A DNA stretch of 64,000 bases, from NCBI GenBank assembly GCA_000002445.1, contig CH464491.1:5184001-5248000 (forward strand), in the 5' to 3' direction. A program made the position numbers and the translations under genes. Positions 1 to 64,000 of this stretch are shown piece by piece. The number at the start of each line of letters is the position of its first letter. The stretch's first letter is position 1. Source of the DNA: Trypanosoma brucei. Taxonomy: Eukaryota. The notes under the pieces were generated by a model, which had not been told where the DNA came from, did no database searches, and was given only the letters and a program-made list of their open reading frames with translations.

Positions 1-249
1 GTTGCTTATCCACATATACCAAAGATAGAAATTTCATAAGGCTTCTTCACTAGACTATGTCTAAATCTTATGATCACAATTATCATACCTTTTGGTATCA
101 TCATAACCACACTTATTTATGTGTTTAAAACTGCGTATATTTTATTTCTCCGCTCCCTCTGTGTCTTTCTTTTAATAATATTCTTGACCTTCCAAACGGT
201 CACATACTTACACCGCAACCTTGTTATTGTATAAAGCGTGTCTGGTTTT

Positions 250-323
250 TATTATCATCTACATTATTATAATTACTACTCTCATTATAATATTCGTATA
301 TGCACACTCACAACACTTTCCTA

Positions 324-378
<55 letters not shown>

Positions 379-385
379 TTCAGCT
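250..385. repeat. VSG 70-bp repeat block with (ATT)~22 tract; belongs to a VSG cassette lying left of the window
   Basis: Sequence ctcattataatattcgtatatgcacactcacaacac followed by a pure ATT run. The same core recurs upstream of every VSG in the window. Confidence 0.8.
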
Positions 386-638
386 TCTATTACGACTATA
401 ACACTACATTACAACTATATCTATAAAATAAAAAAAATACATATTTAGCAAATTAGGACAGTAATCACTTTAAATACTTTATTTCTATATTATGTTACAC
501 CTACAGACCACTTTCATACAAAAATTTCATATTTTCGAGGTTTTCAAAATTGTCAAGAATTTTCAAAGGTTTATGAAAGTTTTAAGATATATCAAAATAT
601 TCAAGAATTGCGAATTTTTGTAAATTTTCAAGAAATTC

Positions 639-2129
639 TCAAAGTTCCAGCAGACTCACAAATGCAGCAGAAACCATGAGGGCGAAGTGTTTGTTTGCTA
701 GAATAGAGGAATCTTTGCATTCTTTTCCATCCCATTTGCAGTTAGGAGATTTGCACTCCTCTTCTTTTTTTTTATCGGAGCACTTTTTGGCTGCCGTATC
801 TGATGCTCCTGCATCTCCTGCTCCAGCTGCACTTGTCTCTCCTTCTCCCTCTTTAGGTTTGCATGTTCCTTCTGTTTCAGATTTTCCACCTTTTGCTTCC
901 CATTTGCAATTCTTTTCTTCACAGGTCTTTTTGGATTTGTGCTTATTGCATTCTTCTTGTGCTATAGGCGGAATTTTTTCCTTTGTTGGTTCGCCTTTCA
1001 CTGTGCTGGCACTCGCAAAACCAGCTTCATATAGGTGCCAAACACTTAGGTTCATTGTCGTTAGCGTGTTGATGGTGGCAGTAATGTCTGATTCGGTTGT
1101 TGCTGTCGGCGCTGCTTCGATCGCTTCGCGGACTTCCTCTTGCCACCGTATCTCGGTGTTTGCTGCCGTTTTTCTCCATGGTGCATAGTTTACACAAATC
1201 TGTTTGGTCGCGCCGTTGCAGCCTGTCGCCGTCGCATCTGCCCAGCCGAGAATGTATTTGTTGTTTTGGGTTGGTGTTGTTTTGCTGTGAGTGTTTCCTC
1301 CAATGAGCGAGAGCAGGCTTGTAAGCGCTGCCTGTAGCGCACCTGGATTGACTTTCGCTTGCGCTTGTGGGCATTCGTCTATCAGTGCGTCCCATGCGCT
1401 GTTTATTGCGCTATGTGGCGTCCGGAAGTTGTTCTGTGCTGTGGTTACGCCGTGTGGTGTTGCCGCGCAGTTTTTCATCCCGGTTTGGCCGTCGATGCAG
1501 ATACATACTAAGTCGTTAATTAGTGTTTTGCCGACGTTCGTGTCGCTTTGGGAGCTGAACTGACTGCCGCCGCAGTTGGTTGTTCGTGTGTTTGAGCTGG
1601 TGTCGCCGAAAATGCTGCTGGCGTTGGCCCCTGCAAAGAGGGCAGCTCCAGGTTTGAGTGCCGGAGGCTTTTCCTCTTTGCCCCACACTGCCTTGTAAAG
1701 GTGTTTGTTTGCCGTGGCCGTGTCCGCTTCGACCTTTTTGATCTTGTCCTTCAGTGCCGATATCAAGGCTGCTGCCGCCTTTGCCGTTTCATTTATTTTC
1801 TGTGCTGCTGCTATGCCATCCGCAGTCTGTGGTAGCGCCTTGTCACCTTTTTTGAGTCCTTCTGTGCCTTCCTTTGCCCTTTTTTCGATTTCTGTTTTGT
1901 TGTCGTAAGCTAGTATTTCCGCTCGCTGTATGTCGGTTTCTAGCTCCGTTAGTTTGTTGTTAATTTTTATTTCTGTACTATCGAAGCCCTTAGAGGCTAG
2001 CTGAATTAAGTTACAGAGCGCTCCAAATTCTTGGGCGTTTTCGGCCTCCTGGTCATCCGCTGCCTGTCCGACGTTCGATCCGTGGAATATCATTGCGGCT
2101 GTTGCCGCTAGGTACATGAGCTTGGTCAT
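639..2129 (-). CDS. Variant surface glycoprotein (VSG), apparently intact
   Basis: Uninterrupted ORF with ATG at 2129 giving signal peptide MTKLMYLAATAAMIFHG. A-type N-terminal motif EFGALCNLIQLA. C-terminus CKWDGKECKDSSILANKHFALMVSAAFVSLLEL is an Asp-type GPI signal. A 3'UTR 16-mer variant follows at ~579-594. Confidence 0.85.
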   Translation of the reverse strand: MTKLMYLAATAAMIFHGSNVGQAADDQEAENAQEFGALCNLIQLASKGFDSTEIKINNKLTELETDIQRAEILAYDNKTEIEKRAKEGTEGLKKGDKALPQTADGIAAAQKINETAKAAAALISALKDKIKKVEADTATANKHLYKAVWGKEEKPPALKPGAALFAGANASSIFGDTSSNTRTTNCGGSQFSSQSDTNVGKTLINDLVCICIDGQTGMKNCAATPHGVTTAQNNFRTPHSAINSAWDALIDECPQAQAKVNPGALQAALTSLLSLIGGNTHSKTTPTQNNKYILGWADATATGCNGATKQICVNYAPWRKTAANTEIRWQEEVREAIEAAPTATTESDITATINTLTTMNLSVWHLYEAGFASASTVKGEPTKEKIPPIAQEECNKHKSKKTCEEKNCKWEAKGGKSETEGTCKPKEGEGETSAAGAGDAGASDTAAKKCSDKKKEEECKSPNCKWDGKECKDSSILANKHFALMVSAAFVSLLEL

Positions 2130-2904
2130 CTCTTTTGCTCTTTGTTTTTGAATAAACATGTACAGAAGGTTGGCTGTTGTTCAGAAAGAAGGGGTTGGAC
2201 CAAGACTGTGAGCTCAGTGTTTTTTTTGCGATGTCCCATCAGCGGTGTTTGGTATCTGGGTTCAACAGCGAACGGTGAGCTTCTTTTTCGAAGATTTTTA
2301 GGCAAAAAAGAGGGTGTTGTTTTTTCATGCAGGAAGTTTGATCTCCGTGCTGTGCTGTGATGCCTGTGCCTGCTTGAACTGCCCTTGGTGTCCGCTGCTA
2401 TTAGTTTTTATGGAATTTCTTATGCTTACACAAACAAATTCACAAAATAAACTCTACCACATCTGAGGGTCCCCTCTATGCATTTCTACTGTCATCTGTT
2501 TGAAACATCATAGACATTGCCTAATTCTGTTGGAGATCCCAGCAGTTTTGACAGCCAACAATATAGGTACATTATATCCGCAAAAACACGTTCTATTGTT
2601 GAGTCCGTATTGGTTTCTGGCTTTTTTGCTCTAACATTGCTGTTTTGACCGGTACCTGTGCCGCTATTTTTAGTTTTTTCCTATTACAGCTGATTTGGCG
2701 CTATTAATCTATCCTCCAAAGCCGCTTCCATCACTTGCAGTTCTTTCGCTGAGTTTTTGGTGTATATGCTTTGGTTTCTTTGTTTTCTGAAAGAGCAGAA
2801 GGTACTACTTTTCTAATACTATCAGTGTCATAAAAGTGTGATTCAACAGTTTCTATCACCTACAATTCGGCTGTTAGTCCTGGATTTGAATCACTATCGT
2901 TACA

Positions 2905-2934
2905 AAAATGATACACACTCACAACACTCTTCTA

Positions 2935-2999
<65 letters not shown>

Positions 3000-3060
3000 G
3001 TTGCTCTTATTATAATATTAGTATATAAACACTTACAACACTCTTCTATCATTATTATGG
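2905..3060. repeat. 70-bp repeat block upstream of the VSG at 639-2129
   Basis: Core acacactcacaacactcttctatc plus (ATT)~21, then a second degenerate unit. Confidence 0.8.
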
Positions 3061-3309
3061 TTATGACAGTTGTTATTTCCATTTTTACCATTACTATTTA
3101 TTTTACTAACAAACATACGTAATGCAAATTAGAATAGCAGTCCTTTGCATACCATATCACCTTACTACTTTACACCCATAGGATATTTGCATGCATATTT
3201 TGTTTAAAAAAAGTTTTCAAACGTCATTAAATGTGTTATAAAATATATATTTAGCAAAGCGTGTAAAAAAACAAAAGTCCATACATTTCACAAATTTGAG
3301 AAAAAATCC

Positions 3310-4836
3310 TTAATATGCTACAAAACTCACAAAAGAAGCAACAACTAGAGCCAATTTCTTATTGACAAGAGAGCTGGAATCTTTGCAAGTTTGGCCCTCC
3401 CATTTGCAATCCGGAGATTTGCAGTCTGCTTGCGATTTCCCTTTTCATTTTTCTATTTTTGTTTCAGCCCCTCCTGTTTGAGTTTGTGTTTCAGGGACTC
3501 CCTGTGCTGTGGCTTTTGAGGCATTATATTTGCACTTTTTACCTGTTTCAAGTTCAGTCGAATTGTAACTGCATTTAGGATCAGTATTGCATTCAGTCTC
3601 ATCTTTCATTTTGTTGCATTGCTCCTCCGGTGTTTTGATTTTGTCGGCCACTTGTTGCCCTTGAGCTGCCAATACGGCTGCCTTATCATCAGTCCGGTCG
3701 AGGTGTGCGACAATCATTGCCGCTTGTTTCTGAAGCGCCTTTATGGCGGCTGTTACTCGCTTTCTTTCCCTTGTGAGCTCGGCATCCCGTTCTAATCGTT
3801 TCTTTGCAGTTTCTAAGGTTCGGAGCCACGTTAGGTCTTGGGTTGGCGCTGTTGCTGTTTTTATCTGCATGTCCTCGAGGTTTACGCATGCTTTACCGTC
3901 TGCTTTGTCGCAGTTTGGGTTGTTGTCTGGTGTGCCGATTACTAGCGATTCACCGTTGCTGTGGCTGTGATGCTTGATTATCCTTTGGACTGCGTTTATG
4001 GCTGCTGTTAGTGAGTGCTCGGTAAGCGCTGTCGGGCGTGCCGTTTTGCACACACTGTGTATGTGGCCCCAGATCGCCGGTTTTCCGGTTTCTGCCCATT
4101 GCCAGCCATTCGGATTTGGGCTCGCGGTCGTGCCACAGACTTCCTTGTTCTGTGTGCCGTCTTGTGCACACAGACATAACATCGAAATACATACTGCCTC
4201 ACCCGCTTTCGGTAGCTTGCAGTCGGTCGTTTTTGTGCCGGTGAGCGTCGGGGCGCAGGTTGGCGCCGGGCCGGCCGTCGGCGTTTTTGTTCCGTAGACT
4301 GCCTGCTTTACGTATTCTGCTGCTGTCGCCGCTAGTTCTGGTGGGCTTTCCGCTAGCTCACGGTTGTAACTGTCTTTTAGCTCTATTGCTTGTTCTAGTG
4401 CTGCACTGACAGCGATGGTGGCCGCTATGCCGGCGGGTGAAAAAAGCTTGGCGTCGCTAAATTTCTTATATTTCTTGCTGTTGTCTGGCTTATGCATCGC
4501 AATGTTCAGTGCTTCCCAGCGCTTGTATTGTGTTGAGCAGGTCTCTGCTTTGGGTGTTTGAAGGCAAGGGTCCGGCTCCTTGGTGGGTGTTGTAGCCACT
4601 GCCTTCAGTTTTCCCCGCCACGAGTTTGGTGCTACCGATAAGTTCAGTCTTTAGAGTTCGTCTCTTACCTCTTCCGTTAATGGTTTTGGCAGTTCATCGC
4701 TTATGCCCGCATCGGCGAGGATAACCAGCTGGCACAGGGTTTGTAGTTCTAGTACGTTCACATGGTGGTCGTTAGCTGTGAACGCTACGTCTGGCGCTAG
4801 AAGCACCGCTATTAGTGCTGCTGTTTTTGTATACAT
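3310..4836 (-). pseudogene. VSG pseudogene (three reading-frame segments)
   Basis: N-terminal ORF 4651-4836 (MYTKTAALIAVLLAPDVAFT, real ATG), main ORF 3445-4599, and C-terminus [37 protein letters not shown] in a third frame ending at ~3310. A 3'UTR with a 16-mer variant is at ~3231. Confidence 0.75.
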
Positions 4837-5784
4837 TTGTTTTATTTATTTGCTTTTTCTGTTATTGATGACAGCTTTTGATGCTAGGAGCAGTGAGCTG
4901 TTGAGGTCGCGGGCATGAATTTAGTGTAGAATGGTAAAATATAGAGGGAGTTTTGTACCTTATTGCGCTTGGAATATTTCGTTGAAGGAACTTCTGGTTT
5001 TCAATTTTCTTCCCAGTTTGCTTTGCCGTCAGCTGTTATACATGTTGTATTTTTCACCGGTTATCCTTCAGATGTCGTATCTGCAGTGTGGTGGGTTTAC
5101 TTCCACATCTATTCGACGTTCTTTCGAAGCAACTCTCTCTGTGTTTGCCGCGTTTTCTATTTAAACTTCAAATTTTAAACTGTTGTAGGCTATAAAATTC
5201 TGAGGCATCACCGGTGAAAACCTATTAAATCACGCCATGTTACCGTTACGCGCATTTGTAAGTTATTCTAGAAAACATCAAAAGACTGTCGATACTAATA
5301 AGTATACTTGTAAAAATTTATGATGCTGCCTAATTGTTGTCATCCTACCAGCCGCTGATTCCATACGTTTTCGTAGTTCACATGTCGCTTCCACGGTTGC
5401 TTTTTTTGTTCTATTGTTTTTTTAACTAACAGCGTGTAAGCATTATGTCTCTGAAAATAAGGTACCTTACTAACCGTACTGTATGTCTCACCCAGGTTGA
5501 GGTAACGCTTATTTACGGGATTCGCATCTGCGTTGGTGTCCCTATGGTTTTTTCACTTCCTTTGCTATAGCGGTTGTACTTTTCGCTGCAAAATTCGACT
5601 CAAAAGTTGCTACTTCCTTTGCCGGGTACCATATTTCCTACCATTTAGTTGCTGCAGGACTTTCACAATCTGCAGCTGAACATCTCTTTATACGCTGTCC
5701 GTATTCAAATTAAGCATGATATTTTCTTTCACATACACCTCGCATTTCAATTCTTGTATTACAGGATATTTTATTCCAACAATG

Positions 5785-5895
5785 ACACACACTCACAACA
5801 TCATTATATTAATACTGCTCTTACTATAATATTCGTATATACATACTCACAATACTTTCCTATAATTATCATCATCATAATCATTATCATTAGTC
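5785..5895. repeat. 70-bp repeat (short block) upstream of the VSG pseudogene at 3310-4836
   Basis: ctataatattcgtatatacatactcacaatac core and ATT/ATC-rich tract. Confidence 0.7.
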
Positions 5896-6066
5896 TATCC
5901 TAGTATCCATAAAATAAACGGAATAAATCATATTATAATAGCATTAATTTTTCATATTCTATCACTCTGATACTTTATACCTATATGCTAGCATTGCGCA
6001 CATTGTCAAAATTTTCATATTTTTATAATTCTGGAGTTTTTGAAAATTTGCACATTTCATCAAAAA

Positions 6067-6082
6067 GTGTTAAAATATATCA
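6067..6082 (-). promoter_or_regulatory. VSG 3'UTR conserved 16-mer (TGATATATTTTAACAC on the minus strand), exact match
   Basis: Plus strand reads gtgttaaaatatatca. This element is known to control VSG mRNA stability and abundance. Confidence 0.7.
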
Positions 6083-6173
6083 AATGTCAGTAAGATTTAC
6101 GAAATTCTCTCAAAATATCAAATTTTCATCTGTCTAATAAATTTGAGCAAAAATTCTCAAAATGCTACAAAAC

Positions 6174-7584
6174 TCACAAGAGCAGCCCCATCACAGCCAA
6201 TTTCTTATTGATGATGAAACTGGAATCTTTGCACTTGTTATCTTCCCATTTGCAGCTGGTGTCCTTCAGTGCTGGTATCCTCCGCTTTAACTGCATATTT
6301 CTCTTCTTTCTTTTCTTCCGCTTTCACTCCCTCTTTAGGTTCGCACTTTCCATTTTTGTCTGTTCCTTTCCATACACAAGGCTCATTGCACTCACTTTTA
6401 CCCTTTGAATCGCAGCCTTTATCTGCTTGCGTGTTTGTATTACTTTTTTTGGCTGCCTCCGTTGCTGCTGGTGTCTCCGGACACTTTTTACTTGCGCTGG
6501 ATATCAGTGATTTTGAAGAAGTGAGAAGTTTTGTCTTTCTCTTGCTTTTGTATTCGTTGCCGTCCCGCATTGTTTCCAGTGCTGCTTGTAGGTGTTGAAG
6601 TTGTGCCTCTTCAACGTCGTAGTTGCTTGCTGGATCGTTAGTGTCGAAAAATGATTTCGGTATTTGGAGTTTGCCTGTTATTTTTGGTTTCTTGCTGTCT
6701 AGCCGCAGCAGTTGCGTTGCCAGGTTTGGAGGGTCTGCGAGCTGCTGTTCTAGTTGCTCCATTTTTGTTTTGCACGGGTTGAAGTCAGTACTATCTATTG
6801 TTTGTTTGCTATAGGCCGGCCAGTCCGTGTGAGTAGCTGTTGCGCCCTTAGCGGCGACCTTAAATAGTCCGTTGCCCCAGACCGTCTCCTGTTCTTGGCT
6901 GTCTGCAGCGTAAGCTTCACCGCCGTTGGTGCCGTGTTGTGTTAGTTTGCAGTTTTTGCCGTCTGCGCTCTGAAAGTCTGCTTGCGTTGCCATCGCTCCT
7001 TTGAACGCGGTGTCGTAGTTTATCGCTGTTTCTAGAGCTTTCTCGTCAAAAGTTACTTGCTTGCCGCTGGCGTCTAGGCAACCTGCGAGCTTATTGACCC
7101 CTTGATGGTTGTATGCGTTGTTTTCGTCAGCGATGCAGTAGTTGCTCGATCCAATTGCCGCTTTGAATATGCCGACAAAATCGTCTACCCTGCCCGCGAA
7201 CAAATTGCACGTTGCTGGTGCGTAGACTGCCGTTGCAGCATTTGTGTGGAGTGTCTTTATCATGGCCGCCGTCGTCGTCTTAACTGCCAGGGATATTATC
7301 TGCAGCCATTCAGAACCGTTGATGTGGTCTTCTGTTACAAGCATTTGCAGGTCACCATCTAAGTTCTGAAGTCTCTGTATTACACCCACGTAGATGCTTA
7401 AAACCGTTGCCGCACGAGGGGCTGACCTTTTTAGCTCGTTGTTAAAGCTGCAAATTTTGCTCATGCCGCTGATCTTCAGTGCCCCTTTGTGCCCCGTGGC
7501 AGTGTTGGCAAAAACGCTGACAACTAAAAATATCAGCTTCATTTGTAGACCTCGGACCAAACTTTTGGCTGCTGTTTTTTTCAT
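6174..7584 (-). pseudogene. VSG with intact N-terminal-domain ORF (448 aa) but frameshifted GPI-signal region
   Basis: ATG at 7584, signal MKLIFLVVSVFANTATG. The C-terminus ...SCKWEDNKCKDSSFIINKKLAVMGLLL* lies in a different frame from the main ORF. A 2-nt deletion relative to paralogs truncates the hydrophobic tail. Confidence 0.7.
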
Positions 7585-8659
7585 TCTTTGTTCTTATATG
7601 CGGGCTGCCTTGCTTTAAGAAGAGTGAGTTAAAAATTACGAGTTTCACCTCTGGTATATGGGGTCTTGGTTAGCTGTTCCATTTCTTCGTCGACAATGAA
7701 TTCCACTTATTTTGCACAGGCGGCCGCTGCGAGGTGCACCGCCGTGGGATGACAACATTGAGTAAGCTTGCGCTTAACCTTCGGTCGAGTCGCTGCTTTT
7801 GACAAGCTTAGGAAGAGTTTCCTAGTGTCCTGCTATTGTCTTCGTTACACCGGCTTCGCGTCGAGTTTGTGGTTACTTTTATGCTGTTTTACATCTTCCG
7901 TACTACACTGTTAAGTTGTCTGTTTCTGTTTACAGGGGTTACTAGTAGTAGTAACAAAAGGGTATATATACGTCGTGAGGTTTGTCGAGCGCTGCAACGC
8001 AAAACATGGTACTCTTTCTGATTGATCTTGAACTCAGAGTTATATGTCTAATTTATGCCCGCGTACAATAGCCAAATAAGCTTACCAAGTCATCTATAAA
8101 AAGTCCTGCGTCATCGGTTGATAACACCTAAACAAAATACCCCACATTTATTATATACACAGCGTACCCTTGACACAGTGTCTAATGTAAGTATTAGCAA
8201 TCAGATTTAAAAACGCTTGACGTCATCGTCGCTGCAGTAGAATCTATGCATTTTTAAGTGTAATATTTGGAATAATCCGCTCCTTCTGATATCATATTTT
8301 TTCTGTTTGGTGCTGCTACGTATCTCGTTCCTCCACTATGCATTTTTTGCTTTCTTTTTTTCCTTTTTCGTTCCTTCACCGGATAACGTACCGACAGCAT
8401 TTGGTCTTTACTATGAACTATGTCTCCTCCACATTGAACCCACTATCATTTCCTTCCGTATAATGCTGCCTATCGTTACGCTTTCTTGAAACGGCACATA
8501 TTCTATATCCTTCACTATCCTTCCACCTCTGCCTTAATCATATTCTTCTTACCTCCTCTTACTTTCTCTTTTGCTTACTGTCTCATTCAATCACTTAATC
8601 TGATTGTATACTTGAAATTGCTTTAATTGCTTCTATTTTGCCGTAGATTTAGCCTTGAT

Positions 8660-8752
8660 CACCACTATTATTATAATATTCGTATATGCACACTCTCACA
8701 ACACTCTCCTATTATTACTATTATTATTATCATTATCACTATTATTACACTA
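8660..8752. repeat. 70-bp repeat upstream of the VSG at 6174-7584
   Basis: Core ataatattcgtatatgcacactctcacaacactctcc. The block is near-identical to 29295-29375. Confidence 0.8.
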
Positions 8753-8993
8753 GTTAATATCCATAAAATAGGCAAACAAATTAAATTAGAGTAGCACTCA
8801 TTTTCCATCCCCTTTCACCCTTCGGCTTTGCACCCACAGGTCAGTATCATACGAAATTTTCATATTTTAAAGGTTTTCAATATCCTCACATTTTTTATTA
8901 ATTTGTACATTTTAATAAAAAAGTTAAAATTTAGTAAATTTACTCCAAATAGAAAATTTTACAAACTTTAGTAAAACGTTTTTGAGAACTTAA

Positions 8994-10485
8994 TTATAGA
9001 AGCAAAACTTCAAGCAAAAGAGGGGCCTTGTTAATGACAAAAGAATTGCTTGCTGTGGTGTTTGCGGATTTACCATCTTTCCCTTCTTGGTTTGCTTTTT
9101 CTGCTGCTTGTTTGGCTTCCTCACTCAATGTGCACTTCTTTTTTCCACCTTCTTCTTCAACCTCTTTGCATGGGGGTGTGCATTTATTCCCTGGCCCCTT
9201 TTTCTTGCAAGTTGCGTCTGTTTTTAGTTATTTTTGTGGTTGCTGTGTTGGCTTTTTTGCTATTTCTTCCTGAAATTGCTTTCTCAAGTTTTCAAAGGTT
9301 TCCTTGTTTTTTATGTGTCTGAGAAGCAAACTTTTTCTCATGTCTTCGGGGTCGCTGTTAGTTTTTATTGTCTTTTCTGCCATCTTGTCCACTTGGACCT
9401 GTGTTACAGGGAGGCTGTCTATTTTGGTTTTTATCTTTTCGGCCTGGTTCTTAGAGTCCCCGGCTACGCTGTCTAGCAACGTGGCTGCTCCGTAGTCGTT
9501 TTTGCTATTTTTGGCCGTTAGTTTGGCGCCTTGTCGAACGCTTGTTATAAGCTGGGCTGCCTTGCCTTCGCCGATTACGTGAGTTAGTATGTCGTCCTTT
9601 GTTTGGCCACAGCCGTTATACTCGGCTTTGATTAGATGGACGATGGCATTGAACAATTTTTCTGGTGCTGTTTGTGGATTTGATTTTTCCCAGTTGTCTC
9701 CAATGCTGTCAAACTTCTGTTGCGTGATCGTTTCCGAGCCTGCGCTGTTGTGTGCTTTTACTTTGAGAAACCCAAACATGATTGGCTTTGACAATACTGT
9801 ATTTGTCTGCCAGACGTTGACGGCCGATGTGGCACCGTTAGTTTTCAGGAGAAAGCATTTCGTGTAAGCAGATCCCTCGGTTTTATGTGCTGTGCCGCTG
9901 GTCATTTCGTCATACCCGGTCGGCTTTAGTGCACTATTTTCTAGGAATTCTGTTGCTTTGACGTCGTCGGTTGTTTTAGCTGGGTTACAAAGTCGTGTTT
10001 ATGTGTTAGTCCCGCTTGAGTTTCCACCCGCCGCCGCCAAGCAAGTTTCTGTACTTCCTCCTGCGGAGACCGCTATTAAGAAATCGACAAATTCGTTTAT
10101 CGCTCCTGTCGCCTTGCTCGCGTTAACTGTCGCCAATAAAGCCACCTTCTGCATTTCCTGTAGTTGCTCCGCTGTTGCTGCTCCGCATGCGCCCGAAGCA
10201 GCCGCTGCTGCCTTGTAGACTGTTTACGCATCAGCATCGCCTCTGCTTCGCCTACCAGAAAAGTGATCAGCTCCGCCTCATAAGCAGCTTTGACTTCCTT
10301 TATGAGAGCCTCTTGCTTTTGTAGTGCTACTGAAGGTATTTTTTCGAGCTCAGTTGCGACCCTACAAATTTTTGTACCTCCGCTTCGTCAAACGCCTTTG
10401 CTGACGCCTCCGCAAGCTGAATTGCTGTCGCTAGCGCTGCCATGAGGCCTATGTAGCTGCGCACCGCTGGCTTTGAGCTTATCAT
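8994..10485 (-). pseudogene. VSG pseudogene (b-type; multiple frameshifts and stops)
   Basis: N-terminus MISSKPAVRSYIGLMAALATAIQLAEA at ~10485, middle ORF 9228-9905, and Asn-type tail ...TTASNSFVINKAPLLLEVLLL* in another frame ending at ~8994. Confidence 0.7.
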
Positions 10486-12149
10486 TATTTTTTTATTTAC
10501 TGGATTATTGTGCGTTGTGTGTTTGTCTATGTAATATTTGCGAAAAGATGGTTTTTAGATCGGCACAGTGGAGTTGATTGATCTGATTGTTGTTCTGGCT
10601 TACTACCGTTCAATTGGGAGAAGTTTATTAGATTTTTTTTTGCAGCTTGTGGATTGCAGCCCACGCCGCCCGGTACAGCTGTCGATAAGCTCGATATATT
10701 CGGCTGTCAACGCTTTTCAGAAGCAGCCTGCTGTGCCACCAAAACCGCATTCTGGTAGCTGCCTTCTTATGAGACCACTTAAATTTACGGTATTGAATTA
10801 AAAATTTTGCTAACATCAATTATTTCATGTCCAGCCTCCATCCAAAAATTTTCCATAGTTGCCAACATTATTTCGGATATTGATCCAAAATTACATCTAA
10901 AGTACTCTCCTTGTTTCTTCTCTGCACAATGTAAATGCATATACCTCCCTTTCTTTGATATTTGTTTTCAAATGCATCACAACTTGTTCTTTGTACAGCT
11001 TCTGACTATTCGAACCATATTTGACACTCAGAAGCTCGCCGTTCAAAAATTTTCTTGTACTAGTGCTGCAAACATCTGCGTTATTTTCCGCGTTCATTTT
11101 GTTCAAAGATGGTTTGTGGATCTGTCAAATTTGCTATCGATCGCCTCTTTGCCTCGCGTTCTCAAAGTATTGCAGCTGACAGCCTGCCGACTAAAGTTGG
11201 TACGAACATTGCTACACGCGGCATCAGTCGCCCTGACGCAGATCCGTGGCTTTTGCTGCTTTTTCAGACTCTGTGATTGCAAATCTTTTAACACAAAGAG
11301 TTTTTAACAAGTACAAACTAACACTAGCTCTTAGTTGTATTTGTCTTCGCTACTTACTTTCTTCTTTCTCACTTAACGATACAGAAAGCTGCAGGGTCAA
11401 GAAATACATATGGGAAGTCGATGCTATTTACTGTTTTCTTACTGGTTGATTCGAACCACTTGCACTTTTCCATGTTTTTTAGCTTATAGTATGCCAAATC
11501 TGCAGCTTAGACTTGCTTTTTACGTTTTGGATGCTAATACAGAAAATAAAGAAATATTTTCGCCCATACAATACCTTGCCAATTTGGCTACGTCTCAAAA
11601 GAACAACGACTCGGTGTTTCCACACTATCTTCTCACTCAAAAACGCTTTTATCACCGATATACCTTGTCGGTTTCTACTAATTTTTTTATCTGCTTCTAT
11701 TTTTACTAATTTAGCGCTACTTTTGTTTCTTTCTGTCAGTTCAACTGTGGCCATTGTACGCTTGCCCCTGAATAAACTTTCTAGCTGTCGTTAATACAGA
11801 TACCAAAAGCACTTTAAGATGAGTTATACGCTCTTTATCTCGTCAATTACCTCCAATGTTGCTATAAGGTACAAAGGTATTATATTCCTTATATTCCTTT
11901 CTTCCTTTCCGCTTTCTGTCACTGTTTCTACAGATTCCGTAGTTACTCTCCTTAGCTTATACACTGGAATTCGACTCTCCCTGATTGTTCTTTCTACCAT
12001 CTAGTTATGTATAATAATATCCATAATCATGTTTGAGTATGAACTGCCTATATTTCATCTCCTCATTCTCCTCTTCACTCTTCTACTTACTCTCATTGCA
12101 TCCTTGGAATTTTTAAAAATGTTTCTATTTATCGAATCCACTTCGTACT

Positions 12150-12222
12150 CTCATTATTGCTCTCATTATAATATTCGTATATACACACTCACAACGCACT
12201 TCTATTATTATTATTATTATAG
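12150..12222. repeat. 70-bp repeat (single short unit)
   Basis: ctcattataatattcgtatatacacactcacaacgcac plus (ATT)5. Confidence 0.65.
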
Positions 12223-12353
12223 CCCTAAATAATTTGCATTAAAAAAATACAAGAAAAGTTAGAATATCACTCATTTTCACATTTTCATCAGAAAGTGTAA
12301 AGGTATATAAAATTTAGATAAATTTATAAATTTTATAAAATCAAGAAAAGGTT

Positions 12354-12700
12354 TTAAAAGTTGTTGAATGCTACAAAAATAGTAAAAGCAGCAGCCATCA
12401 GAGCCGATTTGTTATTTAAAAGTAAACTATAATCACTTCAAGCTTTATTATTCCATTTGAAGTTATCGCCCTTTTGTACAGGCATCCGATGTAATGTGGC
12501 TAGTGCAATTTGCAGTTGCAGTTGTTTTATCCCCGTCTTTCTTTTCTCCTGTTTCGTCTCCTGTATTTTTTTGTCTCCTTCTTGTTTGGCTCCTTCTACA
12601 GCTGTTGTTAGTTTTTGCATTTTCTGAACATAGTAATAAGCCATTGTCTTCCCGAAGTTGTTCTTGTTGCAATGCTTACCAGCTCTAAAAAAACGGCGGT
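12354..12700 (-). pseudogene. VSG 3' fragment (C-terminal domain plus GPI signal only), with its 3'UTR at 12230-12353
   Basis: Minus strand encodes ...CNKNNFGKT..GDNFKWNNK and, in a shifted frame, NNKSALMAAAFTIFVAF*. There is no N-terminal domain. Confidence 0.55.
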
Positions 12701-12720
12701 GCAGCGCCATAGGCCACGCA

Positions 12721-13329
12721 CCAGGGTCTTAAAAAAAAGTTTGAAGCCTGTCCCTACGAAAAGTGCAGAAGCGAAACTCTCGAAAGCTACAAGAGTATAA
12801 TTGTAACAATGTGGGGATTAAATGAATATGAGAAAAATTTAAGCGAAGATGGCTGCCGTCCAAATAAGGGTTAGGGTTTCACCAAAAAGAGAGCTACTGT
12901 GCCACTGAAAAAAAATTAAATTAAAAAATGGGTCGATGTGAAGATGGAAATTTAAGCTGCAGATGTAAACGTGAACAAAAATGTCTGCTGCGTCAATAAG
13001 GGTTAAGGCCACATCTAAAAAAAAAGGACAAAATCATGACGGGTCACTGGTAGTAGAAAACAAGAAAAAATAAAAATAATAACCCTAACCCTAACCCTAA
13101 ACCTAAGCCTGGAAAACTTCCCTAACGTACCTCCTTCCTACCTTTTTTGTTTGCTGTACAAAAAAAATTCAAAAAGAAAAAAAAGGATAAAAATTTTCAG
13201 CTATCAGAAAAAAATTTACAGATTTAGACAGCTTAACAAAAATATTACCGGGATATTTTTACGTGTTAAAATATACCAAACAACAAAATTCTTTAAGAAA
13301 GGGAGGGGGAAAAATTTAAAAAGAAAGGC
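12721..13329. repeat. Interstitial island of degenerate telomere repeats (TTAGGG/CCCTAA), A-rich
   Basis: gggttagggttt at ~12863, ataagggttaaggcc at ~12990, ccctaaccctaaccctaaacctaagcc at 13081-13107. It also has poly-A runs and two ~110-bp degenerate tandem units ending in ataagggtta(g/a)gg. Confidence 0.75.
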
Positions 13330-14930
13330 CGCAAATGCAGAAACCATGAGGGCTAATTGCTTTTCTGCTAGAAAACTGGAGGAGCGGCAACCAGGAGTTA
13401 CTGGACCCTGACCATCAATATAGGTAATCCATCCACAAAAGTCTTTCTTTCCTTGGGGGATCGGGCCAGTTTTTTGGCGCAATTCTTAGAATTTTTGTGC
13501 GGCAGAGCACTTATCTTTTCCCCCTGAAGCTCCTTCTCCTTCTCCTGCTGCTGTGTCTTCTGTTCTATCTTTAGGTTTGCATTTGTTCTCTTTTCATCGT
13601 AATTGCATTTGTTTTTAGGGCATAACTTCTGATTTCCATTGTGCTCGGCACAAAGCTCCGCTGCCTGTTGATCTGACTGTGTCTTTGCTCCAGTTGTTTT
13701 GGGGAAAACAGCTTTGTTGGTTTTCATAGCGTTTATGTTTTCTATTGCCTCCGCTATTGCATATTGTAGTTGATCGTCGTTAATTTGAAACAGTTTTTTG
13801 GTTTGTTTTGTGTTGCCCTGCGTCGGTACCTCCGCGTTTATGGCTTTGATCGCCATTATGTAACCGCCTTCTTCGTTATCTGCGTTGACTTCGAAAAAAC
13901 TTTTAACTAGTTCGTCTGCGTTGTTTGCCTCAGCTGCCGCTTGCCACGCCTGCGCCTTCTGTGCAGCTGTTGCCAGTGCTGCCCGAGTTGTTCTGTCTTT
14001 TAGTAGGCCCTTTACTGCCGTTTCGTCCGTTGGTGTTTTTGTTACTGCTTGCCGCAGCTTGTTTGCTACTGCAGCGCGCTTTTCGCTGAGCGCCTTGAGA
14101 AGGTTATTTGTGACTGCGGCCGTGTGTATCGATGGCATGTTCTGGAAGTCTCCAGCAGCTGCTACCTGTATTAGTCCGTTTAGTGGGTGTATTGGCTGCG
14201 TTACACTGCTGTATGCTGTGTTTGGGTTTTCCGATATTCGGCATTTTGGTGCAGCTGCTCCGGTTGTTTCAGGGATTCCTGTGTCTTGAAGGGTTGTTTT
14301 GATTTCGGTTGCCAGATCTGTGATAACTGCTGTTAGTGTTGTCGTGTCTGCCGTGCCGCACTTTGTGTCAACGATTTTAGCTGCAGCGTTGCCGTCGTTG
14401 TCACCGCCAATGCACCCATTTTGTGCTGTTGGTGTCGTTTGTTGGTGGTTTTGCAGTAAGTGCATCAGTTCATCGACACGGCCTGAAGCGTACATTGCTT
14501 GTCCTACTATTTTGGTGTTCTCGCCTTCCCAGTTGACGAGGTTGCTGGTCGCTTCGTCTAGGTTTGTCGCCGCATACAGCTTGAACGTTTCTGCTGCAAG
14601 CTTCAGCGCCGGCATTTTTAGTGCTGCTAGCGAATGCTGAAGGTACGCGTGCTTGGCGGTGATCACTGCATCTTTGCCATGCTTGATCGAGTCTGCTAGG
14701 GACGCGGCTAAGGCCTTGGCTTTGGACGAAAAGGCACATAACTTTGTCCCAACACTGGCTTTGATTGGGCGTTTGTCGGTCGCGCCTTCGATACCGGTCG
14801 GCAGCGCAAGGACTAGAGCCACTAGTCTCGCCTGTTTGCTGCTCCGCTGTCGCCAGTTGTTAATGCTTTTTCGCTCCACGTCGTCTTTTCCGGCATGTTG
14901 GGCTAGTTCAGTGCCTGTGACTGCAAACAT
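13330..14930 (-). pseudogene. VSG (510-aa ORF 13398-14930) whose GPI-signal tail is in another frame, directly followed by telomere-type repeats; likely a former telomeric VSG
   Basis: Real ATG at 14930 but the signal-like stretch ARLVALVLALPTGIEG starts around residue 34. The tail GWITYIDGQGPVTPGCRSSSFLAEKQLALMVSAFAAFLF is encoded at ~13330-13480 in a different frame. Confidence 0.65.
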
Positions 14931-15684
14931 GTATTATAGTGATTGCTTGTGCTTTTTACATGGTATAGGTTGAAACAAAAACGGTCTGCGTCTGCTGCTG
15001 TCACATTCCATGAGACGGTAAACAGCACATAGGTAAAACGGAAATAAATACACATTTAAAAAATTCGACTCCCTATTGACAACCCCTTATTTAAAATCCC
15101 CCTCTGCCACTTTCATTCTGTCTTTTTTTCCAAATAGGGAATGTTCTGCCAGAGTAGCGGCTACATCCGTCTTCCTTTGCACATTTGAGTCTGCTATCGC
15201 ATTTTTGCCATTGATACAGCCATTTCAACTGCGATACGAGTCAATTCTGAGTAAAATACGGTGCATCATTGTCATCATTATCTCCTGTTTGTCTCTAGAT
15301 GTATTATTTCTGTTATGAAAAATATACAGTCACCTCAGTCTTAATTTCCTCCATTTTGGTCATCTCTCGCTTCTTCCGCCGATGATGTAGGGGCTTGACG
15401 TGACCTATACACGGAATCTGTTTCTCGGTAATAATTCTCCACATATTTTCCTTGTGCATAATGATGCCAAACATCATATATGTGTTTAAAACGCACGTAT
15501 TCACTCTTCTCTCTCATTTTCTTTCTTTTTGCATATTCCTTAATAATCTTCATTCTACTCTTCTTTACTCCCAGGATAACCCACTGTCCGACCAGCTCAT
15601 TTACTCTTAATATACTTTAACCGTTGTTTTAAGTGCTTTTATTTTATTTCTTCTATTGACTATAATTGCTTCCCTCCTCTATAG

Positions 15685-15923
<239 letters not shown>

Positions 15924-16150
15924 GACATAACTAATATGCATAAAATAATGGATACAAACAAAAAATACTTATCATATCACTAATTTTTTATCCTATCTCA
16001 ATACCACTTTTCACCAGGTTTATACAATTATACACGTCTTAATAAAATTTTAGATTTTCAGATTTTGCAATGTTTTTACAACAGTGTTAAAGTAACTCAT
16101 ATTTTAGTAAATTTGGTATTTTCTCTCTTTAAAGAAAATCTTCTTGAATT

Positions 16151-17779
16151 TCATAAAGCTGAGCAAAAATTATAAAGTGCCACCAAACTCACAAAAGAAG
16201 GGGCCACGATAACAAATTTCTTATTAACTAGGATACTGAAATCACGGCATTTTGTTTTAGCTTTTCCCTTTCCATCAATGAAATCACTTCATCCGCAAAC
16301 AGATTTCTTTCCCTCCTTCGGTTTACCTGGCGCCTTGGAACATTTTTCGGGGTCATTATACTGGCCACAATTAGGGTCTTCTCCGCTTGTTGCTCCTTCT
16401 CCTTTTCCTGCTTGGGTTGCTTGCTGTTCTGCTGCTGTCGCATTCAATTTGCAGTGGGGGCCATCTTTCGCGTCACCTCCCTCCCATTTGCACTCTCCAT
16501 TGTTTTTGCAGTCTGTTGCTTTTTCTATTACTGCGCAGTTTGCCTTTGCTTTTGCCGTTTTGGGGCGCGCTCTTGTCGTGTTTTGGCGTTTCTATTTGTT
16601 GCTGGCGCTCGCTGTAGAGCAGTGTTTGCACTAGTTGCTTTTTGGCTTTCAGCTGTCTTGCCGCCTCCTTCCTTATTTGCACTGCTTGCTCGTGCTTGCG
16701 CAGTTGCTTTGCTATTGCAGAGAGTCCGTTGATCCACGGGATGTCCGTCACTTTTGCCGTGGCGCCCGTGCCGAGGTCAGTGTATTTTACACACATGCCT
16801 CCTCCCTGTTTTCCGTCGCAGTTCCCGTTTATGGTCTTTCCTAGTGTCGCTGCTCCCGAACGTCGAGCAATGAGCGCTGTAACCGCTGCTACCGAGTCTG
16901 CAGTAGTTCGCTCGTTAGCTGCGTTTTGGAGTTGAGGTCGCATAAGTTAAGGGCAGCCCCGATTGCTGCGGTTCCTGGGTCGGTGGAGGCGGTCCATTTG
17001 TTCGTTAGTCCTGTTTGGTATTCGCACGCTTTGACTTCGTTGTTGCTTGCACTGTTGTCGGCGATGCACACGCATATCAGGGTACCGGCGACCGTTTTGG
17101 CTGGGTTGGCTGCTGCCGTCCCCGAGCATGTGTTGGTTCGGCTGCCTCCCGTTGATGTGAACAGCTTTGTACCAGCCACCGGTGGTTCTGCTGCTGGTGT
17201 TTCTCCGTAGACGTGCTGGTTTATGAGTGTTTTGATCTTATCATCTGTCAGTAGATCGCTTTCCGGGGCTTTGGCTAATGCTAACGTTTCTATTGCTTCA
17301 GCCTCGGCGGCTAGTCTAGTGACTGCCGGTCGTATTGACAGACGCTGGTCCTGTGTTAGTCCCTGTAGTTTGTGCTTTTTTAAGACGTTTTGGTCTCCGG
17401 TTTTCTTTAATAGCGGTTCAGCCGCCTTTTTCCAGATCGGCCACTTTCCGGGCCAATCTTTGTGGTCCGTGAAATCTGCTTGCGGAAAGTCACGCGGCTT
17501 TTCCCTGGCGTCTGGCTGCCGGAAAATGTCAAGCCAGACGCTATCTGCCAGCGACATATTTAGCTCTAGCAGATCTGCCAGGTCTGTATCGAGCGCTGTC
17601 TCCGCCGATTCCAGCTTTGCGCGTCCATTTGCTAACTCGATTAAGCCACAGAGGGCTCCTCTCTCCCGCTCATTGTCTCCCGCCGCTACGTTTCCTCGCG
17701 CGGTGTCTGTTGTTAGAACTATGGCAATAAGTATCGCCACTTGTAGATGACTGCCGCGTCTTTGTGGCAGTGGCGGCAT
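16151..17779 (-). pseudogene. VSG pseudogene (three frames)
   Basis: N-terminal ORF 16889-17779 (ATG, signal HLQVAILIAIVLTTDTARG, ERGALCGLIELA). Middle ORF 16473-16943. The C-terminus ...[21 protein letters not shown].. is in another frame. No 70-bp repeat is found upstream before the ingi element. Confidence 0.7.
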
Positions 17780-18763
17780 TACGACGTTTACTAGTTTCTT
17801 CTTTTTAAAGGATGTGCGTTCAAGCTGAGTCGTTGGTTTTTTTGTTACAGTTTGGTGCTATAGAAGATTGCCATTTGCTGTTCAGTGCCTTGCCAACCTT
17901 TTAGAGCAGCCACAGCTAGAGTTCTTTTGTTTAACGCTGAATCGGTAACTATTATAAAATGGAAGTGCTTATCTTTTGTGCTGGTTTAGTAAGATGATCT
18001 TGCCGCATTAAAGAAGATAAATGTGACCTTCTATGGGCAATCTCCATAAGTTAAAAACTAATTGAGCTTTTGGTGTCTTTTTTACACCTACAGCAGCCAA
18101 CGCATCCTTTGAACACTGGATTTATTAAATTACACTCACAAACGTCTTAAATATTGGTTTTAGGTATATTTTAACTCTTAATTCTAATATACGTCACTCT
18201 ATATCTATAACTATTGCATCTTTCCTTCACATTCCCAATTTCCTACCTGTTTGCTTTTAAAAAAGTTTAGATAGGTCTGTAAATGTAAAAAAATTAGAAT
18301 TTATGATTTTCACTCTCTTCTATCAACTTATTCCTCCTATGTTTTTCCTGAACTTCGAAGAACAAGATAACACTGTTGCTTCTCGCACACGTGGCCCCTC
18401 TTTCCCTCTTTTTTTTTGGATGGTGATACTGAGTTCCTCAGACGTTCGAAATTGGAAATTTATGTGCTGACGCGTACTGCTAATCTTGGTCTTGCGGCTA
18501 GCCTTATATAAGATACGCTTGTTTTAAACTGTTTTATCGTCGGCCCGTATATCAACACGGATTTTTTGGTATCGCCATTAATTTTCTATACTTTATAGAA
18601 ATAGGCTGCGGTTCCATCTGCGTGAATTATTCCTCCCTCATTGCTTCTGCCAGTCGGGGGTTTGGTCGGCTGCCTACTCCTAAGTATTCACCGTACCCGC
18701 CGTGCTATATGCATTGCCTGCGCCGCTTCGATGTGTTTCGCCGTGGTCTAGTTTTGGCTTTAT

Positions 18764-21700
18764 CCCTCGCGATGCCGGCCACCTCAACGTGGTGCCAGGG
18801 TCCAGTACCCCGTATCATCGGGGAAAGCCAAGAGCCAGCAGAGTTCCTTTCATGAGGAACACTGCTGTGCTCCGGCTACGGCATCATACAGCACAGGGAT
18901 CAGCAGCGTCTTGCTGGGACACCGTTCTTCATTTGTCTGTCCCTGGGGACGTGCCAGCGTGCCATCAACAGTATCATCCGCACTAAGATGCTGCTGTCCG
19001 GTGATGTGGAAGAGAATCCCGGACCGTCGTTGCGCGGGATGCAGTGGAACTGCGCCGGGGTATCTCAAGGAAAGAGATTAGCACTCCACAAAACCCTTGT
19101 TGATGAGCGGATCGCCTTTTGTCTGTTGAGCGAGACAAGGATGACGCCTGGAGAGGCGGCTTGCTTTAGCGTTGCTGGCTACCAACATCACGGAATAGCT
19201 CGTAACTTCAAAGGAGGTGGTGTATCAATACTAGTGAGGGGGGACCTACCAGTCGAGACCGGTATGGCCGTTGTTGGTCGCATTGAACAAGTGCATGCAA
19301 CAATTCACCTTGCACGTGGAACGGCGCTGACTGTCACGTCGGCATACATCCCACCAAAACACACCTTCACGGCAACTGACCTAGATACGCTTCTGACAAC
19401 TGACGGTGCCCAGCTCATCGGTGCAGACGCTAACGCACACGCGTTGGCATGGGATCGCGCGAGCCCACCAAATACAAGGGGTGAAACCCTCACACAGTGG
19501 TGCATTGACAATTAGTTTCTGGTCTGCAACACTGGTGAGTGCACCAGGTACGCGCGCCACCACGGGGAGTCCACCCCTGATGTGACACTGTCAAGGAATT
19601 GCACAGTGCACACGTGGACATCGCTGTATTCTCCCGATAGCGATCACCATCACATATTTTTCGACGTTATCGTTGGAGACGACACAGATGCACTGAGTTG
19701 CCCGCGGCTTCGAAAGCCCATGTACGCATGGCTAAAAGCTGACTGGAGGAATATCCGTCTCAAGGTTGACGAGCTCTGCAGGAAAATTAATAGAGAGAAG
19801 AACGTCAACACCCTGGAACAGAAATTGAGCTTCGCCATCCGCATTGCGACGAAGGTCTCCGTCCCCCGTGGCTGCAGAGCAACGGCATCACATTGGACAC
19901 CTGAGCTCGCGAAACTCGATGAAGAGATCGCTGGATGCGGACCCTCCCACCGAAGGGAAAAGTTGGTAGCCACGCGTAAGCAGATCCTGGACCGTACCAC
20001 AAAGAAGAGATGGAGCACGCTATGCTCCAGACTTGCGGTGTCAGACCGCTGCAGTTGGCACATTGTCAAGAAGGTATATCCGCCACGACCACTAACCACA
20101 CCGGCTGTACTTGTTGATAACGCGGCCATCACGGACTACTGTCAAGCTGAGAGGTTCATTAAACTGTACTCGTCCCGCGCAAGAAGGCACCCCGACTCAC
20201 ACCCACCGGCACCAATAAAGACGATAGCGAGTGAGTTCAGTCCCATCACGATGGCTGAACTACGGAAATCGATCAAACAACTTCCGAGTGGATCCACAGC
20301 CGGACCTAATTGCTTATACAACGAGGCACTACAACATCTCGGTAGAACAGCGTTGAATGTTGTTCTGAGGCTATTCAATGAGAGCCTACGAACGGGAGTC
20401 GTGCCGCCTGCATGGAAGACTGGTGTTATCATCCCCATCCTGAAGGCCGGAAAAAAGGCGGAGGACCTCGATTCTTACAGGCCAGTGACGCTCACGAGCT
20501 GTCTCTACAAAGTCATGGAGCGCATAATTGCCGCGAGACTTAGAGACACTGTTGAGTCCCAGCTGACGCCGCAGCAATCAGGCTTTCGCCCCGGATGCTC
20601 AACGCTCGAACAACTCCTGCACGTCCGCGCTGCCCTCCGCCGTCCCACGCACCAATCTCGTACGGGTGCTGTATTTGTCGACTACGAGAAGGCATTCGAT
20701 ACAGTAGACCACGACAAAATTGCGAGGGAAATGCACAGAATGAAGGTATCACCCCACATTGTGAAGTGGTGCGTATCATTTCTGAGTAACCGAACTGGCA
20801 GAGTGAGATTCAAGGAGAAGCTTTCCAGAAGCAGAACATTTGAGCGAGGAGTGCCACAAGGAACTGTCCTTGGCCCAATCATGTTCATTATTGTCATGAA
20901 CTCGTTGAGCCAACGCCTTGCAGAAGTGCCGTTACTGCAGCACGGATTCTTTGCAGACGACCTGACGCTACTTGCGAGGCACACAGAGAGGGATGTCATC
21001 AACCACACACTACAATGCGGTCTAAACGTGGTGTTACAGTGGTCAAAAGAGTACTTCATGTCTGTCAACGTAGCGAAAACAAAGTGCACACTCTTCGGGT
21101 GTATAGAGCGTCACCCCCTTACATTACAACTGGACGGCGAAAGAATAGGAGCTGACAGGACACCGAAGCTTCTAGGAGTAACATTCCAGTGTCTGCAAGG
21201 GATGGCAACACATGCGGCCAAAACGAGACGCAAGATGGATTTCAGACTACTGCAGATAGCAGCCATCTCAGCTTCTACATGGGGGCCAAGACGACAAGTA
21301 CTGAGAGCTTTTTATCTAGCACTCGTACAGGCACACACCATGTATGGCATTGAGGTATGGTACTGGGACGCTTCGGAACGAAGTCGCGACCTCCTTGCAT
21401 CAGCACAACACAAAGCCAGTCGCATCATAGCCGGCATACCACATGGGACGCGCAAAGAGGACTCTCTGCTGGAAGCAAACCTCCTGCCACTCAAGACGAC
21501 CACTCTTGTGCGCAGCATGAAATTCATGCTGATGTGTGAGTCACGAGGCGGATGTTTGCGGCGCAGTGCTGAATAAGTATACCACAGCAAACACCCAGTC
21601 AGAGTCTTACATTCCCGCATCATGCGGTCCTATCCCCAACTCCGCATTGAGCCACGCGAGCAACCACTAGAGACATCGACGCTCCGCCACAGCTGCCGAC

Positions 21701-24028
21701 CGCTATTTCACACGCAGATAAAGCCTGTGTGCGCTGATGACCCTGACGATGTCAAAAGGGAGGCTTCCGAAAAGTGGATTGAACGGCATTTTGCACGGAG
21801 GGGGAAGGAGCCACCGCGGCGAGAGCACTACGAATTGTGGACTGATGGATGCGTGTCCCTCGGTGAGAAGTCCGGAGCAACTGCCCTGCTCTATAGAAAC
21901 AACACGCTGATTTGCGCACCCAAAACTGGAGCAGGGGAACTCTCATGCAGTTACAGAGCGGAATGCTTAGCATTAGAGATAGGACTGCAACGGCTGCTGA
22001 AATGGCTTCCGGCATACAGAAGCACAACGAGCAGGTTGTCCATCTTCTCTGACTCGCTGTCAATGTTAACAGCACTGCAGACAGGCCCCCTAGCCGTAAC
22101 GGACCCAATTCTAAGACGACTATGGAGGCTTCTGTTTCAAGTTCAGAGAAGGAAGATACGTATCCGACTGCAATTTGTGTTTGGCCATTGTGGCGTGAAA
22201 CGGAATGAGGTTTGTGACGAAATGGCCAAAAAGGCCGCAGATTTACCACAGTTGCGAGACACATGGATCCCCAACATCATTGCTTATGCGAAGCGAGTGC
22301 TTAGGTCGGAAGAAGTCTATGAGAACACTCATAGGTTTGGTATCACGGGCAACCACTTTCCAACAAAACCTAAGAAAGAAGAACTGACGAGGGAGGAAGA
22401 AACGGCACTGGCACGCTTTCGGGTTGGGTCCTCAAGACACTATGGCTGGATGTTGCGAAAGATCAACCCGAGTGTGCCTCCACAGTGCCGATGGTGCAAC
22501 CCGCAACATGCAGAGATAGGGCCAACAATACAAACAGCCCTACCTATTGCGACACGCACTCTTCAGAGAACCTCCGAACCGACCAAATGTACGGAATGTG
22601 ATGCCACATACCAATGCCGCTCGAGTGCTGTAACGCACATGGTAAACATGGCTTTGTGCGAGCTGATGCCCTCAGGAGGATCAAATACGGCGATGCAACA
22701 CCTGCAGTGGACATCCCCCCGGAGTCCCCTCCAGTGGTGGCGATCGTTCCTCTACCATTCGAGCACACGAGTCCAGATGAGACCGCAGGTGCTTCATTGT
22801 ACCCTCTGTACCTCCAAATTCGCAGTGCCAGGCCGACTATTACACCACCTTAGAACAATACATGGCATAGGCAGCGGTAGTTTGCCGCGTGAAAAGGGGG
22901 CGAGAGAACGAGGACTCAGTGCAAGGAGATGGTAGAGCTCCAGCAGCGCCAGCCTCTCAGGATACACGGAAGCTGCCGTTTCAATGTGACCTGTGCGAGC
23001 CGAGCTTCGGTACACGTTCTTCCCTGTCACTACACAAAAAATTCAAACATAAGAGCATAGTGACGGAGGACGGTACCGTGGTGGTGGTGCAACTCCCTCG
23101 TAAGCGTGCCCGTGAGGGAAACGTTGACGTCCCGGGGAAGGGCGAGGTGCAGTGTGGTGTGTGCCAAAAAGTGCTCAGTTGCAGGGACTCCCTCATCCGA
23201 CACTGTAAGGCTTTCCACAAAGGTGAGGGAGTCGAGCTTAAATGCAGCAAAAGCACAAAATTGTGTGCCACTGATTCCCCGCATACAAACACATACATGT
23301 ACATCCATCTTGGTGTGCCCGACATGCGGAAGGCAGTGTGCTAGCAAAACTGGCCTCACCCTACATCAAAAGAAGATGCACGGTATGAAGGTAGAGCGCG
23401 CTGTTACCAGCCAACGCGGCGAATGCGAAGAAACGTCGCTGCACTTGATGAGCTGTCCCGGTTTGAAGGAGTTACGTGTCAGGTTTGCGGTAGAAGGTGA
23501 GTGTGTGCAGGATGTATGTTTCTCTAAAAGGCTGGCGCAGTTTCTCATTGCGGTTGAACGGAGCCGGCCACAGGTGAAGTCCTCACCTAAGGTAACAGTC
23601 ATACAACCCACTCTCCCTTCTGCAACTTCCCCCCTTATTGCCGAGTGTGGAGCTAGCAGGAAAAGCACCGGACGCAGGAATAGTCCAGACACCCTTAGAG
23701 ACAGAGGAGGTATGCAGTCAACAAGCAACAGAAACAGAAAGAGGGGGAGAGAATAATAAACGAATAACAAAAATCAAAACAAAAGGATTGGTAATTGACA
23801 TCTTTGAGAGAGTCCGGGGTGGGGGGTTTCTCGCCCCATCTGCTGTATTCCGTTCAACTTCGGAGCTACAATAAAAAATTATAGAGAGTGTGTTAGGGTG
23901 AATAAAAAAGGGAGACTCTGCCACAGTCGCCAGACCGATAGCATATCAGTGCTCTACGGTGATGGCTGATGGCCGCGCCAGTGGGGGGAAACTCCCACGA
24001 AGGCACGAAGAAAATTCCAAAAAAAAAA
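18764..24028 (+). mobile_element. ingi non-LTR retrotransposon, full-length but degenerate (copy 1)
   Basis: Starts with the RIME/ingi 5' end ccctcgcgatgccggccacctcaacgtggtgccagggtccagtac and ends in poly(A) at 24019-24028. Collinear with copy 2 (48352-53607) at a few percent divergence. The ORF is broken into five pieces (18988-19515, 19582-21576, 21622-22935, 22889-23344, 23106-23756) by a GAA>TAA change at 21574, a 4-bp deletion at ~22650, a +1 insertion at ~22757 and a 10-bp insertion at ~23300. Confidence 0.9.
19003..19026 (+). other. 2A-like peptide motif DVEENPGP in the ingi ORF (copy 1)
   Basis: gatgtggaagagaatcccggaccg encodes DVEENPGP, matching the D(V/I)ExNPGP viral 2A consensus. 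Confidence 0.7.
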
Positions 24029-24030
24029 TG

Positions 24031-25056
24031 CCTCTGTTTTTCTGCTTCGACGAGCATTTTTTGGGCAGCAAGAAACTGTCCCACCCAGGGGAGTTTTGTA
24101 ATATCCTTGTTCCGTACGACGCCATTGTAGTCTATGCAAGCGGATGCTTCGTCTTGTCCGTCGAAGTCGTTGTTGGTTTCTCCGCCTCCTATCACGTTCT
24201 CTGTGTTTGCGCCGGTGGATGGTGCTGTGCCAAACAAACTTGCGAATTGGGCAAGCGCCGCGTCGATGGTTGATGGTGTCACATGCCGCTGGGTTGCTGA
24301 GGGTGGACACTTTGTTACTATCGTTTGTAGTGCTCTCTTAGCGCTCTGTGCTGTGTCTCCACCGCTGTTTTTGTAGCTTTGTTCGTTGCCGCCTGCCACA
24401 CACAGGTTGGTCGCACCCGCTGAGGAACACAGGCAAGCCAAATCCGATGCTAGGCTGGCTCCCTGCTCGGCCGGACTGTCCTTTTTGCACCTGTTCGCGT
24501 GGTTGCCATATATGCTGTCGTCCGTAGTCTCCTTGTTTGTATCACCCGTTAGCGCTTGCTTCAGGTGGCTTCTTACACCGCCAGCCAAAGCTGTTATTGC
24601 TTGTTGTGCATCGTTGAGCCGTTTTCTGGTTTCGGCTGCTGCTGTTCGAATTTTGTCCATCGCACATTGTACACGCTGCCGGGTTTCTTCGTCTCCGATA
24701 CGTAAATATTTTGTTTTTGCTTCTGGTGTATGTGCCTCCAGCAAACTTTTCTTTTTTTGCTCCCACGCTTGCTTGTTGAACGTCGAAAAAATTTTTGCTG
24801 TGAAATTAACTGTTGGCAGCGTTACAATGTACAAATCCTCTATGTCGTCTGGCGGTTCAGGTGTGTCGCTCCGCGTTAAGTCTGTTGTGTTTGGTTCCGA
24901 TGTGCACAGCTTGTAAATTTCGCAAAATACAGAGAATTCTTTGCCGTTCTTTGTGGTCGCTGCGGCGCCAAGTTGAGCTGCCAATAGTAGAAGGGCCAAT
25001 GCTTTTGATATGGCGAATATAGCGCATCCCGACATTGCATACCCGTATCTGATCAT
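24031..25056 (-). pseudogene. VSG N-terminal domain (~342 aa) truncated by the ingi poly(A) end; C-terminal domain and 3'UTR absent
   Basis: ATG at 25056 (or 25035, MSGCAIFAISKALALLLLAAQLGAAATT). VSG sequence runs to ...LVEAEKQR, then reads into ingi sequence. Confidence 0.75.
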
Positions 25057-26567
25057 CCCTACCTTTCAGTCGTGACTTCTTAACTCTGGATGTTCAGAAA
25101 CAAAGTAAGAATCGAGTGCCCTTAGTGGCTACAAGAAAGTCCACTGCTTTTCTTGCAAGCTGCTGTTGATTATCGCCCGTTGCTTTTGGATTGATGAATA
25201 CGATTTATATCCATTCACATTATTTCTAGCCACCTATACCCCTCATCTACGAAATATCCTCTTTCGACACCCTATTTTTCCACTAAAATAAAAGCTTTAT
25301 ATGCTCACTATTACTTTCCCCCACTTGAAATCAATACATAACATGAGAATCAAATAATAGATTAAGAAATACAGTCACAACCATCGTCGCTGTTGCGCCC
25401 ATTCATTTTTGTGATGTGGTGTTTTCTTTTGAGTGCACATGGTACTTCCATCCGCCGCATCATATGTTAATTTGCAATTTCGGCCCCCAGTTGTGCCGCC
25501 AATCCCCCTTTATACTTTATGTGCTTTATGCTGTGCTTTGTGTATGGACAATTATGAGCATTGAGGAAGGGTATTTGACTCTATCTTCCTAGAAACTTCT
25601 TACATTTGTAACTTAGATTGTCACTTTTGTTTCATTTGTTTTACTTTAAATAATTATCTGATACTTGGTGCTTTTTCGAAGATAAACGATAGAGAAAGCT
25701 GCAACAGGATAAAAGTCTCATGAGAAATGGCTCAACTATGGTGATTTATTCCCTCTGTGTTAGATTTGCTTGTATTGTTTTACGTCACCTCATTTCTAAT
25801 CTACTAAATAAGCTATTCAAGTTGTGCCTACACACCTCTAATGGCTTGGCCATAGAAAAACAATGAAATTCTTAGTTCTATCGAATATTTTTACCAACTC
25901 TACTTTATAGGGTGTTAATAAGGTTAAATGTTTCTACACTGCCTTTCAATGCAATAATTTTATTTTCGTCTCTTTTCATTTGCCGTTTCTATGGTTTTCC
26001 GGATAGTTTTCAACATCTTTAAATGTTGTGATATTTTTTTGAGCTTTACACGTATGTTTAGGTACAATCATTAGCTGCTTGTTTGTTCACTTCTCTCAAG
26101 TTCCAAATTCTGTTCATAGCTGCACTTTTACAAGAATTGTGCACAATTTATAAGCTAAATTCTCTACATTAGATCGGTTTGCATCCATGACGACGATTTC
26201 AGTAAAAATAATGTATTTTTCAAAGAGTTATTGAGAACATATTAGTAATAGTGGTTTTATATCTTTTGTACCCCTAGTGCTTGTTTGTGTAACATGTAGC
26301 GCTTTATGTTGGTCTATACATTGCGTTTTTCCAATCATCATTGTCCCCTCGGGGTTACGTTGTGTATCATAATACCCATCATCATGTTAAAGTTTGAGAG
26401 TATGCATATTACATCTCCTTCATTTCATTTCCTTTAAAAATAATTATCCTGGACCCTATCCATCCATATTTTTCACTTTTCCGTTCACTTACTCACTTAC
26501 TCTGATTGCGCTCTTGTCATTGTTTTAAGTTTTTGTACTTTTTTCCATTTGATCTTCACCACCACCT

Positions 26568-26640
26568 TTGTAATATTAGTATAAACACACTCACAACACA
26601 TTCATATCATTATCTTTACGTTTTTCACTACTTATTATAA
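26568..26640. repeat. Degenerate 70-bp repeat upstream of the truncated VSG at 24031-25056
   Basis: taatattagtataaacacactcacaacacattc core with a weak ATT tract. Confidence 0.55.
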
Positions 26641-26874
26641 CCCTAAATAATGTTGATTAAATTAAAAATTTAAAATAGCACTCATCCTTCATACAATATA
26701 GCGCTACTACTTTACAGACACAGGCCACAATGATATCTAATTTTAAATTTGAGTTTTTCAGTGGTTTTACTAAAAAGCGTTAAAACATATCAAATCTTGG
26801 AAAATTTGTTAATTATATTAAATTCTATCAAAGCAGCAAAATTACGTAAATTTTTATAAAATTGAGCAAAAAAC

Positions 26875-28405
26875 CTCAATATGCTAAGAAACTCATGTAA
26901 GATGCAGCATTTGCAGAAATTTTCTTATTTGCAAGAATACTGTAATCTTTGTATTGTTTTCCCCCAAATTTACATTTATGAGCTTTGGTGCAGTCTGGTT
27001 CCAATTTTTATGTGCACTTAGGGTCAGTTTTCTCATCTTTTCCTGTTTCTTGCCTTTATTTTCTTTATTTTTCACTTTTTGTCAAGTTACATTTTGGTTT
27101 ATCTCTTTTTTCGTCGTAAGTACATCCTGTTTTCTTTCTACATTCATTTTTATCGTCTTCTGCTTTGTTGCACTCTTTCTCTTCACTTATTTCTGCTTTC
27201 TTGTTTTCCTTATCCTCTTTTAGCTTTTTAAGTTCAGCTTCCAGTTTTTTCAATTCGGCCGCTTTTGCTCGCATGTAGTAACTCATAGTTGCTTGCAGTG
27301 TTTCTATTCCTGTCACCGCATCGATCTCTTTGGCTTTGGCTCCAGTTGCGGTTATATCGGCTACTGGTGTTTTTTTTGCTACTTTCCATATTTCTGGGGC
27401 GTTGCTTCCATCAGCTTTAAATAACTCTGTTAGTTTTTTGGGGGCCGCCGTTTCCAAGCCTGCTACTGTTATATCTGGGTTTGTGTCTTTAAGTGCGCGT
27501 TTTACCTCCGCTAGAGCTGCCGCGTCGAGTGCAGCTGCTTTTAGGAGGGTGTCGACATCGGTTGATGCGCTTGTCGTTTCCTTTGCCTGCACTGCTAGGC
27601 GGTCAAAATGTACCTTTTCTAGAAGCGTTGTTGCTGCTTGGCGATTGGCTCTGTTTATCTGCTGCAGGCTGTTCCGGGTTACTTGCTCGTTTGCCGTGAC
27701 CTTTAGTAGGCCAAATTCGAGGAGCGGCGTGGCTGCCGTTGAATGTCCCGCGCCGCCGCTGAGCGCCTGCTTTTTCCACATACCGCATTTGTCGGAGTCT
27801 GCGACTCCGTTGGTTGCTGTCACTGTGTCAATTTGTGCGTACCCTGTGGCTGACAGGACCGTATCTGTTATGCTCGGTTCAGTGCCGTCAAGCTGCGGTT
27901 CGCCACCCTCGCAGCCGTTTGCTTTTGTTGTAGCCGAGCCGCTGCTACTTGCCGTTTCGTCCGCACCGAGGCAATACTCTCCCACGGTTGCGCTCGTTTT
28001 TAGTAGTTGGATCGCGTCTTCAATCCCGCCCACTGCTTCCATTGCTGTGGCCGTTGCCCTCATCGCCACTGTCGTGAAAGTTTCTACTGCTGACGCCTTT
28101 GCATCTGCTTGTGCTGTCAGTCCTGCGGCAAGAGCCACGAACGCCGTGTTTTTGCTTTCTGGTGCTGTTTGTTCTGCTAGTATTTCCAGTTTTAGTGCCA
28201 GCTCCCGTCCTGCCTTGGCGCTTTCCTGTAATTTTTTTATTTTTCCATGTGCTATTGTTGGGATTTTCCTTAGTTCGCCGGCGATCCTACATAAAGGTTT
28301 CCACATTTTGTCTATAAGAGCAGGCTGGGCTGTGTCGGCATGGTTGCTGTACATAAAAACTAAAAGCGCCAGTGCCGCTGCTGCTTGGGCCACCGTCGCT
28401 TTCAT
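26875..28405 (-). pseudogene. VSG with intact 446-aa N-terminal ORF (27065-28405) and frameshifted C-terminus
   Basis: ATG at 28405 (MKATVAQAAAALALLVFMYSNHADTAQP). The C-terminus DPKCT..CKFGGKQYKDYSILANKKISANAASYMSFLAY* lies in another frame ending at ~26875. A 16-mer variant is at ~26777. Confidence 0.7.
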
Positions 28406-29294
28406 CCCTTGTTTTGCAATCGTATCTTCGATGAAGAAACTTTATTTAGGTGACAATTAAATGTGGGTAATGAATGAATGTGAACAGGCAGTAAGGTACC
28501 ACAAGCATGAAACAAACTACAATTTAGACTACTTTTCAAGGGACAATTACCGCATAGCCACGTTATCGCGAAACTATAGTCTAGCATACTGTCTGCAAAG
28601 AGTCATCGGGTCTTCCACCTGTTCTATATTTAGCGCCGCCCCTCAAAGACCGGAAAGTGCTACTTTTGCTCGCTAAGTATGCGTTTTCCTTTGAAATTCT
28701 AATCATTTAACGATTGCACTACTCTACCCACCTTTCCCTCTAATCTAAAAATTCCCTTTATATCCCCTCTACTGTACCGCTAAAATAAAAAGATCAAATT
28801 CTCTCTATGCTCGTACAACTCCCTTACCTTGAAGTTTAACATTTTAATAGACTATGAGATTGAAAACTACTGCGCACACTATTGCCGCTGCAGCATCTTA
28901 TTCATTCCGCATAACATTTAGCGCATCACTTCTTTCTCTTCCTGTATCATTTTGTTGTATGTTGTGCTGCTCATTATTTATCAGTTTATACGGTGTTTTT
29001 TGTACCTATTTTTTGCTTTTATGTCAGTAGTTGTGTTGATAAAGAAGAAACTTCATTATGATTGTACACTGTTTTTAGTCACTTACTGATTGTCCCCTTT
29101 CTCAACCTCCTTTTTATAGTATTTACAATTGTCATGTTCGTGTTTGGAATTGTTCATATATCTAATCTCCATTTCCGCCCTTCCGTTAATAGAATTATTC
29201 AGGTTCTTATATTGCCTCAAGTACTCTCTTCGCTCATTCAACCATTTATACTGTTTTATTTTCTTCTACACCGTTACTCAATTTAGTTTCCCAT

Positions 29295-29375
29295 ATTTAT
29301 TATAATATTCGTATATACACACTCACAACACTCTCCTATCACTATCATTATTATCATTATCACTATTATTACACT
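29295..29375. repeat. 70-bp repeat upstream of the VSG at 26875-28405
   Basis: tattataatattcgtatatacacactcacaacactctcctatcac... This block is near-identical to 8660-8752, including the downstream ~60 bp. Confidence 0.8.
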
Positions 29376-29659
29376 AGTTAATATCCATAAAATAGGCAAA
29401 CAAATTAAATTAGAGTAGCACTCATTTTCAAACCACATTACCATATTTCGGTACACTTTTGTTCCAAGATGTCACTTTCATATGAAAATTTCAGATATTT
29501 TTAAAAAATGTTTCACATTTTTTAAAGGTTTATGAAAAGTAATATAATATATTATTTTTTTTTAGAAAATATTATATATTCTACAAAAAAAAATATTTCC
29601 GGGAAATTTTATTATATTGAGCAAAATTTCTTTAAGAAAAAGAGGGGGAAATTTTTGTT

Positions 29660-31201
29660 TTAAAAAAGCAAGGCCACAAATGCAGCAGAAACCACGCTGA
29701 GGGCGAATTTTTTGTTGACTAGAATGGAGGAATCTTTGCAAGCATTATTCTCCCATTTGCATTCAGGAGCCTTAGTGCATTCGGGTTCTAGTTTCCCTTT
29801 GCATTTCTCTGTTGCTGCCGCTCCTCCTGCAGTTCCATCTCCTGTTGCTGGTGTTTCTGATCCCTCTACCGTTTTGATTGGATTGCACTTCTTTTCTTTT
29901 TCATCGTACGTGCATCTGTCTTTTGGGCAAGTGGCATTTTTATTGTCATGCTTGTGGCAATCCGTGGCGTCTTCTTTGGTTTCTTTTGATGCTGCTCCGC
30001 TTGCGTGTGGTTTCGACGCCGCCAACGGCATTTTTGGTCTGGTGGCGAGGTACTTGGCTTGGTGTTTTAGTGCTTCTAGTTGTATTGCTACGTGCTGTGC
30101 CTGTTGTTGTCGAGCCTCTGTTGTTTTTAATTGTTCTAGTGTTTGTGTTAGCTTAATGTACCAGTTCATCTGTTTGAGTGCTGCCGCTTGTCCTGCTGCG
30201 TAATTTGGTATTTCGACGCAAACTCCGTTGGTCGCTGCGCCGTTGCAGTTGGTGTTTTTGAATGTCCCGATATATCCTGCTGTGCTGACCGTTGTTATGC
30301 CGTTAGTAACCCCGTGAATTAATTTTTCAACACTTGCGGCCGTTGCTATGAAAGTATCTTGTTTGCCGCAAAGCTGTATTATGTCCTTAGCTTGTGTTGG
30401 CTCCGGTTGCTGAGATGCACCTGCGTTCCATGGTGTCCCGGCCGTCTTGGTTACTATGCAGGGGTCCGCTAGCCCGGCGTTATTGTCGTAGCAGATGCAT
30501 GTTATGACCGCCGATATGGATTTTGGGTTGGCGCCGCCGTTACCTGCCTTGCATGTGGCTTCCCGCGCGGCGCTTCCTGCTGGTGTCGTCCCGAACATTT
30601 GAGCGAGTGTTACTGACGTTGCTGTTGTCGAGCTGTCGCCGTATGCCGCTTCCTTCAGTGTTGCCTCGATGCTGGTTGCTGTCGGTTCGCTTTCTGGTTT
30701 GGTTTGGGCGCGGAAGTGGCTTATTAGGGCTTCCGCTTGTCGTGTTACGTCTGCCATTACGGCCCTCACTTCCGACTTGTCGTCGTCGTTTAGCTTAAGG
30801 AAGCCGCTGTTTCTTAACTCTTCGTCGGGCTGTTTGTCTTTCACAGCTGTTATTGCGGCCATCCAGTCTTGCCAGCTGCCTTCGAAACCCCGTCCTTTGA
30901 CGGATGCCTTTGTTGGGTCTGTGTGCAATTCTAGCGGGTCCGGTTTGGAAACAAACATGTCCTGCCAAGTTTTGGTTGCAACGCTCATGTTTAACTTCTG
31001 AATGTATTGGTACAATTTTTGTGGGTCAACAGATGTTGCCGGCACCTCTACTGTCGCCTCGGCTGCCCGGAAGATCGCGCAAAGGGCCTCAAACGTGTGC
31101 CGGTTGTCGCCGCTTGCTACATCGCCTGCTTCGACAGCTCTGTTACACGTTGCGACTGCCACAACTAACACAACTGCGGCTGTTTTAAATTTCTGGTGCA
31201 T
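29660..31201 (-). CDS. Variant surface glycoprotein (VSG), apparently intact
   Basis: Continuous ORF. Probable ATG at ~31201 ([26 protein letters not shown]); the track start at 31252 is a TTG. Canonical C-terminus [47 protein letters not shown]. Confidence 0.85.
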
Positions 31202-33217
31202 CTCTCTGGCTATCTTTGAACTTTCTCGAGATTGTAGGTTGAATCGAGTCAAAATCTTCCTCCTGTTTCAGCAATATAGAATCAGAACTGATCGGTTGAT
31301 CGCATATAAAACACAGAAAATGAACAAATTACATGCGTTACCAATCTTAACTCTCTTCATTGCGTTCTTTTCTTTTCTCCAGCATGATCGTCACAGCCCC
31401 TCAGTCATTTGTACCTTTTGCACAGACATGCAGTTGGCCTGCCAACTGGCTCTTCATATTTCATTTTTATCCTCTACATGGAGGTTGCACGTGTATATTT
31501 TGCACAATTGTGGCTTTAAGCTGTAATTGCCCATTGTATATTCCCATTATTTACAAAAAATACTACATACATACTTTGTCTTTGGCTGTAATTTTATATT
31601 GTTTCCGTTTTTGCTGGTCCTATCCTCATTGGTTTGGAGTCCTGCCAATCCTAGTCTCTTGTTCACTCAACAGTCCGCCAATATTATGTTTTTACGTGCA
31701 AGGTCTGCCTGAACATCCGCTGCTGCTCTTTACCATTTTTTGTAAACACTGTGTGCGCGTGTTACGTTGGTGCTGGTAAGGAAGGCTAGTCGCGACCGTC
31801 CTTGCTATATGCTGTCAGACGTTTTCTTTCCTGTTTTTTCCAGTGCTCGATGTGATATAAGTGACTAATCTAAATGCCACTGGTTGACCTTTTCTAAATA
31901 TAACCTGTTCTTTCTTCCTTCTCTCAAATTTCTCCTCGTCGCTGCGGTGGTAACGTTTGCTAACGAAGCATAAACATAAAAAGAAGATGAAATACTCGTG
32001 CCAATAGAGTGATATTTGGTTTTTATTTGCTTGAGAATTGCTTTCTGCTGCTTTCTCTTTTTTTTCTTGCATGTTCTAACATACTACATTTTCCATTTAA
32101 ACTCTACTTACACAGCTCCCTTTGACATCATTCTAAACAAAGAGGAACTCAATTTTATATAGTAAATTTTCCAACTAGCGGGAGAGGCCGCTAATGGTTG
32201 CTGTTTCTGCACTTCCTTTTGGTGAAATAACAACTTTATTTCTGGTTTTCCTTGGCTGTTTTTATTATTACACTTGTGGCAGGCCTCTCTGGATTTGGTG
32301 GTGGACAGGACAAATTTTGCAATGCCGACTCAGGTTATCAGTTTTCTTCTTTTCTTATGATTATGTGTCCAGGTTAACTCTGAGTCAGATCGTACTCTCA
32401 TATGAATTATACGTTCCTTGACCACTGTTAATTCCTCACATACATAACAATACCGAATTGTATCAATATCACCATTGATTCTCCACAATTCATAGATTTT
32501 TTGTAGCTTTGTATATGTGCCATTTTAAGCAGCTTCCGAGTTTTCTTTCTCTTTTGGTGCCCACAGTAATCCATTGGTAGTCTCATTTTTGAAATCCTCC
32601 CCCTGATATTAATAAATCTTTCCCGCAAAGTTTAGCGGCTATCACTATAATTAATGATAAAAATACATCAGAATTACCTTGTACTTATCCAATTGCTCAC
32701 TTTTCCTTTCTCTAATTTTTCTCTTTCCAGCTGGATATTAGCGTACGGTATTATATTTAAAACTACATATGCTACTGCTTTTGTTTCAATGGCATCTATC
32801 CATTTTCAGTAAAGTACAAACCATTACTGGTTTCTGCTTCATGTAATTTTGTGTTGTGACTTCGTGTAGTCTAATGTCTCTTTTCAAAATTTCTTTTCTT
32901 CTTCTTTATACTTTAGCGGTTTTTCCTAAATGGCGTAGCAATTTCATTTGCCTTCGGAAAAGGACCCTGCCTCTCCATGATTTTCCCTTCAATCATATCC
33001 TTGTGACAGATAATTTCCTTCGTCATGTTTATGTTTAAAATAGCGCATTTTCCATCCCCATCTCTTTGTCCTTTAGGGTTTCCTCCAACAATATTTTTTT
33101 CGTTATCTCTCTTTCCTATTAACTCATTCACTTCTCATTTACTCACTTACTATTATTACACCATCACTATCATTTTAATTACTTCCATTTTTTATCCAAT
33201 ATTTTATAACTACAACT

Positions 33218-33380
33218 ATTCTCATTATAATATTCGTATATGCACACTCACAACACTCTCCTATCATTATCATTATTATTATTATTTTTACTGCTCTTAG
33301 TATAATAATAGTATATACACGCACACGACACTCTCCTATTATTATCATCATTATCATTATCATTATCATTACTATTACAG
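33218..33380. repeat. 70-bp repeats (two units) upstream of the VSG at 29660-31201
   Basis: ctcattataatattcgtatatgcacactcacaacactctcc... and tataataatagtatatacacgcacacgacactctcc... Confidence 0.8.
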
Positions 33381-33640
33381 TCGCAAATTAATTATAGTTA
33401 GCAAGGAGACATAGTAAGCCATAGAGGAAAATTTTCCATACCTTCTTACTCCACTGCTTTATACTGATAGACCACAGCCACGCACATCACACAAAATTTT
33501 CAGATTCTTCAAATTTTACACTTTCACTTATTTTCATATTCTTATCAAAAAGTATCAAAATATAGCATATTTTACCAAATATAGAATACTCTCTCAAAAA
33601 CAATAATTTTATATATTTTTATAAAATTAAGCAAAAAACC

Positions 33641-35121
33641 TTAAAGTGCTGCCATGCTACCAAACCTGCAGGAGAAGCAACCATAAGAAAATTTTTTATT
33701 TACAAGAAAAATGAAATATTTACAACTTTCACCTTCCCACTTACAATCCGTAGATTTGCAGTCATCCTTTTTCTTACCATTGCTTATTTGTGTTGTTTCG
33801 ACTTCATCTCCTGTTCATGTGGTTTTTTTGTGTAAATTTACTTTTATCTGCTACTAACTTCCCTTCTGTTTCAGTGTTTCCTTCCCATTTGCATTTACCA
33901 GAGTTTTCGCACGCAGTTTTGTTAGTTGTGTGTTTTTTGAATTTTTCTGCTTGGTGGTTTAGTTCCGCTGAATTTACTCTCTGAACTGTAACAGGCAGTG
34001 AGGGGGCGGCGATGGCGAGCTTTGCTAGTGTGTACGCGGCAGCGGCTTGTGTTCTAAGAAGCGAAAGCTCCTGTTTTAATATTGCTAGACGCTGCTTCTT
34101 TGTGTGCAGTTTGTCAATATTCTCAGCAGCTACTAGGATGTTCGCTTCCCATGTTATACCGTTTTTACCGGACCTAAGGAACGGTGCTAGCGAAATGCAT
34201 TTGCTGTTAGGTATGCCATCTTTTCAGGTTGCAGCTTCGGCCTTGCCTAAGACGAGTGTTGCCGTTTTCGTGCCTTCTGCTGCCCCATGCCACAAACCGC
34301 CGTTAGTCTTGTAAGGGCCTGCCTAATTAATCCTACTGTTAGCTGTTTTGGTGTGGCTCTCCCTCGCAGCCGGTTTTTACTTGCTCCCAGATTTTTAGGC
34401 ATCTGCTACCGTCGTTTTTGCTTGCGTCTTCCCATTGGGTGCTTATGCCGGCCCCGCAGTGACCATGGCTGTTGGCTGTGTTGGAGCAGATGCAGCAAAT
34501 TGCTACCGCTCGTGATTCTGCTATTGATTTCCCTTGTTTTGCTGCTTTTGTGCACTTCTCTTGCCAGTTGCCTTTGCAGTTGTTTCTGTCGAGATCGGTA
34601 TTGTTGTCTCCGTAGAGTGCTGTCGCCAGAAGCTTCTTGGCGTCTTCAACGTCGCTATTGATGTCTTTGACAGCTTTTTTACATTCGTCTTTTAATATAT
34701 TCGCCGCAGTTGCGTAGTGCTGAATTTGCGCATTGGCGGCGGCTCTAGCCGGTGTATCTTTTAGCCTTTCGTATGTTTTGTCTTCTTTTGGACCCAGAGC
34801 CTCTATTTTAGTCTTCTCGGTTTTCCAAGAATCTGCAGCTGCTTGTTGTATGCTGCCGTCGGGTCCTTTTGGCAATGTGCCGTCCTTGTCGGCGTAATAG
34901 CTTTCCGTCTACGTTGAAACATTGTAATACACTATTTCTTTGTGTTCTTTCGGCTCTTCTTCTGATATTTTCAGTTGATCAAGCGTGTTACGGGCCGATA
35001 TAATGGTAAAAAGATTGCAGAACGCTTCGTATTCGCGGACGTTGACGTTTGCCGCGCCGCTTCCTTTGTAGGGCAATAGCGTTACGATCACCGGTGCGGA
35101 AACGACGGCCTTTGTGTTCAT
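33641..35121 (-). pseudogene. VSG pseudogene (multiple frameshifts)
   Basis: N-terminal ORF 34909-35121 (ATG, signal-like, YEAFCNLFTII). Middle ORF 34339-34875. C-terminus DCKSTDCKWEGESCKYFIFLVNKKFSYGCFSCRFGSMAAL* in another frame. Confidence 0.7.
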
Positions 35122-36299
35122 TTAAGTCTCTGCGCGGCTACTGCTATGTTTTCCTTTGGGGAAAGACAGAATGGCTAGACGCACTCGTTCGCTATTGATG
35201 ATATAAGTTATGTTCACCTTACATAGTCTTGGGCCTTTGTGTCGGCTGGCGTCTTTCAGTTACAATGGCTTGCTTGTTGATTGTGCTGTTTGCTTTGTGT
35301 CTGTGTTATAGTTGCCTTGGGCACCGGTCTCTGTCGACAGGTCACCGTTGTCTAAGCTGCACATCGAATAGGTGTCTGCTCATTTACTGCAAAATGTTAG
35401 CGGCGCTGTCCTGTCACTGCAGTTCTTTCAACCTCGTGACGGGTAAAAAACGTTTTTCAAGTTCATCTTCACATGTATGGGAGCGTCGCTTAGATTTCAC
35501 TTTTGATTTCTATTTCTAAACAGTCTGTTATTAATGTTTTCCTAATTCCTCTCAGAACCTATTGCACAAATTTACTGTTCATATGTTAACGATCATTATG
35601 TTAAATTTTGAAAATAATTTATACATTTCTGTACACAAAAATTCAACGTTTATGTTTTGTTATTGCTTCTACATTGCGGCTAACATTGACCACATGATAA
35701 AGTTATAACAAAGTAAAGATTGGGATTTTCACGGATGCGATTCGTCTACTGTTTCTGTATTAGACTTTGTTTCTCCGCTACTTGTAACCTGTGCTTAAGA
35801 CTAAGTAAAATGGATCCAGGCATCGCTTTTTCGCTGACTTTTCTTTTGTTAATACGACTGGTTTGCTCGTATAAACAGCAACTTCTATATGAGTTACTTG
35901 TTCCTTGAAAAGTCTTAGTGACTATGAAATATACAAACAAAAAGTTGGAGGAGTATCTCCGCTGATATTCGCCACAGCACAGAGATCTTCCGTTTTTTAA
36001 TAGACGCGATTTCTTACTCTTTTCTGCTGGTATTATACAGGTGACGAGGTAAGCCTACTTTGTCACAGAGGATCGACCTTGCGTCCTCGTGCTTTCTGCA
36101 TCCTTATTCTTCCGTATGATGATGATATCCACACTAGCTCTACTAAAAACGCTGCATATACTCTATTTCTAGTTTTTTAGACATTTCTCTTCTCCATCCC
36201 CACACATTCATCATTACTAAGTTACTTCCTTCCATTCTAAATGATTTACTGCTTTTAGTGCTTGATATTTTGTCCATGAATTTAGTTTCCAACAGAGCC

Positions 36300-36395
36300 A
36301 TTATTATATTTTTTGCATACTCACACTCACAACACTCTTCTATTATTATTATCATATTATTATTATTATCATTACTGCTCTTATTATTAATCTAA
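36300..36395. repeat. 70-bp repeat upstream of the VSG pseudogene at 33641-35121
   Basis: catactcacactcacaacactcttctattattattatcat... Confidence 0.7.
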
Positions 36396-36636
36396 ATAAT
36401 ATTCACAAGAAAATATAATAAAATAACTTAATCAAATGAGAATTTACGAAGTTTTCGTCTTAAATCACACTAATTTGAACCCATATTCCATTTTTTTACT
36501 TTTTTAAAAAATTCTCAAAGATTTTATAAAAGTGTTAAAATGTAATAATTTTGGAGGTTTCAGAAAAATTTCCGAAATTTAGTGGATTTCATAAATTTCA
36601 TAAAACTGAACGAAAATTCTTATAATACTAAAATCC

Positions 36637-36830
36637 TTAAAACAGAAAGTCCACCAAAGCAGCGGCAATCAGAGCAAACTTTTTAGTTACGAGAAAACTA
36701 GAGGAGCGGCAAGCTGGAGTTACTGGGCCCTGTCACTCGTTGTAGGTAATCCACTCAACAAAAAGCTTTCTTGCCAGCAGGAGCAGTGCCCGGACACCGT
36801 TGAATTTCTCAGGAGTGTCGTAACTAGAGC
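36637..36830 (-). pseudogene. VSG 3' fragment (fragment A) with 3'UTR at 36400-36636
   Basis: Encodes ...EWITYNE*QGPVTPACRSSSFLVTKKFALIAAALVDFLF*. This is closely related, at DNA level too, to the tail at 13330-13480. Confidence 0.6.
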
Positions 36831-36839
36831 AATTTACCC

Positions 36840-38030
36840 GTGATGTTTTATCCCCTTCTTTATTTTCTCCTCCTTTGTTTCCTGAATATTGTGTGGACGG
36901 CTGGCCCACTTTCGAGCGTTGGTTAAGCTGCTGTTGCCTTTGTCAAGTTTAGTCTAGAAAAAAAAGGTTGATCAGCTGCTGCTCGGACGAGGGCTTGGGC
37001 TTGCGTCTAAAAAAAACGGTGTGTCATTATTTAATTAAAGACGGCGGAAAAAAGTAAGTTTGAAACAAAAAAATTGCAGCTCAAAATGCAGAGCTGAAAT
37101 TTACAAAAGAAAAATGAACAAAAACGTAACAAATCGAGGAGATGTTTTAGGCAAAAAATATGAAAATAAAGATGTCTTCAGGATAAACAAAGGTTAGAGT
37201 CCGCACCAAAAAAGAGCCGCTGCATCACTTAAAAAAGAAACATTCCCAACCCTAACCAGGATAACCCTTCCTGGCTTTCTTCTTTTTCGCTTTTGCCAGT
37301 CCAATTGCTGTTCGGGCAGATTATTCAAAAATTTTGAAAAATTAGTTATCCAGCGTAAAACAAAAAAAATAAATTGATGAAAAAACCAAACAAAAAACAA
37401 AATATACTCAAAAATGTCAAAAGATAAAGAAAAAATTTACCCTAATAACCCTAAAAAACCCTAATCTTAAAAATTCCAAATTAACCCGAAAAACAAAAAA
37501 TCCAAAACCAAAAATATCAAAAAATAGGGAAAAACAAATGGAGCCGCTGCAGGTGCTTGAAAAAAGTGGGCGGAATAAAAGTTGATGGTAAAAAATTCTA
37601 AATCCGTCACCCCCTCCCCAAAAAGCCAAAAAAATTAGAAAAAAAAGACGAAAAACACGAAAATCAAGTTTTTTTAAAAATGTAAAAAATTAACAGTTAA
37701 AATTTTAATGTTCGATTCACGGCTGGTAGCGGACAAGGGTTATGGTTTGAATAAAAAAGGAGCGCTGCAGCGGTCAAAAATAAAATTAAAATTATTAAAT
37801 TGTTTTTGCAAAGGAAAATCGGGTAATAAAAAAATTGAAATTAAAAAGGAAAATTAAAAACCTAACCCTAACCTCTCTAACTATTCGTTTTCTTCTACCT
37901 TCTTTGGTTTCTGGAAAAAAATTCGACAAGAAAAAATAAACTTAGATTTAAAAATTTGTTAAAATTGAAAATTGGAAAAAACCTAAAATCCTAACCTTAA
38001 AAGTTCAAAAAAAACCAACAACTAAAAAAT
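36840..38030. repeat. Interstitial island of degenerate telomere repeats, A-rich, ~1.2 kb
   Basis: ccaaccctaacc at ~37245, ccctaataaccctaaaaaaccctaatc at ~37438, cctaaccctaacc at ~37858, cctaaaatcctaacc at ~37981. The unit ggttag(a/g)gtccgc...aaaaagagccgctgcat recurs at ~37190, ~37540 and ~37730, and again at 38705. Confidence 0.75.
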
Positions 38031-38148
38031 GATAATTTTATTCATAAAAATATTTTACACGCGCAGGAAGCCTAAAAAAATAATTATTTCTAGGAGATTG
38101 ATAAATGTGTTAAAATACATTAAATTTTTAACAAGAAAAAAAGGGGAA

Positions 38149-38340
38149 TTAACACATCAAAGCAGTAAAAGCAGCAGCCATACTCAGAGCCAATTTCTTA
38201 TTGACAAGGATACTGAAAGAGAGTCACTCAGGTTTGGGAAGTTTGCCTTCTTTGTCTGTGAAAGTTATCCAACCACATTTACAAGGGGCACAAACTGGCA
38301 GTCCTTCATTCTTGTTTTTCACCAGATGTCTGATCCTGGT
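38149..38340 (-). pseudogene. VSG 3' fragment (fragment B) with short 3'UTR at 38030-38148
   Basis: Encodes [47 protein letters not shown] 16-mer variant gtgttaaaatacatta is at ~38107. Confidence 0.6.
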
Positions 38341-38904
38341 GGCTAGAGAAATTAGTTTGCCAGTCTTTCCCTCACGATTCTTGGCTTGCCTTTTCTAGTT
38401 CTTGTGTCAACTCCTTTTTCAACTCACATTTGTCTCTGACACCGTTAAAAACACACCTCTGACAGTTGAGCGGCTTTAGACGTCTGGCGCCAGCCACAGA
38501 TTGTGCCACTGAGGGTTAATTGCTTATTGTCATAATCTGCTGGTGACGAATATTTCCCTATTTCCTTAATTTTCCCTTTAAAAGGAAATCGTTCTGCGCA
38601 ACGAAATTGCCGCGTGCCAGCTTTAAAAAGAACAGCGTGCAGCGCCTTCGCCTACGTACAAGAGTTTTTTAAAAAACAAATTAAGCACCGCTTCACGTGC
38701 GGAAGGCAAATAAGCGTTAGGGTCCGCGTCAAGAAAGAGCCGCTGCATTACATTAAAGGCATGGCAAATTACAAAAAATACCAAAAAAAAAGGAAAATTA
38801 AAACCTTTAAAAAACTCAATAGATAAAAGGGGAATTTTTGAGCCATCAACAAAAAATTTACAGAATCAGAATTTTTACAAACAAACAAAAAATCTCCGCT
38901 GAAT

Positions 38905-38920
38905 TTAGGTGTTAAAATAT
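38905..38920 (-). promoter_or_regulatory. VSG 3'UTR conserved 16-mer, exact match
   Basis: gtgttaaaatatatca on plus, 39 bp downstream of the stop of the VSG at 38959-40488. Confidence 0.7.
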
Positions 38921-38958
38921 ATCAAACAGCAAATTTTTTACGTATAGGGGAAATTCTT

Positions 38959-40488
38959 TTAGAAAACCATGGCCACAAATGCAGAAACAATCATGGCGAA
39001 TTGTTTGTTTGCTATAATAGAGGAATTTTTGCACTCTTTTCCATCCCATTTACAGTCAGGAGATTTGAAATCTTTCTCCGGTTTCCATTTACATTTATTT
39101 TCTGTTGTTTTAGCCGGTCCTTTTTGAGGTTGTGTTACAGGGACACCATTTGCTGTGGCTTTCGTTGCATTATATTTGCACCTTTTTGTACCATCGCTTT
39201 CTTTTTCATAACTGCATTCATTTTCTTTGTTGCATGTCTCTTCCGTAACTATTTGATTGCATTTGTTAGTCGGCTGAGTCCCCTGGTCGCCTTTGCGGTT
39301 GACATTGTCGCTGCTTGTCTGACCGGCTGTTGGAGGTGCGGTCTTCTGTAGCAGTGCTGCCGCATAGGCTTTATTTTTGGCCACAGCAAGTTGCTGTTCG
39401 AGTGCCGTCGCTTCTGCGATTGCTTTTTCTTGCTGGCGCAGATCGTCGTGGAGAGCTAGCAACTTCTGGGCCCAGGGGATCGCCGCAAAATCCTTGGTGG
39501 GCGTCCCGTCATAGCCAGCGTACTTTATGCATATTCCTTGTGTTTTGTCGCCGTTGCAGCTGCTTCCTGTTTTGAGAGCCCCCATGTAGGCGTTGGCGCC
39601 TACTCTTCTTATTAGGTTTTTGATCTTGGTTATGAGACCCATTAATAGGCTGGATGTTAGGTGCGTTTTTGCTGGGCCGGCGCAGTGCTTTACTATTTCC
39701 TCGAATCCGTCCTTGGTCATGGCGTTGGTGATCGATGTCCACTTGTGAGTATCTGCCTGGTTTCTTGCGCACACTTTTTCTGCTTGGGCGTTGTCTTGGC
39801 CGCAGATACAGTAAATAGCGCCTGCGATTGTTGTTGTTTTAGCTTCGCTGCCTAGCCCGACGCAGATCGCTTCCCTTGCTTGTGTGTTCAGACCGTCATA
39901 GTTTCTCGTTGGCTCAAAGTCTGGTGGTGCCTCTTGTTTGACGCCGTATATAGCTTCGTTTAGCGCCGCTTTAACGGTGGCCGCTGTATGCTTTTTGCCT
40001 ACGTTCTCTTTTTCGGCGATTTGTTGTGTTAGGAATTGTGCTTCTGCTGCTATTTGTGCTACACTTGCTTTGGCCCCTGCCCTTTCTATTGGGTTTAAGG
40101 TTTCGAAGCCGCTGCTTTTTATCTCTGCTGCCGTTCCTTGGTCGGCTAACCTGGCCGCGGCGGCGGCCCACTTTGGCCAACTTTTTTTCCAGTGGCCAGG
40201 GTCTGCTGTGCCTGCCGGAAGCTCTTTTATCCACTCTTTTTTCGCCCCGTCCTTACTGAACCGCTTCTGCCACGACTCATCTGCTAAGCTCATGTTAAGG
40301 GCTAGAACGGCCCCTTCTAGGGCAGCTGTCTGATCCGGAAATTGGTTAATGGTTATGTCCGATCGTGAAAGATCGACAATAGCGCACAATGCACCAAATT
40401 CCTGCTCGTTTGCTCCTGCCGGTATGTTGCCTCTTGCTTGCTCTGCCGTTAGTGCTAAGGCCAGCAGCGCCGTCGCTTGGGGCGTCAT
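38959..40488 (-). CDS. Variant surface glycoprotein (VSG), apparently intact, 509 aa
   Basis: ATG at 40488 with signal MTPQATALLALALTAEQARG. A-type motif EQEFGALCAIVDLS. C-terminus CKWDGKECKNSSIIANKQFAMIVSAFVAMVF*. Confidence 0.85.
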   Translation of the reverse strand: MTPQATALLALALTAEQARGNIPAGANEQEFGALCAIVDLSRSDITINQFPDQTAALEGAVLALNMSLADESWQKRFSKDGAKKEWIKELPAGTADPGHWKKSWPKWAAAAARLADQGTAAEIKSSGFETLNPIERAGAKASVAQIAAEAQFLTQQIAEKENVGKKHTAATVKAALNEAIYGVKQEAPPDFEPTRNYDGLNTQAREAICVGLGSEAKTTTIAGAIYCICGQDNAQAEKVCARNQADTHKWTSITNAMTKDGFEEIVKHCAGPAKTHLTSSLLMGLITKIKNLIRRVGANAYMGALKTGSSCNGDKTQGICIKYAGYDGTPTKDFAAIPWAQKLLALHDDLRQQEKAIAEATALEQQLAVAKNKAYAAALLQKTAPPTAGQTSSDNVNRKGDQGTQPTNKCNQIVTEETCNKENECSYEKESDGTKRCKYNATKATANGVPVTQPQKGPAKTTENKCKWKPEKDFKSPDCKWDGKECKNSSIIANKQFAMIVSAFVAMVF

Positions 40489-41467
40489 TTAGGCTTTCGT
40501 TTTTTGTTTTACCTGCTTTACAGTTGTCCTCGGCGTAGTTGTTCGCCGCTATACTTGGTTAAAAGTTGTTTACTGCCGCTTGCAGGTGCTTTCACCGGAA
40601 CTTTCTTGTGCAATCTACGAAACACAGAAGAAAAGCAATTATGATTGGTCGTGTTTTTAGCTACAAGCCCTATTTAGAGCATCCTGTTCCAAAGCCGTAT
40701 GAAGTTGTTGGTCTGCCATGTCAAATGGCATTTTGGTATCTGCTTAGCTGAAGTTAGTGGCTCGCGTGGTGTTGTCGTCTATGGTCTGGTCGTTGCCGTC
40801 CGCCGCGGTGTTAAGGTGTGTGTGCGGTCCTGCTACGGTGTCTTGTGTTGTTACTTGTATGCACTCGTTTCGAAATGACGATAAATAGTCGGTGGTTACG
40901 TTCCTTCTTATTTTAGTAGTTGTTACTGTCCTTGGGTTTGTGTCTGACACAGTCAGAAAACATCTTTGTCACCTTTTCCCCATCTACAATGTTCCATTCT
41001 CATACCATTAAAAAAAACCACATTCAATCTATCTGTCGCCACAGACTTAGTCTTGTCGATTAAGATAGGAACTTGCCATAAATTTAAAACCCCATTCGGA
41101 ACAATTATCGATAGAGTAGCACATATTCATTTTTGTGGGAAATGTGGTGTAAAATCTCCTCTTCCTATATCATTTTTTACGTGATGAGCTACTACGTATT
41201 CTGTAGTTTTACTCTGTATTTTCTTCCCCTTTTTTCAATCTCTGTCGCTACTTGTACGAATGACATAAAAAAATTATTTAGACTGTTTACTGCATTCTGT
41301 CTATCCATATTGGCCAATCAATTATCTTCTCGTATAATGATTCCCATTGTCACGCTCATTTATGTAAATACTCACGTTCCATCTTCCTCATTATTTAACT
41401 TATGTTACACTATTCCCATTGTTTTAAGTTCTTATATTTTTCTCATCCACTTAGTTTTCGGTGCCAT

Positions 41468-41535
41468 AATCATTATAATATTCGTATATACACTCCAAAA
41501 ACTCCCCTATTATTATCATCACCTTTATTACTATA
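41468..41535. repeat. 70-bp repeat (single unit) upstream of the VSG at 38959-40488
   Basis: cattataatattcgtatatacactccaaaaactcccctattattatcatc. Confidence 0.65.
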
Positions 41536-41823
41536 AATTATAACCGTACCAAGTACCCATAAAGTAAACAAAATAAAGCAAATTGAAAAATTTCCTAGTG
41601 ACACCAATTTTTCATACGTTATCACCCTACAAAGTTTTATCCATAGACCACAGTCATACAAAAAATTAAAAATTTTCAAATTCTCTATATTTACACATTT
41701 TATCAAAAAGTTTTAGAATGTATCAAATCGTATTAAATTTATTTATTTTTATCATAATAGCAAAATTTTGTAAATTTCACAAAATGGAACAAAAACCTTT
41801 TACCAACAATTCTTAAAATTTGA

Positions 41824-43216
41824 TTATTTAATAAAAACTGCAAGCAAAAGAGGGGCCTTGTGAATGACAAATGAATTGCTTCCTGTGGTATTTGTGGTTC
41901 CAGTTTTTTTGTTTTCTCCCACTATTTTTCTTAGGTTTACAAGTTTCTTGTGTTTTTTCCCATCCACACTCTCCTGTGCACGCATCACCCTTTTTGTCAC
42001 TGCATCCTTGGACGCCTTTGAGAGACGGTTCGCCGCTCGCTTGTGGGTCTGTTTCTATCGCCAGTCTTTTGAGTGTCTCCCTTGCTAAAGCGTCAGCAAG
42101 GTCGGTGAAAGTTTCTACGCTTGTCAGCGGCTCTGTCTTTTTTTTGCCGTCGGCGGAGATTTCGGTTTGTTTATTTCCTGGGGTCTCATACACTACTTTG
42201 TTGAAGTTTTTGCCGCCTTCGCCGTATGCTGTGGTGAGCGCCTTCTCTAAGGTTTCGGCCGGGCTTGTCTTCTTTTTTTCGTTGCCCTGTTTTTGCAATA
42301 GGGTCTTTATTGCTAGCCGCTTGAACAGTCCTGTTCCTGCTATGGTACTGTAGTCTGTAATCTTTGCTTCACACGATGTGCTCGTGTCCACTTCTTTTAG
42401 CTTCCTGAGAGCAGCGTTTAGGTTTGTTATATTATCATCAAGAAGCGCAATTTCGTTGCCAAAATCCGCGCTCCTGGTATGCGTGTTTGAATGCCAGGCG
42501 CCTGTTGTGTCTGCTACGGTGGCTGTCGTATGTGTTACGTCAATTTCAATCCAGCCGCCGTTTCTGATCGCTGCGTTATGACAGGTCTTTGGCGACGTGA
42601 CTGACGAACACTTTATTTGCGTCTTCGTCTTTAGCTTGAACTCCTTTATGTCCGGTTCGTCGCCGGCCGTTGTGTCTGTTATGTCGGCTCCCCTCTCTTC
42701 TTCTGTTGGGCCGTCGCAATTGCTTTTATCTACTTTGCCCAGTGTCTTGGTCTTTGCTGCATTTTCTTTAAAGTAGCCACTGCCGTCCGCTGTCAGCTTC
42801 AGTTGAGAAGTCGCTTTCACAAAATGTTGCATTATGGAGTAAGTTTTTCCGACCTTGGCGGCGATCCGTGCTTCCGTGTCAAATTTTTTTTGGGCGTCGT
42901 CCAGTTTTGCCTTGCATTGATCCAAGATGTCTCCGGCTGCCCCTATTACTGGCACCGCTGCTTTAGCAAGAGTCCTGTCGCCGCTTAACGTTGCTATTTG
43001 AAGTTTTAACAGTTGTTTCAAATTATCTTCTGAATTCTGTCGGGCGCTTGCTATGCGTATGTCGTAGTATTTTATTATTTTTTCCAGTCGTTCTTTGCAA
43101 TCGCATGGAGTTGAGCAGGCACCGTTTGTTTTCGCTTCGCTTATGTTTACCTGTACTAGTGTTATCAATATCCATAGCGACACCTCACCTTTATTGATGT
43201 TTCTCTTCACTCTCAT
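41824..43216 (-). pseudogene. VSG with intact 462-aa ORF (41828-43216) and frameshifted Asn-type GPI tail
   Basis: ATG at 43216 (MRVKRNINKGEVSLWILITLVQVNISEA). The tail KKTGTTNTTGSNSFVIHKAPLLLAVFIK* is in another frame ending at ~41824. Confidence 0.7.
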
Positions 43217-44349
43217 TGTTCTCGCTATATTTTAGTGTATGTCTGCTATTTTATCCTGTAGGTGTAATCTGCATAGTTTTTCGTAGTGAAAGGACACATT
43301 TTAGTTGGTCTCCAGGATGTGCGTTACACGCCTACTGTTAGTGTTACCTTATCGCTGTCGCAAAAGATTATACTTTTCGACATCGGTATGAATCTTTTGC
43401 TGTGCTGGGCTAGTCTACTGTACACTCCCTCTCCTTTTGCCGTCGGACAGGTCCTTCGGGCACAAAAAGGGCAGAAGGGAACCCCCATTTTGTTCCAGTT
43501 CAACGCCACATTGATCAGCTATTGAACTCCTGTTTTCGCAGCAGTCTGCCGGCGGTGACTCCGCTGGTTGAAGCAGTGGCTACCATATCTGCTGTTCTTT
43601 ATTCTAGGTTTTGTTTTTTCCAAGCTGTTCGACAATAAGTTGTGCGGAAATGAAGAGCTTTCACTGCGAGTAACAGAACCATTAGGACAATTGCCTTGAT
43701 GAACCTCTAGAATGTCTCGTTTGACTGTGTGTAGTATGCTCACTGAATTATATTCCTTTGAAAGTTGCCGCACTTCAATTCCTAATTTACGCAGTTTAAT
43801 AAAATTATAACGAACTTATCAGCATAATCTATTGAAATCCTCTAGTTATGCCAGCGTTCACACAGAAAATAAATGCATGACGCTTCTACATAAATATTGC
43901 TGATTTTTGTCATTAATGTATAGCGGAATGTCCACCATCAAAAAAAAGCTACAGTAGACGTCATCATTTCTGCAGTATAATTTATTCTTTTTCCTTTAAA
44001 TACGTGACATAACTGGCTCCCTTTATATCTTTTCCCCCTGTTACTCACTGTATTTTTAGGTGCTCTTTCATTTAATTTCGCATTTTTGTCCCTTGTCTTA
44101 TTCTGTTGAATCTGCAGATCATATAGCGAGTCCATCTATCCAGGGCACTGCATTACGTCTTTTCAGAATGTTCTCTCTGTCATCTCTTTGTATATAATGA
44201 TGTCTATTGTCATTTCTGTGGTTAAAGCTGCGCATATTACACCACCACTTTCTCCTTATTGTCTGTCAATCCCACTCACTTACTCTCATTTCCCCATTTC
44301 ATTTATTTAACTTTTACTATTTCAACAGTGCGTTTAGCATTTAGCATAA

Positions 44350-44555
44350 CTCTTATTATAATATTCGTATATACATACTCACAACACTCTCCTGTTATTA
44401 TTATTATTATCGTTATCATTATTATTATTACTGCTCTCATTATAATATTCGTATATGCAGACTCACAACACTCTCCTGTTATTATCATTATTATCGTTAT
44501 CATTATTATTATTACTGCTCTTATTATCAAATTAGTATACACGCACCTAGAACAC
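44350..44555. repeat. 70-bp repeats (about 3 units) upstream of the VSG at 41824-43216
   Basis: Tandem units of cttattataatattcgtatata(c/g)a(t/g)actcacaacactctcctgttatta... Confidence 0.8.
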
Positions 44556-44890
44556 AGCCCCACAAGCACGATAATTTTAGACGTTATTGTTGTTTATATA
44601 AGTATAGCGACCCTCTCTATCCTTATTATACTGCTATTACTATTATTATTTTGAATCTAGCTAATATCCATTGAAGAAGAAAATAAAAAAATAGAGAAAA
44701 TCATAATGGCACACATTTTATCCTTTCATCTTATTTCTTTACATCAATGCGTCACTTTTAACATATTTTACTCATTTGTACCGATTTAAACAATAAAAAA
44801 TGTTTAACTATATCATATTTCTGTAAAATCTAGAAACTTTTCTCAAAAATTTAAAATTTCATAGTTTTCCTTAAATTAAACAATAATCAC

Positions 44891-46339
44891 TTAGAAACCT
44901 AGCAATATAAACAAATCCGCAAGCAAAAGAGGGGCCTCATTAATGACAAATGAGTTGTTTCCTGTGGTATTTGTAGGTTTGGCATCATTTTCCGCTTTCA
45001 CTCCCTCTTTAAGTTTGCATTTGCCATCGCTGTGTTCGCAATCTTTATCTGCTGTACATTTACTTTTTTCTGTTTCTTCTTGGCATTTTTCTGGTGTTGG
45101 TTTAGCTTGTAGGGATGTTTCTTTGCACTCTTTGCTTGTTGGAGCTGTATATCCACTTGCTCCAATTGCTATTGTTATATGATCACTAGTTGTGATAGCG
45201 GTAATCTTGCCTTTGAAGTCTTTGCTTCCTATACTGCAAGAAAAATCAGGTTCTCTTATTTTATTCCATACCTTTTCTTTAAAGTCGCTTTCTTCTTTGC
45301 CGTAGTTTGATTCGATAAAGGTATTGATTACTTTCTGCTGCTCTTTGCTGTCCGTGTCGTATTTTTCGTTCGGGCCTTTTACGACTGCTAGTACACTGCG
45401 CCGTAGTGGCTCATTCGTTTGTGTCGTGGCCGCTTTGTCTAGGCTTGTGTACGTTGCTTTGCAGGGCTTGTTTAGGTTGAAGTTGTATAGACGCCAGTTA
45501 AGGTGGCGCTTGTGGGCTTTGAGATACGTTTTCCCGTTTTCTTCCTCGCTTGCCTTCTCTGGTTGGCTGTGGGCTGATGCTTGCATATCGATCGTGTCTC
45601 TTGTGTCTTCTTCGAGAAATTTCTTGCTTTGAGTCTTGGTTTTGTGCCTTGCCGCTTGTGCCGTGCACGCTTTCCCCTGGCCGTCGCAGTGCCCTAGGCA
45701 AATCTGCCGGTTGCCAGGTGTCGAGTGTTCTTTTAGTTTGAAGAGGGTTAGCGTCTTGAGTGCTGATATGGCTACACCCGTTGCTGCTTTTGCTATGCTG
45801 CCGGCTTCTTTGTTAGTGCACGTATCTCCGTGTATTGTCTCGAATGTCGCCGTATCTTGTACCTTTCCGCCGGCGCTTAACGTGCTTGCTGCCGTTCCTG
45901 CAGACGAAGCCGTTGTAATTTCTGCTAGTTCTGCCACTGCCCAGTTTCTGCCTGCTTGGATATTGGCTGAGCGTGCCGCGTCGGCCGCCGCTTTGTTGCA
46001 TGTTGCGAGTCTTGAAATCAGCTTCTGCTGCTCCGCTAGTACTAGGCCTATCAGCGGGGTCAACGCAGTTGGTTTCGTGTTCCATTGAGGCAGTGCTAGT
46101 GCCGTTTCTAGTTGAAGCAGGTCTGCGTTGGCTTTTGATATTTCGTTGATGAGTTCGCTCCGTTGTTCGTCTATCGAATTTGCTAGCTGCATTATGTAAA
46201 CCGCGGCACTGCAGGCATCTCCCTGTTTGGCTTCTTGGGTGCTTTCTGCGCTGCCGTGTCTTATAATTAGTTGTGCCACCGCTGTGGCTATTAGTAAGGC
46301 TTTTGGCACACTTCGGTTGTCGCTTGCGCGTTGCAGCAT
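44891..46339 (-). CDS. Variant surface glycoprotein (VSG), apparently intact, 482 aa
   Basis: ATG at 46339 with signal-like ALLIATAVAQLIIRHGSAES. Asn-type tail ...KPTNTTGNNSFVINEAPLLLADLFILLGF*. The Asp in the hydrophobic tail is slightly atypical. Confidence 0.75.
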   Translation of the reverse strand: MLQRASDNRSVPKALLIATAVAQLIIRHGSAESTQEAKQGDACSAAVYIMQLANSIDEQRSELINEISKANADLLQLETALALPQWNTKPTALTPLIGLVLAEQQKLISRLATCNKAAADAARSANIQAGRNWAVAELAEITTASSAGTAASTLSAGGKVQDTATFETIHGDTCTNKEAGSIAKAATGVAISALKTLTLFKLKEHSTPGNRQICLGHCDGQGKACTAQAARHKTKTQSKKFLEEDTRDTIDMQASAHSQPEKASEEENGKTYLKAHKRHLNWRLYNFNLNKPCKATYTSLDKAATTQTNEPLRRSVLAVVKGPNEKYDTDSKEQQKVINTFIESNYGKEESDFKEKVWNKIREPDFSCSIGSKDFKGKITAITTSDHITIAIGASGYTAPTSKECKETSLQAKPTPEKCQEETEKSKCTADKDCEHSDGKCKLKEGVKAENDAKPTNTTGNNSFVINEAPLLLADLFILLGF

Positions 46340-47974
46340 CGTTGCTTCTTCCTAGTGATATAATTTTAGAGGGCAGAGTTCGTTGCTTTGTTTTTTGTTG
46401 TCAAGTCGCCATCGCTTGTGCAGCAACTTTCGTACTGCCGTTTGTCAGGTGAGTTCTTTTGCTCACTGACTGTTTGGTTTGTAATGGTCTGATTCAGTTT
46501 GTTTTTTTCGGTTCCTCTGTCGTCAACTTCACGCACAGCAGTGGTCGTCGTTATGCACTGCCACCGCTGGATGCAGTCACGGTCTGTGAAACAGTGCAGT
46601 GCAGTGCATACAGGTGCCGTTGTTGCCGCCTCAACAAGTATTCAGTGCAGTTTCCGCTGGATCTTCACCACCTGACTTCCAAAAAAAAAATTGTTTTGTT
46701 CCAAGGTGATCTTGCGTCGTGAGTTGAGTTGTTGCAATATCCTCTAACAAAACAATTTTGGCTTAACTACAGTTACGTTCCGTGGGGCGGTATTGCTTAT
46801 TGATGTCTGTTTGCTTTTGATTGGATTTCAACCGCTTCTCCGCGCTTGATCTAGTAAAAAGATGCTGAGCAAGGTCTTTTCGGTCGTTTATTTTGGTAAA
46901 TATGATGACGGGCGACGGGAGTCGCTGCATTATTAATGGTCTTGTCGGCCTGATGGAGCGCGTACCGCCGAGGTAGCGGAGGTTTTAGAAAGTTTATAGT
47001 CACGTCTTTTCCACGGGTTTTATTTGCTGTTTTTTTAGCTTCGAATCGACATTGCCACCGCGTTATGCTGGGAGTCTGTCTCTCCGTGACGTTCTCTGTT
47101 TGTTTCGTTTCATTGCCATCTAAAGTCGAAAATGCCGTTGGTCATTCTATCCGATTCTATCTTATCCTCTTTTTAAAATTCTGCTGTAATTTTTTATAAT
47201 CCAATTTCGAAGCGCCTACGTGTTCCACTGTTAGTTTTATTCTCTAAGTTTTGAGCGCTGTTTTGAGTGCTGTGTTTGTTGGAGAAGTTGCCAAAAAACA
47301 CGCAGTTTAACGCAAATAGTCTCCACATTTAACTCTAAAAATATACCTTTTAACACTTGTATTTAGAACACTTAATATCCCCGTAGTTAGTGGTAGCATC
47401 CTCATTGTAGTGCCAGAGTTTAGTACAGAAAAAAATTTAATTTTCTGCGGAAGCTAACTGTTATCACATGAACACTGGCATATCAGCCACAGTAAGTGAT
47501 ATCTGTTGTTCCAGCGCAAGTGCACTTGTGGATGTTGAACATATTTATATGTATGCAGTGCAAATGAATCCGCTAATAAGTTTCTACTTCATGTTCCGCT
47601 TTTGAGTACTCTGTCCAGGGGGAACCCATCGAAGTCGTATACACGCCATTAGCCGTATAGCTAGTGGTGAATTTACAGGGTGATATGCCACAGTGGATAT
47701 AGGAAGGGATAGCGGGCTGCACTGGAGACCGTCCCTTTAGACCAACGTGTGAATCATGGTCGCCATGTACTGGAGAACTGGGTTGAAAATAATATTCACT
47801 TAAGAGGGTTTTAGTCGGCAGTGGCTCGTTCTCGAAGGCTGATTCCAACAGCCTTATGTCATGTGTCATGGCGTTCATAAATGCATTTCTTCCTCTTCGC
47901 TGGAATATGGTGGCCACGATGGTCATCAATCTGCACCTTGAAAAAGATTTTCCAGTCGTGCTGCAACAGCACTG

Positions 47975-48045
47975 ACACTATAATAATAGTATATACACGC
48001 ACACGACACTCTCCTATTATTATTATTTTCATTATCATAACTATT
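47975..48045. repeat. 70-bp repeat upstream of the VSG at 44891-46339
   Basis: tataataatagtatatacacgcacacgacactctcctattatta, near-identical to the unit at 33300-33345. Confidence 0.7.
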
Positions 48046-48255
48046 ACTGATATCCATAAAAAAACAAAATAAACTAGTTTATAATAGTGCTCAATTTTCA
48101 TACCCTCTTACTTTGTAGCTTTAAGCCACTTTCTTACTCATTTACAAATTTTTACATTTTCATTAAAAAATGTTAAAGTACTTCACATTTTAGAATTTTT
48201 ATAAATTTCTCTGAAAATAGCAAATTTGAGAATATTATAAAAATTTTCATTAACT

Positions 48256-48351
48256 TTAAAACACCAAGGCCACAAAAGTAGCATCCATACTCAGAAACAA
48301 TTTCTTATGGACCAGGAAACTGGAATCCTGGCGCTTGCCTTCAATCCAACC
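48256..48351 (-). pseudogene. VSG C-terminal tip (fragment C) abutting the ingi 5' end; 3'UTR at 48060-48255
   Basis: Encodes ...KDSSFLVHKKLFLSMDATFVALVF*. The sequence immediately upstream on the VSG strand is ingi. Confidence 0.65.
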
Positions 48352-48359
48352 CCCTGGCG

Positions 48360-51300
48360 ATGCCGGCCACCTCAACGTGGTGCCAGGGTCCAGTACCCCG
48401 TATCATCTGTGGAAGCCAAGAGCCAGCAGCGTTCCTTTCATGGGGAACACTGCTGTGCTCCGGCTACGGCATCATACAGCACAGGGATCAGCAGCGTCTT
48501 GCTGGGACACCGTTTTTCATTTGTCGGTCCCTGGGCACGTGCCAGCGTGCCATCAGCAGTATCATCCGCACTAAGATGCTGCTGTCCGGTGATGTGGAAG
48601 AGAATCCCGGCCCATCGTTGCGCGGGATGCAGTGGAACTGCGCCGGGCTATCTCAAGAAAAGAGATTAGCACACCACAAAACCCTTGTTGATGAGCGGAT
48701 CGCCTTTTGTCTGTTGAGCGAGACAAGGATGACGCCTGGAGAGGCGGCTTGCTTTAGCGTTGCTGGCTACCAACATCACGGAATAGCTCGTAACTTCAAA
48801 GGAGGTGGTGTATCAATACTAGTGAGGGGGGACCTACCAGTCGAGACCGGTATGGCCGTTGTTGGTCGCATTGAACAAGTGCATGCAACAATTCACCTTG
48901 CACGTGGAACGGCGCTGACTGTCACGTCGGCATACATCCCACCAAAACACACCTTCACGGCAACTGACCTAGATACGCTTCTGACAACTGACGGTGCCCA
49001 GCTCATCGGTGCAGACGCTAACGCACACGCGTTGGCATGGGATCGCGCGAGCCCACCAAATACAAGGGGTGAAACCCTCACACAGTGGTGCATTGACAAT
49101 TAGTTTCTGGTCTGCAACACTGGTGAGTGCACCAGGTACGCGCGCCACCACGGGGAGTCCACCCCTGATGTGACACTGTCAAGGAATTGCACAGTGTACA
49201 CGTGGACATCGCTGTATTCTCCCGATAGCGATCACCATCACATATTTTTCGACGTTATCGTTGGAGACGACACAGATGCACTGAGTTGCCCGCGGCTTCG
49301 AAAGCCCATGTACGCATGGCTAAAAGCTGACTGGAGGAATATCCGTCTCAAGGTTGACGAGCTCTGCAGGAAAATTAATAGAGAGAAGAACGTCAACACC
49401 CTGGAACAGAAATTGAGCTTCGCCATCCGCATTGCGACGAAGGTCTCCGTCCCCCGTGGCTGCAGAGCAACGGCACCACATTGGACACCTGAGCTCGCGA
49501 AACTCGATGAAGAGATCGCTGGATGCGGACCCTCCCACCGAAGGGAAAAGTTGGTAGCCACGCGTAAGCAGATCCTGGACCGTACCACAAAGAAGAAATG
49601 GAGCACGCTATGCTCCAGACTTGCGGTGTCAGACCGCTGCAGTTGGCACATTGTCAAGAAGGTATATCCGCCACGACCACTAACCACACCGGCGGTACTT
49701 GTTGATAACGCGGCCATCACGGACTACTGTCAAGCTGAGAGGTTCATTAAACTGTACTCGTCCCGCGCAAAAAGGCACCCCGACTCACACCCACCGGCAC
49801 CAATAAAGACGATAGCGAGTGAGTTCAGTCCCATCACGATGGCTGAACTACGGAAATCGATCAAACAACTTCCGAGTGGATCCACAGCCGGACCTAATTG
49901 CTTATACAACGAGGCACTACAACATCTCGGTAGAACAGCGTTGAATGTTGTTCTGAGGCTATTCAATGAGAGCCTACGAACGGGAGTCGTGCCGCCTGCA
50001 TGGAAGACTGGTGTTATCATCCCCATCCTGAAGGCCGGAAAAAAGGCGGAGGACCTCGATTCTTACAGGCCAGTGACGCTCACGAGCTGTCTCTGCAAAG
50101 TCATGGAGCGCATAATTGCCGCGAGGCTTAGAGACACTGTTGAGTCCCAGCTGACGCCGCAGCAATCAGGCTTTCGCCCCGGATGCTCAACGCTCGAACA
50201 ACTCCTGCACGTCCACGCTGCCCTCTGCCTCCCCACGCACCAATCTCGTACGGGTGCTGTATTTGTCGACTACGAGAAGGCATTCGATACAGTAGACCAC
50301 GACAAAATTGCGAGGGAAATGCACAGAATGAAGGTATCACCCCACATTGTGAAGTGGTGCGTATCATTTCTGAGTAACCGAACTGGCAGAGTGAGATTCA
50401 AGGAGAAGCTTTCCAGAAGCAGAACATTTGAGCGAGGAGTGCCACAAGGAACTGTCCTTGGCCCAATCATGTTCATTATTGTCATGAACTCGTTGAGCCA
50501 ACGCCTTGCAGAAGTGCCGTTACTGCAGCACGGATTCTTTGCAGACGACCTGACGCTACTTGCGAGGCACACAGAGAGGGATGTCATCAACCACACACTA
50601 CAATGCGGTCTAAACGTGGTGTTACGGTGGTCAAAAGAGTACTTCATGTCTGTCAACGTAGCGAAAACAAAGTGCACACTCTTCGGGTGTATAGAGCGTC
50701 ACCCCCTTACATTACAACTGGACGGCGAAAGAATAGGAGCTGACAGGACACCGAAGCTTCTAGGAGTAACATTCCAGAGTCTGCAAGGGATGGCAACACA
50801 TGCGGCCAAAACGAGACGCAAGATGGATTTCAGACTACTGCAGATAGCAGCCATCTCAGCTTCTACATGGGGGCTAAGACGACAAGTACTGAGAGCTTTT
50901 TATCTAGCACTCGTACAGGCACACACCATGTATGGCATTGAGGTATGGTACTGGGACGCTTCGGAACGAAGTCGCGACCTCCTTGCATCAGCACAACACA
51001 AAGCCAGTCGCATCATAGCCGGCATACCACATGGGACGCGCAAAGAGGACTCTCTGCTGGAAGCAAACCTCCTGCCACTCAAGACGACCACTCTTGTGCG
51101 CAGCATGAAATTCATGCTGATGTGTGAGTCACGAGGCGGATGTTTGCGGCGCAGTGCTGAAGAAGTATACCACAGCAAACACCCAGTCAGAGTCTTACAT
51201 TCCCGCATCATGCTGTCCTACCCCCACCTCCGCATTGAGCCACGCGAGCAACCACTAGAGACATCGACGCTCCGCCACAGCTGCCGACCGCTATTTCACA

Positions 51301-53336
51301 CGCAGATAAAGCCTGTGTGCGCTGATGACCCTGACGATGTCAAAAGCGAGGCTTCCGAAAAGTGGATTGCACGGCATTTTGCACGGAGGGGGAAGGAGCC
51401 ACAGCGGCGAGAGCACTACGAATTGTGGACTGATGGATGCGTGTCCCTCGGTGAGAAGTCCGGAGCAACTGCCCTGCTCTATAGAAACAACACGCTGATT
51501 TGCGCACCCAAAACTGGAGCAGGGGAACTCTCATGCAGTTACAGAGCGGAATGCGTAGCATTAGAGATAGGACTGCAACGGCTGCTGAAATGGCTTCCGG
51601 CATACAGAAGCACAACGAGCAGGTTGTCCATCTTCTCTGACTCGCTGTCAATGTTAACAGAACTGCAGACAGGCCCCCTAGCCGTAACGGACCCAATTCT
51701 AAGACGACTATGGAGGCTTCTGCTTCAAGTTCAGAGAAGGAAGATACGTATCCGACTGCAATTTGTGTTTGGCCATTGTGGCGTGAAACGGAATGAGGTT
51801 TGCGATGACATGGCCAAAAAGGCCGCTGATTTACCACAGTTGCGAAATACATGGATCCCCGACATCATTGCTTATGCGAAGCGAGTGCTTAGGTCGGAAG
51901 AAGTCTATGAGAACACTCATAGGTTTGGTATCACGGGCAACCACTTTCCAACAAAACCTAAGAAAGAAGAACTGACGAGGGAGGAAGAAACGGCACTGGC
52001 ACGCTTTCGGGTTGGATCTTCAAGACACTATGGATGGATGTTGCGAAAGATCAACCCGAGTGTGCCTCCACAGTGCCGATGGTGTAACCCGCAACATGCA
52101 GCGATAGGGCCAACAATACGAATGCCCCCAACTGTTGCGACACGCACTCTTCAGAGAACCTCCGAACCGACCAAATGTACGGAGTGTGATGCCACATACC
52201 AATGCCGCTCGAGTTCTGTAACGCACATGGTAAACAAACACGGCTTTGTGCGAGCTGATGCCCTCAGGAGGATCAAATACGGCGATGCAACACCTGCAGT
52301 GGACATCCCCCCGGAGTCCCCTCCAGTGGTGGCGATCGTTCCTCTACCATCGAGCACACGAGTCCCGATGAGACTGCAGCTGCTTCATTGTACCCTCTGT
52401 ACCTCCAAATTCGCAGTGCCAGGCCGACTATTACACCACCTTAGAACAATACATGGCATAGGCAGCGGTAGTTGCCGCGTGAAAAGGGGTCGAGAGAACG
52501 AAGACTCATTGCAAGGAGATGGTAGAGCCCCAGCAGCGCTAGCCCCTCAGGATACACGGAAGCTGCCGTTTCAATGTGACCTGTGCGAGCCGAGCTTCGG
52601 TACACGTTCTTCCCTGTCACTACACAAGAAATTCAAACATAAGAGCATAGTGACGGAGGACGGTACCGTGGTGTTGGTGCAATTCCCTCGTAAGCGTGCC
52701 CGTGAGGGAAACGTTGACGTCCCGGGGAAGGGCGAGGTGCAGTGTGGTGTGTGCCAAAAAGTGCTCAGTTGCAGGGACTCCCTCATCCGACACTGTAAGG
52801 CTTTCCACAAAGGTGAGGGAGTGGAGCTTAAATGCAGCAAAAGCACAAAATTGTGTGCCACTGATTCCCCGCATACAAACGCATCCATCTTGGTGTGCCC
52901 GACATGCGGAAGGCAGTGTGCTAGCAAAACTGGCCTCACCCTACATCAAAAGAAGATGCACGGTATGAAGGTAGAGCGCGCTGTTACCAGCCAACGCGGC
53001 GACTGCGAAGAAACGTCACTGCACCTGATGAGCTGTCCCGGTTTGAAGGAGTTACGTGTCAGGTTTGCGGTAGAAGGTGTGTGTGTGCAGGATGTATGTT
53101 TCTCTAAAAGGCTGGCGCAGTTTCTCATTGCGGTTGAACGGAGCCGGCCGCAGGTGAAGTCCTCACCTAATGTAACAGTCATACAACCCACTCTCCCTTC
53201 TGCAACTTCCCCCCTTATTGCCGAGTGTGGAGCTAGCAGGAAAAGCACCGGACGCAGGAATAGTCCAGACACCCTCAGAGACAGAGGAGGTATGCAGTCA
53301 ACAAGCAACAGAAACAGAAAGAGGGGGAGAGAATAA
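48360..53336 (+). CDS. ingi polyprotein: AP-endonuclease, 2A-like motif, reverse transcriptase, RNase H, three C2H2 zinc fingers; one internal in-frame TAG
   Basis: ORFs 48360-49103 and 49170-53336 are in the same frame, and the codons at 49104-49169 contain no stop. RT motifs FVDYEKAFDTVDHDKI and FADD. RNase H-like region ELWTDGC...ECVALEIGL...FSDSLS. Fingers FQCDLCEPSFGTRSSLSLHKKFKHK, QCGVCQKVLSCRDSLIRHCKAFHK and CPTCGRQCASKTGLTLHQKKMHG. Confidence 0.85.
48591..48614 (+). other. 2A-like peptide motif DVEENPGP (copy 2)
   Basis: gatgtggaagagaatcccggccca, in frame within the ingi ORF. Confidence 0.7.
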
Positions 53337-53619
53337 TAAACGAATAACAAAAATCAAAACAGAAGGATTGGTAATTGACATCTTTGAGAGAGTCCGGAGT
53401 GGGGGGCTTCTTGCCCCATCTGCTGTATTCCGTTCAACTGCGGAGCTACAACAAAACGTTATAGAGAGTGTGTTAGGGTGAATAAAAAAGGGAGACTCTG
53501 CCACAGTCGCCAGACCGATAGCATCTCAGGACTCTACGGTGATGGCTGATGGCCGCGCCAGTGAGGGGAAACTCCCACGAAGGCAGGGAGAAAATTCCAA
53601 AAAAAAATTTTTATTGTTA

Positions 53620-54515
53620 TCCCTTTAGCTTGGCATAACTCATTTGCTACTGCCTCCGCCGTGGTTAGCATTTGGCGGTATAACATGGTTTGCGGACGGT
53701 TTGTCTGCTTGATATGCTGCGTGCATGTTGATGCTCTCTCCTCGGCTGCAAAAGCTACTTTGGCTTCCTGGACACCGAGCCTGCGTTTGCCGTCCCAAGG
53801 CTCTTGGCGCTATTGAGGCACCCGCCAGTTTCGAAGACGTTGTTGCTGGAGGTGCTGATGTCGCCTTTGCCGCGCGTATCGAGTTTCATTTGTGGTAGTT
53901 GAAACAACTCGTCGGGATGTAGCTTCATGACTCCTATTTTTTTAGCTCCGATGTTGCCGCCGTTATGTGGGGGCCGCTAGTAAGATCTGCTTGGTAGTCT
54001 TTGGCTGCAGTTTGTTGGAATGTAACGGCAATGTCGCATTTTTTTCTGTGCCCGCTAGTAAATTGTCTTGCCCTGTCCCTGATTTGCCGTTTGAGATGAC
54101 GGCTTGTGCTCTGTCGGTGGCGTAGATGGCCATTTTAAGTGGTGCTATTCTGGAGTTCAGGGTTAGAAACGCGTTTTCCAGGGCTTTCAGTCCTGTGCTG
54201 AGTTGCTGTGCTTGTTCTTGCGCCCGCCACCGTTGTTAGTGCAAAAAGTGCCACGTACTCTGTTTTGGTTTCGGCATCTTGAGCTAATGTGGCTGCTGTT
54301 GAAAGTTGTATGATGTCATTTGAAAGCTCTGGTAGCCTGTTGTCTGCCATTGTGATTTGCGTACTAAATTCGCTGCTTAATTTCTGTAGGTATCCAATCT
54401 CCTTTCACGGCGTATTAACAGCATCAGTGAGTGTTCTCTTTGCCGGTTGTGCTGCCGCCAATTTGGCGGTTAGAGTAAAGAGTACAAAGCCTGTGGTTTC
54501 CGCGCGCATTGACTA
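53620..54515 (-). pseudogene. Highly degenerate VSG N-terminal remnant directly flanking the ingi poly(A)
   Basis: Minus strand gives MRAETTGFVLFTLTAKLAAAQPAKRTLTDAVNT (signal-like), then a series of frameshifted VSG-like ORFs such as 54135-54350. Confidence 0.5.
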
Positions 54516-56039
54516 GCTTTTTATCCACCGCTACTACCTTCAAATTTCATCAAAAAAAGTGTATGAAGAAGTAAGTTTAGTCATTGGCAGCGCCTAGGAT
54601 GTGTATACGGATGGTGCAACATTTACATATAAATATTTTACCAATGCCATAACTTTGTTTCTTTTCGATCTTTACGCTGTTGGACTGTGCATCAACATCG
54701 GACGCCACTGCGTCTACTAAGTTTGTTGTTTTCTGTCTCAATTATTTATCGGCGGTAGACACTTCTCCATTGAAGGACAACTTCTATTCGGAGTTTGTTG
54801 GTGTTATGTTCTTCAACTTGAATCTTTTGAGGTTTGAAATTGGTTGTTTAGACTACTTTGTTCTTTCTCCATCATCTCAGCTTGAGAGGATCCAATAATG
54901 TGTCTACGTGTGTGGGCCTCGTAAATAAAACTTATTTTTAGGCGAATATTTTGAGATCTTTATTACAATAGGACCGCTATATATTTGTATCTATGCCGTA
55001 GCTCTCCAGTTTTTCAACCCCAATACATAACCTCTTTATAAAACAGCACAAATTTCCATATATAAATTTACAAATCTTGTTGTTTATAACTTTTTTTCAA
55101 TTTTTGGCTCTATAGTCAGCTAAGGTGACAAAATAACGTATTTGTTTAGGTTGTATGCGCAATACAGTATTTTTTAGGTTCATTTTTTAAAAGCCTGCTT
55201 GCGGTTAAGACTTTGTAATTTTTGTGTGAATTGCACTATTACGTCTTTTTCCTCATACGTTGTTGCTTCAGTTAGACTTCGTCGGCCCTTATGCTTATAT
55301 GGAATCCCCACTGTTTTAAAGTACTTAAAGTGTCACCGTTATACCAATATAGAGGCGGTGGAGTATTACTAGCAGCTCTTAGTACCACATATAAAGTTGG
55401 TCTGTAGTTTCATACGCGCGGTATTTTATGCATTTTCCTCATTTTTATATTTTACTGCCCACGGTAATTTAATAGCAATTCTATTTTTAAAACGTTTCTC
55501 CAAATAATATTGAAAGTTGGCCTAAAATGTTGACATTATTGCTGTATCTAATAAAAACAATTCGACATTTCCCTACACTTATCTAGTTTATGCCGTATGT
55601 TTCTGCTTGGGTTTGCTCATAGTTACAGCTGGACATTAGAATTTATAATCCCATTAAAGTTTACAGGCAGCACCATCTCAGTCGTTGCATCTCGCTATTG
55701 CTGTGTTAACCGTGAAGCACAGCCAACTCCTGAAACATTGTGTACTTTTCTGCGGATCTGTGCATCCTGTATTTTCTTTCCTTATTTTTCCTCTCCTATC
55801 GGTTGCTTCTGCGGATGGAAAAGCGACTCCATTATACTTGTATACTGGACTTTGTTTCCCCTTTACTCTCACCTTTATCATTTTCATGTGTATGGTGATG
55901 GTCATTTTCACATTTATGTATGAACCTGTGCATCTTATATCTCTTTCTATCTCACTTACTTCCTCCAATTGAACAGTTATATTGTTTTAAGTGCTCCTCT
56001 ATTTTGTCATTGAATCCATGGTTCACAAATACTTCTATT

Positions 56040-56100
56040 ATATATTAATAATTACACATTGACAACACTCTCGTATCATTATTATCATCATCATCATCAC
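56040..56100. repeat. Degenerate 70-bp repeat
   Basis: acacattgacaacactctcgtatcattattatcatcatcatcatcac. Confidence 0.55.
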
Positions 56101-56366
56101 TACGTTACCTTTATAACCTTAACTAATAACCATAAAATAAACAAAATTAAAATACGGTAACATTTTGATATTTATAACCCTATTAATTTACACCCATAGC
56201 CCACTATAATACACTTTTTACCAGTGTTTTAATTATTAATTTTTAAAGATTTGCTCACTTTCATCGAAAAGTGTTAGAATATTTCAAATTTTAGAAATTG
56301 CCGCAAATTCTCAAAAATTAAGTAATTTTCTTAATTTTCTACAAGTGAAGGGAAATCCTACAAATG

Positions 56367-57802
56367 TTATGCGAGAAGTAAAACTGCAAGCAAAAGAGGA
56401 GCCTTATTTATTAAAACAGAATTGCTTCCTGTGGTGTTTGTGGGTTTGCCATCTTTTCCTATTTCCTGTTTTGCTTTTTTGCCTCTTTTTGTGCGGCTAT
56501 TGTGAGTTTGCACTTTTCTTCTGTCTTATTCCATTCGAAACCCTTAGTGGTGCCGCATTCTCCCTCTTCTTTGCCATTTCATTCTGGTTTCTGTGGTTTC
56601 TTTTCGTAATCGTTTTGTGTCTTTTCGAGTTCCTCTTTGGCACGCTTAAATTTTGTCTTGAGGTCTATCTGGTAGTACAACACCGATTGGATTAGCTCTT
56701 TTGTGGAGGTAATAGACGACGCCTTTTCTGTTTTGACTTCTTCGCTTTTGCCGTCGTATATTGGCGTGTCTATAAGGGTTTGCCATTTGGAACCGAAGTT
56801 TTCGCCGCCATCGGCCAGAAGGCTTTTGATTTTGCTTTTGGCGTAGGCTTCTAGCGTGCTGTCAGACCCTTTCATGCCTATTAGCTTCAGTTTTTTTACT
56901 ACGGTAGCGGCAAAATGTGAGTCGGATGCTAGTTCCTTGGCTTTATTCTTTCCTACGTGCTCTGCTTCCGTCGTTGCATGTTTTAGCAGTTCGAGTGTTG
57001 CCGAGTGCGCTTGCTTAATTAGCGCCGCCCCCGTCGCTGTTGAGTTGGCCTTAATGTTTTGCCCGTGCCCTGTTTTGAGTGTTGTCGCCGCCGTGCTGAC
57101 GCTGAGTGTGCCGCCTGCAGCCAAGAAAGCTGCGCCATGCTGGAAGAGTCTGTCGTTTCCTGCCTGCGCGTTTTGGAAAAGTACGCACTTGTTCGCGTTT
57201 GTTGAGTCGTCCTTGACATCTGCTGCCTTTAGCGAGCTTATGCCGTTCTCCGTGAAAGTTGTGGTTAGTGTTTCTGAAGTGTCTGTTAGGCTTATTGCTT
57301 GGTCTATCGGGCAATCGCCTAGGCCGCTTTTGCCGCTAATGACGTTGGATCCATCCGTGTCTGCTAGGCAGCCGTTTATTGTCCCACTTTGCCCGGCAGT
57401 CATTAGCGTAAAGAACTCGGATACACCGCCGTAAACGGCCGCCGCCACCGCTGCTGCTTCGAGCGCTGTTTTTCGAAGCTCTTTTAGGTTCAGCAGTTTT
57501 GTCTGCGCCTCGCTCCTTAGTTCCGCCGCCAGCGCCGCCAGTATTAGAGCTTCTCCGGCGTCTGCGTGTGCCCCCGCTACAGCCGCCATCTTAAGGGCTG
57601 GGTTTTCCAATGCTTCGATTGTACCCTGTGCTTCTGTTAGCTTTTGTTCTGCCGTTGCTGGTACCGTTCTGAGCTCTTTTTCTGTTGCGCACATTTTATT
57701 CCAGGCTGCTTTCTTCAGAGCTGCCCCGGTTGTGGCTGATCGTTGGGTACACATCAGGACTGCGACATATGTGAAAGCTATGATCCTGGCGATTATGTGC
57801 AT
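56367..57802 (-). pseudogene. VSG with intact 407-aa N-terminal ORF (56579-57802) and frameshifted C-terminal domain/GPI tail
   Basis: ATG at 57802 (MHIIARIIAFTYVAVLMCTQRSATTGA). CTD pieces ...ECGTTKGFEWNKTEEKCKL... and ...KDGKPTNTTGSNSVLINKAPLLLAVLLLA* lie in other frames. Confidence 0.7.
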
Positions 57803-59399
57803 TTATCCTGGTCTTTTCTTGTTGTTTTGAACTTTTATAATATAAGGAGATTCATTGCATATCTGTAAATGGTTTAGAGGTGAAGCAGGACAATCTATTA
57901 ACGATTCGCGACAAGGCTTGTTATGTTAAAGTACAAGATAAGGAGACTTATATTAATTGTTTATTTTCGCGCCTTCGGTTACAAAGCACCATTGATTTGA
58001 ATTCAAAATTTAGTCTTTTTGTGACGTATACTTGAATGTTTAATTAAAATGCACAGTTACCCATGTTGTTGTTTCGCATTTACTTTCTCTCGAGAAAAAT
58101 TTTGCGTTCTTACACGGCTTCTATATCATTGACTGCGCTACCTTGGTATAATATTGTCTTCGTTATATTTCTTGTGCTTTGTATTCGTCCTTCTGTAGTG
58201 TACACCATATTTTTTAAGGTACAATTTAAATTCCATGGTAAAATAAAAAAAATGATGCGTTAGTTGTGCAGAGTATTCTACATTTAAATTTAACCTAGGC
58301 TTTCAATATCTATAACATTTCTCTCTGCTCTTTTTAGATTGTCACCACTATGCTGCGAAAATTCCCCACACTTTTTCACCTAAGAAGTCAGATGTCGGTG
58401 CTTCTGATCTACTTTATTTGTCGCCAACTTGCCGCTGGTACATCCAGATTCTGTTACCATATAACGCCTTTGTTTTGTATGTATCCGCTATCTTGGTTGG
58501 GATTCCTTGGAATATTGTTCTTTCTTTTCTTCCTTTTTACACTTAAATTTGGTAGTTGTGGCGCCATTCGCAAATTTCTTGAGTGTTGTAAGTTCTTTGT
58601 TCGCTCAATTGAATGTTTTTTCTAATGCATGTAATGTGTAGCACTAGATTATTGAATACATTTAATTTTTTACCTCTATGATAGCATTGAAGTGGTGGTA
58701 TATCATTACAAACTTTTCTACTTTGTTTACTTCTAAAAGTACTTCTTATACATGATCTACTGCAAGAATATTCAACGTTTTTATTCCTTTTTTTCTCCCG
58801 CCACAACTTCATTGGTAGTTCTAGTTATCAAACTATCCTCCAGACAATATTATGTTGATTCCACAAATGCTTTAGTCAGTACTATATCTGATGAAAAGAA
58901 GAATTAGACAGCACCTTATGCCTCCCAAATCTCTTTTTCCTGCTCTTGCCCCTGATTTTTTCAAATATTGTTATCATAATCTCTGGTCAGATTAATAAAC
59001 ACAGTGAGAATCATCATTTTTGCAGTACAACATATCCATCATTGTGTAAAATGCATGGAATAATTGTCTCATCCTGAAGTATTATTATCATCTTTTTTGT
59101 ATTGTCCTGCTTCCGTTTTATCCCATTTTATAAACCCCTTTCCCTGCTTACGCAGCTACAGTAGCAATTCATTTAGAATTTTTACTAGATTATGTCTTTA
59201 GATTATCGTCCAATCAGTCTTATCATTGTGTATGTTGACGCTCAAAATCAAGCTTTCTTTGAAATCACAATATTCAATATCCTTTCTGCGTTTTCTTGAA
59301 TAAAATTAATTTTGATCTTGCACTCACTCACTTACCACCATTGTACCCTTGCAATGTTTGTAAGTGTTTCTGTTTTAGGCATCCATTCGGCTCTCTAAA

Positions 59400-59520
59400 T
59401 ACTCTTATAATACCGGTAGACACACTCAAAACACTCTTCTTTTATTCTGATTCTTCTTATTATTATATTAGTATATACACACTCATAACATTCTTTCCCT
59501 TCTGATATTACCACTATTAA
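59400..59520. repeat. Degenerate 70-bp repeat
   Basis: tattatattagtatatacacactcataacattc core, with a poor ATT tract. Confidence 0.55.
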
Positions 59521-59566
59521 GAAATTGTTATAAATTTAATAAATTTCCGCAACAATTTTCAAAATG

Positions 59567-61003
59567 CTAGAATGTTGCAAAACTCACAAAAACAGCAGCC
59601 ACACTCAGGGCCAATTTCTTATTGACAAGAAAACAGGAGTCCTACACTCTTTGCCCTTCCATTTGCAATTTTCTGTGCATTCTGCCTCTTTTTGATTAGA
59701 TTTGCAATCTGAGACTGCTACCCCACCTTCTTTTTTTCCATATTCCTGTTTTAGCTTGTAATTTGAATCCTTTACGCACTTCTTTTTTCCACCTTCTTCG
59801 ACTTCTTTGCAGCCTTCTTTGCAGTTATCTCCTGGCCCTTTCTTTTGACAACTCTCATCTGTCTCGGTAATCCTTGTGGTTTCTGTGTTTTTTTTGCTTT
59901 TTCTTCCTGCAATTGATTTGCTAAGTTTGCAACGGCTTCTCTGTTCATTATATGCTGAAGAAGTATGCTTTTTCTTAGTTCACCATCATCGCCAACCGTG
60001 CTGACTGCTTTATCGGCTGTGTTTTTGCCCTCGATTTTTTTGACAGCCACCTTTTCTAGTGCTTCCATGATCTTTTTTGGTTGCTGGCCTGTTTTTGGTG
60101 CTATTGAGTCTATTAATTGCTGAGCCCACCCTTCACCGTCTGGCGGTTTTGCTTGGGGATGCTTTTCTTGTAGTACTATTATTATCATGGATGTCACTTT
60201 ATTTCCTGAATTTAATTCTCGATTACGTTGGCAGCCGTTTCACCGCATGTTGATGGGTTGGCTGTCTTGAGGTCTACTAGGGCTTTGTAAAGCTTTTTCG
60301 GCATCGTGTTGGCCGCTCCACCGTTGAGCTGCCATTGAGATGCTATGGCGTGCAGCGAGCTGAATACTGCTGCGTTGTTGCCGCTATCAGCCGCAGTGAC
60401 CTTTATCAGCTGCGACGCAAAGTCGTGGGGGCCTGATGACTGGAATAGGTCGGCCGCTGCCGGCACACCGCCGCTTTTGCGCAGAAACATGCATTTTGTA
60501 TTGTCTGTCCCGTCGAGCAAACTACCTGAATTCATGGTTGGAAAGCCGCTTGCTGATACTAGCCTGTCATCAAAGGGTTGCGGTTCGCCAGTTGTCGCGA
60601 ATTCTGGTGCCGTACATTCGAAATCGCCAATTTTTGTCGCCGTCACTGTCGTATTTTTTGTCGTGCTAAGGCAATAGCCCGTCGTGGCCCCACCGTTAGA
60701 AACTGCCTTGAGTAAAGAGATAAATTCGGCAATGCCGCCCGCTGTGCTTGCGGCTCTGGCCGTTGCTGCGAGGCCCTTTTTCACAATGTCGTCATGCTGT
60801 TCGGTTGCTTGATCTACGCAGTCCTGGGCCGCCATGGCCATGGCATAGTACACCGGGCTCGTATTAGTATTTTGTGTCGCCGCTGCTCCTGCGAGTGCTT
60901 GTACTTGGACCTTGTTTGCTGCTGCAATTGCGTTCTTTATTGTCTGCGCTTTTTGACTTGCATGCTGTCCTATCTTGCTTAGAAACGCCGATAGTGTGCA
61001 CAA
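59567..61003 (-). pseudogene. VSG pseudogene, N-terminally truncated (no ATG or signal peptide), frameshifted; paralog of the 8994-10485 pseudogene
   Basis: ORFs 60212-61003 (track start is a TTG) and 59772-60197. ...LRKSILLQHIMNREAVANLANQLQEEKAKK parallels ...MRKSLLLRHIKNKETFENLRKQFQEEIAKK at 9228-9905. GPI tail [24 protein letters not shown] is in another frame. Confidence 0.7.
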
Positions 61004-61804
61004 CTTTTCAACCTCGGTTCATTTGAACGGCTTTTTCGTCGTCGCCTCCGTGTTGCTGCACACTATGTGCAAGATATACGCAAAAGTTAGTGCATAAGTT
61101 GTCAATTGAGATTGTTCGGGCCACATGGATGTGCGGTGCATGTGCTGGCGCTCTTGAAGCTTCAGAGAGGTAAACTGAAAGGTATGCTATGTTATTGATC
61201 AAGTATAAATATGTATTGTTTTCCGTGCACATGCTAAAAAATAGTGTACGCTATTGCTTTGCTTTACCAAATCTCTGTATTTGACCAAGGAAGTTACCGT
61301 GTGTCTTCTATGATTTCTTCGGGACGGTTATAATGTTGACGTTAAAACTCTTTCAAACTGTGGTACTATTATATACAACCCTTGAGCCCGTTAAGCTCTT
61401 TCACTGTATCTGTTTCCATAAAATGTCATATTTTTGTTAAAAATACTAGACATTTCACTTCTCTAGACTACCATCAATCGAAGTCACCGCGGGAACTGAT
61501 CAAGTAGTTTGCAATACCCATTTCTTCACACCTTTGGATGTTTTAGCTTCTAAGTTCGCTTTCAGTTCCAATTTTTCGAGACTTATTGAGACACTGCAGC
61601 TGCACCCCCGCCTCTAGATTCACGTTGATTATTCGTGGCTGTTTCATTCCCCAGTTGCCTGTGTATGGTTTGGTTGGCTTAACCACTGCAGGCCGAGAAG
61701 GTGCAACTCTCTTAATGCGGCGAACCGTATCTAAATAAAATCTAAATGGTTCTGGAGTCTGAACTCCGCTTGGTATCGTGAGCTGTCTATCACATTCTTT
61801 ACAA

Positions 61805-61859
61805 TAATGATACACTCACAACACTCTCCTATTATTATTATTATTATTTATTATTATTA

Positions 61860-61891
<32 letters not shown>

Positions 61892-61995
61892 CATTATTAT
61901 TATTATTATTATTATCATTATTATTATTATTATTTATTATTATTATTATTTATTATTATTATTATTATTTATTATTATTATTTATTATTATTACT
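61805..61995. repeat. 70-bp repeat with long compound (ATT)n/(ATTT) microsatellite
   Basis: Core atacactcacaacactctcc followed by ~180 bp of ATT repeats interrupted periodically by extra T or C. Confidence 0.8.
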
Positions 61996-62399
61996 GCAGT
62001 TCCCACACAAAGCCATCCGTACATCATGACATTGGTTTCAGGACCCCACAGAATAGCAAAGTGAATGTGGCCGAGGACTAAAACATGTGAGCAACAGGGA
62101 ATTCGTCATGTGGAGTTTTTATGTGTCGTGGGAAAATCATTACCGCATTTCAGCATAGGGAGCAACTGCACTTCTATTTGTTGTTGTAAGTTTACAACTC
62201 GTAAAGAGCATTGCCATTTCAGTACAGGAGAGCTCTTCCATCATTTCTATTGGACACACCGACGCGGATGTTGTTTTGGGGTCTGTCTTTACAATACGGT
62301 AACAGGTGAACCCATCAAACAAACACAACACATGTTGTAATGGAGGTTCGATAATATCTTGCAGGAAGTTCCGTCCAGAGTGGTATCCAGCCGCAATAT

Positions 62400-64000
62400 C
62401 AATGGAATGAATTACACCCAGCCATGCGATGGCAAAAAGTAATTATACAGCTCCCAAAAAAGAGAAAAATGTTATACCACACTCACACGAAAAAAAAGCC
62501 TCAATAGTGTATTTTTTTGGGAGGGAACCATCTAAAGAAATTCAAAAGCGATACCCACAGAGTCACCCGATGCGTAAATATCAACTGGGAAAAGGATATT
62601 GCCAGTGTGAGAAAAGTCATAGGGAGGAACCTCTGGAGGAAAGAGGAAAAATCACAGCCATTACCACAAAAGGGAAAAGTGACACCATACTGAAACGACC
62701 ATACGTAATGATAGAACATCCCATAAAGAGAAGAGCACTTCTGACACGCGCAGCGGAAGTAGTTGCAATGGAACACGACATTGACAACATATTATTAATA
62801 GAATTGGGAAAGCACATCTACACAATAGAACTTCCACGAGGCACAGTGCGGTATCTCAGATGTGTGACAACTGCCGTCAGCAAGTCGATTCTTTGAGTGT
62901 TTTTGATGTAAGATATAATTGGAAGGAATGTGCAGCGTCAGTGTGAGGGAAGACGGGACTTATAACAGGGAATACCTTTCCAAATTATTAAGGGCACAAC
63001 ATTCCTTGACACTCACAAGGGAAAACAAAGGTGACCTCACGGGAAGAGGAGGAAAAAAAAAGACTTCACCTCTCCAATAGGAAATGAATGTGGGAATGAT
63101 TTTCCTTCCGTGGATTTGACAGAGGATGATGCAAGCACCGAGTAAACGATTTGATGAGGTTTGGAGCATTAAGAATAGCACAGATGATGTGGAAAGAGAG
63201 AAACAAAGAGAGAAAGTATCAAACAGGGAATCTGAAATTGCACATTGTGGAAAAAGAAGTCCCAAATAATGAAGCAGCCGCGTATCATTGGCCCAGTTTC
63301 AGAGAGACATACGACAGGATGAGTTGTGTGCTATTCTTTGTGATGGAGGAAACACAGATTTGGAAGAAGGCGTTGATTTATTGCATGACCAAAGGCTAAA
63401 AAGAGCAGGGATGATTGTGAGGCATATGTCCCATTGTGTCACTTTTCCCAGTATCTAAATACTCTCCATGACCAGTCGGTGGCAGTGTTTGATCTAAAGT
63501 CATTTCTCTCCCAAGTGAAGTTGCCTGAGGATATTCGGGTGAGGTTCCGATACGTTAGCGAAAATGAGGAACTATTGAATTTGAATCAACTCCCCATCAG
63601 TCAATAAAGGAGAATCCTGGAGTTTCACACACCATTACAAAGCTCTTTTTAGAAGACGCCGATGTCGTGAAACTGCAGCAAGCGAACCCTGAAATATTAA
63701 GGACTCAAACATGGATATGCAACATATGTATCAGTGTGAGGCACATGACGTGGTTAAATGTCGTGGAAACAAAATAGTTACGAACGTGAAGAAATGTGGG
63801 GCATACTATCATTGGTGATTTGCAAAGCATGACACAACAATGTGATTTCATTGGAGTTTTAGTTTAACTATGAAAAGCAGACAGTATGGCTGGGACAACG
63901 AAAGTGATACAGCAATTCCGAGTATCCCTTGCTATATGAAAAAAACTACCATAGAATAAATGGAAACTGTTGTATCACGCATGATGTACGCGGCAGCAGG
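62400..64000 (+). other. Non-VSG, protein-like but frameshifted region (possible degenerate pseudogene of unknown family)
   Basis: The region is unique, AT-balanced and lacks VSG 3'UTR or 70-bp grammar. Plus-strand frames read like real protein in stretches (VAVFDLKSFLSQVKLPEDIRVRFRYVSENEELLNLNQLPISQ; MDMQHMYQCEAHDVVKCRGNKIVTNVKKCGAYYHW; ORF 62429-62896) but no single frame is open throughout. Confidence 0.25.

What the first reader, a model, noticed from the sequence alone, without database searches (positions are those of the whole stretch)
18764..25056. Both ingi elements lack target-site duplications and sit between mismatched VSG halves, consistent with ingi-mediated ectopic recombination or deletion
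Copy 1 is flanked on its 5' side by a non-VSG spacer belonging to the VSG at 16151-17779, which thereby lacks any 70-bp repeat. On its poly(A) side it abuts a VSG N-terminal domain (24031-25056) that has lost its CTD and 3'UTR. Copy 2 is flanked on its 5' side by the last ~30 codons of a VSG plus an intact 3'UTR (48060-48351), and on its poly(A) side by a badly degenerated VSG N-terminal remnant (53620-54515). Neither element shows a direct repeat at its boundaries: copy 1 has ...gttttggctttat|ccct at the 5' junction and aaaaaaaaaa|tgcctctg at the poly(A) junction; copy 2 has ...tcaatccaac|ccc and aaaaaaaaa|tttttattg. Simple insertion would leave a TSD and the two halves of one VSG adding up to a full gene, and they do not. 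Homologous exchange between two ingi copies, or insertion with a flanking deletion, fits better. It would have removed one 70-bp block, one CTD and one 3'UTR.
Basis: partly seen in the sequence, partly recalled or inferred. Interest (0 to 1): 0.55.

Follow-up and report, generated by a model that had tools for sequence, protein, structure and literature searches.

The report
Two ingi retrotransposons lacking target-site duplications
Two full-length ingi retrotransposons in a silent VSG gene array of Trypanosoma brucei TREU927 have no target-site duplications and sit where about 0.5-1 kb of VSG cassette is missing, which is a real but ordinary footprint of recombination or deletion at mobile elements.

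Summary
The window is a silent VSG array from a T. b. brucei TREU927 megabase chromosome record. It holds two full-length ingi on the + strand, at 18764-24028 and 48352-53607. Homology between them starts at CCCT and ends at the poly(A). Neither has the 12-bp TSD typical of ingi: 4/12 and 2/12 matches, which is chance level.

- **Copy 1** joins a unique spacer upstream of a VSG pseudogene to a VSG_B N-terminal domain. That domain is cut at Pfam position 339/352. One CTD, one 3'UTR and one 70-bp block are missing.
- **Copy 2** joins a 30-codon VSG tail plus 3'UTR to a frameshifted A-type N-terminal domain cut at codon ~303. About 165 codons are missing.

So neither is a simple insertion. New evidence is that the two ingi are mosaics: 0.77% divergent over nt ~341-3440 and 3.35% outside. 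They also share a private stop codon, so homologous exchange has acted on them.

I could not separate ingi-ingi recombination (favoured, ~0.45) from insertion with target deletion (~0.28) or misassembly (~0.1).

Two of six comparison ingi from T. equiperdum also lack TSDs. Ingi/RIME recombination is already described. Interest is low.

The parts
15640..15943 (-). 70-bp repeat block with a long TAA/ATT tract; last 70-bp block before copy 1
   Evidence: repeat families D3-D5; core match at 15681
16151..17779 (-). VSG pseudogene 'A': VSG_B N-terminal domain plus C-terminal domain, frameshifted
   Evidence: Pfam VSG_B and Trypan_glycop_C on stitched frames; ORFs 16473-16943 and 16889-17779
17780..18763 (.). 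984-bp unique spacer upstream of VSG A, with no 70-bp repeat; 5' flank of ingi copy 1
   Evidence: no other match in the window; no VSG protein match; no 70-bp core
18764..24028 (+). ingi copy 1: full length, degenerate, 10-A tail. In-frame stops at element nt 90, 750 and 2811, and two frameshifts
24029..25056 (-). VSG 'B' N-terminal domain (342 codons), cut at the ingi poly(A); CTD and 3'UTR absent
   Evidence: Pfam VSG_B profile 4-339/352; homologues P0001-P0005 continue beyond the junction
26551..26640 (-). next 70-bp repeat, upstream of VSG B
47939..48065 (-). 70-bp repeat preceding the copy 2 left flank
48066..48351 (-). VSG 3'UTR (48066-48255) plus the last 30 codons and stop of a VSG C-terminal domain (48256-48351); 5' flank of ingi copy 2
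   Evidence: sequence; similarity to other cassette 3' ends; tail match
48352..53607 (+). ingi copy 2: full length, colinear with an intact 1656-aa ingi ORF except for one in-frame stop at element nt 750; 9-A tail
53609..54509 (-). frameshifted A-type VSG N-terminal remnant, codons 1 to ~303, cut at the ingi poly(A)
   Evidence: homology to VSG 1203 (P0006) residues 1-303 across at least 5 frame changes; no Pfam hit on single frames
56041..56100 (-). next 70-bp repeat, upstream of the remnant
   Evidence: (family D5)
19104..22203 (+). central tract of copy 1 (element nt ~341-3440). It is near-identical to copy 2 at 48692-51791 and includes the shared private stop at 19513-19515 / 49101-49103
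   Evidence: 24/3100 differences inside versus 72/2152 outside; max-chi2 46; 0/300 permutations reach it

Best explanation
Both elements began as ordinary ingi insertions somewhere in VSG arrays. Each later lost one original flank through homologous recombination with another ingi or RIME copy. The exchange could have been a deletion between two direct copies, an unequal exchange, or an ectopic exchange between arrays. Each present element would then be a chimera. Its 5' flank comes from one insertion site and its 3' flank from another. That leaves no TSD, and it leaves VSG cassette pieces at the two sides that do not fit together. At copy 1 the result is loss of a CTD, a 3'UTR and a 70-bp block. 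At copy 2 it is loss of about 165 codons.

Shown: absence of TSDs, non-contiguous flanks, and mosaic ancestry inside the elements.
Inferred: that a crossover, rather than a non-crossover conversion, swapped the flanks.
For: 1. The termini are intact and precise (CCCT... to poly(A)), yet TSD matches are at chance level.
2. The flanks are non-contiguous VSG cassette pieces.
3. The two ingi are mosaics. They differ by 0.77% over nt ~341-3440, against a family mean of 2.4-3.7% there, and by 3.35% outside. The max-chi2 value is 46 and 0/300 permutations reach it.
4. They share a private CAG>TAG stop at nt 750, absent from 9 T. equiperdum copies.
5. In the 3' 1.8 kb, 24 of 57 differences are alleles that both segregate in other ingi copies, against 5 of 24 in the centre. 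A cluster of such sites lies at nt 3452-3497. This indicates different ancestry rather than point mutation.
6. The divergent segments run to within 5 nt of the 5' end and ~45 nt of the poly(A). That is expected if exchange continued into the flanks.
7. Two breakpoints for two TSD-less elements is the minimum a one-crossover-each model needs.
8. The T. b. gambiense genome paper states that ingi and RIME recombine and cause rearrangements (PMC2854126).
9. From general knowledge, T. brucei repairs breaks mainly by homologous recombination.
Against: 1. Internal mosaicism can arise from non-crossover gene conversion, which leaves flanks untouched. The 3' region is also patchy, with shared-private and discordant sites interleaved, which looks more like several conversions than one crossover.
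2. After removing the ingi, the spacing between 70-bp blocks is 2805 bp (one cassette) and 5624 bp (two cassettes), which is typical for this array. The flanks therefore look like neighbours missing only ~0.5-1.5 kb. Exchange between random cassette positions would give this by chance only about 5% of the time, on my rough phase argument. It fits a local deletion better.
3. No reciprocal product or partner element is in the window.
4. The 5' flanks match the empirical ingi target motif only 3/7 each, which is uninformative.
Confidence: 0.45

Rival explanations
1. Retrotransposition with target-site deletion. Each ingi inserted once by target-primed reverse transcription. The second-strand break fell upstream of the first nick, or the cDNA was joined to a resected end. 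That removed ~0.5 kb (copy 2) or ~1 kb (copy 1) of target and left no TSD. The mosaic structure of the elements would come from later, unrelated gene conversion.
For: No TSD is present. The missing material lies on the 5' side of each element, as this model requires. The flanks look like parts of the same or adjacent cassettes, with only ~0.5-1.5 kb missing and normal 70-bp block spacing once the ingi is removed. From general knowledge, deletion sizes match those reported for L1 insertion-mediated deletions. The copy 2 5' junction has a 2-nt CC overlap.
Against: Both elements are full length with exact 5' ends. Both carry the same disabling stop in the endonuclease domain. The model therefore needs two trans-mobilised copies of one defective lineage to land 30 kb apart, each with a rare deletional outcome. 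Copy 1 has no junction microhomology. The 3' flank of copy 1 does not start with the T-run seen at clear ingi TSDs. As far as I know, insertion-mediated deletion has not been documented for ingi.
Confidence: 0.28
2. Assembly artefact. The 5.2-kb, >95%-identical ingi repeats were joined to the wrong flanks, or their interiors were blended, when the TREU927 subtelomere was assembled from Sanger reads. The mismatched flanks and the mosaic interiors would then not be biological.
For: The source is the TREU927 reference, a 5,261,801-bp record carrying VSGs EAN80683-6. The interiors are near-identical while only the end regions, which are anchored to unique flanks, differ. That is the pattern expected from repeat homogenisation.
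Against: Swapping flanks between the two copies in the window restores neither a TSD nor a complete VSG. The central tract still carries 24 differences. Two of six ingi in an independent T. equiperdum assembly also lack TSDs, so no artefact is needed to explain the observation.
Confidence: 0.1
3. Insertion at a junction that was already broken. The VSG cassettes were already truncated or fused by ingi-independent array rearrangements. The ingi then landed at those junctions, possibly by endonuclease-independent capture at a double-strand break.
For: Orphan VSG C-terminal tails lacking an N-terminal domain and a 70-bp repeat occur without any ingi at ~12387, ~36640 and ~38155. Cassette truncation in this array therefore does not need ingi.
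Against: Both discontinuities coincide to the base with the element ends, which is very unlikely for independent events. Endonuclease-independent insertions are usually truncated or lack a poly(A) tail (general knowledge from L1). Both of these are full length with 9-10 A.
Confidence: 0.08
4. Simple insertion with a TSD, followed by mutational decay of the TSD and unrelated small deletions next to the element.
For: Both flanking VSGs are old pseudogenes with many frameshifts. Degenerate TSDs do exist in the comparison set: L001 at 8/12, and L002 with an indel.
Against: The elements differ from relatives by only 2-5%, while the would-be TSDs differ at 8 and 10 of 12 positions. The model also needs a deletion ending exactly at the element boundary, twice.
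Confidence: 0.04

Closest known systems
Canonical Tbingi/TbRIME insertions (ingi4 subclade) with a 12-bp TSD
   Same: Both copies share the ~5.25-kb length, the CCCTGGCG... 5' signature and the short poly(A). Both have the single ORF order of APE-type endonuclease, reverse transcriptase, RNase H and C2H2 finger. Their location in subtelomeric VSG arrays is also a known habitat (PMC3553974).
   Different: The 12-bp TSD described as a hallmark of the clade (PMC3820030) is absent at both copies. Four of six T. equiperdum copies that I fetched do have one.
Ingi/RIME-associated rearrangements between T. b. brucei and T. b. gambiense (Jackson et al. 2010, PMC2854126)
   Same: [quoted passage not shown] This is the same class of event in the same reference genome.
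   Different: Those cases were defined by comparing strains in chromosome cores. Here the inference rests on one genome only (missing TSDs, mismatched VSG pieces, mosaic elements), and the locus is inside a VSG array.
L1 and Alu recombination-mediated deletions in primates (from my own knowledge; Sen et al. 2006, Han et al. 2008)
   Same: A chimeric element with intact ends, no TSD, flanks from two different insertion sites, and loss of the intervening DNA.
   Different: In primates the ancestral two-element allele is seen in an outgroup genome. No outgroup allele was available here.
L1 insertion-mediated deletions and endonuclease-independent insertions (from my own knowledge; Gilbert et al. 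2002, Symer et al. 2002, Han et al. 2005, Morrish et al. 2002)
   Same: No TSD, and loss of hundreds to thousands of bp of target on the 5' side of the new element.
   Different: Those L1 copies are often 5'-truncated or show junction microhomology. Both ingi here are full length, and only copy 2 has a 2-nt overlap.

Membership tests
Tbingi non-LTR retrotransposon | Conserved 5' signature starting CCCTGGCG..., ~5.2-kb length and a 3' A-tail | tested here: met
   Both copies align end to end at 94-97% with nine T. equiperdum / T. b. gambiense ingi.
Tbingi non-LTR retrotransposon | One long ORF with endonuclease, reverse transcriptase, RNase H and C2H2 finger | tested here: met
   Pfam Exo_endo_phos(_2), RVT_1, RNase_H and zf-C2H2_4 in that order. 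Both copies are colinear with the intact 1656-aa P0044. Copy 2 has 1 stop. Copy 1 has 3 stops and 2 frameshifts.
Tbingi non-LTR retrotransposon | 12-bp target-site duplication (PMC3820030) | tested here: not met
   4/12 and 2/12 matches. The best with boundary slippage is 6/12 and 5/12, inside the null distribution.
Tbingi non-LTR retrotransposon | Conserved target pattern upstream of the 5' TSD | tested here: inconclusive
   An empirical motif AGGATGA at -20..-14 scores 7/7 in L001 and L005 and 5/7 in L003 and L009, but only 2/7 in L008, which has a perfect TSD. Copies 1 and 2 score 3/7 each, against 1.75 expected by chance. I could not obtain the published consensus.
Recombination-derived chimeric retroelement (as in L1/Alu recombination-mediated deletion) | Intact element ends, no TSD, and non-contiguous flanks | tested here: met
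Recombination-derived chimeric retroelement (as in L1/Alu recombination-mediated deletion) | A switch of ancestry inside the element | tested here: inconclusive
   Breakpoints lie near nt 341 and 3440-3452, with discordant family alleles beyond them. Non-crossover conversion or assembly blending would give the same pattern.
Recombination-derived chimeric retroelement (as in L1/Alu recombination-mediated deletion) | An ancestral allele with two elements, each with its own TSD | not testable with these tools
   No T. brucei genome collection can be searched by DNA. Exact-protein look-ups of window ORFs found either nothing or only TREU927 itself.
Insertion-mediated deletion | An empty-site allele that contains the deleted segment | not testable with these tools
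   Same limitation. Only the protein sequences of homologous VSGs (P0001, P0006) show what is missing.
Insertion-mediated deletion | Microhomology or truncation at the 5' junction | tested here: inconclusive
   Copy 2 has a 2-nt CC overlap. Copy 1 has none. Both elements are full length.
VSG cassette of a silent array | Order of 70-bp repeat, spacer, N-terminal domain, C-terminal domain, 3'UTR | tested here: not met
   This holds for most units in the window. It is broken at both ingi. At copy 1 no 70-bp block, CTD or 3'UTR lies between VSG A and VSG B. At copy 2 codons ~304-470 are missing.

The most novel reading that the evidence does not exclude
Ingi retrotransposition into fragile VSG arrays may be intrinsically deletional. 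Full-length ingi cDNA, supplied in trans to endonuclease-defective copies, would be used to bridge resected breaks. That would erase C-terminal domains, 3'UTRs and 70-bp repeats. Ingi would then be an active producer of recombination-incompetent VSG fragments, rather than a passive substrate for homologous recombination.
Probability: 0.12. Interest if true: 0.45.

Novelty: new member of a known kind. Interest (0 to 1): 0.2.

Why it matters
These loci show concretely how retrotransposons remodel the silent VSG archive. One event left a VSG without its upstream 70-bp repeat, which is the homology used to copy it into an expression site. Two events left N-terminal domains without C-terminal domains; these are usable only as donors for mosaic VSGs. 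That is a useful annotation for anyone modelling which archive genes can be activated. It does not change what is known about ingi or about antigenic variation. TSD-less elements are the expected trace of recombination among ~500 near-identical repeats in an organism that relies on homologous recombination.

Tried and rejected
- **Reciprocal exchange between the two copies in the window.** Rejected. The cross-combined 12-mers do not match. The 30-codon tail at 48256-48351 plus the N-terminal domain at 24029-25056 would still lack ~115 codons. The tail belongs to a very common CTD class, so 'same family' cannot be tested meaningfully.
- **Segmental duplication of an ingi-containing block.** Rejected. 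Homology stops exactly at the element ends, and all four spacers are unique in the window.
- **The missing VSG parts or other ingi/RIME fragments lying elsewhere in the window.** None found.
- **Synteny or an empty site.** Exact-protein look-ups for three window ORFs found nothing. The cluster look-up only identified the source as TREU927. VSG homologues P0001-P0004 and P0006 have no contigs on record.
- **Pfam on single frames of the copy 2 right flank.** No hit. A three-frame concatenated query was needed to find VSG 1203.
- **Using the ingi target motif to tell original 5' flanks from deletion junctions.** The motif built from six elements is too weak. Both copies score 3/7.
- **The key paper on ingi TSDs and target consensus (Bringaud 2004) and the 2009 subfamily paper.** Neither is held.
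- **Rfam.** Nothing found in the window at gathering thresholds.
Full report
**What the window is.** The window is a silent VSG array. About 19 VSG cassettes lie on the minus strand. On the plus strand each reads 70-bp repeat, 3'UTR, C-terminal tail, N-terminal domain, spacer. Four intact VSGs are identical to T. b. brucei TREU927 proteins EAN80683-EAN80686, which lie on a 5,261,801-bp record. The source is therefore the reference genome.

**The elements.** Two ingi lie on the plus strand, antisense to the VSGs.
- They occupy 18764-24028 and 48352-53607.
- BLAST between them, with 300 nt of flank included, aligns only the elements. The alignment runs from the first C of CCCT to the poly(A), at 97.9% identity over 5268 nt.
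- Both carry endonuclease, RT, RNase H and zinc-finger domains in the ingi order.
- Both are colinear with an intact 1656-aa ingi protein from T. equiperdum. Copy 2 is interrupted by one in-frame stop. Copy 1 has three stops and two frameshifts.
- No other ingi or RIME fragment is in the window.

**No target-site duplications.** Ingi-clade elements make a 12-bp TSD (PMC3820030).
- The 12 nt before CCCT and the 12 nt after the A-tail match at 4/12 for copy 1 and 2/12 for copy 2.
- With up to 3 nt of slippage on either side the best scores are 6/12 and 5/12.
- Random pairs of positions from the same window give 3-4/12 strict and 5-6/12 with slippage as the commonest values.
- Cross-combining the flanks of the two copies also gives nothing.

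**Comparison set.** I fetched six full-length ingi with both flanks from the T. equiperdum assembly GCA_003543875.1.

| Locus | TSD result |
|---|---|
| L005 | perfect 12-bp TSD |
| L008 | perfect 12-bp TSD |
| L001 | degenerate, 8/12 (null p about 0.006) |
| L002 | degenerate, 7/12 ungapped, about 12/13 with one indel |
| L003 | none, 3/12 |
| L009 | none, 5/12 |

The test can therefore detect TSDs. It also shows that TSD-less ingi are not rare.

**The flanks of copy 1.**
- To the right, 24029-25056 (minus strand) encodes 342 residues matching Pfam VSG_B positions 4-339 of 352, with no C-terminal domain.
- Homologues of 88-90% identity are 444-460 aa long and run on past the junction: '...LVEAEKQR|QQLDANKVILQGL...'.
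- About 145 codons and the 3'UTR are therefore gone.
- To the left, 17780-18763 is unique, non-VSG sequence directly upstream of the frameshifted VSG at ~16151-17779.
- No 70-bp core exists between 15681 and 26570. One 70-bp block is therefore missing for two VSGs.

**The flanks of copy 2.**
- To the left is a normal 70-bp repeat, a 3'UTR and the last 30 codons of a VSG.
- To the right, single-frame Pfam scans were blank.
- A three-frame query found VSG 1203 of strain Lister 427.
- Tiled alignment shows 54509 down to 53609 to be colinear with its residues 1-303 through at least five frameshifts. The match ends at the base next to the poly(A).
- Residues 304 to about 470 are absent.

**Why this is not a decayed simple insertion.** The elements differ from other family members by 2-5%. 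At that divergence a 12-bp TSD would show 0-1 mismatches, not 8-10. The missing VSG sequence also ends exactly at the element boundary in both cases.

**New evidence: the elements are mosaics.**
- Differences between the two copies are very unevenly spread.
- There are 24 differences in 3100 nt (0.77%) between element nt ~341 and 3440, against 72 in 2152 nt (3.35%) outside. No permutation out of 300 reached the observed max-chi-square of 46.
- This is not a generally conserved region. Among the T. equiperdum copies the mean pairwise divergence is 2.4-3.7% in the same windows.
- Inside the tract the two copies share a private CAG-to-TAG stop at nt 750. All nine comparison copies lack it.
- In the 3' 1.8 kb, 24 of 57 differences are sites where both alleles occur in other ingi copies. 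In the centre the figure is 5 of 24.
- A cluster of such sites at nt 3452-3497 marks a breakpoint.
- The divergent segments reach nt 5 at the 5' end and nt 5221 of ~5265 at the 3' end.

The ends of these two elements therefore have different ancestries from their shared centre. Homologous exchange among ingi copies has acted on them. The alternative is that the assembly blended them.

**Mechanism.** I favour homologous recombination between ingi copies that replaced one flank of each element (confidence 0.45). It explains the clean ends, the missing TSDs, the mismatched flanks and the chimeric interiors with one process. That process is already reported for ingi/RIME (PMC2854126).

The main rival is insertion with target deletion (0.28). 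It is helped by one observation. With the ingi removed, 70-bp blocks are 2805 bp apart at copy 2 and 5624 bp apart at copy 1. These are normal values for one and two cassettes in this array. The flanks therefore look like neighbours missing only ~0.5-1.5 kb. Exchange between random cassette positions would give that by chance only about 1 time in 20, by my rough estimate. A local recombination between two closely spaced elements would also fit.

Against the rival, it needs two trans-mobilised copies of the same endonuclease-defective lineage to land 30 kb apart. Each must also have a rare deletional outcome and a perfect full-length 5' end.

The remaining rivals are less likely:
- Misassembly of a 5.2-kb repeat in a Sanger-era subtelomere (0.1) cannot be excluded with these tools.
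- Insertion into a pre-existing broken junction (0.08) is suggested by three ingi-free orphan C-terminal tails in the window. It requires base-exact coincidence twice.

**What could not be done.** No collection available here holds T. brucei genomes searchable by DNA. Exact-protein look-ups returned only TREU927. Empty sites, two-element ancestral alleles and reciprocal products therefore could not be sought. An empirical motif, AGGATGA at -20 to -14, is perfect in two elements with TSDs. It was too loosely obeyed to classify the two 5' flanks, which score 3/7 each.

**Verdict.** It is a further instance of a known kind of event in a well-studied reference genome. About a third of comparison elements show the same lack of TSD. 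Interest is 0.2.

Noticed in passing
window 19513-19515 and 49101-49103: Both ingi copies carry the same in-frame TAG (AAC CAG > AAT TAG) inside the endonuclease domain. It is absent from all nine T. equiperdum / T. b. gambiense copies compared. Both copies are therefore non-autonomous and share recent ancestry in this tract.
   Followed up: yes
window ~12387-12700, ~36640-36950, ~38155-38450 (minus strand): Orphan VSG C-terminal tails, each with no N-terminal domain, spacer or 70-bp repeat before the next VSG 3' end, and no ingi nearby. Cassette truncation or fusion in this array also happens without retrotransposons.
   Followed up: partly
L001 8480-8512, L005 5393-5425, L003 6960-6992, L009 2453-2485: A target motif AGGATGA lies at -20 to -14 relative to the ingi 5' end, just upstream of the 12-bp TSD, which tends to start with TTT. 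It is identical in two elements and 5/7 in two more, but only 2/7 in L008, which has a perfect TSD. It probably corresponds to the published ingi endonuclease site, which I could not read.
   Followed up: partly
L008 10958-11000 and L004 3646-3690: The T. equiperdum ingi in L008 and the T. b. gambiense ingi in L004 have the same 3' flank (atatattgaatcatttctcgattaaattcga). This looks like an orthologous insertion older than the split of these lineages.
   Followed up: no
window 15755-15943: An unusually long, pure (TAA/ATT)n tract of about 190 bp sits inside one 70-bp repeat block. It is far longer than in the other blocks of the window.
   Followed up: no
window 18764-18840 and 48352-48430: Rfam found nothing at gathering threshold anywhere in the window. 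The first ~77 nt of L1Tc/ingi-clade elements are reported to form an HDV-like ribozyme (PMC4035085, abstract seen).
   Followed up: no
L003 6993-12241 and L009 2486-7750: Two of six full-length T. equiperdum ingi lack any TSD although their 5' flanks carry the target motif at 5/7. These are further candidates for flank exchange.
   Followed up: partly
window 36306-41475: There is a 5.2-kb gap between successive 70-bp blocks. It contains two CTD fragments, about 1.2 kb of low-complexity sequence that reads as phenylalanine-rich on the VSG strand, and one intact VSG (38959-40488). It is an irregular double unit without an ingi.
   Followed up: no

What the first reader, a model, noticed from the sequence alone, without database searches (positions are those of the whole stretch)
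36637..38740. Second interstitial telomere-repeat island (1.2 kb) sandwiched between VSG 3' fragments, with a recurring composite unit ggttagggtccgc...aaaaagagccgctgcat
Between the 70-bp repeat at 36300-36395 and the intact VSG at 38959-40488 there is no complete gene. The layout is: 3'UTR plus C-terminal fragment A (36637-36830), a 1.2-kb island of degenerate CCCTAA/TTAGGG with long A runs, 3'UTR plus fragment B (38149-38340), a further degenerate GPI-signal remnant (~38480-38540), and another copy of the composite unit (gcgttagggtccgcgtcaagaaagagccgctgcattac at ~38700). The composite unit is one or two telomere hexamers fused to a GC-rich ~20-mer. It appears at least four times here and once, diverged, in island 1 at ~12866-12905. 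This suggests a distinct telomere-associated repeat family, not random hexamers. The arrangement mirrors island 1 (VSG 3' end, then island, then VSG 3' fragment, then 70-bp repeat). That points to a reproducible recombination or telomere-healing outcome.
Basis: seen in the sequence. Interest (0 to 1): 0.65.

Follow-up and report, generated by a model that had tools for sequence, protein, structure and literature searches.

The report
Relic chromosome-end flank inside VSG array
Inside a silent surface-antigen (VSG) gene array of Trypanosoma brucei lies a decayed copy of the kind of sequence expected between a chromosome-end VSG gene and the telomere, joined to leftover VSG gene ends; it is most likely a recombination scar, not a new kind of element.

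Summary
The window is a T. b. brucei TREU927 subtelomeric VSG array with the genes on the minus strand. The label "1.2-kb telomere-repeat island" is overstated. Only about 6% of 36840-38148 is telomere-like, in four or five patches of 14-19 nt. The rest is A-rich spacer (47% A).

Telomere-like 12-mers occur at only five places in the 64 kb. All five lie in the two islands (chance about 0.4 per strand).

The composite unit is a real element of about 85 nt. There are three full copies here, two in island 1, and several partial cores, all on one strand. Cross-island E-values are about 1e-6. Its hexamers point the opposite way to the main tract.

Unit, A-rich spacer, CCCTAA tract and pyrimidine-rich block form one module. 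It occurs four times; three copies directly follow a VSG 3'UTR, and 3 of the 18 VSG 3' ends in the window carry one. The tract lies 208-275 nt past the stop codon in the telomere-correct orientation.

Best reading: internalised telomere-proximal VSG flanks ('TTAGGG-like' repeats 3' of telomeric VSGs are already published), joined distally to truncated VSG 3' ends. I could not obtain genuine T. brucei telomere sequence, so the telomeric origin is inferred. Interest is modest.

The parts
36300..36395 (-). 70-bp repeat belonging to the next VSG cassette downstream; it marks the distal limit of the structure
   Evidence: ATT/ATC run at 36356-36373 plus the GTGTTGTGAGTGTG-type motif read from the sequence
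36461..36636 (-). 3'UTR of VSG fragment A, with a 16-mer-like element at 36532
   Evidence: 3'UTR profile matches 36620-36461 at E 2.8e-21; 16-mer scan
36637..36910 (-). VSG fragment A: a 5'-truncated C-terminal domain plus GPI signal (...SSSFLVTKKFALIAAALVDFLF*)
   Evidence: Tail profile E 2.1e-19; translations; ORF 36733-36909
36975..37027 (-). Weak, degenerate unit copy at the boundary between the A-rich region and fragment A
   Evidence: Unit profile E 0.017; island-1 profile E 0.079
37030..37855 (-). A-rich spacer region ('X'): 47% A on the + strand, 33 runs of A5 or longer, the most A-rich stretch of the window. No recognisable VSG tail, 3'UTR, ORF or RNA family.
37156..37241 (-). Composite unit, full copy. 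On the + strand it reads GGTTAGAGTCCGCACCAAAAAAGAGCCGCTGCAT.
   Evidence: E 1.5e-17; found by the island-1-only profile at E 7e-6
37244..37330 (-). Short CCCTAA-type patch (37245-37257) plus pyrimidine-rich block; the second half of module copy M2
37457..37470 (-). Degenerate CCCTAA-type patch. Exact CCCTAA hexamers lie nearby at 37440, 37449 and 37459.
37536..37562 (-). Partial unit, GC-rich core only (GGAGCCGCTGCAG)
   Evidence: island-2 profile E 0.11
37699..37789 (-). Composite unit, full copy. On the + strand it reads GGGTTATGGTTTGAATAAAAAAGGAGCGCTGCAGCGG.
   Evidence: (E 2.2e-13)
37855..37876 (-). Best telomere-like tract of island 2: AACCTAACCCTAACCT on the + strand, so TTAGGG on the VSG sense strand. 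It lies 275 nt downstream of the fragment B stop codon.
   Evidence: Passes the 18-mer test with 3 or fewer mismatches; 0.05 expected per window
37877..37936 (-). Pyrimidine-rich block (purine-rich on the gene strand) between the 3'UTR and the tract; homologous to 13138-13182
   Evidence: blastn 80% over 45 nt; module profile hits 13047-13196 at E 6e-5; alignment A2
38041..38148 (-). 3'UTR of VSG fragment B, with the 16-mer at 38107
   Evidence: E 0.004
38149..38540 (-). VSG fragment B: a decayed C-terminal domain plus GPI signal (...[21 protein letters not shown])
   Evidence: (E 2.7e-18)
38612..38676 (-). 60-nt junction element at the boundary between the module and fragment B; homologous to 12679-12738
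   Evidence: blastn 77% over 61 nt; profile E 2e-5; local score 48 against a shuffle maximum of 28, with no homology on either side
38674..38766 (-). Composite unit, full copy. On the + strand it reads GCGTTAGGGTCCGCGTCAAGAAAGAGCCGCTGCAT. It starts 193 nt downstream of the intact VSG.
   Evidence: E 9e-17
38797..38958 (-). 3'UTR of the intact VSG, with the exact 16-mer at 38909
   Evidence: E 1.3e-9
38959..40488 (-). Intact VSG gene, 509 aa, annotated 'atypical'
   Evidence: EAN80685/XP_829797, 100% identical
12679..13196 (-). Island 1, the homologous structure. Junction 12679-12738; units 12831-12915 and 12963-13044; TTAGGG-type tract 13079-13106; pyrimidine-rich block 13107-13196. Flanked by a VSG 3' fragment (12354-12678) and the 3'UTR of VSG 13398-14930.

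Best explanation
The region is a non-coding recombination relic.

It holds two stacked copies (three with island 1) of the sequence that normally lies between a telomere-proximal VSG gene and the terminal TTAGGG array. Read on the VSG sense strand, each copy runs: VSG 3' end, 3'UTR, a purine-rich block, a short TTAGGG-like tract, T-rich spacer, and one or more units of about 85 nt. Each unit carries a GC-rich core next to an inverted CCCTAACCC.

Each flank is joined distally to a 5'-truncated VSG C-terminal domain with its own 3'UTR. The 70-bp repeat of the next cassette follows.

Inferred history: a telomeric VSG was moved or copied into the array together with its flank. Alternatively, a former chromosome end was extended by copying array sequence. 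In both cases the distal joint fell in or next to the 3' end of a resident VSG gene, which is the usual downstream limit of VSG recombination. Later duplication and decay produced the stacked, diverged copies.

No present-day function is implied. At most, the short TTAGGG tracts might act as seeds for telomere healing or as weak sites for telomere-binding proteins.

Shown: the anatomy, the orientations, the restriction to the islands, and the homology between modules. Inferred: the telomeric origin and the mechanism of internalisation.
For: 1. Telomere-like 12-mers with at most 1 mismatch occur at only 5 places in 64 kb. All 5 are in the two islands, against 0.3-0.5 expected per strand. The 18-mer test leaves 13074-13112 and 37855-37876, against 0.05 expected.

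2. The tracts next to the 3'UTRs read TTAGGG on the VSG sense strand. That is the orientation of a chromosome end lying downstream of a VSG transcribed toward the telomere (established knowledge).

3. The tract lies about 208 nt past the true tail of VSG 13398 and 275 nt past fragment B. In 17 sequenced expression-site clones the VSG-to-telomere distance was 200-1590 nt (PMC2567434).

4. Hall et al. [quoted passage not shown]

5. Of the 18 VSG 3' ends that the tail and UTR profiles detect, only 3 are followed by this module. The others run into 70-bp repeats or ordinary spacer.

6. Four module copies align block for block (A2). Cross-island profile hits reach E 2.6e-6, 7e-6 and 6e-5.

7. Every island ends distally in a truncated VSG C-terminal domain with its 3'UTR, followed by a 70-bp repeat.

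8. Nothing in the region looks functional: no ORF longer than 70 aa in the A-rich spacer, no credible Rfam match, no tandem periodicity.
Against: - No genuine T. brucei telomere-proximal sequence could be retrieved. So it is not shown that the unit, the purine-rich block or the junction element occur next to real telomeres. The link rests on orientation, distance and a one-line literature statement about TTAGGG-like repeats.
- The hexamers in the units face the main tract head to head. A simple 'VSG then telomere' relic does not predict this.
- Module copy M2 (37180-37360) is not preceded by a recognisable 3'UTR or VSG tail.
- Downstream of the intact VSG 38959 there is a unit but no clear TTAGGG tract.
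- The one outside contig available, from T. equiperdum with 3 VSG 3' ends, has no unit. This says little either way.
Confidence: 0.6

Rival explanations
1. Fossil head-to-head fusion of two chromosome ends. The CCCTAA tract (+ strand) with the VSG comes from one end. The inverted units and A-rich spacer come from the subtelomere of another end. From memory only, this second part would resemble the minichromosome type described by Weiden et al. 1991: GC-rich 74-bp repeats separated by about 155 bp of AT-rich DNA.
For: On the + strand the order is GGGTTAGGG-type (inside the units) and then CCCTAA-type, 40-200 nt apart. That is the head-to-head signature of an end-to-end fusion. The units are GC-rich islands of about 85 nt in A-rich DNA, spaced 124-553 nt apart.
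Against: - The head-to-head pair recurs as part of a duplicated module: twice within island 2, once in island 1, and once in degenerate form. It is therefore not a unique fusion point.
- The DNA beyond the units is a VSG 3' fragment in the same orientation as the array, not an inverted subtelomere.
- A-tract helical phasing ('bent DNA') is absent once a proper null is used.
- The Weiden description could not be checked.
Confidence: 0.12
2. Independent telomerase healing at breaks. Double-strand breaks in the array were repeatedly capped with a few TTAGGG repeats and then rejoined or captured, so that each island records a separate healing event.
For: The tracts are short, 13-38 nt. VSG 3' fragments adjoin the islands. 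In vertebrates, interstitial telomeric repeats are known to be inserted at repaired breaks (titles and abstracts listed).
Against: - The tracts are embedded in homologous flanking blocks on both sides in four copies. They were therefore inherited as part of a larger sequence, not added de novo to unrelated break ends.
- The same 60-nt junction element sits at two of the distal boundaries.
Confidence: 0.1
3. The unit is a DNA copy of the telomerase RNA template region plus the RNA sequence just 5' of it. It would be made by read-through past the template boundary during repair, as in the rodent 'TERC-ITS' class.
For: On the + strand the unit reads G-strand repeats followed directly by a fixed 25-mer (GGGTTAGGG-TCCGCACCAAAAAAGAGCCGCTGCAT). 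That is the layout expected from template read-through. The T. brucei template is CCCUAACCCUA (PMC8643685).
Against: - The base 5' of the T. brucei template is reported not to be A (PMC5700094; PMC4229120). The flanking residues are given as U and A (PMC5175330). Four of the five units have A directly 5' of CCCTAACC.
- The units read CCCTAACCCTTA, not CCCTAACCCTA.
- No telomerase RNA family matched.
- The telomerase RNA sequence itself could not be obtained.
Confidence: 0.04
4. The unit is a decayed remnant of the last 50 nt or so of a VSG coding sequence. On the gene strand it can be read as ...SFLSDAAALFWCGL*, which looks like a GPI signal, and the apparent telomere hexamer would be only the stop codon region.
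For: A translation of the 37194-37400 ORF ends in a hydrophobic tail with a TAA stop inside the 'TTAGAG'.
Against: - The VSG-tail profile finds 18 tails but no unit, even at E 10 with filters off.
- The best unit-versus-tail local scores equal those of shuffled units, p 0.28-0.96.
- Two units carry 12-15 nt of telomere-like sequence, more than a stop codon can explain.
Confidence: 0.03
5. Assembly artefact: telomeric reads were wrongly joined into the array.
For: Repetitive subtelomeres are difficult to assemble.
Against: - The tracts are short and degenerate rather than pure repeat.
- There are two separate islands with diverged copies, 65-82% identical, of the same blocks.
- Both sides of each island continue smoothly into ordinary cassette sequence.
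Confidence: 0.02

Closest known systems
Telomere-proximal flank of T. brucei VSG genes: 'TTAGGG-like repeats 3' of telomere-proximal VSGs' (Aline & Stuart 1989, as cited in PMC3708902); VSG-to-telomere interval of 200-1590 nt in expression sites (PMC2567434)
   Same: A short TTAGGG-like tract lies 208-275 nt downstream of a VSG stop codon, in the G-strand orientation on the VSG sense strand, and is followed by AT-rich non-coding DNA.
   Different: Here the flank is internal to an array. It ends in a truncated VSG 3' end and a 70-bp repeat instead of a long terminal TTAGGG array. Whether real telomeric flanks contain the 85-nt unit, the purine-rich block and the junction element was not testable.
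VSG 3' (C-terminal) gene fragments in TREU927 arrays. The statement that about 18% of array VSGs are fragments, mostly C-terminal, is from my memory of Berriman et al. 2005 and was not re-read here.
   Same: Fragments A and B and the island-1 fragment are 5'-truncated C-terminal domains with GPI signal and 3'UTR.
   Different: These three are each joined on their 5' side to the telomere-like module. They are not simply free-standing in the array.
Interstitial telomeric sequences of vertebrates, both the fusion type and the short type inserted at break repair (reviews and papers listed)
   Same: Short, degenerate TTAGGG runs at internal chromosomal sites, with a head-to-head arrangement of hexamers.
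   Different: Here the hexamers are part of a longer conserved module tied to a gene family's 3' end and duplicated with it. There is no evidence of de novo insertion.
T. congolense conserved non-coding elements CNE3 and CNE4, which lie between the telomeric VSG and the telomere (PMC6152948)
   Same: Conserved non-coding blocks of 150-200 bp, in a fixed orientation, downstream of a VSG and close to the telomere. This is analogous to the unit, block and junction elements seen here.
   Different: Different species; sequence similarity was not tested. The T. congolense elements were described at real telomeres, whereas these copies are internal.
Minichromosome subtelomere repeats of T. brucei (Weiden et al. 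1991): a 29-bp telomere-derived repeat and 74-bp GC-rich repeats separated by about 155 bp of bent AT-rich DNA. Recalled from memory only.
   Same: GC-rich units of about 85 nt, containing telomere-derived hexamers and scattered in AT-rich DNA.
   Different: The spacing here is irregular (124-553 nt) and there is no A-tract phasing. The paper and its sequences could not be accessed.

Membership tests
Telomere-proximal VSG 3' flank (Aline & Stuart-type organisation) | Lies directly downstream of a VSG 3'UTR | tested here: met
   Three of the four module copies follow a profile-detected VSG tail and 3'UTR: VSG 13398, fragment B and VSG 38959. Copy M2 does not.
Telomere-proximal VSG 3' flank (Aline & Stuart-type organisation) | TTAGGG-like repeats on the VSG sense strand, a few hundred nt past the stop codon | tested here: met
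   Tracts at 13079-13106 and 37855-37876, 208 and 275 nt from the stop codons, in G-strand orientation on the gene strand. The published range is 200-1590 nt. Not met downstream of VSG 38959, where no clear tract exists.
Telomere-proximal VSG 3' flank (Aline & Stuart-type organisation) | Sequence homology to flanks of VSGs that sit at real telomeres | not testable with these tools
   No T. brucei telomeric DNA was retrievable. The 1989 paper is not held.
Telomere-proximal VSG 3' flank (Aline & Stuart-type organisation) | Continues into the long terminal TTAGGG array | tested here: not met
   The flank ends in a truncated VSG C-terminal domain, a 3'UTR and a 70-bp repeat. It is therefore a relic, not a functioning chromosome end.
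Interstitial telomeric sequence, fusion type | Head-to-head (TTAGGG)n-(CCCTAA)m at a single point, flanked by two inverted subtelomeres | tested here: not met
   Head-to-head hexamers exist, but they recur within a duplicated module. The far flank is in direct orientation, not inverted.
Telomerase-RNA-flanked interstitial repeat (TERC-ITS type) | The sequence next to the repeats matches the telomerase RNA 5' of its template | tested here: inconclusive
   Only the template and hints about its flanking bases were available. Those hints disagree with the unit, which has A rather than a non-A base 5' of the template and an extra T within it. The full RNA sequence was not obtained.
VSG 3'-end gene fragment (for fragments A and B) | Matches the VSG C-terminal/GPI-signal profile and is followed by a 3'UTR with the 16-mer | tested here: met
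   Tail profile E 2e-19 for A and 3e-18 for B. UTR profile E 3e-21 for A and 0.004 for B. 16-mer-like elements at 36532 and 38107.
VSG 3'-end gene fragment (for the composite unit) | Matches the VSG C-terminal/GPI-signal profile | tested here: not met
   No hit at E 10. Pairwise scores equal those of shuffled units.

The most novel reading that the evidence does not exclude
Each island would be a fossil chromosome terminus, so that the VSG array grew outward by repeated capture of new distal sequence onto an old telomeric VSG end. Mapping such islands across complete T. brucei genomes would then give a readable record of how subtelomeric antigen archives expand. The 85-nt unit with its inverted CCCTAACCC would be a previously undescribed, conserved telomere-adjacent element, perhaps a protein-binding or end-protection site.
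Probability: 0.2. Interest if true: 0.55.

Novelty: new member of a known kind. Interest (0 to 1): 0.3.

Why it matters
If the reading is right, short telomere-like tracts and their flanking blocks mark places where telomeric VSG sequence became internal. That gives a simple sequence marker for tracing exchange between chromosome ends and the silent VSG arrays, the process behind antigen-repertoire evolution in trypanosomes.

Such tracts could also seed new telomeres after a break or attract telomere-binding proteins inside arrays. Nothing here shows that either happens.

TTAGGG-like repeats downstream of telomeric VSGs and C-terminal VSG fragments in arrays are both already known. This is therefore a useful annotation detail, not a surprise.

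Tried and rejected
1. Unit as a decayed VSG GPI-signal tail. The idea came from a tempting translation...AAALFWCGL*. Rejected: the VSG-tail profile finds 18 tails and no unit, and pairwise scores equal those of shuffles.

2. A-rich spacer as stacked 3'UTR relics. Rejected: the 3'UTR profile finds nothing inside 37030-37855.

3. Phased A-tracts ('bent DNA', to link with the recalled Weiden 1991 description). An apparent 11.6-bp signal came from a shuffle that broke up the A-runs. With a null that keeps the runs intact, p = 0.49 for island 2 and 0.98 for island 1.

4. Telomerase-RNA read-through copy. Only indirect literature hints were available, and they disagree with the unit. Rfam gave nothing.

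5. Attempts to obtain other T. brucei DNA.
- Exact-protein look-ups failed for the intact VSG, its database twin P0001, VSG MITat 1.2 (P0009) and an ingi ORF.
- Cluster look-ups show the window's VSGs only on the TREU927 record.
- One T. equiperdum contig (L001) was retrieved and has no unit.
- A C-terminal-domain protein search returned only 2 hits and was wasted.

6. Literature.
- No held paper describes interstitial telomere repeats in T. brucei arrays.
- Marcello & Barry 2007, Wickstead 2004, Weiden 1991, Sandhu 2013 and Aline & Stuart 1989 are not held.

7. The near-match GGAGTCGCTGCAT at 46918 lies in ordinary sequence upstream of a VSG and is a chance hit.

8. The CCCTAA at 26641 sits in a normal 70-bp-repeat remnant and is not an island.
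Full report
**Context**

The window is a subtelomeric VSG array of Trypanosoma brucei brucei TREU927. Three intact VSG ORFs are identical to EAN80683, EAN80685 and EAN80686, all on one 5.26-Mb chromosome record. These ORFs are 639-2159, 38959-40488 and 44891-46339.

All VSGs are on the minus strand. The conserved 3'UTR 16-mer TGATATATTTTAACAC and the (TAA)n part of the 70-bp repeats are found on that strand only. Two ingi retroelements lie on the plus strand.

Profiles built from the window's own VSG tails and 3'UTRs detect 18 VSG 3' ends.

**Checking the observation**

- A 70-bp repeat lies at 36300-36395.
- VSG fragment A ends at stop codon 36637. Its coding remnant runs to about 36910 and its 3'UTR lies below it, at 36461-36636.
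- VSG fragment B ends at stop codon 38149. Its coding remnant runs to about 38540 and its 3'UTR is at 38041-38148.
- An intact VSG occupies 38959-40488.
- No complete gene lies between the 70-bp repeat and that VSG.

The description "1.2-kb island of degenerate CCCTAA/TTAGGG" does not hold.
- Exact hexamers are not enriched in the window as a whole.
- An 18-mer test allowing 3-4 mismatches finds only two telomere-like tracts in 64 kb: 13074-13112 and 37855-37876. Block-shuffled sequence gives 0.05 to 0.7 depending on strand and stringency.
- With 12-mers and up to 2 mismatches, about 79 nt (6%) of 36840-38148 is telomere-like.
- The rest is A-rich spacer, 47% A on the + strand with 33 runs of A5 or longer. 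It contains the only 300-nt windows in the whole 64 kb (spanning 37292-37721) with more than 50% A.

What is strongly non-random is the location of the telomere-like sequence. At most 1 mismatch per 12-mer gives five sites in the whole window, and all five are in the two islands. Chance predicts 0.3-0.5 per strand.

The "GPI-signal remnant" at 38480-38540 is not detected by the tail profile.

**The composite unit**

The unit is real. The 50-nt pair 37185-37234 and 38708-38757 is 80-82% identical. A multiple alignment shows about 85 nt of homology among five copies: 12831-12915, 12963-13044, 37156-37241, 37699-37789 and 38674-38766. All five are on the same strand. Partial copies lie at 37536-37562 and 36975-37027.

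The cross-island relationship holds without circularity.
- A profile built only from island-2 copies has 12836-12914 as its best outside hit, at E 2.6e-6.
- A profile built only from island-1 copies has 37164-37236 as its best outside hit, at E 7e-6.
- The next-best hits of both profiles are again inside the islands.
- No credible copy (E below 0.5) exists anywhere else in the 64 kb.

The hexamers in the unit (GGGTTAGGG on the + strand) point the opposite way to the main tracts (CCCTAA on the + strand).

**The unit is one block of a larger module**

Four stretches align block for block: 12985-13215, 37180-37360, 37730-37960 and 38703-38870 (A2). On the + strand the order of blocks is:
- the unit;
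- a variable A-rich spacer;
- a CCCTAA tract;
- a pyrimidine-rich block;
- an A-rich stretch that runs into a VSG 3'UTR.

A profile of the island-2 modules finds the tract-plus-block part of island 1 at E 6e-5. blastn had already paired 37895-37936 with 13138-13182.

Three of the four modules directly follow a profile-detected VSG 3' end.
- The frameshifted true tail of VSG 13398-14930, near 13314.
- Fragment B.
- The intact VSG 38959. In this copy the tract has decayed to little more than 'aaaaccttta'.

Only these 3 of the 18 VSG 3' ends carry the module. The others run into 70-bp repeats or ordinary spacer.

On the far side, each island abuts a 5'-truncated VSG C-terminal domain. In two of the three cases a discrete 60-nt junction element sits at that boundary: 12679-12738 and 38617-38676. 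The local alignment score is 48, against a shuffle maximum of 28. The homology does not extend into the VSG fragment or into the spacer.

**Interpretation**

On the VSG sense strand the tract reads TTAGGG and lies 208-275 nt past the stop codon. This is the orientation expected if a chromosome end once lay downstream of that VSG. In general knowledge, the G-rich strand runs 5' to 3' toward the end, and telomeric VSGs are transcribed toward the telomere.

The distance falls within the 200-1590 nt measured between VSG and telomere repeats in 17 sequenced expression-site clones (PMC2567434). [quoted passage not shown] T. congolense offers a parallel: conserved non-coding elements in fixed orientation between VSG and telomere (PMC6152948).

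The best-supported reading is therefore that the islands are internalised, decayed copies of the telomere-proximal VSG flank, each joined to a leftover VSG 3' end. The 3' end of the VSG gene is the usual downstream limit of VSG recombination.

I could not decide how the joining happened. One possibility is that a telomeric VSG was copied into the array together with its flank. The other is that an old chromosome end was extended by copying array sequence. The shared junction element and block order suggest a conserved or commonly inherited module. Independent healing events fit them less well.

**Rivals**

*Head-to-head telomere fusion.* This fits the opposed hexamers. Against it, the opposed pair recurs inside a duplicated module, and the far flank is not inverted.

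*De novo telomerase healing at breaks.* This fits the short tract length. Against it, homologous blocks flank the tract on both sides in all copies.

*A copy of the telomerase RNA template region.* This was attractive because the unit reads G-strand repeats followed by a fixed 25-mer. The published template is CCCUAACCCUA, with a non-A base on its 5' side. The units instead read A-CCCTAACCCTTA.

*A decayed VSG tail.* This was my own early idea. It failed both a profile test and a shuffle test.

*Stacked 3'UTRs in the spacer.* Not found.

*A-tract phasing.* Not real.

*RNA family.* No RNA family matches convincingly; the best hit has E 0.4.

**Limits**

The key test is whether the unit, the block and the junction element occur at genuine T. 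brucei telomeres and nowhere else. It could not be run.
- All DNA collections open to pattern search are non-trypanosome.
- Exact-protein look-ups failed for the window VSG, its database twin, VSG MITat 1.2 and an ingi ORF.
- The only outside contig, 9 kb from T. equiperdum with 3 VSG 3' ends, has no unit.
- The older papers that describe telomere-adjacent sequence are not held.

**Verdict**

The feature is real and non-random, but it is mislabelled as a telomere-repeat island. It is most likely a relic of a known kind of sequence, the telomere-proximal VSG flank, sitting in a new internal position next to known VSG 3' fragments.

Confidence in this reading is about 0.6. Novelty: new member of a known kind. 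Interest: about 0.3.

Noticed in passing
window 13291-13398: The ORF 13398-14930 ends early. The recognisable VSG tail (...VSAFAAFLF*, stop near 13314) lies downstream and out of frame. This 'VSG' is therefore a frameshifted pseudogene at its 3' end (tail profile hit 13394-13291; sequence).
   Followed up: partly
window 18988-23756 and 48360-53336 (+ strand): Two ingi-type retroelements lie opposite in orientation to the VSGs. The first is broken into several ORFs. The second carries a nearly intact 1388-aa ORF. The second abuts a VSG C-terminal fragment whose stop codon is at 48256.
   Followed up: no
window 15753-15920 and 61831-61969: Unusually long pure (ATT)n runs, 168 nt and about 140 nt, within 70-bp repeat regions. 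The other cassettes have only 15-70 nt.
   Followed up: no
window 40489-41700: The cassette upstream of the intact VSG 38959-40488 has only a vestigial 70-bp repeat (about 41500-41530, 'cctattattatcatcacc'). The 3'UTR of the preceding VSG (41828-43216) has a poor 16-mer.
   Followed up: no
window 36118-36219 (- strand): Weak C/D-box snoRNA-like match (snosnR64, 23.9 bits against a gathering score of 38, E 0.4), just beyond the 70-bp repeat. Probably chance.
   Followed up: no
window 12679-12738 and 38617-38676: The 60-nt junction element contains a core (AAAAAACGGCGGTGCAGCGCC / AAAAAGAACAGCGTGCAGCGCC) that resembles the unit's core AAAAAAGAGCCGCTGCA. It may be a diverged, rearranged unit, but the unit profile does not detect it.
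   Followed up: partly
L001 (T. equiperdum OVI contig CZPT02001321.1): This 9-kb contig has three VSG 3' ends by the tail profile (about 2190, 5616 and 8606) but only two called VSG genes. An uncalled VSG fragment therefore lies near 2190-2310.
   Followed up: no

What the first reader, a model, noticed from the sequence alone, without database searches (positions are those of the whole stretch)
49101..49103. Near-intact 1657-codon ingi ORF interrupted only by an in-frame TAG that is shared with the degenerate copy
In copy 2, ORFs 48360-49103 and 49170-53336 are in the same frame and the 22 intervening codons are open. The whole element is therefore one 1657-codon frame with a single TAG after ...LTQWCIDN, lying between the endonuclease and RT domains. 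Copy 1 has the identical TAG at 19513-19515 in the same context, so the stop predates the divergence of the two copies. It is not a private inactivating mutation. Two readings are possible. Either the internal TAG marks a subfamily tolerated through read-through or separate expression of the endonuclease (ORF1-like) and RT (ORF2-like) parts. Or both copies descend from an already dead master copy.
Basis: partly seen in the sequence, partly recalled or inferred. Interest (0 to 1): 0.5.

Follow-up and report, generated by a model that had tools for sequence, protein, structure and literature searches.

The report
Inherited nonsense mutation in dead ingi copies
Two copies of the ingi retrotransposon in a Trypanosoma brucei surface-antigen gene array share one premature stop codon because they share a stretch of already decaying DNA, not because the stop is part of how the element is expressed, so the finding is ordinary.

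Summary
Copy 2 (48352-53607) has one frame, 48360-53336, broken only by TAG at 49101-49103. Copy 1 (18764-24027) has the same TAG at 19513-19515.

- The TAG (codon 248) lies inside the AP-endonuclease domain (codons 90-295). It is upstream of invariant D270 and H292, which align with the D205 and SDH-motif residues of human L1. It does not lie between the endonuclease and RT domains.
- All 12 other ingi copies I could retrieve, from T. b. equiperdum and T. b. gambiense, read AAC CAG (Asn-Gln) where the window reads AAT TAG. One of them is an intact 1656-aa copy. At least seven further annotated ingi proteins also have Gln here. The consensus is an open 1657-codon ORF.
- The two window copies share 44 changes seen in no other copy, including replacements of invariant RT and RNase H residues. 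Their nonsynonymous:synonymous ratio is that of neutral decay.
- The two copies are 99.4% identical only in an internal tract around the TAG. Their ends are no closer than random pairs, and neither has a target-site duplication.

The TAG is therefore a CAG>TAG null mutation of a small dead lineage, probably spread by gene conversion or recombination. The window is T. b. brucei TREU927, and its other ingi copies could not be surveyed.

The parts
48352..53607 (+). ingi copy 2: 5256 bp, starts CCCTGGCG, ends in an A9 tail, no target-site duplication
   Evidence: Self-BLAST boundaries. Junction sequences. TSD search: best 8/12 match.
48360..53336 (+). Single reading frame of copy 2: 1657 sense codons, one internal TAG and the terminal stop
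   Evidence: Translation. No frameshifting indel against the consensus.
49101..49103 (+). The in-frame TAG (codon 248). It derives from CAG (Gln). The adjacent base 49100 is also C>T (AAC>AAT, synonymous), so the change is CC>TT.
   Evidence: Sequence. 12/12 other copies read AAC CAG. Consensus is Q248. Both bases are shared-derived.
48627..49244 (+). AP-endonuclease domain (codons 90-295), interrupted by the TAG
   Evidence: Pfam Exo_endo_phos 90-292 and Exo_endo_phos_2 187-295 on the Gln-restored protein and on intact P0150.
49167..49169 (+). Codon for D270, an invariant endonuclease Asp downstream of the stop. It aligns with the Asp of human L1 ORF2p in 'SKIDH'; I recall this residue as D205.
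   Evidence: Invariant column. Profile alignment to L1 ORF2p 8sxt. Coordinates.
49233..49235 (+). Codon for H292 of the SDH motif, an invariant catalytic His downstream of the stop
48591..48614 (+). 2A-like peptide DVEENPGP (codons 78-85), intact
   Evidence: Translation. 2A-like sequences of ingi are described in PMC3708506.
50046..50774 (+). Reverse transcriptase domain (RVT_1)
   Evidence: Pfam E=2.5e-45.
51414..51827 (+). RNase H domain
   Evidence: Pfam E=6e-08.
51958..51960 (+). In-frame 3-bp insertion shared by copies 1 and 2 and absent from all 11 aligned comparison copies
48796..51100 (+). Internal tract of 99.39% identity with copy 1 (19208-21512), containing the TAG. No pair among the other copies is as close over this tract.
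   Evidence: Segment-wise identities. Distribution of differences.
18764..24027 (+). ingi copy 1 (5264 bp), degenerate. It has the same TAG, two further stops (18853-18855 and 21574-21576) and four frameshifting indels: a 4-bp deletion after 22643, 1-bp insertions at 22758 and 22881, and a 10-bp insertion at 23291-23300. It has no TSD.
19513..19515 (+). The same TAG in copy 1

Best explanation
The TAG is an ordinary loss-of-function mutation (CAG Gln248 to TAG, as part of a CC>TT change) in a genomic ingi copy that was already decaying without constraint. It is not a recoding or expression signal.

It truncates the polyprotein inside the AP-endonuclease domain, before two residues needed for catalysis. 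The 247-aa product is therefore an inactive endonuclease fragment, and nothing downstream is made in meaningful amounts.

The two copies in this TREU927 chromosome-11 VSG array carry the same TAG because they share a recent internal DNA tract of at least 2.3 kb. The most likely route is gene conversion or ectopic recombination between two pre-existing ingi insertions. Retrotransposition of the dead copy with proteins supplied in trans, followed by recombination at the ends, is the alternative route.

Shown: the stop is derived, it lies inside the domain, it is absent from all other sampled copies, the substitution pattern is neutral, and the relatedness of the two copies is mosaic. Inferred: the mode of copying, and the lack of downstream translation.
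For: Sense codon elsewhere:
- 12/12 other ingi DNA copies have AAC CAG.
- Annotated proteins P0001, P0002, P0135-P0141, P0150, P0153 and P0155 all have Gln.
- T. grayi has Glu and T. theileri has Asp at this position.
- The consensus of 11 copies is an open 1657-codon ORF with Q248.
- An intact 1656-aa copy, P0150/L007a, has Gln and also a near-perfect TSD.

Position in the protein:
- The stop lies inside Exo_endo_phos (codons 90-292).
- Invariant D270 and H292 lie downstream of it and align with the Asp of SKIDH and the His of SDH in human L1 ORF2p.

Neutral decay:
- N:S of changes unique to the pair is 23:11, and of copy-2 private changes 30:15.
- The baseline for single-copy changes in other copies is 444:231 (Fisher p=1.0 against each).
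- The ratio for variants shared among lineages is 78:95 (Fisher p=0.023 and 0.012; 0.0017 combined).
- Shared changes replace conserved residues: F328I, A509T, D513N (the conserved Asp that aligns with PGPDG in L1) and S1027C (the TDGS motif of RNase H).
- One stop in about 79 coding changes matches the rate of about 2% stops per change seen in other copies.

Mosaic relatedness:
- Identity between the two copies is 99.39% over 48796-51100. It is 96.6% in the first 444 bp and 95.3% in the last 127 bp, which is the level of random pairs.
- Neither copy has a TSD, and the flanks are unrelated.
- ingi and RIME are reported to recombine in T. brucei genomes (PMC2854126).
Against: - The survey is small: 12 DNA copies plus about 7 further proteins. 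It comes from T. b. equiperdum and T. b. gambiense, not from TREU927 itself. Further TAG-bearing copies in TREU927 cannot be excluded.
- Copy 2 has no frameshift in 102 substitutions. Most comparison copies have 2-6, so the Poisson chance of none is roughly 0.03-0.06. However, 2 of 10 comparison copies also have none, and the long-read assembly they come from may inflate indel counts.
- T. brucei tRNA-Gln(CUG) can decode UAG (bioRxiv 10.1101/2023.06.19.543857). Basal leakage would therefore restore the ancestral Gln.
- No expression data were available.
Confidence: 0.85

Rival explanations
1. A dead master was mobilised in trans. A transcribed TAG-bearing ingi was reverse-transcribed and inserted by proteins from intact ingi copies, as happens for the non-coding RIME. 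This produced daughter copies that inherit the stop. Later recombination erased the TSDs and replaced the element ends.
For: - Shared derived changes run from 48796 to 53478, nearly the full length of the element.
- RIME is regarded as mobilised by ingi-encoded proteins, so trans-mobilisation exists in this system (PMC2323293; PMC5814959).
- Most sampled subtelomeric copies lack TSDs anyway.
Against: - Both ends of the two copies are no more alike than random pairs, and the 3' half is 2-3% diverged against 0.6% in the centre. Extra recombination events would be needed to explain this.
- Only two copies of the lineage were seen.
- Neither copy has a TSD.
Confidence: 0.25
2. Tolerated or programmed read-through. 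UAG is decoded at a useful rate, by near-cognate tRNA-Gln(CUG), so copy 2 still yields the full-length polyprotein with the ancestral Gln. The TAG would then mark a functional, down-tuned subfamily.
For: - Copy 2 has no other stop and no frameshift.
- T. brucei tRNA-Gln(CUG) promotes UAG read-through in reporter assays when over-expressed.
- A hairpin begins 7 nt after the stop, with z=-2.09.
Against: - The stop is absent from the consensus, from the intact copy and from all 12 other copies.
- Substitutions in this lineage are neutral and have replaced invariant RT and RNase H residues.
- Copy 1, the only other carrier, is heavily degenerate.
- The context is UAG-U, the least favourable tetranucleotide in the yeast assays, and it lacks the CARYYA-type motif.
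- 7.4% of 120-nt windows along the ORF fold as well as the downstream region, and that downstream sequence is the same in CAG copies.
Confidence: 0.03
3. Split expression. The TAG separates an ORF1-like endonuclease protein from an ORF2-like RT protein, and the second is made by re-initiation.
For: - Two long same-frame ORFs flank the stop.
- Many non-LTR elements have two ORFs (PMC3708506).
Against: - The stop is inside the endonuclease fold. The upstream piece lacks D270 and H292, and the downstream piece lacks D219, N221 and H223.
- The next in-frame ATG is codon 317, beyond the whole catalytic core.
- The ingi clade is described as having a single ORF and no ORF1.
- The GTG 'start' at 49170 is an artefact of the bacterial ORF rule.
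Confidence: 0.01
4. Assembly artefact. The near-identity of the central tracts, and so the shared TAG, comes from reads of one repeat copy being used for both during assembly of a repetitive VSG array.
For: A 524-bp stretch around the TAG is identical in the two copies, and the central 2.3 kb is 99.4% identical, while the rest is 2-5% diverged.
Against: - The central tract still holds 14 differences spread along it.
- Lineage-specific shared changes also occur well outside the tract.
- I recall TREU927 as a clone-based Sanger assembly; this is from my own knowledge and was not tested here.
Confidence: 0.03

Closest known systems
Tbingi (ingi) non-LTR retrotransposon of Trypanosoma brucei: degenerate or pseudogene copies
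   Same: - 5.25-kb element with one long frame encoding a 2A-like peptide, AP endonuclease, RT, RNase H and C2H2 fingers, plus an A-rich tail.
- 95-97% identical to other T. brucei ingi copies.
- Most genomic copies carry stops or frameshifts, as these two do (PMC3447711).
   Different: Nothing essential. These two copies form a small lineage marked by the TAG, a 3-bp insertion and about 40 further private changes. Neither has the 12-bp target-site duplication.
Potentially functional ingi (single 4971-bp ORF, 1657 aa), for example T. b. equiperdum RHW74236.1 (P0150)
   Same: Same length and domain order. Copy 2 is 96.9% identical to that copy's DNA and has no frameshift.
   Different: - The functional type has CAG (Gln) at codon 248 and, in the copy examined, a TSD.
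- Copy 2 has TAG and substitutions at invariant residues.
Gag-UAG-pol read-through of gammaretroviruses (MuLV), named from my own knowledge
   Same: An in-frame UAG in a retroelement polyprotein frame. Read-through would insert Gln.
   Different: - In MuLV the stop sits at a boundary between functional modules, is conserved in all functional genomes, and is followed by a conserved spacer and pseudoknot.
- Here the stop is inside a catalytic domain and is absent from functional copies. The downstream sequence is not specific to the copies that carry the stop.
Inactive human L1 copies sharing inherited nonsense mutations, and gene conversion between dispersed LINE copies (my own knowledge)
   Same: Null mutations are shared by a few copies through common descent or conversion. 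Substitution after inactivation is neutral.
   Different: Different clade and host. Here the setting is a recombination-prone subtelomeric VSG array.

Membership tests
Tbingi non-LTR retrotransposon | Element of about 5.25 kb with high nucleotide identity to other T. brucei ingi copies | tested here: met
   5256 bp and 5264 bp. 95.4-97.3% identical over the full length to 11 copies from T. b. equiperdum and T. b. gambiense.
Tbingi non-LTR retrotransposon | Single long frame with 2A-like peptide, AP endonuclease, RT, RNase H and C2H2 zinc fingers | tested here: met
   Pfam hits and translation. The architecture is described in PMC12278014 and PMC3708506.
Tbingi non-LTR retrotransposon | A-rich 3' tail and 12-bp target-site duplication | tested here: inconclusive
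   An A9 tail is present. Neither copy has a TSD (best 8-9/12 matches). Most sampled subtelomeric copies also lack one, so absence is read as later recombination.
Tbingi non-LTR retrotransposon | Conserved 5' signature of about 77-79 nt (Pr77) and RIME halves at both ends | not tested
   No reference Pr77 or RIME sequence was compared. The 5' end is conserved among all copies and strongly structured (z=-4.2). No Rfam family matched.
Potentially functional (autonomous) ingi | Uninterrupted ORF of 1657 codons | tested here: not met
   TAG at codon 248 in both copies. Copy 1 also has two more stops and four frameshifts.
Programmed stop-codon read-through site | The stop is conserved among functional members of the family | tested here: not met
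   0 of 12 other DNA copies, and none of the annotated proteins reaching the site, have a stop. The intact copy has CAG.
Programmed stop-codon read-through site | The stop lies at a boundary between independently functional modules | tested here: not met
   It lies inside the AP-endonuclease domain, between the D-x-N-x-H motif and the D270/H292 motifs.
Programmed stop-codon read-through site | A read-through-promoting context or downstream structure specific to the site | tested here: not met
   The context is UAG-UUU-CUG. Downstream fold z=-2.09, matched or beaten by 7.4% of ORF windows. The downstream sequence is the same in CAG copies.
Programmed stop-codon read-through site | Purifying selection on the coding sequence downstream of the stop in the lineage that carries it | tested here: not met
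   N:S is 23:11 for shared changes and 30:15 for copy-2 private changes, equal to the neutral baseline. Invariant residues are replaced.
Programmed stop-codon read-through site | Measured read-through or downstream translation | not testable with these tools
   No ribosome-profiling or proteomic data were accessible. A literature search found none for ingi.

The most novel reading that the evidence does not exclude
Copy 2 may not be fully dead. Basal near-cognate decoding of UAG by T. brucei tRNA-Gln(CUG) would insert exactly the ancestral Gln. This frameshift-free copy could then yield trace amounts of full-length ingi polyprotein, making the TAG an accidental attenuator rather than a null allele.
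Probability: 0.04. Interest if true: 0.4.

Novelty: already known. Interest (0 to 1): 0.1.

Why it matters
It matters little. The finding documents how a null mutation comes to be shared by dispersed ingi copies in a VSG array. It also shows that ingi copies there are mosaics shaped by recombination or gene conversion, which is consistent with published statements that ingi and RIME recombine. Its practical use is as a caution: two same-frame ORFs around a shared stop in a retroelement are not evidence of recoding. The stop must first be shown to be conserved in functional copies and to lie at a domain boundary.

Tried and rejected
- Read-through signal. The stop context was examined, and the downstream fold was compared with 81 windows along the ORF. 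It is not exceptional.
- ORF1/ORF2-like split. Rejected by domain mapping and by the position of the next ATG.
- Segmental duplication. The 10-kb flanks share only generic VSG-array repeats.
- Simple retrotransposition. No own or crossed TSDs were found.
- Single-sequence search of solved structures with the endonuclease region. No hit; a profile search worked.
- Key papers on ingi census and subfamilies (Bringaud 2004, doi 10.1093/molbev/msh045; Bringaud 2009, PMC2756862). Not held.
- Exact look-up of the window's 1388-aa ORF. Not on record.
- Metagenome scan for the site with either codon. 0 hits.
- Rfam scan of the window. 0 hits.
- Literature search for ingi ribosome profiling. Nothing usable.
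- Survey of TREU927 ingi copies other than the two in the window.
Full report
**1. The observation**

The window holds two full-length ingi elements on the + strand. Copy 2 is at 48352-53607 and copy 1 is at 18764-24027. They are 97.9% identical over 5268 aligned columns.

- In copy 2, frame 48360-53336 translates as 1659 codons with one internal stop, after ...LTQWCIDN, plus the terminal stop.
- The stop is TAG at 49101-49103.
- The ORF list gives 48360-49103 and 49170-53336 as separate ORFs. They are in the same frame, and the 22 codons between them are open.
- Copy 1 has the identical TAG at 19513-19515 in identical context.

The description is correct at the stated coordinates.

**2. Source and setting**

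A VSG gene in the window (38959-40488, - strand) is 100% identical to a protein of Trypanosoma brucei brucei TREU927 on a 5.26-Mb contig. By size I take this contig to be chromosome 11. Most long ORFs on the - strand are VSGs by Pfam. The two ingi copies therefore sit, about 29.6 kb apart, in a silent VSG array.

**3. Where the stop lies in the protein**

That is wrong.

- With the stop restored to Gln, Pfam Exo_endo_phos covers codons 90-292 (the full model, 1-225) and Exo_endo_phos_2 covers 187-295. The intact homologue P0150 gives the same picture. The TAG is codon 248.
- I aligned ingi-clade proteins, from T. brucei out to relatives of about 30% identity. The invariant columns are P194, D219, N221, H223, W227, G237, D270, W282 and H292.
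- A profile of that alignment matches human L1 ORF2p (8sxt, E=6e-55). It puts GADANAH on L1 GDFN, SPDVTL on L1 SKIDH, and SDH on L1 SDH.
- From my own knowledge, L1 D205 and H230 are required for nicking.

The 247-aa product therefore lacks two catalytic motifs, and anything made downstream lacks the other motifs. The first in-frame ATG after the stop is codon 317 (49308), beyond the whole catalytic core. The 'start' at 49170 is a GTG picked by the bacterial ORF rule. Separate expression of an endonuclease and an RT is excluded by the anatomy.

**4. What other copies have at this position**

Homology searches and cluster look-ups returned annotated ingi fragments from T. b. equiperdum (GCA_003543875.1) and T. 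b. gambiense DAL972.

- Every protein that reaches the site has Gln: P0001, P0002, P0135-P0141, P0150, P0153 and P0155. P0150 is an intact 1656-aa ORF.
- T. grayi has Glu and T. theileri has Asp at this position.
- I fetched the DNA of 11 loci holding 12 ingi copies that cover the site. All 12 read GACAAC-CAG-TTT, where the window copies read GACAAT-TAG-TTT.
- The consensus of 11 comparison copies is an open 1657-codon ORF with Q248. This matches the published description of a potentially functional ingi: a 4971-bp ORF of 1657 aa (PMC3447711).

The TAG is therefore derived from CAG, as part of a CC>TT change. It was not seen outside the window.

The limit of this survey is that the comparison copies come from two other T. 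brucei subspecies. TREU927 does not annotate ingi as proteins, so its other copies could not be reached. The window's own 1388-aa ORF is not on record.

**5. Was the TAG-bearing lineage under selection?**

Against the consensus, copies 1 and 2 share 64 differences, of which 44 occur in no other sampled copy. These run from 48796 to 53478 and include an in-frame 3-bp insertion at 51958-51960. I classified coding changes as nonsynonymous (N, counting stops) or synonymous (S).

| Class of change | N:S |
|---|---|
| Found in a single comparison copy (decay after insertion) | 444:231 |
| Shared by two or more comparison copies (spread through active lineages) | 78:95 |
| Unique to the copy 1 + copy 2 pair | 23:11 |
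| Private to copy 2 | 30:15 |

- The two baselines differ from each other (Fisher p=1e-6).
- The pair-specific and copy-2 private classes match the decay baseline (p=1.0 for each).
- They differ from the selected class (p=0.023 and 0.012; 0.0017 when pooled).

Four shared changes replace residues that are invariant or nearly so across the clade:
- F328I
- A509T
- D513N, the Asp that aligns with PGPDG of L1
- S1027C, in the TDGS motif of RNase H

About 2% of decay substitutions in other copies create stops (14 of 675). One stop in about 79 coding changes on the copy-2 lineage is what neutral decay predicts.

The absence of frameshifts in copy 2 is mildly unusual. Most comparison copies have 2-6. 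However, L007a and L009 also have none, and L007b and L010 have 11 and 18 single-base deletions, which look like long-read assembly errors that inflate the baseline.

Copy 1 has two more stops (18853-18855 and 21574-21576) and four frameshifting indels.

The lineage was unconstrained both before and after the two copies separated.

**6. How the two copies came to share the stop**

- Neither copy has a 12-bp target-site duplication, own or crossed.
- The 10-kb flanks share only generic VSG-array repeats.

Relatedness between the two copies is mosaic:

| Segment (copy 2 coordinates) | Identity, copy 1 vs copy 2 | Comparison with the other copies |
|---|---|---|
| 48352-48795 (first 444 bp) | 96.6% | 10 of 45 other pairs are as close; each window copy has a closer relative elsewhere |
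| 48796-51100 (contains the TAG) | 99.39% | 0 of 45 other pairs are as close |
| 51101-52000 | 98.1% | 1 of 45 |
| 52001-53480 | 97.0% | 2 of 45 |
| 53481-53607 (last 127 bp) | 95.3% | 25 of 45 |

In the 3' part, copy 2 also shares at least ten variants with the T. b. equiperdum copy in L010, several of them seen only there.

An internal tract of recent common ancestry, flanked by ends of unrelated ancestry, is the pattern expected from gene conversion or ectopic recombination between pre-existing insertions. Published work says that ingi and RIME recombine in trypanosome genomes (PMC2854126).

Retrotransposition of the dead copy in trans, as for RIME, followed by recombination at the ends, remains possible. 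I cannot separate the two routes with the data at hand. Either way the stop is inherited as DNA of a dead element.

**7. Read-through**

- The context is AAU-UAG-UUU-CUG.
- The 120 nt from the stop fold with z=-2.09, including a hairpin beginning 7 nt after the stop.
- 7.4% of 120-nt windows along the ORF score as low or lower.
- The sequence flanking the stop is essentially the same in CAG copies, so it is not adapted to the stop.
- A preprint shows that T. brucei tRNA-Gln(CUG) can drive UAG read-through in reporter assays when over-expressed. In yeast the preference is UAG-G > A > C > U (10.1101/2023.06.19.543857).

Leakage would put back the ancestral Gln. This is the only point in favour of a residual-function reading. 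The context is the least favourable one, and the protein carries damaging substitutions. I found no ribosome-profiling or proteomic evidence for ingi translation.

**8. Comparison with what is known, and verdict**

These are ordinary degenerate members of the Tbingi family. Copy 2 is a 'one-lesion' pseudogene, like L009 in the comparison set. Membership of the 'potentially functional ingi' class fails on the uninterrupted-ORF criterion. Membership of the 'programmed read-through' class fails on four tested criteria:
- conservation of the stop in functional copies
- position at a module boundary
- a context specific to the site
- selection on the downstream sequence

- Interest: about 0.1.
- Novelty: already known in kind.
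- Most novel reading not excluded: trace read-through restoring Gln. I put its probability at about 4%.

Noticed in passing
P0134 (XP_018644078.1), member of the P0001 cluster: A 163-aa 'LOW QUALITY PROTEIN' annotated in Schistosoma mansoni, on a 13-kb contig, clusters at 90% identity or more with T. brucei ingi endonuclease fragments. The likeliest explanation is T. brucei DNA contaminating that assembly.
   Followed up: no
window 51990-52075 (+), inside the ingi ORF: A long stable hairpin lies in the coding region between RNase H and the zinc fingers. The 120-nt window at 51960 has z=-4.98, and the 151-nt fold has z=-3.2. It lies just after the 3-bp insertion shared by the two copies.
   Followed up: partly
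window 48360-48600 (+), 5' end of ingi copy 2: The first ~240 nt of the ORF (three overlapping 120-nt windows, 48360-48599) are the most structured part of the element apart from 51960 (z=-4.2, -3.7 and -3.0). This fits the published Pr77 / HDV-like ribozyme region of this clade, yet no Rfam family reaches its gathering score anywhere in the window.
   Followed up: partly
window 52016-53457 versus L010 9503-14742: The 3' part of copy 2 shares at least ten variants with one T. b. equiperdum copy, several of them found only in that copy. More generally, variants are shuffled among copies with little linkage, which indicates extensive recombination or conversion among ingi copies.
   Followed up: partly
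window 23893-25056 (-): A VSG_B-type ORF with no C-terminal VSG domain runs into the 3' end of ingi copy 1 (which ends at 24027). This looks like a VSG gene truncated at the ingi junction, with no TSD and no obvious other half upstream of the element.
   Followed up: no
L007 9993-15243 (+) and 16901-22127 (-): The intact 1656-aa ingi of T. b. equiperdum lies 1.6 kb from a second copy in inverted orientation. That copy is 98.3% identical but carries 11 one-base deletions. The intact copy is the only sampled one with a near-perfect TSD: TTCTCCTCACA against TTCTCCTTCACA.
   Followed up: partly
L007b and L010: These two copies have 11 and 18 single-base deletions, against 0-6 frameshifting indels in the other full-length copies. 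This is possibly homopolymer error in the long-read assembly rather than biology, and it would inflate any indel baseline taken from that genome.
   Followed up: no
window 47976-48048 and 283, 8672, 12164, 15679, 29301, 33223-33373, 44357, 61810: A short motif of about 70 bp just upstream of ingi copy 2 recurs at least ten times across the window at 78-90% identity. These are presumably the 70-bp repeats that precede VSG genes.
   Followed up: no
L003 and L010, 3' flanks of their ingi copies: The two T. b. equiperdum loci have nearly identical sequence immediately after the ingi tail (tat(t/a)atgttaaatttttcaaaatagcac). These two copies therefore belong to a duplicated segment rather than to independent insertions.
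   Followed up: no
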